The position numbers were made by a program, and so were the translations under genes. Below, piece by piece: positions 1 to 42,936 of a DNA stretch of 42,936 nt (position 1 is the first letter of the stretch; each line of letters opens with the position of its first letter). The stretch is from Promethearchaeota archaeon (GTDB taxonomy: Archaea > Asgardarchaeota > Lokiarchaeia > Sigyniarchaeales > SOKP01), in contig JBHLME010000023.1 of the NCBI GenBank assembly GCA_048938445.1, positions 1-42,936 of the forward strand, written 5' to 3'. Below the pieces are notes generated by a model that had not been told where the DNA came from, did no database searches, and saw only the letters and a program-made list of their open reading frames with translations.

Positions 1-233
1 ATCCCAAAAACCAGGCTTCTTTTTGAATGAGGTCCGACCTCTCCTGTAGCAAGAGGATTTTGCGGGATCTTATCACTTTTTTGGAGGATTTGTGATTTAG
101 ATTGTGTATTCAGGATTGTTTGCTGTGAACCAGAATAGGAAATCGTAGAGGTTGTCTTAATAATCGCTCCACATTTTTGACAAAATTTTTGTTCTTGTTC
201 CAAAAGCTTTTCTCCACAATTAGTACAAAACAT
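1..233 (-). CDS. Zinc-ribbon membrane-protein family member, partial (3' end runs off the window; not in the ORF track)
   Basis: Manual translation from ATG at 233: MFCTNCGEKLLEQEQKFCQKCGAII...GEVGPHSKRSLVFG. Two CxxC motifs, and GPHSKRSLVFG matches GPYSKRALGFS/GSRSKQALGFS of the ORFs at 42332 and 41534. Confidence 0.8.
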   Translation of the reverse strand, partial: MFCTNCGEKLLEQEQKFCQKCGAIIKTTSTISYSGSQQTILNTQSKSQILQKSDKIPQNPLATGEVGPHSKRSLVFG

Positions 234-354
234 GTAATTTTCATCTTTTTTATTTTTTCATTATGTATTTAACTATCATTATATTTAAAAGTATTACAAC
301 AGGCTAGTAGTAAAGTGTTATTTTATCATCAAAAACTTTAATTTTCTTATAAGA

Positions 355-1320
355 CTAAATTATTTCATTTTTTTTTAGCATGAAAATGATGATATGAACT
401 ACAATACTAAATGTCACGCTAAATTTGAAAAACTTGTAGATGATATCGATCTGTTTAAGAAATTGATAGATGTGATAAATAAAGACAATTAATATAAGTG
501 TACTTAAAAACGAAAACAATACCAAACTAAGATCGAATAATCTACTAATTAAAAATGATAATAAAAGAATTACTGGATATAAAAAAAGTGGAATGGATTT
601 CCAAAATAAATCTATATTTATTATTGGTTCTGGTTTAATTGATAAATTCATTCCATGAATATATGATATAGATGCATAGGATTTTCCATATTTGAAATAT
701 TTTTTTATATTTTCAATAGGGTTCCTGTAATTACAATGTAAAACTAAACCTTTAGGCACATATATTAATTTAAATCCTTTTTTAATTGATCTCCAAGAAA
801 ATTCTAAGTCTTCAATTCTATAATTTAAAAAACCTCCAACAGAATGCCACGTGTCTTTTTTAAATAACATGTTGCTCGTATTAAGAAAATTAATTTTTGA
901 TTCTTTAGTTATAATCCTTTCATAATCTACATTAAAAGGATTTAATTTTGTTTCCCTAAGATCATTGAAAATAACTTTTCCTCCTACTATATCATAATTT
1001 TTTAGATAGGGTACTAAATCTTTTAACCAATTTTTTGAAACAAAGCAGTCTGAATCAGTTAAAGCAATTATGTCATATTTTGCTTCTTTAATGCCAATAT
1101 TTCTAGCTTCAGCAGATCCTACTGATTTATCTAAAAATATAGATTTTACCGAATAATTTTTTAACAGTTCCTGAGTATTATCCGTTGAGCAATCATCAAC
1201 AAATATAATTTCATATACTTCGTAATTTAATTTAGATAAATTTTTAATCAATTCAAGTAATAGATGTCCTCTGTTCTTTATTGGAATAATTATCGAAACT
1301 GGTTTGAAAATAGCACTCAA
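355..1320 (-). CDS. GT2 family glycosyltransferase with C-terminal TM helices
   Basis: VSIIIPIKN, FVDDCSTD, ARNIG, DxD (TDSDC), ED motif (IEDLEF), hydrophobic C-terminus; TTG start. Confidence 0.9.
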   Translation of the reverse strand: MSAIFKPVSIIIPIKNRGHLLLELIKNLSKLNYEVYEIIFVDDCSTDNTQELLKNYSVKSIFLDKSVGSAEARNIGIKEAKYDIIALTDSDCFVSKNWLKDLVPYLKNYDIVGGKVIFNDLRETKLNPFNVDYERIITKESKINFLNTSNMLFKKDTWHSVGGFLNYRIEDLEFSWRSIKKGFKLIYVPKGLVLHCNYRNPIENIKKYFKYGKSYASISYIHGMNLSIKPEPIINIDLFWKSIPLFLYPVILLLSFLISRLFDLSLVLFSFLSTLILIVFIYHIYQFLKQIDIIYKFFKFSVTFSIVVHIIIFMLKKNEII

Positions 1321-1393
1321 CTTAATATAAAAATTTAATAGAATTACTATTTTAAATCTTATTATTCAATGATCAATAGTCTAAATAAAATAC

Positions 1394-2425
1394 ATGGATA
1401 CTATCAAATATAAAATCTTAAGAAATTTGGGATTAAGCTACGTAAAAAGAATTCTAAGAGTAATAAAAGGACCCGTCTTTGTGAGTATTTTTTTCACTCG
1501 TGATTGTAATCTTGATTGTGATTATTGTGTAACATCAAAAAATCCAAAAAAGTCAGATTTGAGCATTACACAATGGAAAAATATTATAACTCAATTATAT
1601 AATCAAGGTTGTAGGTTTATCACAATTTATGGTGGTGAACCTACACTTCGACAGGATTTAGGTGATTTAATAAAGCATTGTATTGATTTAAAAATTTATA
1701 CTCACGTGGTAACGAATGGAACTCTATTGAATGAAGTTTTACTTGAAAAATTTGCATCATATGGGTATCTCCTTTTAGGAATAAGCATCGATAGTATCTC
1801 AGATACTCATTTTAGTAAAAAAAAGTATAATAAAGAATTGATAGATTTACTTTATAAAATTCAACAAAAGTATCCTCTTAATATAGATTATAGTTTTCAT
1901 ATAATTATTACGAAGTACAATATAAAGGAACTTATTCCATTAATAAAATTGATATCTAATGAATTAAATTGTAGATTTTCTCTCGATCCAGTTCATTCAT
2001 CATTAAATTTAAATGAAGATTACAAATATCGAAGTTTTTGCCCTGATTTAACATTAGATAAGGATTCTGTTAATCGATTAACAAGAGTAATTCAAAACTT
2101 GAAAAGAAATAACATTCAAACCTTCTCCCCAAATTCATATTATAATAAAATGAATAAGTGGTATCAGAAGAAATATTCTTGGGAATGTGATGCGGGGGAT
2201 TTATATTTTGCTATTGATAATGATGGAAAAGTAATGTTATGCGAAGATGTGAGCACTAATATTCCGTTTAATGAATTTATCAGATTATCGCATAAAAAAA
2301 GAATGAAACTTATTAAAGAATTTAAATTTGATTATTGTCAATGTTTTAAGCCATGCTATTGGAATCCTACGTATTTTGTTAAACATCCAATTAGTACATT
2401 TTTATATAGATTTCTATTAAAATAA
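1394..2425 (+). CDS. Radical SAM protein with C-terminal SPASM/twitch-like Cys cluster
   Basis: CNLDCDYC, GGEPTL, TNG, then CDAG...DGKVMLC...CQCFKPC. Confidence 0.9.
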   Translation: MDTIKYKILRNLGLSYVKRILRVIKGPVFVSIFFTRDCNLDCDYCVTSKNPKKSDLSITQWKNIITQLYNQGCRFITIYGGEPTLRQDLGDLIKHCIDLKIYTHVVTNGTLLNEVLLEKFASYGYLLLGISIDSISDTHFSKKKYNKELIDLLYKIQQKYPLNIDYSFHIIITKYNIKELIPLIKLISNELNCRFSLDPVHSSLNLNEDYKYRSFCPDLTLDKDSVNRLTRVIQNLKRNNIQTFSPNSYYNKMNKWYQKKYSWECDAGDLYFAIDNDGKVMLCEDVSTNIPFNEFIRLSHKKRMKLIKEFKFDYCQCFKPCYWNPTYFVKHPISTFLYRFLLK

Positions 2426-2442
2426 AAATTATAATATAAAAA

Positions 2443-3225
2443 TTGCCCTATATCAACATAAATCAGTTGAAAATTTTTTATCTCGAAAATAATACAAGTG
2501 GATTACCTCTTTTTTTTATTCATGGATGGTTAGGTAATTCATTTGAATGGTTAAATCAATTATGTTATTTCAATACCACAGACCATGTAATCTCATTGGA
2601 TTTACCTGGTTTTGGAAAATCAGATAAACCAAAAACTAGTTATTCAATTGATTTTTTTAGTGATCTAATTTTAAATTTTCTAGAAACACTTGGATATGAT
2701 GAAGTAATTCTTATTGGGCATTCTTTAGGTGGACTGATAGCACAAGATATTGTTTTCAAAAAACCAACTATCGTGAAGCGATTAATATTAATTAGCACAT
2801 CCAACACATTTTCTCGATCATTGAGAGAAAGATTTATTCTATTTTGGGTAAAAATTTTTTTTGAATTAAATTATAAAAATTTTCTGAAGAATATAATAAA
2901 ACAAATACTTTCTACAAATTATGAAAACAGGGAATTCAAAAGACATTATAATAAAGCATTAAAAATTCCAAAATTCGTAGTATTAAATACATTTAAAAAT
3001 ATGACTTCTAATATGATAAACGATCATCAATTGTCAAGTATCAAACAACCTACGCTTATAATTTATGGAAGAGAGGATAAAATAATATCCAAATCTAAAT
3101 TTAATAATCTGGAGAATTTAATTAATGCTTCAGAAGTTCATGTTATTAAAAATAGCCACCATAGGGTAATGGTTGAGAATTATACCAAAGTTAATAAATT
3201 AATTGAAAATTTTATTCGGAAATAA
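2443..3225 (+). CDS. Alpha/beta hydrolase
   Basis: FIHGW, DLPGFGKS, nucleophile elbow GHSLGG, GREDKII, C-terminal His. Confidence 0.9.
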   Translation: MPYININQLKIFYLENNTSGLPLFFIHGWLGNSFEWLNQLCYFNTTDHVISLDLPGFGKSDKPKTSYSIDFFSDLILNFLETLGYDEVILIGHSLGGLIAQDIVFKKPTIVKRLILISTSNTFSRSLRERFILFWVKIFFELNYKNFLKNIIKQILSTNYENREFKRHYNKALKIPKFVVLNTFKNMTSNMINDHQLSSIKQPTLIIYGREDKIISKSKFNNLENLINASEVHVIKNSHHRVMVENYTKVNKLIENFIRK

Positions 3226-4312
3226 CTTTAAATTTTTTATTTACTTCATCAATTTCATCTTCATTAAACTGACGCACGACTTTAGCAGGAGATCCTATAG
3301 CAATGGAAAATGGTGGAATGTCATCAGCCACTACAGATCTTGCTCCAATTATTGACCCTCTTCCTATTGTTACTCCTGGTAAAACAAGTGAATAAGCACC
3401 TATTCTAGCATTTTCACATATCTTAATAGGACCAAAACTAAAACTTCCATGTTTTACATTCATAGCATTATGGGTTAAAAATTTTACACCAATACCACAT
3501 CCGCTTCCATCTTCAAATTCAATTAATTCAGGTAAGAGAGGATCAGGCATTGCTTTTTGTGAAATATGGCAATTATCTCCTATTTTCATGCCAATAAATC
3601 GAAATAATTTATTTCTAGCTCTTGGCCAACCCGTTAAATATGTAATAATTAAGGAAATTAAATGATTAAATGCTCCTTTAACAAACCAAGAAATGGAATA
3701 TCCTTGAGTTTGAAGGTAATTAGCTATAATTAACATGGGAACAGGAGTGAATAAATGTTCTTCTGTATCAATGATAATATTAGTGATTTTTCCAGAAATT
3801 TCAATTTTGAATTTTGGCTTCTCCTTCTTCCAAATTTTCCTTGCTTTAATTAAATCTTTTAAAAATATGTAAAAGTCTACATTTACTAAAACCAAGACTA
3901 AACTAAATGCAAAATTAACAGGTATAAATAATAGCATTAACATTAACCTTGTATATAGACTTAAATCTTGATTGAATAAAATACTAATATAAGCATAATT
4001 GATGATAATGAATGTTATTAATACATACCCTAATAAACTAAATACATATAGGATTGAACCAAATAATTGTTTTGTTTTTGCAACATTATATCCTAAAACA
4101 TATACAGGAAGTAAAAGCACGTAAGTAATGAAAACTCCACCATAAATAAATAAACTATATTCATAAAAAATCAATGATAACCAAGTAACTACATTATCAT
4201 AGATAATGTCAATCCATGGAATTGAAAAAAACACACGATTAATAATGAAGATTATCGCCAAAAATGCACTTAAGAGTAAGAAAGTAAATGAAATAATGAA
4301 TCCTTTTTTCAT
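3212..4312 (-). CDS. Hexapeptide-repeat (LbH) acyltransferase fused to an N-terminal multi-TM domain
   Basis: About 150 aa of hydrophobic helices, then GMKIGDNCHI...LTH...IGAYSLVLPGVTIGRGSIIGARSVVADDIPP...GSPAK. Confidence 0.85.
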   Translation of the reverse strand: MKKGFIISFTFLLLSAFLAIIFIINRVFFSIPWIDIIYDNVVTWLSLIFYEYSLFIYGGVFITYVLLLPVYVLGYNVAKTKQLFGSILYVFSLLGYVLITFIIINYAYISILFNQDLSLYTRLMLMLLFIPVNFAFSLVLVLVNVDFYIFLKDLIKARKIWKKEKPKFKIEISGKITNIIIDTEEHLFTPVPMLIIANYLQTQGYSISWFVKGAFNHLISLIITYLTGWPRARNKLFRFIGMKIGDNCHISQKAMPDPLLPELIEFEDGSGCGIGVKFLTHNAMNVKHGSFSFGPIKICENARIGAYSLVLPGVTIGRGSIIGARSVVADDIPPFSIAIGSPAKVVRQFNEDEIDEVNKKFKVISE

Positions 4313-4462
4313 TTTGACAAAATATTTACTATTATTATTATTAAAAAATTTTTATAGCTTTACAGAATATTAAAATATCATATTATTAATACTAATATAA
4401 TTTTTTCTAAAAAACCAACAAATTAAATTTATATGAAGAAGTTTAATTGATAGTACATTAAA

Positions 4463-5224
4463 TTGAGTATGATGAATCAGAATCCTAAAATATCAGTAAT
4501 TATCCCAACATACAACGAAGAGAATAATATAAAAGAAACTTTAATAGCAGTTAAAAACCAATTATGTGATTTTACCTATGAAATCATCGTAGTGGATGGA
4601 CAAAGTAAAGATGAAACGGTTTCTATAGCAAAACAATATGCCAGAGTGTATATTTCACCACAAAAAGGTAAAGTAGCTCAGTTAAATCATGCTACACCAA
4701 AGTCTAATGGTGAGTTAATCATATTTTTGGATGCAGATACACTAATAGATCCATTTTTCTTACATAAGATTAACAAAATTTTTAAAAAAAATAAAAATCT
4801 TTTTGCATGTAGTGCTAGATTCAAATATTATGATGGAAAGGCTCTTTCAATCAAGTTGGGGTCCATGAGATTTATAATAACAAGTTATTTCTTTTTCAAT
4901 TTTAATATGCATTTATGGTATTTTTTCAAAACATTTTTTGGATTTCCTGAACTCTCAGGATGCAATATAATTGTAAGAAGAGATATCTTCTTTAAAGCGG
5001 GCGGTTTCAAGCAACCCCCAAATTCTTTAGGAATCGATAAAGTATTTTCAGATTCTTTGATTTATCTAAGTAGGAAATTAAAAAGGGGAAAAATAAAAAC
5101 ATTAAATTTTATCTCAGTGTTAACAAGTGGAAGGCATATAACTATGAAACGTAGCATGAACCGTATTAATCAGTACTATTCAAAAAAAGATATTTACCAT
5201 GATTTAGCAAAACAAATTCAATAG
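4463..5224 (+). CDS. GT2 family glycosyltransferase (true start probably ATG at 4469 or 4472)
   Basis: ISVIIPTYNEE, VVDGQSKD, FLDAD. Confidence 0.9.
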   Translation: MSMMNQNPKISVIIPTYNEENNIKETLIAVKNQLCDFTYEIIVVDGQSKDETVSIAKQYARVYISPQKGKVAQLNHATPKSNGELIIFLDADTLIDPFFLHKINKIFKKNKNLFACSARFKYYDGKALSIKLGSMRFIITSYFFFNFNMHLWYFFKTFFGFPELSGCNIIVRRDIFFKAGGFKQPPNSLGIDKVFSDSLIYLSRKLKRGKIKTLNFISVLTSGRHITMKRSMNRINQYYSKKDIYHDLAKQIQ

Positions 5225-5251
5225 AAAAATTAGAATTTTTTTAAAGATATA

Positions 5252-6001
5252 ATGAGAATTGCGATTACATTTGATGTTGAAAGAGATATCCCTCATAATT
5301 TGGATACTTGTTTTGGAATAAAAGACGGATTAATAAAAATTTTAGATTTATTAGATAAATTTCACATTAAAGGTACATTTTTCTGTACGGGTAATATCGC
5401 TGAAGATTTTCCAAAGATGATAAGATTAATTGAAGAAAAAGGTCATGAAATAGCATGTCATGGCTTAAATCATGAACGATTTAATAAATTAAATTTAGAA
5501 AAATGTTATGAAATAATATATGAAAATAAAGTGATTTTACAAAATCTATGTCAAAATAGTAAGATTATTGGTTTTCGTGCACCTTATTTAAAGCCTCCAA
5601 AGTCTATATTTACCGTATTAAAAAATTTAGGATTTGAATACGACTCATCAATAGATTCAAAAGATAAATTGGAATATTTTCAAAAGTTTAATGAAAAGGT
5701 TCAAGAATTTTACCCTTCTAAATATAGCATTTATTTTAGAATGCCCTATCCATTTTTAAAAAGAAAATTATTCAAACATGATTTACTTGTTTTATATTTT
5801 CACCCATGGGAAGCAATTAATATGAAAAAGGTGTTTATAAAACAAACATCAAGATCGAATGCTATTAAAAATATATTTTTTAGACTGGATCGTTGGTTAA
5901 ACACGGGAGACTCTTTTTTAAGGAAGTTAAATAATTTTATACAAGATTCTATGGTAAAAAAAGTGGAATTTATTACTTTAAATCAATTAATTGCTTCTTA
6001 G
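5252..6001 (+). CDS. Polysaccharide deacetylase (CE4/NodB-like)
   Basis: ITFDVE, HEIACHGLNH, GFRAPY, YDSS, YFHPWE. Confidence 0.9.
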   Translation: MRIAITFDVERDIPHNLDTCFGIKDGLIKILDLLDKFHIKGTFFCTGNIAEDFPKMIRLIEEKGHEIACHGLNHERFNKLNLEKCYEIIYENKVILQNLCQNSKIIGFRAPYLKPPKSIFTVLKNLGFEYDSSIDSKDKLEYFQKFNEKVQEFYPSKYSIYFRMPYPFLKRKLFKHDLLVLYFHPWEAINMKKVFIKQTSRSNAIKNIFFRLDRWLNTGDSFLRKLNNFIQDSMVKKVEFITLNQLIAS

Positions 6002-7136
6002 TTTTAAGTCCAAAACGAGCTGCTGTTTTTTTTGTAATGGAATGAATATCTGTAATTTCTTGTTCAGAAAATTCTGGGATATAATAATCTGGCTTATGTA
6101 AATTATTAACATAATACTCCTTGATTTTTATGAATTTATCAAAAGAAAGTTCACAATGTTCAAGGATTCTATCTATAATTTCTACGGGATTATCACATAA
6201 CTCATCATAGTTAATGATAAGTGCCGCTTCTTTAAGATTTTTATTGGCTTCAAGGGAATTTGCAGTATAATTATAGATTGAATTCCAATAATGTGCCCAA
6301 CCTTTCACATGTGTACTTTTAAACTTCCATAATTCACGTATTTTTCGAATTTCCTCTAAATTATTTACATTTATACAGATGCGATTATGACTGAATTCTT
6401 GATGTCCTAGAATTTTCATCCAATCATATAAAATTGGAATATTTTGTTCTAATTTATCAAAAAGTCTTTCTTGCTTTTTTAATGAAGCAATATGATTAAT
6501 TGGATTACGTATAATAATTAAAAATTTAGCAGATGGGAATATACGAAGGATATAATCCATCCTTGTAATGTTATAGTTATTTTTTGCTAAATATCGAGAA
6601 CTATTTTGACTTAAAATAAGCTTCTTTATATGGTTTAGGTAAAATTCTTCAAATTTTGGATTTATCACTTCTTCACTAAGTATGTCAGAAAATTTCTCTT
6701 TTTTAATGTTTTTAAAATATCTTCTCCAAAAAAATTCTTCTACCGCTTCAGGACTATCTTGGGTAACCATTATACCATCCTGATGAATCCTTTCCATTGG
6801 TTCTGAATAAATGGGTATTAATTCTGTAAGTTTTTGGATCCAATAAGGTATATAAGGTAAGAGAAGATGTTTATATTGATGGGAAGCTAAATCAGGGTGC
6901 TTACTCAACATCTCTAACAAAATTGTAGTTCCAGCACGTGCAAGACCTGTTATATAAATTGGTTTTTCAATTCGTACTTGCTTTATTTCATTTTTTAATG
7001 ATAAAGTTTCAATTCTCTCAAGCAAGTGTGTATATGGTTTGAAAAATAAGAAGAATTTTAAACTAATATATGCAGCATATCCAGATAAAGGTAAATTAGC
7101 ATTGCGGTCTTGAAATTTAATTTTTATTCGAAGCAT
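5973..7136 (-). CDS. PAPS-dependent sulfotransferase family protein
   Basis: 5'-PSB loop GLARAGTTIL, KN motif, 3'-PB-like IIRNPINHIAS, YDELCDNP. Confidence 0.85.
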   Translation of the reverse strand: MLRIKIKFQDRNANLPLSGYAAYISLKFFLFFKPYTHLLERIETLSLKNEIKQVRIEKPIYITGLARAGTTILLEMLSKHPDLASHQYKHLLLPYIPYWIQKLTELIPIYSEPMERIHQDGIMVTQDSPEAVEEFFWRRYFKNIKKEKFSDILSEEVINPKFEEFYLNHIKKLILSQNSSRYLAKNNYNITRMDYILRIFPSAKFLIIIRNPINHIASLKKQERLFDKLEQNIPILYDWMKILGHQEFSHNRICINVNNLEEIRKIRELWKFKSTHVKGWAHYWNSIYNYTANSLEANKNLKEAALIINYDELCDNPVEIIDRILEHCELSFDKFIKIKEYYVNNLHKPDYYIPEFSEQEITDIHSITKKTAARFGLKTKKQLIDLK

Positions 7137-7212
7137 TACAATTAATTTTATCTATATTCAATCAATTTGTATATTAATATATTGAGGAGTGAATTATTCC
7201 TTGAGTAAAAAT

Positions 7213-8697
7213 TTACCCGTGAAATGTTTTAATTTTCTTACTTTTATACTTTGAATCATTAAATTTTATATTGTATTTCATATCTCTAATATCTTTAAAG
7301 AAATTTAAAAGTTCCTTAATAGCAACATGATTTTTTCTCATGTTTAATAATAATGTTATTCCCTTTCTCTTATATAGTTTTATTATAGTATCTTTCCAAC
7401 CTCTATGAAAATATCCATAATAATATGCTTTTGATAAGAGTTGTTCTAGTTTCTCTTTTGATAAATATTTTAAACGGTTTACTGCTGTAGTAAAATTATA
7501 TTCACTCCAATTATTAGAGAGTAAATAATCCTTTTTTATCATCAGCTCTCTGAATTCTGTACCAGGTAAGGGTGTCATGATAGAATATAATGGAAAATCA
7601 ATTCTTAATTTTTTAACAATTCTTATCATCAAATCTGTATCTTCCTCTTTTTCTTCTATGTTTGAACCTATTAATAAACTTCCAATTATGATAATATTAT
7701 TATCGTGAAGAATTTTAATTGCTTTAATGATATCTTTAAATTTTACTCTTTTCTGAATTGCATTCAGAGAATTTTGATTAAAAGATTCAATTCCAAGGAA
7801 AAATAACCAGAATCCCGCATCTGACATTTTTTTGATGACCTTAGGATTCTTAGTAATTACATCGATACGACTTTGACATATAAAATCTAATTTAATCCCT
7901 TCTTTAATTATTAGATCACATATATTTTCAACTCTCTTCATGTTAGCTGTAAAATTATCATCTACAATAAGCACGTTTTGTCTTCTTTTTTGACGAGCAA
8001 TTAATTTTAATTCTTTAATTACTTTTTTAGTATCCTTTATTCTATAGGTACCTCGATGAAAGAGATGTATGTTACAAAAAGTGCATTTATAAGGGCACCC
8101 TCTTGAAGTTTCAATAACATCAATGGGCATTTGAAATATTTGATAATAAGAACCATTATTCCTTAAATGTCTTGCAGGTAATGGTAAAACATTTAAATCC
8201 TTGATCAGAGCACGATCTGGATTATTAATAATGTTGTTATTGTTCTTATATGATATTCCTTCAATATCTTCTAGATTCTTATTTTCAATTAATTCTCTGA
8301 AAGTAACCTCTCCTTCTCCCCTGACTATAACATCAATATAAGAGAGTTTTAAAACTTCAGAATGAACGAAATTTGGATGCCATCCACCTAATATGGTATG
8401 ATAACCCCGCAATTTTGATTCTTTTGCTATTTTTAAAGCAAAATCAACCCCTATTGTAAAATTACATGAAATTCCAACAATATTTGGATGAAATTCATCA
8501 ATTTCCTTTATGATTTCTTCAGGAGTTAGCTTTCTTACTTTCGCATCAATAATCTTCACTTGCGTTAAATCTAAAATATTAGCTGCAATTGATTCTAGTC
8601 CTAAAGCGGGAATAGTAAAATTATCCGTGATACTTTTAGTAATAAAATTTGGATTTACTAAAACGACCTTATTAATTTTTTCACTGGTTAATTTCAT
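7213..8697 (-). CDS. B12-binding radical SAM enzyme (class B type)
   Basis: N-terminal cobalamin-binding region (PALGL, GGWHP, RGEGE), TSRGCPYKCTFC, DDNFT, GIES, TPLPGT. Confidence 0.92.
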   Translation of the reverse strand: MKLTSEKINKVVLVNPNFITKSITDNFTIPALGLESIAANILDLTQVKIIDAKVRKLTPEEIIKEIDEFHPNIVGISCNFTIGVDFALKIAKESKLRGYHTILGGWHPNFVHSEVLKLSYIDVIVRGEGEVTFRELIENKNLEDIEGISYKNNNNIINNPDRALIKDLNVLPLPARHLRNNGSYYQIFQMPIDVIETSRGCPYKCTFCNIHLFHRGTYRIKDTKKVIKELKLIARQKRRQNVLIVDDNFTANMKRVENICDLIIKEGIKLDFICQSRIDVITKNPKVIKKMSDAGFWLFFLGIESFNQNSLNAIQKRVKFKDIIKAIKILHDNNIIIIGSLLIGSNIEEKEEDTDLMIRIVKKLRIDFPLYSIMTPLPGTEFRELMIKKDYLLSNNWSEYNFTTAVNRLKYLSKEKLEQLLSKAYYYGYFHRGWKDTIIKLYKRKGITLLLNMRKNHVAIKELLNFFKDIRDMKYNIKFNDSKYKSKKIKTFHG

Positions 8698-8908
8698 TTT
8701 GATGAACCAATTTTATTATTTTAGATAATTAATATATTTTTAATTTTTTCATCTCCATTTCTCAATGGAAATTACCTTATAACTTTACTAAAATCATTCT
8801 CAATTTAATGGTAAGATAAATAAAAATCTGCTAATAATAAAAATAATTAGGTTTTAATTTGGTCAATAAATTCATAAATTTATTAGACATATTATAAAAA
8901 TTGAATTA

Positions 8909-10384
8909 TTGTGTGATTATTTGAAAACATCATTAATATTTCCAAAACCTCCCGAAAAAGGAACTTTTTGTGGTACAGTTAAAGAAGCTGAGCGATATTA
9001 TAAAGAAAAGATAGAATTTTATGGATTTCCGCCCATGGGCATCTTATATCTTGCTTCATATTTAAGTGAAAACAATCATGAAGTATCAATTCTCGATCAA
9101 TTCGCTAGGGGGTATTCTATTGAGAGAACACTTAAATGGATTAAGAATGAAGATCCAGATATTTTAGGATTTTCAACTATAACAACCGCAGGAACGGGTA
9201 TCACTTCTGCTGAACTCGCGAAAAGAGTCAAGGAAGAAATAAATCCAAATATTAAGATTTTTTTTGGAAATTATCACGCAACTTTTAATGATACCAGAAT
9301 ATTAGAGAAATATCCTTTTATTGATGGTTGTGTAAGAGGAGAAGGTGAAAATACATTATTAGAAATCGTTGAAAATTTAGAGAAAGGGCGAAATTTTGAA
9401 GACATAAGGGGGTTAACTTATCGGAATAATGGAAGAATCATTAGGAATGATGATAGACCTCTTATTAAGGATATTGATACCCTTCCATTTCCAAAAAGGG
9501 AATTATTAGGAAATGTTGATTATAAAAGCAAAGTTGAAGGGCTTGATATTTCTTTTGGAAAATTCACATCCGCGGCTTCCTCGAGGGGATGTTCATTTAA
9601 ATGTTCCTTCTGCTCAAGTGCAATGTTTTGGAATAAATGGCGTCATAGATCTCCAGAAAATATTGTTGAAGAACTTTCCCTTCTTCAAGAACAAGGCTAT
9701 AAGAATTTTATTTGGATAGATGATAATTTTACGATAAATAAAAAGCGCTTATTGAAATTATCCTATTTATTAAGAAAGGAAAAAATTGATTTAAAATTCA
9801 TGGCTGAGGGGCGAGTAACAGAAAGTTCAAAAGAATTATTAACAGCAATGAAAGCGATGGGCTGTAGAACTTTAAGTTTTGGGGTTGAAAGTGGTTCGCA
9901 GAGAGTTTTAGACTGGTATAACAAAAATATTACGCTCAATCAAGTATATGACGCCTTAAAGAATTCAAGAAAGGTTGGAATCGATTTAATTTTAGCAAAT
10001 TTTATATTAGGTGCACCTATTGAGACAAGGGAAGAAATTATTAAAACAATTGATTTATCACTCAGATTAGATATTGATTTTCCACAATATCACATTTTAG
10101 GAATAATTCCGGGTAATTGGATTTGGGATCAAATGGTTAGAGAAAAAAAAATTGATCCAGAGAAATCTTGGGAAGTAGGAACTGCAGTTCTTACAATTCC
10201 TTTAAGTGAATTAATGAGTAGGATAAAGCATGCTCATTTAAAATTTATGCAAAGACCACAATTCATTACTCGCCAAATATTTAAAACCTTAAAGAGTAGT
10301 TATAGAATAAAAGCGTTTACTCATAACATGAAAAATATCGAAAGATGGGATATTTGGAATAGTTGGAAACCATTCTGGGGATAA
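8909..10384 (+). CDS. B12-binding radical SAM enzyme (class B type)
   Basis: PPMGILYLAS, GNYHAT, RGEGE, SSRGCSFKCSFC, DDNFT, GVESG. Confidence 0.92.
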   Translation: MCDYLKTSLIFPKPPEKGTFCGTVKEAERYYKEKIEFYGFPPMGILYLASYLSENNHEVSILDQFARGYSIERTLKWIKNEDPDILGFSTITTAGTGITSAELAKRVKEEINPNIKIFFGNYHATFNDTRILEKYPFIDGCVRGEGENTLLEIVENLEKGRNFEDIRGLTYRNNGRIIRNDDRPLIKDIDTLPFPKRELLGNVDYKSKVEGLDISFGKFTSAASSRGCSFKCSFCSSAMFWNKWRHRSPENIVEELSLLQEQGYKNFIWIDDNFTINKKRLLKLSYLLRKEKIDLKFMAEGRVTESSKELLTAMKAMGCRTLSFGVESGSQRVLDWYNKNITLNQVYDALKNSRKVGIDLILANFILGAPIETREEIIKTIDLSLRLDIDFPQYHILGIIPGNWIWDQMVREKKIDPEKSWEVGTAVLTIPLSELMSRIKHAHLKFMQRPQFITRQIFKTLKSSYRIKAFTHNMKNIERWDIWNSWKPFWG

Positions 10385-10402
10385 AAATAAAAATTATCTC
10401 CA

Positions 10403-11872
10403 TTATACATTATCTGGATTCCAAAATGATTTTACTCCATGAAAGTCTTTAAAATTTTTCATATTTTGTGTTAAAATCTTAACTGTTGAAGAAAATCTAT
10501 AAAAACTCGTGAAGGTATTATAAAATGTTTTTAATAAGAAATTTGGTTGCATAAAAAATTGTTTTAACATTTCAAGAATTAAATTAGATATTATTTCAGT
10601 TGGAACGCCATTCGGATCAATATCTGATATGTGGATTCCTTGTTCCCAATGCTTTTCTTCATTCAAAATTTTTTTTTCAACCAATTCATCCCAAATATCA
10701 GTTCCTGGCATTGTTCCTAGAATATTATATACCGGGAAATCAATATCTAATTTCTGGGGAAATTTTAAAGTATTATATATTTCTTTGTAAGTTTCACCGG
10801 GAGCTCCAACTATAAAGGAAGCTAGTATGAGTGGAATTTTAGCCTTTCGAGCTTTTTTTATAGCAAGTCTAGATTTTTCAGGAGTTATTTCCTTTCTATA
10901 ATAGTTTAAAATCCTCTGATTTGCACTTTCAACCCCAAAACAAATAATTCTACATTTTGATCTTTGCATTTCTTTAATCATATCATTTGAAATTTGATTA
11001 ACTCTTCCCTCACAGATCCAATTTATATCAACTTTATTTTTTCGCAATAATTGACATAATTTAATTACTCTCTTCTTTGAAACAGTAAAGTTATCATCTA
11101 CAAAGTTAATATATTCATAACCTTCACTTTCTAAATATAAGATTTCATCCATTACATTCTCAACAGAACGACGTCTAAACATGACGGAATTTTTACCATG
11201 ACAGAACCTACATCTATAAGGACACCCACGAGAAGATATTATTGATGTAAATCCCTTCGGTGCAAATTCCAAACCAGCAAAACTCCCAGTATATTCAAGA
11301 TTTAGGGCTTTTCTATCGGGGAATGGTAATTCATCAAGATTTTTTATTAATTCTCTATTCTCATTTCTTTTAATGATTCCATTCTCTCTATATGTAATTC
11401 CTTGAATATCCGTTAATGGAGTATTTTTCTCAAACGCTTTTACTAATTCTAGAAAGGTTATTTCTCCCTCATCCCTAACACATACATCAACATGGGGATA
11501 TTTATTTAAAATTTTATAATCATTAACAGTTGCATGACGGTTTCCAAATACAATTTTTATATTTGGATTCCATTCCTTTATAACTTTAGAAGTCAATGCA
11601 GCACTGATACCAGATCCAGACGCAGTTAAAGTAGAAAATCCTAATATATCTGGATCTCTTTTTTTTATCCAGTTTACCAATTGTTCTAGAGAATATCCAA
11701 GTGCTGCTTGATCAATTAAATCAACAGTATAATTTTCATTCTTTAAAATTGCACTCAAATAACATAGTCCTAATGGGGGATAGATATGATCGGCATTTGC
11801 TAGAATTCTTCCTTTTTTTATAATGTCCCCTGGCCCAGGATTTACTAATGCTATTTTAATTCCATTCACCAT
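10403..11872 (-). CDS. B12-binding radical SAM enzyme (class B type)
   Basis: PPLGLCYLSA, GNRHAT, SSRGCPYRCRFC, DDNFT, GVESA. Confidence 0.92.
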   Translation of the reverse strand: MVNGIKIALVNPGPGDIIKKGRILANADHIYPPLGLCYLSAILKNENYTVDLIDQAALGYSLEQLVNWIKKRDPDILGFSTLTASGSGISAALTSKVIKEWNPNIKIVFGNRHATVNDYKILNKYPHVDVCVRDEGEITFLELVKAFEKNTPLTDIQGITYRENGIIKRNENRELIKNLDELPFPDRKALNLEYTGSFAGLEFAPKGFTSIISSRGCPYRCRFCHGKNSVMFRRRSVENVMDEILYLESEGYEYINFVDDNFTVSKKRVIKLCQLLRKNKVDINWICEGRVNQISNDMIKEMQRSKCRIICFGVESANQRILNYYRKEITPEKSRLAIKKARKAKIPLILASFIVGAPGETYKEIYNTLKFPQKLDIDFPVYNILGTMPGTDIWDELVEKKILNEEKHWEQGIHISDIDPNGVPTEIISNLILEMLKQFFMQPNFLLKTFYNTFTSFYRFSSTVKILTQNMKNFKDFHGVKSFWNPDNV

Positions 11873-11974
11873 TAATGTTAGAAATCATTACTTATATAAT
11901 AATTAATAAAGTTATAAGAAATCTAAATCATATCAAGATAGAATTTAAAATTCTTTTTTATCTTTTTAATTTTT

Positions 11975-13462
11975 TTAAAAATCATAATCTTTAGTTGAAA
12001 ATTTTCCATACCCGGATAATCTTAAATGTCTTAATCTCATGAGAGTTCTCATTCCAGTATTAATATGTTTAAGAAAATCTAAACCAACTCTACGCTTGTA
12101 TTGGCTTAAAAGAAAATCAGGAAATGATTTTAATAACCAATTTAATCTTTTAAGTGATATAAATTCTCTATACGTTCGTCTAATAATATCTAATATTACT
12201 TTTTTTTCTGATTCTGAATGAGTTAAATCAATAACTCTTGATGTGTTTTCCCATTCTGAATTCTCATTTATTAATCCTTGTTTCACTAAATCATCCCACA
12301 TGGGGATTCCGGGCCAAGTTTCAACGATATTTAAAAAAAAGAAATCCACACCAGAATTCATTGCAAATTTTGCTGTGTTCCGGCACTCAGAAATCGTTTC
12401 ATAGGGAGCACCTATCATGAATAAACCTATTATAAAGTCTATCTTAGCATCTTTAGCCATTTTTATTGCTCTCAGTGATTGTTCGGGAGTTATGTTCTTA
12501 TTATAATATTTTAAAATTCTAGGATTTGCACTCTCAATTCCAAAACTAATTGATTTACACCCAGCTAATGCCATTTGTTGAAAAAATTCCCTTGTAACTT
12601 TATCAACCCGCATTTCCACGTGCCAATTTATATCAAGATTTTCTTTTTTTAATAATTTACAGAATTTTAATACATTCTTAAGATTTAATGAGAAATTATC
12701 ATCAACGAAAGCAATTTCAGAATATCCTTTTGAAGCGAGATATGAGAATTCTTCAACCAATCGTTCAGGAGATTTGCTTCGATAGTGTCTATTTGAGAGA
12801 GTAGACACAGCACAATAGGAACAATTAAAAGGACAACCACGAGTAAAAAAGGTAGTAGCTAGTCTCGAATCAATGAAATCAATTCCAGCTAAATTCATTC
12901 GATATTGATAATCTATGAGTGAACGATCAGGAAAAGGTAAATCGTCTAAATTTTTTGTTATGGGACAATCGGGATTATGTTTAATTATTCCATTATGATG
13001 ATAACTTAATCCGAGTATGTCAGATGGTTCTTGATCAAGTTCTTTTTCAAGATAATTGAGTAAATCTGAAAAAATATATTCATTCTCTCCACGAACACAA
13101 TAATCTACAAGATGGTTATACTTTTTTAAAATCTGGTCAGCACACATAGTAGGGTGATAATGCCCTAATACAATTTTAATAGATGGATTCCATTCTTTTG
13201 TCATTTGGGCAATTTTAATAGAGGATAAAAATCCTACCGTCATGGCAGACATTCCAAGAACGTCAGGATCAATTTTCTTGATCCAATCTAGGACTTGGTA
13301 ATGATTGATTTCTGTTGATGCTTGATCTAATAAGTGAACTTGATGTCCTTGTTTTTTTAATATAGTTCCTAATAAAAGAATTCCTAAAGGAGGCCATTTT
13401 TGGCCATAAAACTGCTCATCTTCCCCAATAATAGGACTTGGGTTTATTAACGCGATTTTCAA
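11975..13462 (-). CDS. B12-binding radical SAM enzyme (class B type)
   Basis: PPLGILLLG, GHYHPT, TRGCPFNCSYC, DDNFS, GIESA; TTG start with GAGG upstream. Confidence 0.92.
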   Translation of the reverse strand: MKIALINPSPIIGEDEQFYGQKWPPLGILLLGTILKKQGHQVHLLDQASTEINHYQVLDWIKKIDPDVLGMSAMTVGFLSSIKIAQMTKEWNPSIKIVLGHYHPTMCADQILKKYNHLVDYCVRGENEYIFSDLLNYLEKELDQEPSDILGLSYHHNGIIKHNPDCPITKNLDDLPFPDRSLIDYQYRMNLAGIDFIDSRLATTFFTRGCPFNCSYCAVSTLSNRHYRSKSPERLVEEFSYLASKGYSEIAFVDDNFSLNLKNVLKFCKLLKKENLDINWHVEMRVDKVTREFFQQMALAGCKSISFGIESANPRILKYYNKNITPEQSLRAIKMAKDAKIDFIIGLFMIGAPYETISECRNTAKFAMNSGVDFFFLNIVETWPGIPMWDDLVKQGLINENSEWENTSRVIDLTHSESEKKVILDIIRRTYREFISLKRLNWLLKSFPDFLLSQYKRRVGLDFLKHINTGMRTLMRLRHLRLSGYGKFSTKDYDF

Positions 13463-13771
13463 GTTTTAAAAATCCTCATTTTTTATTATTATATTATAAT
13501 TTGTTATATAATTAACGCATAAATATTGTCTTTTATTTTTCTATTTCCAATTAGGATGATTTATTTTAAGATATGGTTTTTGAATAATTAATCCTCTTTT
13601 TTAAAAATTTGCATAAAATTATTATACTATAATGTAACTTGGTTATTTTAGATAATCAATTAACTATCTTAGTCTTTCAAATTTCTTAAATTGGATAATA
13701 TTTTACCTATGAAGCAAAACAATATTAAATCTTTATTTTATATAGAAAAAAAAGATTATATGATTAAATTA

Positions 13772-14077
13772 TTAGAAAATTGATGACATAATCATGCTTA
13801 AAAGGCTAACAATGAATATACATAAAAGAGCAACTAAAATTCCAGCAATTCCAAAGATCAATCCAACAATTCCCGGTGCTTTACTATCATTTGTAGCTAT
13901 CCCTACTATACTTAAGATAACACCTACACCAGGGAGAATTAGCCATAGTAAATCTATTATTACGGGATATGCTATTAAATCTTTTAAGAATGGTGCTATC
14001 AATAAAGGTCCAATTATGGCAAGAGCAAGTCCAAAGATACTCAATACTAATCCAGTAATACCTGATCCATTTCCCAC
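13772..14077 (-). CDS. Small 3-TM membrane protein, tandem paralogue 1 (DUF4190-like)
   Basis: MGNGSGITGLVLSI...LSIVGIATNDSKAPGIVGLIFG; GTG start; conserved in three neighbours. Confidence 0.85.
   Translation of the reverse strand: MGNGSGITGLVLSIFGLALAIIGPLLIAPFLKDLIAYPVIIDLLWLILPGVGVILSIVGIATNDSKAPGIVGLIFGIAGILVALLCIFIVSLLSMIMSSIF
13845..13915. repeat. 71-bp exact direct repeat, copy 1 (second copy at 15556-15626)
   Basis: gcaattccaaagatcaatccaacaattcccggtgctttactatcatttgtagctatccctactatacttaa is present in both paralogue 1 and paralogue 4. Confidence 0.9.
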
Positions 14078-14324
14078 TTAAATCACTATTTCATCTTTTT
14101 TTGTTATTTTTCATTTGAATTTCTTAAAGATAATTGTATAACTATTGTTCTTGTATTATAAAAACCTACCTATTAGAACGTGTTCTATTTGAATATGCAT
14201 TAATGTATACTACAATCTTGAAAGTTGGTTTAGAAGATAATAAATTACTGAAATTGAATAATTGTTTATTACAAGAATAAATCTGAGTTCTATTATTAAA
14301 GAGAAAAAAAAATTAGATAAGATG

Positions 14325-14657
14325 TTAAAGATAAGGAAAAATTGATGGTAAGATCATTTGTATGAACATATTAATTAATATACTAGCGATAGCTACGACA
14401 ACTCCGATAAGCCCGAAGACTAAACCAATGATCCCTGGAGCTTTGTTATCATTTGTAGATACACCTATTATAGATAAGATAGTACCGATTCCAGGAAGAA
14501 CAGGCGTGAAATAAATTGACGTGCTTAAAATATATAAGAAAATTCCAGTAATACCTACGAATAGTGCCATTATTATATACAATAAGGTCATAACGATAGT
14601 TACCACAAATCCAATGACACTTAAAACCAATCCTATAATACCAGTTGCGTTTCCCAA
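14325..14657 (-). CDS. Small 3-TM membrane protein, tandem paralogue 2 (start re-assigned to TTG at 14657; ORF track gives 14669)
   Basis: TTG-GGA-AAC aligns with the MGN start of the paralogues, and GGTGA lies 5 nt upstream of it; contains STNDNKAPG. Confidence 0.8.
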   Translation of the reverse strand: MGNATGIIGLVLSVIGFVVTIVMTLLYIIMALFVGITGIFLYILSTSIYFTPVLPGIGTILSIIGVSTNDNKAPGIIGLVFGLIGVVVAIASILINMFIQMILPSIFPYL

Positions 14658-14870
14658 TTGATTCACCATAAATTTTATCGGATTTTTTTATTAAGGTTTT
14701 TCTTAAAAAGATATAAGATTATTACTAATGTACAATAAAAATCTTTCGATGAAGGATGATTTTATAATAATAGTTTTGAGGTAATTAAATCTTAATATCT
14801 ATTAATTAAATCTATTTTTCTGAAAATATTCAAAAAAAAAAGGTAAAAAAAAGAGGTGTAAATCTTTTAA

Positions 14871-15215
14871 TTATGGATAGTAATAGTATGGCATCATCAT
14901 CATCATTTGAAAAAATCCAAGTAATAATATACCAACGATAGATAATGCAACTCCGATAAGTCCAAAGACCAAACCAACAATTCCTGGAGCCTTACTGTCA
15001 TTTGTGGCGATGCCTACTATACTTAAAATAGTTCCAATTGCAGGAAGAACTGGTGTTAAATACATGGCTAGAGCTAAATAATTTGATAGAGTTATACTAA
15101 ATCCATACGATGGGCCCATTACTATTATTATAAAATTTATTAATGTAAGAACTATTGCAACGGCTACTCCTATGATACTTAAAACCAATCCTGTAATTCC
15201 TGTACCATTTCCCAT
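14871..15215 (-). CDS. Small 3-TM membrane protein, tandem paralogue 3
   Basis: MGNGTGITGLVLSI...ATNDSKAPG; C-terminal tail MMMMMPYYYYP. Confidence 0.85.
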   Translation of the reverse strand: MGNGTGITGLVLSIIGVAVAIVLTLINFIIIVMGPSYGFSITLSNYLALAMYLTPVLPAIGTILSIVGIATNDSKAPGIVGLVFGLIGVALSIVGILLLGFFQMMMMMPYYYYP

Positions 15216-15470
15216 TTAAATCACTAATCTTTCTGTTTTTGGTTTTTTATTTTTCTCTTCTTTATGAAGATAATATGTTTTTTTTTTTATATAATAAAAA
15301 TCTTTTGATTAGAGTAAAAAATGATAATTTTGGTTAGTATTATACTTCAACAAAACAAATCAAATACCTTGGATCATTCAAATTTCTTGAATTCAATAAA
15401 TACTTTATCCTTAAAATAATACTGAGTTTTAAGTTAATAAAAAAAAAAATAAGATTATAAGTTTAAATTA

Positions 15471-15788
15471 TTAGAAATATGTTGGCGTAAACATACTTAA
15501 AATGTAACTTATAAGGTCACCAAAGACTATGCCAAAAACAGCTACTAAAACCCCGGCAATTCCAAAGATCAATCCAACAATTCCCGGTGCTTTACTATCA
15601 TTTGTAGCTATCCCTACTATACTTAATATCACACCTATAGCAGGAAGAATTAACCACAGTAGATTTACTATCATTGCATTTCCTATAAAACCTATTAATA
15701 ATACATTTAAGAATATAGGTGCAATTATGGCAACAACAAGCCCAATGATGCTCAAAATTAATCCAGTAACACCTGATCCATTTCCCAT
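15471..15788 (-). CDS. Small 3-TM membrane protein, tandem paralogue 4
   Basis: MGNGSGVTGLILSI...ATNDSKAPG; GGTGA upstream. Confidence 0.85.
   Translation of the reverse strand: MGNGSGVTGLILSIIGLVVAIIAPIFLNVLLIGFIGNAMIVNLLWLILPAIGVILSIVGIATNDSKAPGIVGLIFGIAGVLVAVFGIVFGDLISYILSMFTPTYF
15556..15626. repeat. 71-bp exact direct repeat, copy 2
   Basis: Identical to 13845-13915 by manual comparison. Confidence 0.9.
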
Positions 15789-15867
15789 TTAGCTCACCAA
15801 TTTTTTGGTTTTGGTATTTTTTAAAATATTGATTTATAAAATAGGTAATAATACTTATATCACTCTT

Positions 15868-15882
15868 CTATATAAACCTTTC
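15868..15882 (-). promoter_or_regulatory. Putative BRE/TATA promoter of paralogue 4, with equivalents at about 14156-14167, 14734-14747 and 15293-15306
   Basis: Minus strand GAAAGGTTTATATAG; related AAAGATTTTTAT or AGGTTTTTAT lie about 80 nt upstream of each of the four starts. Confidence 0.5.
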
Positions 15883-15956
15883 TTAAATAGTATTTTAAAG
15901 AACAACTATCCTTTAACTGAATTGTAAAATAACATAGCTTTTTTTATTTAAGCAAT

Positions 15957-17780
15957 TTATTTGAATGCATCTTTAAACTGCATCTTATAAAGATGTTTAT
16001 AGAAACCTCCTTTTTTCACTAACTCCTCATGCGTGCCTTCCTCTACAATTTTTCCTTCATCTAAGACAACTATGCGATCTGAATTGATTATCGTAGATAA
16101 CCTATGAGCTATCGATATACTCGTTCGATCTTTTAATAAAGTCTCTAAAGCCTGTTGAATTAAAAGTTCAGAATATGGATCTATGCTAGAAGTTGCCTCA
16201 TCTAAAATGAGGATTGGCGGATCCGCAATCAACGCCCTAGCAAAAGCGATTAATTGTCGTTCTCCTGCCGAAAGTTTACTTCCTCTCTCTCCGACTTCAG
16301 TTTCATAACCTTTTTCAAGTTTTACTATGAAATCATGAGCACTTACCTTCTTAGCAACATCTATGATTTCTTCGTCTGTAGCGTCTAATCTCCCATATTT
16401 TATATTGTCCTTAATCGTACCTGAAAATAAAAAATTTTCTTGTAGGACAATTCCCATTTTTTCTCTCAAACTTTTGATTTTAACCTTCCTTAAATCAATT
16501 CCGTCAATTTCAATTATTCCATTTGATGGATCGTAAAATCTGCTAAGTAATTTAATAAAAGTACTTTTTCCAGCCCCAGTATATCCAACTAATGCTAATC
16601 TTTCTTTTTCTTTAATTTTAATATTAACTTGCTTTAAAATCGGGATATTTTCTTCATAATTAAAGTCCACGTTTTTATATTCTATTACACCTTTAATGCT
16701 ATCTAATTGAATTGATTTTACTATATCTTTAATATTTGTTTCTTCTTCAAGTATCGAGATAATACGAGCACCAGCAGCTATTGAATTTTGAAGAAGTGTA
16801 AAAAAACCTAAAAGAGAAAAAAATGGTTCAAAGAATTGGAATACATAAAAAATAAAAGCAACAAGTGAACCTTGTGTCATTAATCCTTCTCTTATTAACA
16901 ATCCTGCAGCAAAAAATAAAATTCCCAATGTAATAGTAATTGCAAACATTATGATCCCTGGAACGAACGCCATCAATTTTCCTGCTTTTATAGTGGTCTC
17001 GCGTTCTAATTCGGTTGAAGATTTAAATTCTAATAGATTTTCCTGTTCTACCGCAAATGATTGGATTATCCTCATTCCCAAGATTGATTCATCTAAATTA
17101 CTAGTTACAGTAGATACTCGATCTCGTAATTCATTAAAATATTTTCGTGCTTTTTTAAATAAAAATCCCCCAAATATAAGGATCATAGGTGTAATTATAA
17201 ATGATAATAATGTTAATTGCCAACTAAGAATAAACATTATAAATAAGACACCAAAAATTAAAAAAAAGTTCCCAATTACCACCAGCAAACCTGATTGTAT
17301 CAATTCTTGAATAGTATTTACGTCATTCGTGAGATAAGATATTTTTTTCCCTGCTGTTTTATCTTTCCCTTCATGATAATCTAGTCCCAATTCTTGAAAT
17401 TTAAAAAATAATTCCGCCCTTAAATTATACATTGTAATGGTTGCAAGTTTAGATATAATATATCCTTGAGCAATTCTTGTTAAAACCCCTGATATTGTAA
17501 ATATAAAGAATAATATCCCTAAAAATAAAATAAAATCCAAATTTCCGGTTGTAGAACCATAACTCCCCCCAAGACCCTCATCAATTAATGTTTTGAAGAT
17601 TAATGGAGTAAACCAGCTAAAAATTATGGTTAATACAATAAATAAAATTAAAGGATAAATTAATTTTCTATTTCCAATATTGACGTATTTATATAACTTT
17701 TTTATTACTTGTAAGGGTTTTAAATTATATTTCTCCTCAAGTTCTTTAAATTTTACTTTCTCTATGTCGTCATTCTCCAT
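15957..17780 (-). CDS. ABC exporter, fused TMD-NBD, consensus-site half of a heterodimer
   Basis: Walker A GYTGAGKS, Walker B ILILDEATSS, H-switch IAHRLS, degenerate signature LSAGERQ. Confidence 0.95.
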   Translation of the reverse strand: MENDDIEKVKFKELEEKYNLKPLQVIKKLYKYVNIGNRKLIYPLILFIVLTIIFSWFTPLIFKTLIDEGLGGSYGSTTGNLDFILFLGILFFIFTISGVLTRIAQGYIISKLATITMYNLRAELFFKFQELGLDYHEGKDKTAGKKISYLTNDVNTIQELIQSGLLVVIGNFFLIFGVLFIMFILSWQLTLLSFIITPMILIFGGFLFKKARKYFNELRDRVSTVTSNLDESILGMRIIQSFAVEQENLLEFKSSTELERETTIKAGKLMAFVPGIIMFAITITLGILFFAAGLLIREGLMTQGSLVAFIFYVFQFFEPFFSLLGFFTLLQNSIAAGARIISILEEETNIKDIVKSIQLDSIKGVIEYKNVDFNYEENIPILKQVNIKIKEKERLALVGYTGAGKSTFIKLLSRFYDPSNGIIEIDGIDLRKVKIKSLREKMGIVLQENFLFSGTIKDNIKYGRLDATDEEIIDVAKKVSAHDFIVKLEKGYETEVGERGSKLSAGERQLIAFARALIADPPILILDEATSSIDPYSELLIQQALETLLKDRTSISIAHRLSTIINSDRIVVLDEGKIVEEGTHEELVKKGGFYKHLYKMQFKDAFK

Positions 17781-17782
17781 TT

Positions 17783-19591
17783 TTAAGCCCTTTCCTCGAT
17801 TTTTAATGTAGAATATAATTTATAATAAATACCCTTAGTTTGAGCGATTAATTCCTCATGGGTTCCTACTTGAGCAATTTCTCCTTTATTTAACACGACT
17901 ATTCTATCAGCATTCCTCACGCTGGATAATCGTTGAGTTATTAAAAATGTCGTACTATTTTTAAAAACTTCTTTAAAGTGTTGTTGTATGGCGTATTCAG
18001 TATCAACATCTACCGAACTAGTTGCGTCATCTAAAATTAATATTTTAGGTTCAATAGCTAAGGCTCGAGCAATGGCCATTCTTTGCTTTTGCCCACCAGA
18101 TAAGGTCGTTCCTCTTTCACTTACTTTAGTATCATATCTTTCAGGTAGTTCTGTTTCAATGAAGCCATGAATGTCAGAAGCAATTGCTGCATCTTGAACT
18201 TTCCTTAAGCTAAGATCTCTTTTTCCGAATGCGATGTTTTCTCTAATTGTTCGAGAAAATAATAATCTATCCTGTGAAACATGTCCAATTTGACTTCGAA
18301 GGGATTTAAATGTAACATCTTTAATATTAATTCCATCAATTAAAATTTCTCCTTTAGTAACGTCATAAAACCTAGGTATTAAGTTTACCAGAGCAGTTTT
18401 ACCAGAACCAGTTGCTCCAAGGATTGCAATATTTTCTCCTGATTTAATTTTTATATTGATATTCTTTAAAATATAATGTTCATTTTCAGGTTTAAAAGAA
18501 AAATATACACTTTTAAATTCAATTTCACCTTTTATTGGGGGTAATTCAATTGCGTCAGGTTTTTCTTCAACAATAATTTTTGAATTTAAAATATTAGCAA
18601 CCCTATCACAAATTTCACTAATTTGTGGCATGTTACCTGTAAATCTTGTAATCTGGTATAAAGGTTCGACAGAAAAATTCATCAAGAGAATAAACGAAAA
18701 TAAATTTCCGAAAGTGATAAAATTAGAGAGAACAAAATATCCTCCTAATAATAAAACTATAAGAAAAGCAATATTATCAATTAAGTATATAATTGGATCA
18801 AATATAACTTGGAGCTTGATGATATTCATAGAATCATTAAAATATTTATCATTTTCTATAGTAAATTCATTAATTTCATGGTCTTCTCGAGCAAATGATT
18901 TAACAACTTGAATTCCTTGAATATTTTCTTGAATTTTATGGGTTAAATCTGCATAAGATTCTCTTGATTTTTTATAAACAGGTCTCATTTTTTTTCTAAA
19001 TCTAAGGAGTACGAAAAATAAGGGGGGAGACATGATTAAAACAAATATAGCAAGTTGAAAATTGATTATAAAAAGAAAAATAAAACTGAATAAAAAAGTA
19101 GTTAATTGTCTCACAAAAAACTGTAAATTATTTCCTAAAAATTCCTTTAAATTATTTACATCACTAGTAGTACGTGAAATTAGCTCTCCAGTTTTATTAT
19201 CATCAAACCATTTAAAACTCATGATTTGAATAGTTGAGAATAAATCATTCCTGAGATTATTTATTACTTTAGCTCCAATTACCCTGTTTATATATATTCG
19301 CACTCCAAATATAATTCCAACAAAAATTTGAGTTATTAGTGCCATGATATAAATTGAAAATACATCAGTTATTAATTTAGAAGGATCAATTAAAATATCC
19401 ATGACTGGCCCTAAAAATAACGGTAATGTTAAGAAAAGAATGGATTGAACAATGCCAAATATTAAAATGAGGGAAAAAGATTTTTTATAATCCCAAAGAT
19501 ATGTCAAAATTTGCCTGAGGCTAGATTTATACTTTGTATTGAGAAAGTGTTCTCTTCTTTCTAAAAACTTATCATTAGCTTCTTTCTCCAT
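17783..19591 (-). CDS. ABC exporter, fused TMD-NBD, degenerate-site half of a heterodimer
   Basis: GATGSGKT, LSGGQKQR, Walker B ILILDDA (E to D), switch ITQRLS (H to Q). Confidence 0.95.
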   Translation of the reverse strand: MEKEANDKFLERREHFLNTKYKSSLRQILTYLWDYKKSFSLILIFGIVQSILFLTLPLFLGPVMDILIDPSKLITDVFSIYIMALITQIFVGIIFGVRIYINRVIGAKVINNLRNDLFSTIQIMSFKWFDDNKTGELISRTTSDVNNLKEFLGNNLQFFVRQLTTFLFSFIFLFIINFQLAIFVLIMSPPLFFVLLRFRKKMRPVYKKSRESYADLTHKIQENIQGIQVVKSFAREDHEINEFTIENDKYFNDSMNIIKLQVIFDPIIYLIDNIAFLIVLLLGGYFVLSNFITFGNLFSFILLMNFSVEPLYQITRFTGNMPQISEICDRVANILNSKIIVEEKPDAIELPPIKGEIEFKSVYFSFKPENEHYILKNINIKIKSGENIAILGATGSGKTALVNLIPRFYDVTKGEILIDGINIKDVTFKSLRSQIGHVSQDRLLFSRTIRENIAFGKRDLSLRKVQDAAIASDIHGFIETELPERYDTKVSERGTTLSGGQKQRMAIARALAIEPKILILDDATSSVDVDTEYAIQQHFKEVFKNSTTFLITQRLSSVRNADRIVVLNKGEIAQVGTHEELIAQTKGIYYKLYSTLKIEERA

Positions 19592-19719
19592 TATTAATAA
19601 TTAAAAATATAAGAAAAAAAAATAAACTTATTATTAACTTTTTAAAAGCTTTTAGTTAGATTTTTAATCCTATCCGAATTTTAATTAGTAATTCCTGTAA
19701 AACGAAATTTTAAAGAAAA

Positions 19720-20808
19720 ATGCATTTTAGTCTACAAAATGGATTTCAGTATGTTAAAAATTTCATTTTAAACAATTTTACCAATATTAAGGTTCCATAT
19801 TCTGCACAAATTGAACTAACATTACGATGTAATGGACGATGTTCATTCTGTTCGATTCATCGCTTACCAAAGTCATTCACCCAAGAAAATAACGAGATAT
19901 CCACTAAAGAAGTCAAAAAAATAATTTCTGAAATATCAGATATGGGCATTCTTGCATTATCCTTTACAGGTGGAGAACCAACTTTAAGAAAGGATTTACC
20001 AGAATTAATTTACCATGCTGGTATTAAACATGATTTCATTACAGGAGTTGCAACTAATGGATATCTCCTGCCAAAATTATTCAAAGAATATGATTTAGAG
20101 GGATTAGATTACATTTTAATGTCTTTAGATTACCCTTCTGCACCTTTGCATGATAAAATGCGAGGTTTGAAAGTATATGATAAAGTTATTCAATCTATTG
20201 AAATGGCTAACAAGAAGGATATTAAAGTCATTATTAGTACCGTTGTCATGAAAGATAATCTGAAATATCTCCATGAAATCTGTGAATTAGCTTTAAATTT
20301 AAATTGTTCTATTGAAATGTATCCTTGCGAAGATATTATACGTGATTTTCCAGATAAAAGCTATCAAGTTGAAAATCTAGATGAAATCATTCCAGATATC
20401 TCTAAATGGGCAAATATTATACGATCGTTAAGAAAAATGTATAAAAACATTTTAACAGACCCATTAAGTGTTGAAGTAATAGAAAAAGGTGGATTTGGAG
20501 GAATGCCTAAACATCATCAAAGTCTTTTAAGATGTCATGTCGCTGAAGCTTATTTGTTTGTAAGATACGATGGTCTTATTGATTATCCATGCAAAATTCA
20601 TCCAATAATTAGTCTGGATGCGCTAAAATACCCCATTTTTAAGATATATAATTCCAAAGAAGTGCGAGAAATAATGAAAAAACATGATGGATACGACTTT
20701 TGCAATAGATGTAGATTAGGATGTGCCATTACATCATCAATGCCTGCAAGATGGAAAACGGTATATGCAAAATATATAAAAGGATTCTTAGATGGAAATT
20801 TAAGTTAA
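19720..20808 (+). CDS. Radical SAM protein with SPASM/twitch-like domain
   Basis: CNGRCSFC, FTGGEPTL, ATNG, RCH...DGLIDYPC...CNRCRLGC. Confidence 0.9.
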   Translation: MHFSLQNGFQYVKNFILNNFTNIKVPYSAQIELTLRCNGRCSFCSIHRLPKSFTQENNEISTKEVKKIISEISDMGILALSFTGGEPTLRKDLPELIYHAGIKHDFITGVATNGYLLPKLFKEYDLEGLDYILMSLDYPSAPLHDKMRGLKVYDKVIQSIEMANKKDIKVIISTVVMKDNLKYLHEICELALNLNCSIEMYPCEDIIRDFPDKSYQVENLDEIIPDISKWANIIRSLRKMYKNILTDPLSVEVIEKGGFGGMPKHHQSLLRCHVAEAYLFVRYDGLIDYPCKIHPIISLDALKYPIFKIYNSKEVREIMKKHDGYDFCNRCRLGCAITSSMPARWKTVYAKYIKGFLDGNLS

Positions 20809-20874
20809 AATTTTTGAAAGAATTTAGAAAAAATTTAATTACTACAAAGATTTTCCTTTAATAGTTGAATTATT

Positions 20875-21516
20875 ATGTCAGATGAATTAATAGTAACACT
20901 TTTAATACTAGTAATAACCATTGCGATGATGATCGTAAGCATGGTTTTTAATAAATTTTGGGGCGTAAAAAGAGAATTTTTAGTTGAATTAAGAGAAAAA
21001 TTCTCTAATCTCCAAGAACGCATGAATAATGCTCAAATTTTGGGCGATGTACGCCAGATGAGGCAATTGCAGTTAGAAGCAAATCAAATATTAAAATCTA
21101 TGATGTATAAACAATATTTACCATTATGTTTAAGATGTTCACTTTTCCTTATAGTATTTGCAATACTTAGTTTTATTTTTTCTGGTTATGAATGGGGCCT
21201 CCTGCCTTTTAATATTCCTTTACTTGGTAGTGGATGGTTTGCTTTATACTTTTTATTTTCACTTGGATTTAGTTTACTAATTTTTGGAAGTAAATTGCTA
21301 TATAGAAAAGTTACTGGAAAAGGAAATAAGAAAGGGTCATCATTAAGACAAATAATAAACGAGCTTTCTTTAAAGTCATCAAATACTATGTCTGGTGGGG
21401 GGTCATTAACATTTGATGCCTCGGAATTTCAATCTTCACTTCAAAAAGATAATTATCTTCCTAGTAATGAGAATATAGACTCATCTGATGGATGGAAAGA
21501 TAAAATTCAAGATTAA
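20875..21516 (+). CDS. DUF106/EMC3/TMCO1-like (Oxa1 superfamily) membrane protein
   Basis: TM1, a coiled-coil hairpin (ELREKFSNLQ...GD...MRQLQ), TM2, then the GWFALYFLFS motif in TM3. Confidence 0.7.
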   Translation: MSDELIVTLLILVITIAMMIVSMVFNKFWGVKREFLVELREKFSNLQERMNNAQILGDVRQMRQLQLEANQILKSMMYKQYLPLCLRCSLFLIVFAILSFIFSGYEWGLLPFNIPLLGSGWFALYFLFSLGFSLLIFGSKLLYRKVTGKGNKKGSSLRQIINELSLKSSNTMSGGGSLTFDASEFQSSLQKDNYLPSNENIDSSDGWKDKIQD

Positions 21517-21527
21517 AGATAAAAGGT

Positions 21528-22061
21528 TTGATTGATATGGAAAATAATGATAATAATAACAAACAAAAAATAAATCTTTTTAAAGATAAAAAAGTTCAGA
21601 AGCAATTTTTACTTTATATCTCATTTGCCATATGCATGATAATCTTAAATTTAATAATCCAATCATTAAATGATATTATTGCTCCAATAATATGTGAAAA
21701 CTATGGATACGTGCAATTTATTTATATTTTTTATTGTAGTGACACACCTATCGATATGAGTAACTTTATCGGAACGCTCTTAGCTCTTGGTGTTACTGTT
21801 ATTGTTAAATTCTTATTAGATAAATTATTAGTTTTTAAAACTATGAAAAAAGTTAAAGAAACGTCTAGAGAGTTTACTATATACCTTTTTTTCTCTATAT
21901 TAGCTTCATTATGGAATATCGGATGCCAATTTATTCTATACCAAATAATTGGAATACCATGGATAATAAGTGCAATTATAGGATTAGGTACGGGATATCT
22001 CTTTCGGTTCTTTTTAGATCGTAAATATACATTCAAAAAATTTATAGTCTTTGAAGATTAA
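21528..22061 (+). CDS. GtrA-family 4-TM protein (start possibly ATG at 21537)
   Basis: Repeated KFLLDKLLVF and RFFLDRKYTF motifs typical of GtrA; four TM helices. Confidence 0.8.
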   Translation: MIDMENNDNNNKQKINLFKDKKVQKQFLLYISFAICMIILNLIIQSLNDIIAPIICENYGYVQFIYIFYCSDTPIDMSNFIGTLLALGVTVIVKFLLDKLLVFKTMKKVKETSREFTIYLFFSILASLWNIGCQFILYQIIGIPWIISAIIGLGTGYLFRFFLDRKYTFKKFIVFED

Positions 22062-22112
22062 ATGTATTATTTGGACTATTATATAGACTTTTAAATAAAA
22101 AAATTTAATAGA

Positions 22113-23354
22113 TTGAGATGTGATCTTAATTATATGCCCGATGAACATGAAGATGACGATAAATCAATCATTGATGCGCTTTCATCACTAGGTTGGCAAG
22201 AAGAGAGTGAAGAAATAGAAACTATTAGTGAAGAAAGCTCAGTAGTAGAGCAATATATTTTTTTAAAGAAACAATATAAAAAATTACAAAAAGATCTATC
22301 TGAAAAAGCTAGTCAAGTTGATAATCTAAATAGAGATCTTCAAGAAATCACTAACGAAAAACATGAAGCTATGCGTAGAATTGAAGAACAATCCGTGCAA
22401 ATTAATAATTTATTCCAAACAATTGAAGATAATAAAGATGAGACAAGTAAAATTGTCGAAGAAAAAAATAAAATAATTGAGGAATTAAGTCAAAATGTTC
22501 AAGACTTGACTCAAAATGCTCATGTTCAGGATACCCCGGATGCTTCTGTTGTTGAATTAAAGGAATTACTTAGCGATAAAGATCAAGAAATTGAGCAATT
22601 ATATTCCCAATTATATGAACAAAAGAAACAATTTGAAGAAACTAACTCTTTACATTCAGAACAGGAACATAAAATGAAAGAATTATCCTTACAGCTTGAA
22701 CATACCCTTTCACAACAAACTGAATTTTCAAACCAAATAACACTTAAAGATAATAGAATAAAAGAATTAATGGAACAGGTTCAATATCTCGAATCAGATA
22801 CGATTCAAAAATCTAAATATAATAAACTTGAATTATTGGTTGAAAAAAAGGATGAAATCATTACAGAGAAAGAAAAAAACATTTTTGAATTAAACAATAC
22901 TCTTAACTCCGCAAATCAAAAAATAAACAATTTACAACAACAAATAGAAACTTTTAATCTTGTTAAAAAAGATTTGGAGATAAAGGAGGGGAAAGTTCAA
23001 TCATTATTAAATGAATTAGAGCAGTTAAAACATGAAGTAGCTTCAAAGTCAGAAATTATTAAAACGCTTGAGGAAAAATTACGCGAATCACAAGATATAA
23101 TGACAAAATTTCAAGCAAATTCAGAACTCCTAAATCAAAAAGAGCAAGAATTAGATCAAGTAAAAAAGGATAATCAAGAAATTAAAGATAGATTTTTGGA
23201 AACTGAACAAATAGAGGATCGAATTTTATCTGATCTCCAGAAGGTTAAAGACCAAAATCTTATATTAGAATCTAAAATAGAAGAAAAGAATAATGAAATA
23301 ATTGAGTTAAAGAAAAAAATAAAATTATTACGTAGGGATTTGTTTAAACCTTAA
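22113..23354 (+). CDS. Long coiled-coil protein with acidic N-terminus (start probably ATG at 22134)
   Basis: About 350 aa of E/K/Q/L heptad-like sequence with almost no Gly or Pro. Confidence 0.8.
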   Translation: MRCDLNYMPDEHEDDDKSIIDALSSLGWQEESEEIETISEESSVVEQYIFLKKQYKKLQKDLSEKASQVDNLNRDLQEITNEKHEAMRRIEEQSVQINNLFQTIEDNKDETSKIVEEKNKIIEELSQNVQDLTQNAHVQDTPDASVVELKELLSDKDQEIEQLYSQLYEQKKQFEETNSLHSEQEHKMKELSLQLEHTLSQQTEFSNQITLKDNRIKELMEQVQYLESDTIQKSKYNKLELLVEKKDEIITEKEKNIFELNNTLNSANQKINNLQQQIETFNLVKKDLEIKEGKVQSLLNELEQLKHEVASKSEIIKTLEEKLRESQDIMTKFQANSELLNQKEQELDQVKKDNQEIKDRFLETEQIEDRILSDLQKVKDQNLILESKIEEKNNEIIELKKKIKLLRRDLFKP

Positions 23355-23417
23355 AAATCCAAGATAATAATAGAAATAATTAAAAAAATAGTATAATAAA
23401 AATTTAATTCTTAATTC

Positions 23418-24419
23418 TTATTTTTCACGCCATTCCTGGCCGCATTCTCCACATTTATACTTTTTTCCATACATCCTGGGATAATCCAATATGATATTCC
23501 CTTTATCTACGGATTCATGGATCATTGATTTATCTTCCATTCCACATTTAGGACATTTTCGTCTTCCTTCTGATTTTTCAATTGTTAAAATGCCATCTGT
23601 AGATCCAGGAATTCCTGGACCTGCTGCTGATGCACTTATTTCCTTTTTCATCTCTTCAGGTGAATAGTCTGTATCTGAAATTTCTACTTTATGTTCTTTT
23701 TCAACAGCAGCAGCCACTTTATCTGCTTCTGATTCTGGTTCTAATTCCGAATCTGCTGATAATTGAACTGCATCTGACTCCTTATAAAATTCTCCCTTGT
23801 CTAATGCTGCAAAAAATTCCGCATCATCTCCCTCTTCGCAAATCTGTTCGTTTTGTTCTCCCGCTCTATCCGCATCGATTTGTCTTGCCCATTGCCCGGC
23901 TTTTACTTTTTCTTTTACATTACAATTCGCACCTTGCCATACATATACATCAGTTCCCATGTCTAATACAAAGCAATCTTCAGAATCTAAAGAATCTTTA
24001 GAAAATGGAACTTGTATCATTTTCATGGTATTTATATCTTCAAATTCTTCTGAAGAAACTCTGTATAGAACATTAACGTGTTCTGTAAATCCTGCAAAAT
24101 CTCCCGTCATGACATCTTTTAACATTGTCTTGGCTATATTCTTTTCAACAATTTTCATTGCTCCCTTAGTAGAAACTAGTTTTAAAAATTCAGGAGTCTC
24201 TTGACCTTGATCAACAGTAATAATCTTTGCAGCACCACCACGTTCTTGATCCAATTTACGAGCTTGAGCAGCTCCTCCTGTCTTCTCATCCACGCTACAT
24301 TTACTTCCAATCCAGATGAAAATAGTATGTTCATCATCAATTAAATATACATCACCCGTGGAAAAGACAAGCTTGTTGATTTCCTTCAGTTCTCCTTGGT
24401 CAATTATATAGATTTTCAT
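23418..24419 (-). CDS. Two-domain gelsolin-family protein with acidic linker and C-terminal zinc ribbon
   Basis: Two gelsolin repeats (GDVYLID...IFIWIGSKCS..EK and LDSEDCFVLD...VYVWQGANCN..EK), then CPKC...CGEC. Confidence 0.9.
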   Translation of the reverse strand: MKIYIIDQGELKEINKLVFSTGDVYLIDDEHTIFIWIGSKCSVDEKTGGAAQARKLDQERGGAAKIITVDQGQETPEFLKLVSTKGAMKIVEKNIAKTMLKDVMTGDFAGFTEHVNVLYRVSSEEFEDINTMKMIQVPFSKDSLDSEDCFVLDMGTDVYVWQGANCNVKEKVKAGQWARQIDADRAGEQNEQICEEGDDAEFFAALDKGEFYKESDAVQLSADSELEPESEADKVAAAVEKEHKVEISDTDYSPEEMKKEISASAAGPGIPGSTDGILTIEKSEGRRKCPKCGMEDKSMIHESVDKGNIILDYPRMYGKKYKCGECGQEWREK

Positions 24420-24738
24420 AAATACACCAATTATATTTTTTTTTTCAAATTAAAAGTTATAAATATTATAAAATAAGGTGTATAAAAATGTTGTTAAAAG
24501 ATAGATCTAAAACATGATTATTAAAATAAAATAATTTTATGTAAATATATAGTAATCCTAATGTTGATTAAATTTATTGTCCTAAAATATCTTAAATTAA
24601 CTAAAAGTTCTAACTTGTAATTTAGATGAATCCATTTAAAGAATGAAAATAATTACATTACAATACATTTTTGTCTATGTTAAGTTATTATGAATGAATA
24701 TATAATATTTAATAAAATTAAATTTGGGTTGGTTGGTT

Positions 24739-26229
24739 TTATAGGTTATTAAAAATTATGGAATTTATTACAAAAAAGATAATTGCTATTATTGATATAT
24801 ATAAAAAAATCTTCTGATATGAATTATTTTCTTTCTTATATTCTAAGTCAAAATTTTTAATATGGATTAGAACAACTCCTAATATGAATCCTGCAAATGG
24901 AGTTAAATGCATTAATTCTCTTTGTATAGATGTTCCAAGTTGCCAAATAAGGTCATACGGTGTTATCAGATACACTAGTATGTATAGTAATAAATGAGAG
25001 ATCATTAATACAACGAGGAAAAAAAGTTTTTCATAATATATCGTTCTAATATTAATAATTATAACTGTAAAGAATAAGATCAAAAATGGAATCCATAAAA
25101 ACTGCAATAAAATAAAAGTGATTATATCTATCAATTTATTAATCGTGTTTTGAATTATGAAGATGTTTAAAATATTAGATAGATATGCTGAACCCACATT
25201 ATTAATAGAAATCAATACTAACCAGGGTACATAAATCATTAATCCTATACCAGCAAAAAGTATAATTAAAATTATCATCTCTTTAAATTTTATTTCTTTT
25301 TTTATACAGAATAAGATTTGATATAACACCAAAACGCCTACATTGACTATAAGTAAACCAAATCCTTCATTTTTTGAAAGTGCCATGAATCCCATAAAAA
25401 TTGAGGAATATATTAAAAATTGTTTTCTTCTTGAGAAAATATATTCACATAAAAAGATCGTACTAATAGTATAGTAAAATGCAACTAATAAATCGCCTCC
25501 TACAAAGTGAGATGCTGAGTAAATTTCATAAACCAAAGCAATCATTGATGATATTAACAAGGAATAAGTCCGGTTTAATTTGAAGTGTCTTAAAGAGTAA
25601 TAAAGGAAAATTATCATGCAAATAAATATTGTTACAAAAAATAATTGGATAAAATGATGGGGTTGGAAAAAAAGCGAATAGAACGAAGTTAGAACTAATG
25701 GAACTAAGGGAGGATAATCTGGATGAACAATAGTATAGTTTAAATAATTAAAATTTCCATCATAAAATAGATATCTAGCTTTAGCATCCCATATAACTGC
25801 CGAATCCCATATATAAACAGGATAAATTAAACTTGTAGATATTAAATAAAAAATTTCAATTATAATGATTATAATACTAAAATATTCTAATGTATTTAGT
25901 TTAAGCTTTGGTTTTCTTATGAGATTTAATATTTCTTTTATATCATTTTTGAATACTTTATAAATTTTAAAATAGATGAATAAAAATGAGGAGATGGCTA
26001 AAATGGGTATAAATGATATTCGTGAATGTAATCCAAACAATATGAAAATGAGCATGGAGAAACTCAATAATCCTACTCCTAATCCATAACTTAATGAAAA
26101 TCTTTTTAGAGGCGTAAATTCCTCGTTATTAGGAAGAAAATATAAAAAACTATACCCAATTAATAAGATAAGAATGTTAGTAATAATTGTTGCACATAAT
26201 ATCCACGATAATATAGAAATTTCCATCAT
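24739..26229 (-). CDS. Polytopic membrane protein, GT-C (ArnT/PMT-like) glycosyltransferase candidate
   Basis: 12 or more TM helices; periplasmic-type loop WDS...W..KA...HPDYPPLVP; KNEG motif. Confidence 0.65.
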   Translation of the reverse strand: MMEISILSWILCATIITNILILLIGYSFLYFLPNNEEFTPLKRFSLSYGLGVGLLSFSMLIFILFGLHSRISFIPILAISSFLFIYFKIYKVFKNDIKEILNLIRKPKLKLNTLEYFSIIIIIIEIFYLISTSLIYPVYIWDSAVIWDAKARYLFYDGNFNYLNYTIVHPDYPPLVPLVLTSFYSLFFQPHHFIQLFFVTIFICMIIFLYYSLRHFKLNRTYSLLISSMIALVYEIYSASHFVGGDLLVAFYYTISTIFLCEYIFSRRKQFLIYSSIFMGFMALSKNEGFGLLIVNVGVLVLYQILFCIKKEIKFKEMIILIILFAGIGLMIYVPWLVLISINNVGSAYLSNILNIFIIQNTINKLIDIITFILLQFLWIPFLILFFTVIIINIRTIYYEKLFFLVVLMISHLLLYILVYLITPYDLIWQLGTSIQRELMHLTPFAGFILGVVLIHIKNFDLEYKKENNSYQKIFLYISIIAIIFFVINSIIFNNL

Positions 26230-26732
26230 AATGCAGATCTATTTACTCCTAAAATGTAATTATTTGAATCTAATGAAATTTTAGTAAACAGCGTTTCATT
26301 TGTTGAAAGATGAAAGGGTATTTCAGAAACAACAATATATTCAATATATGTTACTCCCCCGTTTACATAATCAACATGAGGATTTTTTAAATAATTTAAT
26401 AATACTTGATCATCTGTCCCATTTTCATATTCAATGGTATATACAATTCGAAAGGGATAAAAAAAAGGTTGAGCAATGATATAAAATCCAAAATCAGTAA
26501 ATAAAATTGTTGAACCTGAATCTGTTTTTTCTTCAGTAAAACAAAGTAAATCATAATATTCTGGATGCAATACCTGCAATTTATCCCTATCTGACATTCC
26601 AATCAAAGAAAAATTTAGAGAACCAAAATAAAAAATTTGAAAACTTGATATCAGAATTGAAATTAATATTAACGTATAAACATAATATGTTTGCTTTTTA
26701 TTCATCTTTAAAGCCTTATTTAAATTGCACAA
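26226..26732 (-). CDS. Hypothetical protein with N-terminal TM anchor, coupled to the downstream gene
   Basis: ATGA stop/start overlap at 26226-26229; single hydrophobic helix; true start likely MNKKQ. Confidence 0.7.
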   Translation of the reverse strand: MCNLNKALKMNKKQTYYVYTLILISILISSFQIFYFGSLNFSLIGMSDRDKLQVLHPEYYDLLCFTEEKTDSGSTILFTDFGFYIIAQPFFYPFRIVYTIEYENGTDDQVLLNYLKNPHVDYVNGGVTYIEYIVVSEIPFHLSTNETLFTKISLDSNNYILGVNRSAL

Positions 26733-26759
26733 TTAAAATTGATTATTAAGAAAAAAAAA

Positions 26760-28139
26760 TTAATAATCATTAAGTGCTAATTTAATCCTATTTATAAATT
26801 CAGGTATTTGCTTGATATCAATAGAACAATAAGCAATTCTTATTCCATTTATACCATTTTCTAACTTCTGAATGGGAATTACACCTATTTTATATTTTTT
26901 TAACAAGTAATCTGCAAATTCTGACGCTTTTATTTTATCCGCATTTAAATTGAGAAAAAGAAAAAATCCACCAGCGTTAGGATCAACAGAGATGTCTTTA
27001 TTTTCTATTTTTGCAAGTTCTTCATTTATTAATTCATAGCGTTTTTTCAACATTCTTCTTACTTTTTCTCGAGCTTCAATAATTTTGTCCATTCCTTTTT
27101 CTGTGAACATTTTTTGTGTGACTGCTTGATAAAAATGATTAGTGTTTGAGATGGAACTTCGTATTAATCCTTCAAGTTTGTTGTTGATTTCATTTTTAAG
27201 AATTTCAAGTTCTTCATCAGAATCTACCCATTGACGTTTAAGTCCTAATGTAATGAATCCTACTCGACCACCATATGCAAGTAATTCTTTTGAAATGCCG
27301 TCTAATTTCACTGGAATGATATCTCCGTCTAACTCAAATATATCATAAAAAATCGATCGAGCCCATACATTATCATTGTAAATATAGGGTTCATAGGCGT
27401 CATCTACGATAATGATAAATGGTAATTTAATCATTTGTTGACTTTCTTTTAACACTTGAATAATCTGAGTGACTTCATCTTTTGTAGGGCAATAACCAGT
27501 TGGATTATTAGGAAAATTTAATATAATCACAATTTTTTCTTGTTCTTGAGCAACCTCTTGTATTGAGTCTTTTAAACCTTTAACATTGAAAATACCATCA
27601 ACAAAGAATTCAAATGATTTAATATTTATTCCAAGGTTTTTAGTAATAATATTGTCATAATTACCCCATCTTTTGTTAACTGAAATGATGAAATCGCCTG
27701 GATTGAGAAAAAATTTACATGAATTATAAATTCCATTTGTAATTCCTTGACAAACAATAGGTTTTGTTAGGGATTTTTCAAGCTTTTGAAGTTTTTCATT
27801 ATCAACTTGCTCATCATAATATGATTTTTTCAAAATCCATTTTATCCAAATTTCTCTAATATCATCAATTCCACCTATTGGAGCATATGGGACAACTGAT
27901 TTTATATTTAGACTGGAAAATTCTTTGAAATCTTCTAAATAACACGGAACCCAATCGTCTGATCCTCCATCGATGAAATCTTTTTCAAAAGCAAATGCGG
28001 AACCGATTGTTCCTATAATCTCTGCTTCTTTTTTCGCCCTTCCTGACCAGTAAAAGATACCATCTGGTAAGAATATTCTTTTTCCTAAGTCTGATAAAGC
28101 GTGATATATCGGAGTTTTATTTATTATTTTAAAATCCAT
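26760..28139 (-). CDS. PLP-dependent aminotransferase class I/II
   Basis: NFPNNPTG, DDAY, DGISKELLAYGGRVG (PLP lysine), IRIAY. Confidence 0.92.
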   Translation of the reverse strand: MDFKIINKTPIYHALSDLGKRIFLPDGIFYWSGRAKKEAEIIGTIGSAFAFEKDFIDGGSDDWVPCYLEDFKEFSSLNIKSVVPYAPIGGIDDIREIWIKWILKKSYYDEQVDNEKLQKLEKSLTKPIVCQGITNGIYNSCKFFLNPGDFIISVNKRWGNYDNIITKNLGINIKSFEFFVDGIFNVKGLKDSIQEVAQEQEKIVIILNFPNNPTGYCPTKDEVTQIIQVLKESQQMIKLPFIIIVDDAYEPYIYNDNVWARSIFYDIFELDGDIIPVKLDGISKELLAYGGRVGFITLGLKRQWVDSDEELEILKNEINNKLEGLIRSSISNTNHFYQAVTQKMFTEKGMDKIIEAREKVRRMLKKRYELINEELAKIENKDISVDPNAGGFFLFLNLNADKIKASEFADYLLKKYKIGVIPIQKLENGINGIRIAYCSIDIKQIPEFINRIKLALNDY

Positions 28140-28366
28140 TTTCTATTAGTTTTATATTATATTTAATGAAAAAATATACAAAGTGATTAAAAAAGTTTAT
28201 TATGCTGAACATTAAAAATTATTCTTTCTCTTTTTTTGAACAAAATTATAAGAATTATAAAATTAGTTTTTAACTTTTATTGCAAAAATGAATAGTTTTC
28301 ATACTTGGAATTATAATGAAATTTTAAAGATAGGTACATTTATTGAATTTATAATTATAAAAAAAA

Positions 28367-28843
28367 ATGAATGTCATGAGTAATAATAATTCAAATAAAC
28401 CTGAAGAAGAGAAAAAAGAAACTCTTTTTCCAAAAAACTGGAAAGAATTTTCAACAGGAATTCAAGATGGGTTTTATAAATTTCAAAATTCATTACAAGA
28501 GCAAGCAAAAATAAATCAAGAAGTTTGGAATAAATCTAAGGAAAAAGCTTCTGAATTATTGAGGAAGTCGAAAGAAAAATTTGATGCACAATTGGTCAAA
28601 TGGAGTAATGACATGAAAAAAATGCAAGACGAAACAAAAGAACAATGGGACGCTAGAACCAATAAAATTAAACAAGATATTGAACAATTTCAACAAAAAT
28701 CTCGTGATGAATTTTCAAAAGGAATGAAATCTATTACACGTGGATTTTATAAATGGTATTTTATCTTTTTATTAATGTTGATCCCTATATTAATTATCGT
28801 AGTAGTTGTAGTCGTATTAATTTCACAATTGATCCCTTCTTAA
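28367..28843 (+). CDS. Tail-anchored amphipathic helical protein
   Basis: About 105-aa charged helix with 11-residue hydrophobic periodicity and a single C-terminal TM helix. Confidence 0.75.
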   Translation: MNVMSNNNSNKPEEEKKETLFPKNWKEFSTGIQDGFYKFQNSLQEQAKINQEVWNKSKEKASELLRKSKEKFDAQLVKWSNDMKKMQDETKEQWDARTNKIKQDIEQFQQKSRDEFSKGMKSITRGFYKWYFIFLLMLIPILIIVVVVVVLISQLIPS

Positions 28844-28888
28844 AATGAGATTATTGATTTTATTGAATAATTTAAAGAGATAAAAAAT

Positions 28889-29680
28889 ATGCGAACTTTT
28901 CCTTCAGATAATAAAAAAATTGTTATTAAAATAAGTACTCAATTAATAACTGATGGTGTTGCGGAAATATATTATGATAGAATTAAAACTCTAGTAAAAG
29001 AAATTGCTGATTTAATTCATCAAGGTCATTCAATAATTTTAGTTAGTAGTGGCGCTATAGGATGTGGATTAGCGAAACTTGGATTAAATAAACGACCAAA
29101 AGACTATAAAAAACTTCAAGCAGTAGCAGCTGTAGGACAAATAATGCTAATGAGCATGTATCAAGAAGAATTCAACAAGTATGGCTTAAATATAGGCCAA
29201 ATTCTGCTTACTGCAGATGATACTAAAGATGCTACACGGAGAGCAAATGTTAGAAATACATTGGAGGTTCTTTTAGAAAAAGGGATTGTACCGATTATTA
29301 ACGAAAATGATTCAGTAGCAATTGAAGAACTCCGCCATGGGGATAATGACACTCTTTCAGCACTAGTTTCGATTTTATTGTTTGTAGATCTATTGATAAT
29401 TCTCACTGATGTGGATGGATTATGTGATAAAAATCCACATCTTTACCCTGATAGTAAGGTTATTTCTCAAGTTAATACAATAGATAAAAAAATTGATAAA
29501 TTAGTTGAAGATATTGATGGAAAAATAACGTTTGGAGGCATGAAATGTAAAATTAATGCAATTAAGAAATTAGTTCCAATAGGAATTTCCGCAATAATTA
29601 CTTCTTTTAAAAAGGAAAAACTTCTTGAAAGGTTATTAAAAGGAGAAGAATTAGGGACTTATTTTATTGCTCAAAGATAA
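28889..29680 (+). CDS. proB: Glutamate 5-kinase (no PUA domain)
   Basis: VSSGAIGCG, QAVAAVGQ, VPIINENDSV, GDNDTLSA, LTDVDGL, GGMKCKI. Confidence 0.95.
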   Translation: MRTFPSDNKKIVIKISTQLITDGVAEIYYDRIKTLVKEIADLIHQGHSIILVSSGAIGCGLAKLGLNKRPKDYKKLQAVAAVGQIMLMSMYQEEFNKYGLNIGQILLTADDTKDATRRANVRNTLEVLLEKGIVPIINENDSVAIEELRHGDNDTLSALVSILLFVDLLIILTDVDGLCDKNPHLYPDSKVISQVNTIDKKIDKLVEDIDGKITFGGMKCKINAIKKLVPIGISAIITSFKKEKLLERLLKGEELGTYFIAQR

Positions 29681-29753
29681 ACAGAAAAAAAAGTTTTAAG
29701 ATAAATATTATAAATTTTTATCATCATTGACTTATTTAATTCATCTTAGTATA

Positions 29754-30278
29754 CTATCGGGTAAAAGAAAAATCTTTATTCAAGAGTTTTGTATAATCTT
29801 CCAATGTGCTTAAAATCTCTTTTAAAGTTTTATTACTACATTCTCTACCAGATTCAAGAATATAGCTTTTATTTATGTTACCTTCAAAAGTGATTCTAAA
29901 GAATACTCTCCTTAAATTAAAATACTGATAAATTCTATTAATAGAAATTTTTTCTATCTCTGCCCAACTTATTCGAAGAATTTCTCGAGTAGGAGCATCA
30001 AATTCAATATAATCTTTAGTAATTATGAATCTTCTTTGCTTTGTTGCACCTAGAAATATTCGAAATATTAACAACAATGAAATTATTGCTGCGGCAATAC
30101 AAAGTCCAATTGATATGATAATTCTTAGATTAGGGTCTACATTTTCGACTGGTTGGATAAATGATGCCACGGGGATACCAATGGCTATTGCCCATATCCA
30201 AATCACGCAACAAATTCCAATAGAAAATTGTTTTTTTAAAGTCTCTTCTATTTCTAATTTATTAGGATCTTCCATCAT
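29754..30278 (-). CDS. Hypothetical protein with 2 TM helices and a beta-rich (bacterial PH-like) C-terminal domain
   Basis: Two hydrophobic helices, then FIITKDYIEF...ISWAEIEKI; GGAG SD upstream. Confidence 0.65.
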   Translation of the reverse strand: MMEDPNKLEIEETLKKQFSIGICCVIWIWAIAIGIPVASFIQPVENVDPNLRIIISIGLCIAAAIISLLLIFRIFLGATKQRRFIITKDYIEFDAPTREILRISWAEIEKISINRIYQYFNLRRVFFRITFEGNINKSYILESGRECSNKTLKEILSTLEDYTKLLNKDFSFTR

Positions 30279-30479
30279 AAATAACTCCTTTATTTAGCTA
30301 ATAGTTATCTTTTGAACTATATAAACTTTAATACAAAATTGTAAAAAAATTAAATCTGTTGATTTTATTTATATATATTCTTCTTTTTACAGTAGAACTT
30401 TCTCAAAAAGAATTATTATTAAAGAAGAAATAGGATTTTTAGTTGTCGCTCAAAGATAAATGAGAGTAAAAAATATGAA

Positions 30480-33400
30480 ATGTCAATTAGAAAAATTTTT
30501 CTATTTAAAAAATATATTCTAATACATAATCGTTATAATAATGAATCAAGGCTAATATCAATGTGTTCCTTCCATTTACCATGGATACCTGAGTTTGATT
30601 ATATTCAAGATAAAATCAAGAAACCAATCAAGATAGGTAGGGCCATTGATTATATTAAAGAAGAAATTTTAAAAAAAGAAATTTTTAAAAATAGCGAGAT
30701 CTTATTCTGGACTATTTTATCATTAGAACGGTTGAATAAATTAGAATTAATAGAAAATAAAAATCTGATAAAGAAATATATTATTGATCTAAAACATCCT
30801 GATGGTGGATATAAATCTTCTCCTGAAGATGATATTGAGCCCGATGTGTGTAGTTCATTTTATTGTATTGCAGTTTTGAAGATATTGGGATTTGAGAATA
30901 TCATAGAGGAGAAAGACATAAACTTTATTATTAAATCCCAAGGTTTAGCTTCTGGAAGTGATGGGGGATTCATTCATTGCAGATCTCCCTATTGCAGTAT
31001 AAATTGTGATGGCCGACCATCAATCAAATCTACTTTATATGCGCTTTCTATTTTATCTATAACGAATAACATTGATAAAATTGATAAAATAAGGTTGTTA
31101 TCATATTTAAGAAAATCCTTTCACGATGATTTAGATTCAATATTTCAAATATTTTGTTTAATCATTTTGAATGAATTGAATACTATAAATATTGAAAAAA
31201 AGGCGTCTCGTTGGAAAATTCTCTCCCTAGGTTTTAAAATTAACGAGGGGTACCCCTCGATCGAATATATATATTGGGCTTCGCTCTGTCTTAATTTAAT
31301 AAATAAACTTGAAGATGTTGAATTTGAAGTTATGATTAATTTCTTTAAAACAATGCAACAAGAAAATGGAGGATTTACAAACCAATATACAAGTATTAGC
31401 ACAATAGAACCTAGTTTATTAAGTACATGTCAAAGTATACTCTGTTTTTATTTAATTTGGGATGAATTAATCAATATTGTTGAAAAAGACATTATTTTAA
31501 GATCACAAGATAATCCTGAAATCTACTTTTTTCCAATTAGTAAAAAATATTCGATTCCATTAAAATTAGTAAAAAAAATAGCAATTTGGTTAATATCTAA
31601 TAACTGGATTGATGGTAAAATATTAGACAAAGCAGATCTCTATCAAAATTATTTTGACCATCAAAACATAATCCCACAAGAAATCATCAGTAAACTTATG
31701 GAACTAATAAAAACTAATATAAAAGACAATGAAATTGATTTGAATGAATTTAGTAAAAATTTCACCTTTTCTAATGCTTTAGAACGAGTAAAATTAGTAA
31801 TTAATGATTTAATCATCAATCAATTTTTAATGGGTAACATAAAATCTGTGAGAAGAAAATATATACTAGAGGATTATGCAATTCTTGGTGAATATATACA
31901 ACTCAATACTCCAGTGTTTTATAGAGAAATCCTCAATGAAAAATTAAGAATTAAGGATGCAATATATAAAATTGCTACAATAAGATATAAACTAATAGAT
32001 TTTATTAATAAAAATTCTCAAGAAGCTCAAATTTTAGCGGAAAAGGAAAAAATTCTTGAAGCTAAGGACAAAGTAAATCAAATTGGAGAATTTATTGGAA
32101 TTAAAATAAGAAATTTTGAAGGATTACTCAATCAAATTAAATCAAGCCACCATTTCGTAAATTCAAAGTTATTATTAGAAAAATTCGATGAGAATTGGTC
32201 AGTTATCGATAAATATATAGAAAAAATACTGTCAGAAGAAAAAGCAAAGCTTGTTGAAATTATCAAACAAAAAGAGAAAGATATCGCACATCGAATGGAA
32301 GAAGAAAAAGAAATGGGGATAATAAAGGAATTAAATTTAAATTTAGAAGAAATAGATAAGAAGTTCCATTTTCTACTTAACTTAACTGAACAAAAAGCAT
32401 CAAAAAAACTTTATAAGACTATTTTTGATTTTGTTGAACAGTCTAATGCAAATATGGAGACCATAATTAAAGAAAAAACACCTGAAATTAAGTTAGACCC
32501 ATTTAAGACAGAATTTAATAATATAAAACAGTCTTGGGGAGAAAAACAAGAAAATTTGCACGATTTTTTAAAGATTTATCAAAGTGTAATAGATAATGGT
32601 CGAGAATTAAAAAATTTCATTAATACAAGGATTTCTAGACTACAGAAATTGATTGAAGAAAAAAGTATCCAAATAATTAAAATGATAAATGAAAATAAAC
32701 TCCATGAAAGTTCCACGTTATTAGATAATAATATTATTAGTATAAAGGAGTTATTTCAAGAGGAAAACAGAGAATTTTATGATAAAATTAATGAGGTTGA
32801 AGAAAAGATAGATATCTTCTCTATATATACAACTGAACTTAAAATATCTTGGGATATTAAATTAAATCAAGAAAAAAAGAACTGGGATGATGTTGCAGGA
32901 GAACTTAAGGAAAAAATCTATTCAAGTATGGAAAAATTGAAAAAAGATGAATTAGTACAGAGACTGGTTGAAAATGTTGATGATCTAAAGTGGTTAATGA
33001 ATAATATGAAATTAACAACTGAGTCATTAATAAAAGCTAAAAACTTAAAGGATGCTCAAAATAAAAGCAAGGATTTAGAAATAGAATTAAATCAAAGATT
33101 AGAAAAGTATGATAAAGAATTTAAAGATTATATAAAGATTTCAATTCAAGAATTTAATGAAATTAGTAAAATTGAAAAAGAATTAATTAAAGAATGGGAC
33201 GCAAGAAAAAAAGAAATTTTTCATTCACTTGAAGAAATTAAATTAGATTTAGCAGAGCATATGGATACTACAGGTTCAGCTGAAAAAAAATCTAAATTAC
33301 AGGATTTAATTAGAGATGGTCATTCGAAAATCGAAAATGAATTAAATAAATTCGAGTTAAATTATCATGATGTCCTAAAATTTAAAAAAAATATTGATAA

Positions 33401-34274
33401 ATTCGAGCAAAAATTTCATTCAGATGCAGAACACATAAAAGATTATATAAAAACCTTAGATGAAGATATTAAGCAATTCATAAAAACAGAATCCCGCGAA
33501 TTTAAACATTTTAATGAATTAATTTTAAAAGAATTAGAATTTTGGGATACAACTAAACTATCATTAAAAGATAGTTTAGACTCAATTTATGAAAAAGTAG
33601 ATGAAAAATTCTTCATCAAGAAAGTTCACTATTACGTAAATGCCTTCAAGGGAAAGAGAATTGATCTGAAATCTTTAAGTGAAATGATGAAGATTAAAAC
33701 AAAACCATTAAAATTAAAATTAATTGACTTAATTTCAAATTCCAAGTTAATTGGAGAGTTAGATTCGACTAATAATACATTAAGTTTATTGGATGCTCCC
33801 TTAGGAGAACAGTACTCCTATAAAAAGAGTTCTACAAAAGAAAAATTAAAAAAAGAAACCGATCCAACGAAACGAGACATTTTAAGTCTACGTTATATTA
33901 TTGTCGTTCACACTCAAGTAGGTGCAACAATATATAACCGGAAATTAGGAGATTGGCAGATGGAGGCAGATTTAATTGGAGGATTTCTTTCAGCCATACA
34001 AGATTTTAGTCTTGAAATAAAAAAGAAACAAATTCCAATAGAAAAGATGGCTTATAAAGAGTTTGAGATAATGTTGGAACAAGGAAATTATGTCCTGATA
34101 GCTTTATTTATAGATGGAAAAGGTTCAGATTGGATACGAGAAAAACAGAAATTATTTGTAAAGAAATTTGAAAAATATTATGAGTCAAACTTGAAAAATT
34201 GGAGAGGAGAATTAACTCATTTTAGCAATGCGGGTTATTTAGTTGATGAAGTATTTGAATTATATCGTGTGTGA
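30480..34274 (+). CDS. Large multidomain protein: prenyltransferase-beta-like repeats, PCI-like winged helices, helical rod and C-terminal longin-like domain (start possibly ATG at 30561)
   Basis: HPDGGY, SQ...DGGF and QQENGGF repeats; RIDLKSLSEMM...LIDLISNSKLIGELD; ADLIGGFLSAIQDFS...FEKYY...NWRG. Confidence 0.75.
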   Translation: MSIRKIFLFKKYILIHNRYNNESRLISMCSFHLPWIPEFDYIQDKIKKPIKIGRAIDYIKEEILKKEIFKNSEILFWTILSLERLNKLELIENKNLIKKYIIDLKHPDGGYKSSPEDDIEPDVCSSFYCIAVLKILGFENIIEEKDINFIIKSQGLASGSDGGFIHCRSPYCSINCDGRPSIKSTLYALSILSITNNIDKIDKIRLLSYLRKSFHDDLDSIFQIFCLIILNELNTINIEKKASRWKILSLGFKINEGYPSIEYIYWASLCLNLINKLEDVEFEVMINFFKTMQQENGGFTNQYTSISTIEPSLLSTCQSILCFYLIWDELINIVEKDIILRSQDNPEIYFFPISKKYSIPLKLVKKIAIWLISNNWIDGKILDKADLYQNYFDHQNIIPQEIISKLMELIKTNIKDNEIDLNEFSKNFTFSNALERVKLVINDLIINQFLMGNIKSVRRKYILEDYAILGEYIQLNTPVFYREILNEKLRIKDAIYKIATIRYKLIDFINKNSQEAQILAEKEKILEAKDKVNQIGEFIGIKIRNFEGLLNQIKSSHHFVNSKLLLEKFDENWSVIDKYIEKILSEEKAKLVEIIKQKEKDIAHRMEEEKEMGIIKELNLNLEEIDKKFHFLLNLTEQKASKKLYKTIFDFVEQSNANMETIIKEKTPEIKLDPFKTEFNNIKQSWGEKQENLHDFLKIYQSVIDNGRELKNFINTRISRLQKLIEEKSIQIIKMINENKLHESSTLLDNNIISIKELFQEENREFYDKINEVEEKIDIFSIYTTELKISWDIKLNQEKKNWDDVAGELKEKIYSSMEKLKKDELVQRLVENVDDLKWLMNNMKLTTESLIKAKNLKDAQNKSKDLEIELNQRLEKYDKEFKDYIKISIQEFNEISKIEKELIKEWDARKKEIFHSLEEIKLDLAEHMDTTGSAEKKSKLQDLIRDGHSKIENELNKFELNYHDVLKFKKNIDKFEQKFHSDAEHIKDYIKTLDEDIKQFIKTESREFKHFNELILKELEFWDTTKLSLKDSLDSIYEKVDEKFFIKKVHYYVNAFKGKRIDLKSLSEMMKIKTKPLKLKLIDLISNSKLIGELDSTNNTLSLLDAPLGEQYSYKKSSTKEKLKKETDPTKRDILSLRYIIVVHTQVGATIYNRKLGDWQMEADLIGGFLSAIQDFSLEIKKKQIPIEKMAYKEFEIMLEQGNYVLIALFIDGKGSDWIREKQKLFVKKFEKYYESNLKNWRGELTHFSNAGYLVDEVFELYRV

Positions 34275-34286
34275 TACAATTATAGA

Positions 34287-34748
34287 TTATAAGAAATTTA
34301 TTTGAATCGTAATATTCGTTTCTGCAAATACCTCCTTAATAGTCCTGCTGATTTTATTCCAATTACCTCCATCCAATCCACTAGCTATTTTGGGCATTGC
34401 TAAAAATTGCTCTCCTTCACTAATCATTTGATCTCTCATATTTTTAAGTGTATGAAAAAGTTGTCGATAATAATTTTCTTCATAATCACCTTTAGCTTTT
34501 TGCCATACCTTATGTTTTGTAACCAAGTTATAAATTGTATGACCACTCTCTTGATACTTTACTGCTTTTCCAACTTCTAATTTTTGGGAAATCTTTTCTG
34601 CCATCTTTGGGTAGAAATTTCGAAAAATCTTCGCTATACCTTTATTCATATTTTTTTCTTTAGTCACATCAGCAGATATGCAATGTGCTAATACCCATTT
34701 ATTTCTATCAACATCAAATAAATCTCCTTTCATTTCCTGATATTTCAT
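34287..34748 (-). CDS. Macrodomain protein, TARG1/OARD1(Poa1p)-like ADP-ribose hydrolase
   Basis: GDLF, AHCISAD, GIA..F, YNLVTK, MPKIASGLDGGNW; AGGAG SD. Confidence 0.85.
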   Translation of the reverse strand: MKYQEMKGDLFDVDRNKWVLAHCISADVTKEKNMNKGIAKIFRNFYPKMAEKISQKLEVGKAVKYQESGHTIYNLVTKHKVWQKAKGDYEENYYRQLFHTLKNMRDQMISEGEQFLAMPKIASGLDGGNWNKISRTIKEVFAETNITIQINFL

Positions 34749-34905
34749 CTTTTAATACTCCTTTTGTATCAAGAAAGATTAATTATTATTGCTAAATTGT
34801 TTAGAACTATTAATTTAAATTCTTAAAAAATATTTTATTGAAATTAAAATTAATATTATTAACATATAGATCAAATCATATATTAATAAATTTAGAGCAA
34901 GCATA

Positions 34906-36162
34906 ATGGATATTAAATCTGAAATGTTTAAGATTGGAGAAAAAGCATCTCATGCTGCTTTTTTGCTAAAAAATATATCAACTCCTTTAAAAAATAATGC
35001 ATTGATGCGAATGGCAGATGAGTTAGAGAACCAATCTGAAAAAATTATTAATGAAAATAAAAAAGACTTAGAAAATGCTAAAAAAAATAATTTAGAACAA
35101 GCAAAAATTGATCGATTGATATTAAACTCGGAAAAAATACATAAAATTTCTGAAGGATTACGGGAGATTGCATTACTTCAAGATCCAATAAATGAAGTTA
35201 TATCAATGTGGCGTAGACCTAATGGAATGGACATAGGATTAGTAAGAGTACCTTTAGGTGTAATCGGAATTATTTATGAATCTCGTCCTAATGTTACCGC
35301 AGATGCAACAGGATTGTGTCTTAAAGCAGGAAATGCGATCATCCTCCGGGGTGGTAGTGAAGCAATAAATTCTAATATTATTATTGCGGATATCCTAAAT
35401 CAAGCTGCAGTTAAGGAAGGATTACCCGAAAATTGTGTTCAAATCATTAGAGATACAAATCGAGAATATGTGGGGGAAATGTTGAAACTAAAAGAATATA
35501 TTGATGTAATTATTCCCAGAGGAGGCGAATCTTTAATAAAAAGAGTGATTGAAAACTCTACCGTGCCTACTATTGAAACGGGTATTGGAATAGTGAGTTT
35601 GTTCGTTAATCATGATGCAGATCTAGATATGGCTGATCAAATAATTATTAATTCTAAATGTTCTTATCCTGCTGTATGCAATGCATTAGATAAACTACTC
35701 ATACATGATAAAATCAAGGATGAATATGTACCTCGTATAGTAAAGCTACTACATGCAAATGGGGTTGAAATTAGAGGTTGTGAGAAAACCCGAGCAATCA
35801 TCCCTGACATTATTCCAGCTACTGAAGAGGATTGGGGTGCAGAATATTTATCATTGAAAATTTGTATTCGAATTGTTAATGATATTGATGAAGCAATTAA
35901 AATAATAACAAAATACGATTCCAAGCATACAGAATCTATACTTACGAACAATTACAAGGATTCAAGGAAATTTTTAAATCAAGTCGATGCTGCTGCTGTT
36001 TATGTTAATGCATCCACGCGATTAACTGATGGGGGTGTTTTTGGTTTAGGAGCAGAAATAGGTATCTCAACACAAAAACTACATGCACGAGGTCCAATGG
36101 GTATAAAACAACTTACATCAACAAAATATATTATATATGGTAATGGCCAAATAAGAGATTAG
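34906..36162 (+). CDS. proA: Gamma-glutamyl phosphate reductase
   Basis: RVPLGVIGIIYESRPNVT, VCNA catalytic Cys, GAEIGISTQKLHARGPMG. Confidence 0.97.
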   Translation: MDIKSEMFKIGEKASHAAFLLKNISTPLKNNALMRMADELENQSEKIINENKKDLENAKKNNLEQAKIDRLILNSEKIHKISEGLREIALLQDPINEVISMWRRPNGMDIGLVRVPLGVIGIIYESRPNVTADATGLCLKAGNAIILRGGSEAINSNIIIADILNQAAVKEGLPENCVQIIRDTNREYVGEMLKLKEYIDVIIPRGGESLIKRVIENSTVPTIETGIGIVSLFVNHDADLDMADQIIINSKCSYPAVCNALDKLLIHDKIKDEYVPRIVKLLHANGVEIRGCEKTRAIIPDIIPATEEDWGAEYLSLKICIRIVNDIDEAIKIITKYDSKHTESILTNNYKDSRKFLNQVDAAAVYVNASTRLTDGGVFGLGAEIGISTQKLHARGPMGIKQLTSTKYIIYGNGQIRD

Positions 36163-36237
36163 ATATATTCTATTTATCATTTTTTAAACAAATTTTAGGA
36201 TGTTATATAAAAAAATACAAAGACCACTTCTATAATA

Positions 36238-36900
36238 ATGATTGAAATTTTTTTCGTTTCTTTTTTAGTTGCTTTAACTGGGGCGTTATCACCTGGCCCC
36301 GTTCTAACTTTTACTGTTTATAAATCACTTCAAGGTAAAAAAGGGTACATGGCGGGACTTTTTATATCATTAGGTCATGCTTCATTGGAACTTGGTTTAC
36401 TTACATTAATACTTTTAGGTGCTTCTGTGATCTTTCAAAATGTAATCATATTAATTATAATAGGCATTGCTGGTGGAATATTATTAATGTTATATGGTAT
36501 TTTAACGATAAGGAGTGTTTATAAAAGAGAATATGATATTGATTTTTCATTAAAAAACGAGAACATTAAAGGTTTTCAGGGAAATAGCTTTCTCGGCGGG
36601 ATCGTCACAAGTTTATCTAATCCTTATTGGATAGGTTGGTGGATAACAGTGGGATTAGGGATAATGGTTCAATTTAATCTTTTAACTTTTAAAAATCCTT
36701 TAGGAATCATCTTATTTTATTTAGGACATGAACTTGGTGACTTAATATGGTTTGGTCCTATTTCCATTTTTGTTTTTTTAGGAGCAAAATCATTAAATTC
36801 AAAAGTTTATAAATATGTATTAATTGGTTGCGGATTATTCATGTTAATTTTTGGAGGAATATTATTGTTCAGAACTATTTTATTTCCTCCAAGCGTATGA
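36238..36900 (+). CDS. LysE-family translocator
   Basis: GALSPGP, LGHA..E, SLSNPYW..WW; about six TM helices. Confidence 0.9.
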   Translation: MIEIFFVSFLVALTGALSPGPVLTFTVYKSLQGKKGYMAGLFISLGHASLELGLLTLILLGASVIFQNVIILIIIGIAGGILLMLYGILTIRSVYKREYDIDFSLKNENIKGFQGNSFLGGIVTSLSNPYWIGWWITVGLGIMVQFNLLTFKNPLGIILFYLGHELGDLIWFGPISIFVFLGAKSLNSKVYKYVLIGCGLFMLIFGGILLFRTILFPPSV

Positions 36901-37024
36901 AAAGGATATTCTATTTTTTTAATTTTTTATTTCTGTATTACCTGCATATTACAACATAATTTAGTTCATTTTTTTTTTTGAATTTGTAACTGCAAATAAT
37001 TAAAAAATATTCAGTTCGTATAAC

Positions 37025-37282
37025 ATGGAGGATTTCAGATCAGAAACACGGATTTTAGTAAAAAAATTACTAGCTATCTGTCCCCATTGCAAGAAACAGA
37101 TATATGGAAATGACATAAATCTAGCAAATATCGATAAGACCAAGATTAAAAGTTGGCCTTTACCTTATGTTTATTGCCATTCTCATGAGAATTGGCCAAT
37201 GCATGCTCTTACTATGTATTTGGATTCAACACTAACTGTTCGTGCAAGGGAAGTTTCCGATTATATAACCATTCAAAAATAA
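37025..37282 (+). CDS. Small putative Zn-binding protein
   Basis: CPHC plus YCHSH...MHALTMYLDS...VR. Confidence 0.7.
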   Translation: MEDFRSETRILVKKLLAICPHCKKQIYGNDINLANIDKTKIKSWPLPYVYCHSHENWPMHALTMYLDSTLTVRAREVSDYITIQK

Positions 37283-37323
37283 TAATTATAACTTCAATTA
37301 AATTCTAAAGGTGGTTTGATAAA

Positions 37324-37509
37324 ATGTTGAAAGAAATTGAAGATAGAATTAGTGGTTTAGAACAAGCGACAGAAATCTTGCGAGATCATGTATTTCAACA
37401 TGGACACCGCATGGAATCTAAACCCCTTGAGTTCATAACTAAACAAATCGATAATTTTAAAAGAGAAATAAAGATAAGAAAAGATTTCCCTATTTTAAAA
37501 GATTTATAA
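37324..37509 (+). CDS. Small helical hypothetical protein
   Basis: 61-aa ORF preceded by GGTGG SD-like sequence; amphipathic. Confidence 0.6.
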   Translation: MLKEIEDRISGLEQATEILRDHVFQHGHRMESKPLEFITKQIDNFKREIKIRKDFPILKDL

Positions 37510-37542
37510 CTGATATTAATTTTATTAAAAAATTTCTATTTT

Positions 37543-39597
37543 TCATTCTCCTTCTTGAACATCGAAAAGATCAGAATTAGGATCCAGAAATACATTTTGG
37601 CATGTAGGGCATGAATTATATTTTGATAACCAAAATGCAACACATAAATAATGATATGTATTCTCACAAAATGGGCATTTAATGATATTATCCTTGGCAA
37701 AATTTATAAATTCATGACACACCGTGCATTTTACAGTCGAATCTACTATTCCTTCCTTAGTTTTTACGCGAATTGTTAAAATTTCTTCAATTTTAGATAA
37801 TTCTTGACGATATAATTCAGTTATAGTCTCATTTTTTTTAATTGTTGCCTGCAATTCAGAAATCCTTTCTTTAAGTTCTTCAATAGTCATTTTATCTGCT
37901 AATACATCTGACAAGGCAAAATTGAGTGGTATCTCATTAATGTCCGTCTTATTATCCGAAATTTCTGTTATTGTATCGAACAATGTTTCTTCTTCTTCTA
38001 TCAATGTTTTAAAATTCTTAAAAATCTTATTTAACATTAATGAGAGGAGGAAACTTAATTGTTGCCGTTTTTTATGAAAATTATCTTCCCACTGCTTAAT
38101 AATTTGATACATGTCAATATCTTTTGTTTTAAATGAATCTAATTTCTTAAAAACCTCTTCCTTGATAATGCTAATCTTTTCCTTGTAATCACTCAAAATT
38201 TTTCTAATTTGCTTGAGTTGTGGAAATTCTTCTCTTATTATCATAGAAGTTTCGTCTTCATATGTACTTATATATTCATTTAATTCCTTAATTTTTTCTA
38301 AAACAAAATTTTGAATATTTTCTCGTAATCTTTCCTTTTTGACCGTCTTTAAATAGAATTCGTACTCATTCTTTCTTCGAGTAATTTCAGAAGTTATGTT
38401 GATAATGATTTTATTCAATGATTCAACAATTGAATCATATGGTTTGAGTATATCTTCAAATATTGCGATATTGTTTTCTAAATCTTCCATTATAGATGAT
38501 AAAATATCAACTTTGGTTGAATATGATTCAATAATGTTCTTAAATTCATCCAGATCACTCACTTCATTTATGATTTTTTGATATTTTTTTTCTAATCCAT
38601 TAAAATAATATTCCATGATTTTTGGTAAAAAAATACTAATTTTCTGGTTTAGAAGGTCTTCCAAATCTACTTTTTGATGTTCAGGTCCAATATCATGATA
38701 TTTGTTTAATTCACTGATCTCATTGATGATATCATTTAATTTATCCGCAATCAACTCCTTAATTATAGGTTGGATGAAAATTTTTAATTTATGTCTTATT
38801 TCTTTTGTATCAACAATATTTTTGAATTCGTCCTTAATTTCTTTAATATATTTATTTTTATAAATTAAAAATATTAGTTCCATGTAAATTTCAAAATCTT
38901 TACTGTATTTTTCAGAAATAAAATCATAAACATCTTTAAAATAAAACGCGTCCAACTCTTGTTTTTTCTTCTTTTTACCTTGAGGTTTATTTAAACTAAC
39001 AATGTATGTTTTTAAATCCTTGATCTCTTCCCAATATTCGATAACTGCGGGGATATTTGTGATATTGAAAAGTGAATTTTTGATTTGATTAGTTTCAATC
39101 CAAATATAGGATTGATTTTCATATTTTTTGTCAGGATTTTGAGTTATATTCTCTATATCTGAAATTAGCGCTTTACATTCTTCAGCTAGATCTTGGACTA
39201 AATTTAATAGGGTGTCTAAAAATACATTTTGCTTTATAAGTCTTTTTGTATTTTGAGAGTTCAAGCTTAAATTATGTAAGTTTTTTGAAATTAACTTGAG
39301 TTCATTTAAAATATTGGATTTTAAATTATAGTTATTAGTTATATTATTTCTTGATTTAATATCTTCATTTAATATTTGTTCTATAAAATTTTTTATATGA
39401 GAAAAATAAAGTGAATAATAATCAAGAACATTCTGATAAGAAAATTTTTCATTCAAATAATCATTTAATTTTTCTTGATCGGCGTTTTCTGCCTTTAAAT
39501 TTGAAATCTCTCTTTTAATTTCCAATATCTCATCTTTTGAAAAACTATTTATTTCTCTTAATCCAGCGAAATTATTTTTTATTAACTTCAAAGTCAA
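37543..39597 (-). CDS. Long helical/coiled-coil protein with C-terminal RING-type (C4HC3) zinc finger, putative E3 ligase
   Basis: CTVC-x13-CPFC-x4-H-x2-C-x3-W-x6-CPTC at about 37597-37728; TTG start. Confidence 0.8.
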   Translation of the reverse strand: MTLKLIKNNFAGLREINSFSKDEILEIKREISNLKAENADQEKLNDYLNEKFSYQNVLDYYSLYFSHIKNFIEQILNEDIKSRNNITNNYNLKSNILNELKLISKNLHNLSLNSQNTKRLIKQNVFLDTLLNLVQDLAEECKALISDIENITQNPDKKYENQSYIWIETNQIKNSLFNITNIPAVIEYWEEIKDLKTYIVSLNKPQGKKKKKQELDAFYFKDVYDFISEKYSKDFEIYMELIFLIYKNKYIKEIKDEFKNIVDTKEIRHKLKIFIQPIIKELIADKLNDIINEISELNKYHDIGPEHQKVDLEDLLNQKISIFLPKIMEYYFNGLEKKYQKIINEVSDLDEFKNIIESYSTKVDILSSIMEDLENNIAIFEDILKPYDSIVESLNKIIINITSEITRRKNEYEFYLKTVKKERLRENIQNFVLEKIKELNEYISTYEDETSMIIREEFPQLKQIRKILSDYKEKISIIKEEVFKKLDSFKTKDIDMYQIIKQWEDNFHKKRQQLSFLLSLMLNKIFKNFKTLIEEEETLFDTITEISDNKTDINEIPLNFALSDVLADKMTIEELKERISELQATIKKNETITELYRQELSKIEEILTIRVKTKEGIVDSTVKCTVCHEFINFAKDNIIKCPFCENTYHYLCVAFWLSKYNSCPTCQNVFLDPNSDLFDVQEGE

Positions 39598-39697
39598 CTA
39601 CCCTAGAATCTAATCAATCAATTAAGATAAAACGGGATAAAATAAATTTTTTTTCAATTAATTAGAATACTTTTTTAAAAAAGGCTAAAAACTAAAG

Positions 39698-40315
39698 TTA
39701 TTCTCCTAATTCTTTAATTTCAATAAATTTTTCCTTTGCACCAGATTTGGTTATCGTTAGAATATCAATTCCATTACCAGACATCGCATCTCGTTTAATA
39801 GCACTGCGAATAGTCTTTTCTACGAGTTTTTCTCCTTGAGCAACTGTCATATCCGGTTTATATTCTGCTTCTAAAATTCCAATTGATAATAACATGCCGG
39901 TTCCCGCTGTACCATAATCATCAGGAATGAGAGAACCAATTGCATCAAGGGTGTATAATTTTGGGCCATCCTTATCCACTCCTGCAATTACTAAATTAGT
40001 ATATAGAGGAAACATTTTTCTGGAATATAGATAATTTGAAACCATTTTACCCATGCTTTTAGTAGAAATTTTCGCTCCTGCATCGAGTTCATATAGATTT
40101 GCTTGAGCTCGTAGTATTTTTACTAACATTTGAAAATCTCCAATTAAGCCATAGGCGGCCAATCCAATATTCTCAGTTATCTTGAATACTTTTTTAGTAG
40201 TTTTACTCGTAACTGTATACCCCCATGTTGCTCTATTATCATTACCAAGTACAACGCCATCTTTACATTTAATCGCAACACCACAAGCTCCTGGAACCAT
40301 TATTTCTTGAGACAT
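39698..40315 (-). CDS. psmB: Proteasome beta subunit lacking catalytic Thr1
   Basis: GACGVAIKCKDGVVLGNDNRAT, KKVFKI, GLIGDFQ, KRDAMSGNG. Confidence 0.92.
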   Translation of the reverse strand: MSQEIMVPGACGVAIKCKDGVVLGNDNRATWGYTVTSKTTKKVFKITENIGLAAYGLIGDFQMLVKILRAQANLYELDAGAKISTKSMGKMVSNYLYSRKMFPLYTNLVIAGVDKDGPKLYTLDAIGSLIPDDYGTAGTGMLLSIGILEAEYKPDMTVAQGEKLVEKTIRSAIKRDAMSGNGIDILTITKSGAKEKFIEIKELGE

Positions 40316-41068
40316 TTTTACATCTATTATGAGTTTGATTTGTATTCTTATTTGAACATTTATTAATACTATAAAATAATGAGAATTAATTAAAATTTTT
40401 CTTTCAAAATATAAATTTTAACTTCTTTATTAAAATTTCAATAATCATTTCTTAATAAAATGTTTAATATTTAATTTGGAACTTTGGATTAAAGTACTAA
40501 CTTACACATTACATTAAGCAAAAAGAAATAGATCTCAATTTATAATTTTTTTATTCAATAATGAGAAATTTCAAATTTGATATGAATTCATCTTAATATC
40601 AAGTAATTAATTTTAGAAGTGCTGTTAAATTAGCTATAATCACATAATTAAAATAAAGTTGCACTTGTAATTTCAATAATTACTAGTTAATAATGATCAC
40701 GAAAAATTTCTTAATTTATTAATAATGCACTAAATTTTTTGATTTAAAATTTTTTAAAATTCTACTCTATCCTAAAAAAATGGTGTCAAATCGCATATTT
40801 TCCAATTTATTGATCCCACCATCACATCTCAAAAATAAGTTATTCTTTATTTTTTTCATGATCACCACCTTAATGATTGCAGAAAAAGTGCAATTTACTT
40901 CATGTCAAAAAAATATTGTCGTAATTTTTTCAATAAACTTCTTCTATTTTACCACAACCCTACATAACATTTAAATATCTCTTCCGATATATAATAAACT
41001 AAGAACGTTATAAAATAAATTGAAAAAAAATAAAAAACTAACATTTTAATTATTTTCAATTAAAAAAT

Positions 41069-41073
41069 GGAGG
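41069..41073 (+). promoter_or_regulatory. Shine-Dalgarno site of the histone gene
   Basis: GGAGG 9 nt upstream of ATG at 41083. Confidence 0.7.
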
Positions 41074-41082
41074 AATAAAAAA

Positions 41083-41301
41083 ATGGCTAAAAAGAAACAT
41101 TCTTTTGCGTGGTCACCTATTAGGAGATTAATGAAACAACAAGGAGCAAGCATTGTCGCTCGAAATGCAGTTGATCTTTTAATTGATCATCTTGAAAAGA
41201 CCGCAACTGGCTTGACTGAACAAGCAAGAGCATTTACCATGCACGCAAACAGAAAGAAAATCACCAAGAATGACCTCTTACTTGCAATCAAATACAAGTA
41301 G
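41083..41301 (+). CDS. Archaeal histone
   Basis: PIRRLMK..GA, A...HANRKKI...DL.LA histone-fold pattern. Confidence 0.93.
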   Translation: MAKKKHSFAWSPIRRLMKQQGASIVARNAVDLLIDHLEKTATGLTEQARAFTMHANRKKITKNDLLLAIKYK

Positions 41302-41332
41302 GAAATATTGTCTAAGTTTAAAACAAAGTTAT

Positions 41333-41362
41333 CATTTTTTTTCTATTTTTATTCTCATTTTT
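41333..41362 (+). terminator. Putative oligo-T terminator after the histone gene
   Basis: T-rich tract (cattttttttctatttttattctcattttt) about 30 nt after the stop codon. Confidence 0.45.
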
Positions 41363-41533
41363 AAAAATCATCTAATTTATTTGATTCAAATGATTAAAAA
41401 ACACTTTATTCTTTACTAATTATATTTATATAAGTTCCAGAAAATAATAATAATATAAGATAAAATATCAACATGAACATTCCTTTATTATTAATTAATC
41501 GATTTCTTTAAATTAAACAAGAAATATTAAATA

Positions 41534-42142
41534 ATGTTTTGTCCAAAATGTGGAATAGGTAATTTAGATTCGGATATTAAGTTTTGTCCAAGTTGTGGTG
41601 CTCAAATTTTACCATTTCAAAACCAAGTACCCATTAGTCAATCAAGAATGACACAAACGTCAATACCACAACCTATTGGTACGACGCCAACCAAAATTGT
41701 TCCTATTTATCGAGGTCCATCTAAGATAGTAGGTTCACGCTCAAAACAGGCATTAGGTTTCTCACTTTCATCTCTTATTTTCTTAGTTATAGGGCTTATG
41801 ATAGGTGCTTTAATAGTACATGAATCAATTTTAGTCTTTAGACGTGCTTATTATGAAACACAGTTATATGGTTGGTCCAAATTTAAAGTTGATCCAATTA
41901 TGGGGATAATTGGCTTGATTCCCGCTGTCGGAATAAATATTTTAGGATTAGTTTTTGCTATCATTGCTCGAATTAATGCTTGTGTAGCTAAATCTGAAAT
42001 TGACAATACTTCTCGAAAAGCTGGGGCTGTTTTTAGCATTTTAGGTATTATTTTCAATATTATAGCATTAGTAGCAGGTCTTATCATGGGATCTATATTA
42101 TTAATCTATAATAGTTCAAATTTTCCTCCCTTGTATTTTTAA
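41534..42142 (+). CDS. Zinc-ribbon + 3-TM membrane protein
   Basis: MFCPKCG...FCPSCG, P/Q/T-rich linker, three TM helices. Confidence 0.85.
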   Translation: MFCPKCGIGNLDSDIKFCPSCGAQILPFQNQVPISQSRMTQTSIPQPIGTTPTKIVPIYRGPSKIVGSRSKQALGFSLSSLIFLVIGLMIGALIVHESILVFRRAYYETQLYGWSKFKVDPIMGIIGLIPAVGINILGLVFAIIARINACVAKSEIDNTSRKAGAVFSILGIIFNIIALVAGLIMGSILLIYNSSNFPPLYF

Positions 42143-42331
42143 AAACTATTTAATAATTTTTTTGAAACTCATTTCGAATTACAGCTATTTGAACGTACTT
42201 TATTTATTTAATATTATACATTTAAATAGGTTCTTGTAAAATATTATACCAAAAGATAAAAAAAATAATAATAAAATATTATTTATTATTAATTAATAGA
42301 GGTTTAAAAACAAAACAAAAGATGATAAAAA

Positions 42332-42936
42332 ATGTATTGTCCAAATTGTGGAGCACCAGATCTAGGACCGGATTCAAACTTTTGTCCTAATTGTGGGACT
42401 AAAATTCCAAATATTCAAACAGGTTATGGCACCAGTCCATCAAGTACATATCAAACATTAATACAAAAACCAATTAAGCAACAACTGACTCCAAGCATTT
42501 CTCTTTATCGGATAGAACCTACGATAATAGGTCCATACTCGAAAAGAGCTTTAGGATTCTCAATCGTATGTCTATGCTTCTTAATTGCTGGACTTATAGT
42601 AGGTGGAGCAACAATTAATGTCATTTCTGATGCCGTTAGACGTTATTCCTATCTATATCCTTCTTCTCCCTTTTACATTACTCCAGCTATAGGATTTGCG
42701 GGTTTAGTTCCTGCAGTTGCAATAAATGGTATAGGTTTAATTTTTGCTATTATTGCAAGAGTTTATGCCTCAAAAGCAAAATCTGAAATGGAAAATGCTG
42801 CTCGAAAAGTAGGGGGTGTTTTTAGTATTTTAGGGATTGTTTTTAATAGCATAGCTTTGGCAGCAGGTCTTATTATAGGTCCTTTAATCTTAATCAATGC
42901 TACGAGGTTATTTTCAACTTACCCATACATGTACTG
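42332..42936 (+). CDS. Zinc-ribbon + 3-TM membrane protein, tandem paralogue of 41534 (stop probably just beyond the window; not in the ORF track)
   Basis: Manual translation: MYCPNCGAPDLGPDSNFCPNCG...GPYSKRALGFS...GLVPAVAINGIGLIFAIIAR...RKVGGVFSILG...STYPYMY, followed by TG at the window end. Confidence 0.85.
   Translation, partial: MYCPNCGAPDLGPDSNFCPNCGTKIPNIQTGYGTSPSSTYQTLIQKPIKQQLTPSISLYRIEPTIIGPYSKRALGFSIVCLCFLIAGLIVGGATINVISDAVRRYSYLYPSSPFYITPAIGFAGLVPAVAINGIGLIFAIIARVYASKAKSEMENAARKVGGVFSILGIVFNSIALAAGLIIGPLILINATRLFSTYPYMY

Follow-up and report, generated by a model that had tools for sequence, protein, structure and literature searches.

What would a single archaeal chain do that carries, one after the other, a barrel of the prenyltransferase-beta kind, winged helices, a long helical rod and a discrete C-terminal domain? 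The question is raised by an open reading frame in a stretch of 42,936 nucleotides (hereafter the window) from a Promethearchaeota archaeon of the Lokiarchaeia, whose initial annotation had proposed such a fusion and had interpreted it, with a longin domain at its end, as a possible tether or proto-prenylation module. All the elements of that layout (toroid, winged helices, rod and separate C-terminal domain) are found in the chain (Table 1). The reading that we favour, at slightly less than even probability, is that of a cytoplasmic, non-enzymatic and rod-shaped scaffold or tether of Asgard (Lokiarchaeia-type) archaea, which would be associated with a membrane.

The start of the protein is probably not the first ATG. 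M28 is the start in 17 of 17 homologues (alignment A1) and the ESM Atlas entry for the protein also begins at residue 28, which places the probable start at nt 30561 and gives a product of 1237 aa; residues are numbered here from the first ATG. About 45 nt upstream of nt 30561 there is an A/T-rich stretch that might play a TATA-like role. A search of the whole window against Rfam gave no match.

Table 1. Features of the reading frame and their positions in the window.
Feature	Position (nt)	Strand	Basis or remark
Whole ORF, 1264 aa from the first ATG	30480..34274	+	open reading frame
Alpha/alpha toroid, protein-prenyltransferase beta type (aa ~47-341)	30618..31502	+	PF00432
P121-D122-V123-C124, look-alike of the RabGGTase D-x-C	30840..30851	+	D122 invariant, C124 not
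H166-C167-x4-C172-x3-C176 loop, putative structural zinc knuckle	30975..31007	+	invariant 18/18; insert in repeat 3
Winged-helix-like module 1 (aa ~347-385)	31518..31634	+	predicted strand-helix-helix-strand, pLDDT ~90; no Pfam match
Winged helix 2 (aa ~397-475)	31668..31904	+	predicted helix-strand-helix-helix-strand-strand-strand; sub-cut-off PCI
Rod, five tandem three-helix repeats (aa ~482-1054)	31923..33641	+	invariant W573, W686, W791, W906, W1022
Winged helix 3, PCI-like (aa ~1055-1104)	33642..33791	+	model and sub-cut-off PCI
Variable linker (aa ~1105-1136)	33792..33887	+	columns poorly conserved; pLDDT < 50
C-terminal domain (aa ~1137-1264), unannotated Asgard family	33888..34271	+	943 representatives; predicted homodimer

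The fold of the head is specifically that of the beta subunits of protein prenyltransferases, as its N-terminal repeats had suggested. PF00432 is matched at 55.7 bits (cut-off 26.5; E 6.9e-15), the GG[FY] motif recurs at aa 109-111, 162-164 and 297-299, and the family profile aligns collinearly with RabGGTase beta (E 8.9e-18; profile 24-274, chain 21-281), the toroid being nearer to protein prenyltransferases than to cyclases. Among Asgard archaea, PF00432 toroids occur in 311 of the 400 genomes of the phylum, against none of 14 control genomes. Unlike the beta subunits of RabGGTase/GGTase-III, GGTase-I and FTase, with which it has the toroid in common, the head is fused to ~900 further residues, bears a Cys3His insert of eight residues in repeat 3 (relative to RabGGTase beta), has Ser and Glu or a variable residue in its family where the zinc-ligand Asp and Cys would be, and has no conserved His at hand for the zinc site; moreover, no alpha subunit, the other half of the heterodimer, was detected in its genome.

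Could this head prenylate? In protein prenyltransferases, repeat 5 supplies two of the zinc ligands, the Asp and Cys of a D-x-C motif, and repeat 6 the third, a His. The PDVC on which the catalytic idea had been based is present within EPDVCSSFYCIAVLKILG (aa 120-137), as is the Cys-rich loop downstream of it, and the accompanying caveat that the motif sits too early was justified, since by the collinear profile alignment it falls in repeat 2 and not in the catalytic repeat 5. D122 is invariant (18/18), but a Cys at position 124 is kept in only 2 of 18 homologues, and the catalytic LPDVC of RabGGTase beta (LPDVCYSWW) aligns with fPSIeY of the family (fPSIeYtfW), that is, with S260 and E262. The invariant or near-invariant His and Cys residues of the family are H166, C167, C172, C176 and C129 only, with no second His of this kind among the 18 aligned sequences. 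Regarding an alpha subunit, PPTA (PF01239) has 12 weak matches in the same genome, none above cut-off, and 5 of 14 control genomes give the like, TPR-like repeats being indistinguishable from PPTA at this level. The poor retention of Cys124, the repeat-2 position and the alignment of LPDVC with fPSIeY rule out the D-x-C as a catalytic motif, and the proto-prenylation module is not supported; on these alignments the head is without the catalytic zinc triad, which it lost or never had.

The loop in repeat 3 is a different matter. H166-C167-x4-C172-x3-C176 is invariant in 18/18, takes the form HCx4Cx2C in the homologue L056 and has disappeared from L057, and each of these two has an extra insert of ~65 aa beside it with four CxxC motifs; its third Cys is absent from most of the hydrophobic-tailed paralogues described below. 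To judge from this pattern of residues, it is most likely a structural zinc knuckle, which would bind zinc and, going by topology, would lie at the rim or mouth of the barrel beside the invariant Asp. The same residues admit another interpretation, in which the head would still be an enzyme, either an alpha-independent prenyl or thiol-alkyl transferase or a prenyl-carrying chaperone, with the metal site moved to D122 and H166/C167/C172/C176 and the client held by the dimeric tail. In its favour, these five residues are all invariant (18/18) and would belong to adjacent repeats, at the inner-helix ends that form the barrel mouth, but a Cys3His set is coordinatively saturated, as is typical of structural zinc, and the canonical ligand positions are occupied by S260 and E262. 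The affinity of the toroid to protein prenyltransferases rather than cyclases also fits; nonetheless, the loop is altered in L056 and lost in L057, where zinc-ribbon-like inserts are found instead, and most hydrophobic-tailed paralogues are without the third Cys. In two distant orthologues, G125 and G123, the gene stands divergent beside a trio encoding a thiolase, a DUF35 OB-fold protein and an HMG-CoA-synthase-like protein, which we take to be the entry into the mevalonate pathway, and that of G125 also adjoins a Ras-family GTPase gene; however, the trio is limited to these two, which belong to a single family, and is absent from the query's own genome. Furthermore, the possible substrates would be wanting, given that passages of PMC4915359 describe archaeal Rab-like proteins, those of Asgard archaea included, as devoid of C-terminal, prenylatable Cys residues. 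Taken as a whole, an enzyme with a relocated site is unlikely.

The immediate gene context of the query is a housekeeping one and has no bearing on its function. The neighbouring amino-acid-kinase gene is proB (TIGR01027, 8.3e-83) and the downstream gene is proA; an isopentenyl phosphate kinase, which would have provided an isoprenoid link, was considered for the former and ruled out (50.6 bits against a cut-off of 120). As proB is found at 5/9 loci and proA at 6/9, close relatives throughout, their flanking position is treated as inherited synteny.

The rod is all-helical over aa ~482-1054 (DSSP of a model with pLDDT ~90), in agreement with the ~550 residues of helix noted before, and it resolves into five tandem three-helix repeats of roughly 113 aa (~105-116 aa), each with one invariant Trp and all in register with one another by internal comparison; three homologues have one additional unit. 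Its best structural matches are tandem spectrin, plakin and nesprin repeats (197-281 residues of two- or three-repeat targets). In its architecture it agrees with spectrin-repeat rods, which are tandem three-helix bundles of ~106 aa linked by continuous helices and are common to spectrin, the plakins (plectin, desmoplakin) and the nesprins, albeit with no sequence match, PF00435 (Spectrin) giving none at E <= 10 for aa 481-1020.

On both sides of the rod, aa ~347-385, ~397-475 and ~1060-1103 adopt winged-helix-like secondary structure in confident models (pLDDT ~90), and the second of these segments is among the most conserved stretches of the family, with invariant or near-invariant columns dense at 424-454. 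The fold pattern proposed for the three PCI-like winged helices therefore stands, whereas Pfam gives no support for membership of PCI, every score being below the gathering cut-off of 22 bits (PF01399): the third reaches 18.1 bits (E 0.0031) when the full chain is scanned and 20.4 bits (E 6.2e-4) when aa 1021-1127 are taken alone, the second (aa 331-480) 16.9 bits (E 0.0076), and the first has no Pfam match at all. For aa 340-480 the Atlas offers generic winged HTH families, with scores of 0.76-0.81 that lie below the lead threshold.

There is nevertheless a likeness to PCI, the winged-helix module of the proteasome lid, CSN and eIF3: it is the family that gives winged helices 2 and 3 their best scores, CSN3 and DDRGK1 come up as structural matches for winged helix 3, and 7/18 homologues have a precomputed PF01399 annotation. 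Taken literally, it would make the protein a subunit of a PCI-type assembly, kin to those complexes, with the winged helices driving oligomerisation and the head and tail as accessories. This we regard as quite unlikely, since no match attains the cut-off, the helices that precede the winged helix look spectrin-like rather than like the TPR-like solenoid of PCI proteins, no lid-type partner such as an MPN protein is encoded next to it, and Foldseek returned no match at E <= 0.001. A nucleic-acid or chromatin scaffold, with the winged helices and zinc modules binding DNA or RNA and the rod as an SMC/Rad50-type spacer, is improbable too. There are indeed three winged helices with winged HTH leads among their sub-threshold scores, a putative zinc knuckle and zinc-ribbon inserts, but no Pfam DNA-binding family is matched, and the winged helices score best, if below threshold, with PCI, which mediates protein-protein contacts. 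In one source a homologue bears the name ‘prenyltransferase beta subunit/DNA repair exonuclease SbcCD ATPase subunit’, which most likely reflects coiled-coil composition. There is no ATPase head, and the rod is made of three-helix bundles and not of an antiparallel coiled-coil arm. Likewise, the helicase gene that adjoins the hydrophobic-tailed paralogue in 16/21 loci is convergent and hence not co-transcribed.

The last 128 residues (aa ~1137-1264) form a discrete, highly conserved domain, whose sequence places it in a large Asgard family that carries no annotation (943 representatives at E <= 0.001, 45 ORFs in the same genome) and whose boundaries are supplied here. Neither the single sequence nor the profile matches anything in Pfam, NCBIfam or the PDB; the longin-type families (Longin, Sybindin, Sedlin, Fuz_longin, adaptor sigma) give no match at E <= 10 for aa 1112-1264, and no longin-type family is among the matches listed (25 of 31 families) for 27 members of the domain family compared with Pfam at E <= 1. 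A search for shorter homologues returned only fragments of the same family, and ten small members carry either no name or that of ‘hypothetical protein’. Within the genome, sub-threshold Fuz_longin_1 matches are confined to three other members of the family, all recovered by the domain HMM, which recovers none of the 16 mapped Robl_LC7 ORFs, nor the Sybindin ORF; hhalign against the genome's own Roadblock profile gives 20.8 % probability over 43 columns. One Atlas lead for the query is a Roadblock/LAMTOR2 cluster (22 % Fuz_longin_1; rank 11, score 0.88).

As for its structure, the domain has pLDDT < 50 in the model of a long construct, where DSSP reads a short helix, two strands, a helix, two strands and helices, the reference longin fold being strand-strand-helix-strand-strand-strand-helix-helix with no N-terminal helix; Foldseek on the C-terminal model gave no match at E <= 0.001, with the low-confidence domain (pLDDT < 50) left out of the fold search. 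Homodimer predictions (ESMFold2) reach ipSAE values of 0.69, 0.69 and 0.68, while the best of three controls stays at 0.00, with at least 92 % of the contacts shared between runs and a partner pLDDT of at least 87 (87-88); this mark is reached by 20/30 proteins solved as one-chain pairs and by 1/23 single chains, counts that are rough, the own alignment having been used. The predicted interface comprises the helix at aa 1159-1182 and the strand at aa 1185-1197 (residues 35-58 and 61-73 of the 140-residue query), residue 66 of that query contacting its own copy. The domain is thereby predicted to homodimerise via a helix and an edge strand, which is how the Asgard longin/roadblock platforms (Tran et al. 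2024, PMC10933270) pair, by central helix and edge strand. It also resembles those platforms in its ~128 aa and in a strand-strand-helix-strand-strand-helix-helix order, predicted with low confidence in the query, but differs in having no Pfam longin, roadblock, sybindin or sedlin match. A longin/roadblock-like fold is plausible on these models, so that of the longin-like C-terminus first proposed there remain a discrete domain and a predicted dimer suited to such a platform, but not a longin-type sequence match.

Members of the domain family stand alone, occur in large proteins or, in one ORF, are fused to a Ras-like GTPase. The GTPase engagement first proposed for the tail finds no support in gene context, as Ras-family genes are not enriched beside the domain genes: 4/45 of these have one at 1 kb or less, where the null averages 3.0 and 4 is reached in 373 of 1000 random draws, a null that is rough in that it also draws the GTPase ORFs themselves.

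A paralogue in the same genome (L059:2213-6604) is homologous to the query over 745 columns (hhalign 99.7 %, E 1.9e-25), and in it and its 20 orthologues alike the C-terminus is a hydrophobic stretch, 16-28 residues long, which is likely transmembrane. This form is present in 131/134 genomes of the same family and 12/14 of the sister family, and the tailed form with the C-terminal domain in ~12 of the 400 genomes; in the explanation that we favour, the hydrophobic-tailed paralogue is the older, near-universal form. Two domain-bearing genes flank it in the query's genome, which would have made a ‘Rosetta stone’ of toroid and tail-domain neighbours; it was dropped as evidence because the arrangement is not conserved (2/21 loci, both from the query's own genus, plus two with one such gene ~4 kb off).

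How might these parts act together in a scaffold or tether? The head, of the same stock as the eukaryotic protein-prenyltransferase beta subunits, would most likely serve as a binding module, its ligand being an isoprenoid chain, a peptide or a protein. Behind it, two winged helices would lead into a stiff spectrin-like rod of roughly 25 nm, as a spectrin-type repeat is ~5 nm long and there are five of them. The tail would consist of the PCI-like winged helix, a flexible linker and the C-terminal domain, predicted to pair tail to tail in the manner of roadblock/longin platforms, and it is most likely with this end that the protein would dock, at a membrane or at a partner bound to one, while the head is kept at a distance, because the paralogue has its hydrophobic, probably membrane-spanning C-terminus in the same position. 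The tether foreseen in the initial annotation thus stays plausible with its head, rod and predicted dimeric tail, whereas a head that prenylates is not supported. The proposed logic is that of golgins and EEA1, long coiled-coil tethers anchored by their C-terminus, in which one end of the rod carries a capture module and the opposite end docks at a membrane or a GTPase; unlike them, the query has a rod of three-helix repeats in place of a parallel coiled coil, and no GRIP, GRAB or FYVE.

In the literature, no description of the protein was found, although supplementary tables of ESP catalogues could list its family, nor anything joining Asgard archaea with prenyltransferase and longin, with prenyltransferase and small GTPase, or with ‘spectrin repeat’; the terms ‘prenyl’, ‘toroid’, ‘spectrin’ and ‘PCI’ are all absent from the main text of preprint 10.64898/2026.10.28.762692. 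A table in PMC4917890 lists the prenylation machinery as absent from Lokiarchaeum, passages of PMC4915359 note only generic beta-subunit-like folds in archaea so far, and where the excerpted text of PMC10933270 deals with geranylgeranyltransferase it concerns eukaryotic Rab prenylation.

There is finally a far-reaching version, very unlikely in our estimate, in which the toroid binds isoprenoid and, with its Asp/Cys3His site, would be an alpha-free prenyl handler (transferase or lipid chaperone) or a reader of archaeal isoprenoid membranes, with a spectrin-like spacer between it and a GTPase platform of the longin type. If true, the eukaryotic connection of a RabGGTase-beta-type enzyme with a longin (GGTase-III with Ykt6) and a small GTPase would have an archaeal precursor here, and archaea would have their first spectrin-like element of a membrane skeleton. 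Short of that, one conserved giant chain combines a prenyltransferase-beta toroid, a spectrin-like rod, PCI-like winged helices and an Asgard domain, probably as a dimeric platform, and a domain with 45 ORFs in its own genome gains a name and boundaries. Should the scaffold or tether prove to be a membrane-attached spacer, it would bear on the organisation of the Asgard envelope and protrusions, and on the origin of eukaryotic prenylation, spectrin-type rods and longin platforms.

The gene lies in DNA of ~26 % G+C, and its residues are numbered here from the first ATG. Since 17 of 17 homologues in the alignment and the ESM Atlas entry for the protein begin at Met28, the true gene start is probably nt 30561, for a product of 1237 aa, with a seemingly TATA-like A/T-rich stretch ~45 nt 5' of the Met28 codon. 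A word-indexed search returned 18 homologue clusters, one identical to the query and the others sharing 21-72 % identity over lengths of 1082-1458 aa; where named, they are hypothetical proteins from Lokiarchaeota/Promethearchaeota or Hodarchaeota MAGs, names by which the source organism is an Asgard archaeon. No published description of this architecture was found in the literature searched; supplementary ESP tables, outside that search, may list the family.

Coordinates of the protein, its modules and its relatives, with scores of the rod comparisons
Feature	Location	Strand	Score	Detail
Protein ORF	window 30480..34274	+		single open frame, 1264 aa
Winged-helix-like modules 1, 2	aa ~347-385, ~397-475		pLDDT ~90	model
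Repeats 3 vs 4			95.9 %	E 5e-9, in register
Repeats 4 vs 5			96.5 %	E 7e-10, in register
Repeats 3 vs 5			57.6 %	offset ~11 columns
Repeats 2 vs 4			37.4 %	in register
Repeats 1 vs 4			22.6 %	in register
Repeats 2 vs 3			19.9 %	in register
Other four repeat pairs			< 3 %	
Rod match, plectin SR7-8			13.5	208 of 229
Rod match, beta2-spectrin			13.1	281 of 301
Rod match, plectin SR3-4			12.6	197 of 205
Rod match, nesprin-2			11.4	208
Rod match, desmoplakin			11.3	352
Rod match, alpha-spectrin pairs			10.3-11.0	
Tandem paralogue, genome G128	L055:11796-13919	+		708 aa; half a rod, PCI-like winged helix, tail; no toroid
Hydrophobic-tailed paralogue, source genome	L059:2213-6604			1463 aa; same toroid, winged helices and rod, plus PCI-like winged helix

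The N-terminal head matches PF00432 (Pfam; 55.7 bits, E 6.9e-15, cut-off 26.5), and the model of aa 28-520, computed from an 18-row alignment, reaches a pLDDT of 86.9 and a pTM of 0.82. Against the PDB, Foldseek gave 45 matches at E <= 0.001, comprising 43 prenyltransferase beta chains and two CD109 entries, with RabGGTase beta (1ltx_B) at the top (E 2.9e-9, TM 0.74 on the target, 300 columns). Class II terpene cyclases scored 13.6-17.1, well under the prenyltransferases, the remaining toroids (mostly glycosidases) 16.9 at most, and thioester domains 13.5-14.1; because these alternative classes score far lower, the barrel is of the protein-prenyltransferase type, a more specific assignment than a generic toroid.

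The initial annotation had taken PDVC (aa 121-124) for the D-x-C motif of RabGGTase beta, and there is indeed a local phmmer match, but its register is off by three repeats. A collinear alignment of the family profile (positions 24-274) with the RabGGTase beta chain (residues 21-281; E 8.9e-18) makes the repeat of D122 repeat 2 and pairs the LPDVCYSWW of the enzyme with the family's fPSIeYtfW. The positions corresponding to the Asp and Cys zinc ligands of RabGGTase beta are therefore S260 and E262 in the query, the latter variable, and Cys124 occurs in only 2 of 18 sequences, Trp being the usual residue. Across the 18-row alignment, the His and Cys residues in invariant or near-invariant columns are H166, C167, C172, C176 and C129, with no third-ligand His in the last repeat among them. 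In the 4.63-Mb source genome, the PPTA repeats of an alpha subunit give no match above the cut-off, and the weak ones resemble matches obtained in 5 of 14 control genomes. Judged from sequence, the head probably lacks prenyltransferase activity.

A relocated active site, or some prenyl-handling function, would be a rival to this, given that D122 and H166-C167-x4-C172-x3-C176 are invariant (18/18) and, by the repeat topology of prenyltransferases, would be located at the barrel mouth. Relative to RabGGTase beta, the loop is an insertion of 8 residues in repeat 3, placed after the GGF turn and before the inner helix. In two distant orthologues (genomes G125 and G123, 31 % identity), repeats 2 and 3 are separated by an extra ~65-aa insert containing four CxxC motifs; HCx4Cx2C is retained in one of the two, and the other is without the loop. 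With its four-ligand Cys3His set, and with zinc-ribbon-like inserts recurring at the same rim, the putative zinc site looks like a structural decoration of a binding face and not a catalytic centre, and we regard this rival as improbable.

The winged helices that follow had been called PCI-like, a label that is fair as a description, whereas membership of the PCI family is unsupported, the matches being sub-threshold (16.9 bits for the module at aa ~397-475, which ranks with the family's most conserved regions). Two other readings could be built on these modules, a nucleic-acid-associated scaffold and a PCI-type assembly subunit, and both appear unlikely. Beyond them, the model of aa 481-1264 has a pLDDT of ~90 over its residues 1-574 and a pTM of 0.42, a value to be expected when the chain is elongated, and its helices are by turns long (65-75 aa) and short (28-36 aa). 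Trp is invariant at 573, 686, 791, 906 and 1022 (spacing 105-116 aa), and the table gives the hhalign probabilities between the 113-aa family sub-alignments around each of these residues; three homologues have one additional repeat unit. The top structural matches of the rod are tandem spectrin-type repeats. In the same model, aa 1106-1264 stay at a pLDDT below 50, and the structural search therefore covered the rod side and not the tail.

The tail was approached through its relatives, which are numerous: a HMMER search with aa 1125-1264 against 1.84 billion representatives found 943 proteins at E <= 0.001 (250 at E <= 1e-10), 116-2774 aa long, with the domain terminal or internal. Ten large members inspected have TPR, Ig-like, PCI or HTH domains elsewhere in the chain and no Pfam family over the tail domain itself, and ten small ones are 'hypothetical' or nameless proteins of Helarchaeota and Lokiarchaeota MAGs. 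An HMM built from the hits matches 45 ORFs of the source genome, taking in 3/3 ORFs with sub-threshold Fuz_longin_1 matches, and neither the Sybindin ORF nor any of the 16 mappable Roadblock ORFs. One of the 45 has an N-terminal copy fused to a Ras-like GTPase, the same architecture that excerpts of PMC10933270 describe for longin domains of a cultured Lokiarchaeon. The nearest ESM Atlas clusters are nameless archaeal proteins of ~143-149 aa; a Roadblock/LAMTOR2 cluster with 22 % Fuz_longin_1 at rank 11 (score 0.88) is a lead only, and hhalign with the source genome's Roadblock profile is weak (20.8 %, 43 columns), with equivalent strand-strand-helix elements paired.

Predicted as a homodimer from a 53-row alignment, the tail attains a pLDDT of 87-88 and a score of 0.69, versus 0.00 for the best of three controls, a mark reached by 20 of 30 solved one-chain pairs and 1 of 23 solved single chains, this calibration being approximate with a custom alignment. 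At least 92 % of contacts agree between runs, and the predicted interface is made up of a central helix, aa 1159-1182, and of the next strand, aa 1185-1197, which runs antiparallel to its own copy. Roadblock-type platforms dimerise in this manner according to PMC10933270, and the score may partly reflect the predictor's memory of them. The longin-like call on the tail thus survives as a plausible longin/roadblock-like reading on the predicted dimer, but family membership does not follow from the profile comparisons.

Among 400 genomes of the phylum, 88 have a match to the protein at E <= 1e-20, in most of them to the tail domain only; matches over most of the length occur in ~12 (six of its own genus, source genome included, three of a second genus, and G128, G125 and G123). 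In G128 the tandem paralogue lies directly 3' of the full-length orthologue. PF00432 toroids overall are found in 311 of the 400 genomes versus 0 of 14 controls, and the source genome has four further ORFs with them. One, the hydrophobic-tailed paralogue (hhalign with the protein 99.7 %, E 1.9e-25, 745 columns), ends in a 23-residue hydrophobic run where the protein has its tail, and such a run, of 16-28 residues, is present in 21/21 orthologues examined. This form occurs in at least 150 of the 400 genomes, including at least 131/134 of its own family and at least 12/14 of the sister family, floors set by a stricter first-pass search, which found none outside the class; it is near-universal and apparently membrane-anchored. 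Another use of the toroid within the source genome is seen in L060:2386-5490 (+) on contig C242, which codes for a 1034-aa protein combining a strongly matching PF00432 toroid (E 1e-36) with the ATPase domain of an ABC transporter in one chain and is adjoined by a second ABC ATPase gene.

Gene context provides no firm functional link. Flanking it in the window, and in four to five close relatives, are proB (TIGR01027, 8.3e-83) and proA (NF001221, 3.8e-176), housekeeping genes, and inheritance is the simplest explanation of this synteny. G125 and G123 instead have a thiolase / DUF35 OB-fold / HMG-CoA-synthase-like trio in divergent orientation beside the gene; the best source-genome matches to the first two are on contig C163, which carries none of the five toroid ORFs, and the third has no match in the source genome at E <= 1e-10. 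Tail-domain genes flank the hydrophobic-tailed paralogue in 2 of 21 loci, both of its own genus, and are not enriched in Ras-family neighbours (4 of the 45 have one within 1 kb, against a mean of 3.0 under the null, and 373 of 1000 draws reach 4). In G125 the gene additionally converges on a gene for a Ras-family GTPase. This GTPase (L056:7212-8219, -) has an N-terminal extension of ~170 aa, unassigned to a family and matched by neither the tail-domain nor the Roadblock HMM, with full-length relatives on source contigs C54 and C176; the source genome has 88 Pfam Ras matches at E <= 1e-5 and 17 Robl_LC7.

Two ORFs, 34287-34748 (-) and 29754-30278 (-), flank the gene in the source genome only, with no counterpart at the syntenic loci; one is weakly macro/DarG-like (NF048014, E 1.5e-6), and for the other no family passes the threshold. 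Elsewhere in the window, four paralogous B12-binding radical SAM ORFs of ~490 aa each (7213-13462), two ABC exporters whose membrane and ATPase domains share one chain (15957-19591) and a radical SAM/SPASM protein (19720-20808) are grouped in what looks like a cluster modifying a peptide or lipid. Four tandem ORFs (13772-15788, -; 101-114 aa) separate these radical SAM ORFs from the exporters. They encode small hydrophobic glycine-rich paralogues in which TND-x-KAPGI is invariant and identity to the first is 47-63 %; the one scanned has no Pfam match. A 413-aa coiled-coil ORF (22113-23354, +) is weakly SMC-like (TIGR02168, E 8.4e-9, far under cut-off), and a 684-aa ORF (37543-39597, -), whose one family match is a sub-threshold C-terminal RING finger at aa 623-667 (zf-RING_2, E 5.2e-4), is followed by a proteasome beta-type subunit gene (39698-40315, -).

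Our leading, still tentative, reading is that the protein is a non-enzymatic rod-shaped scaffold or tether, in which the head of prenyltransferase-beta ancestry would act as a binding module, the rod as a spacer of ~25 nm, and the tail would pair with its own copy and dock, probably on a membrane or on some partner bound to one. Behind this reading stand observed folds, repeats, conservation and distribution and a predicted dimer, while zinc binding, the ligand, the association with membranes and the role itself are inferred. The protein's presence in ~12 of 400 genomes, against the hydrophobic-tailed form in at least 131 of 134 of its own family, suggests a patchy derivative of that form, in which a domain predicted to dimerise would substitute for the anchor.
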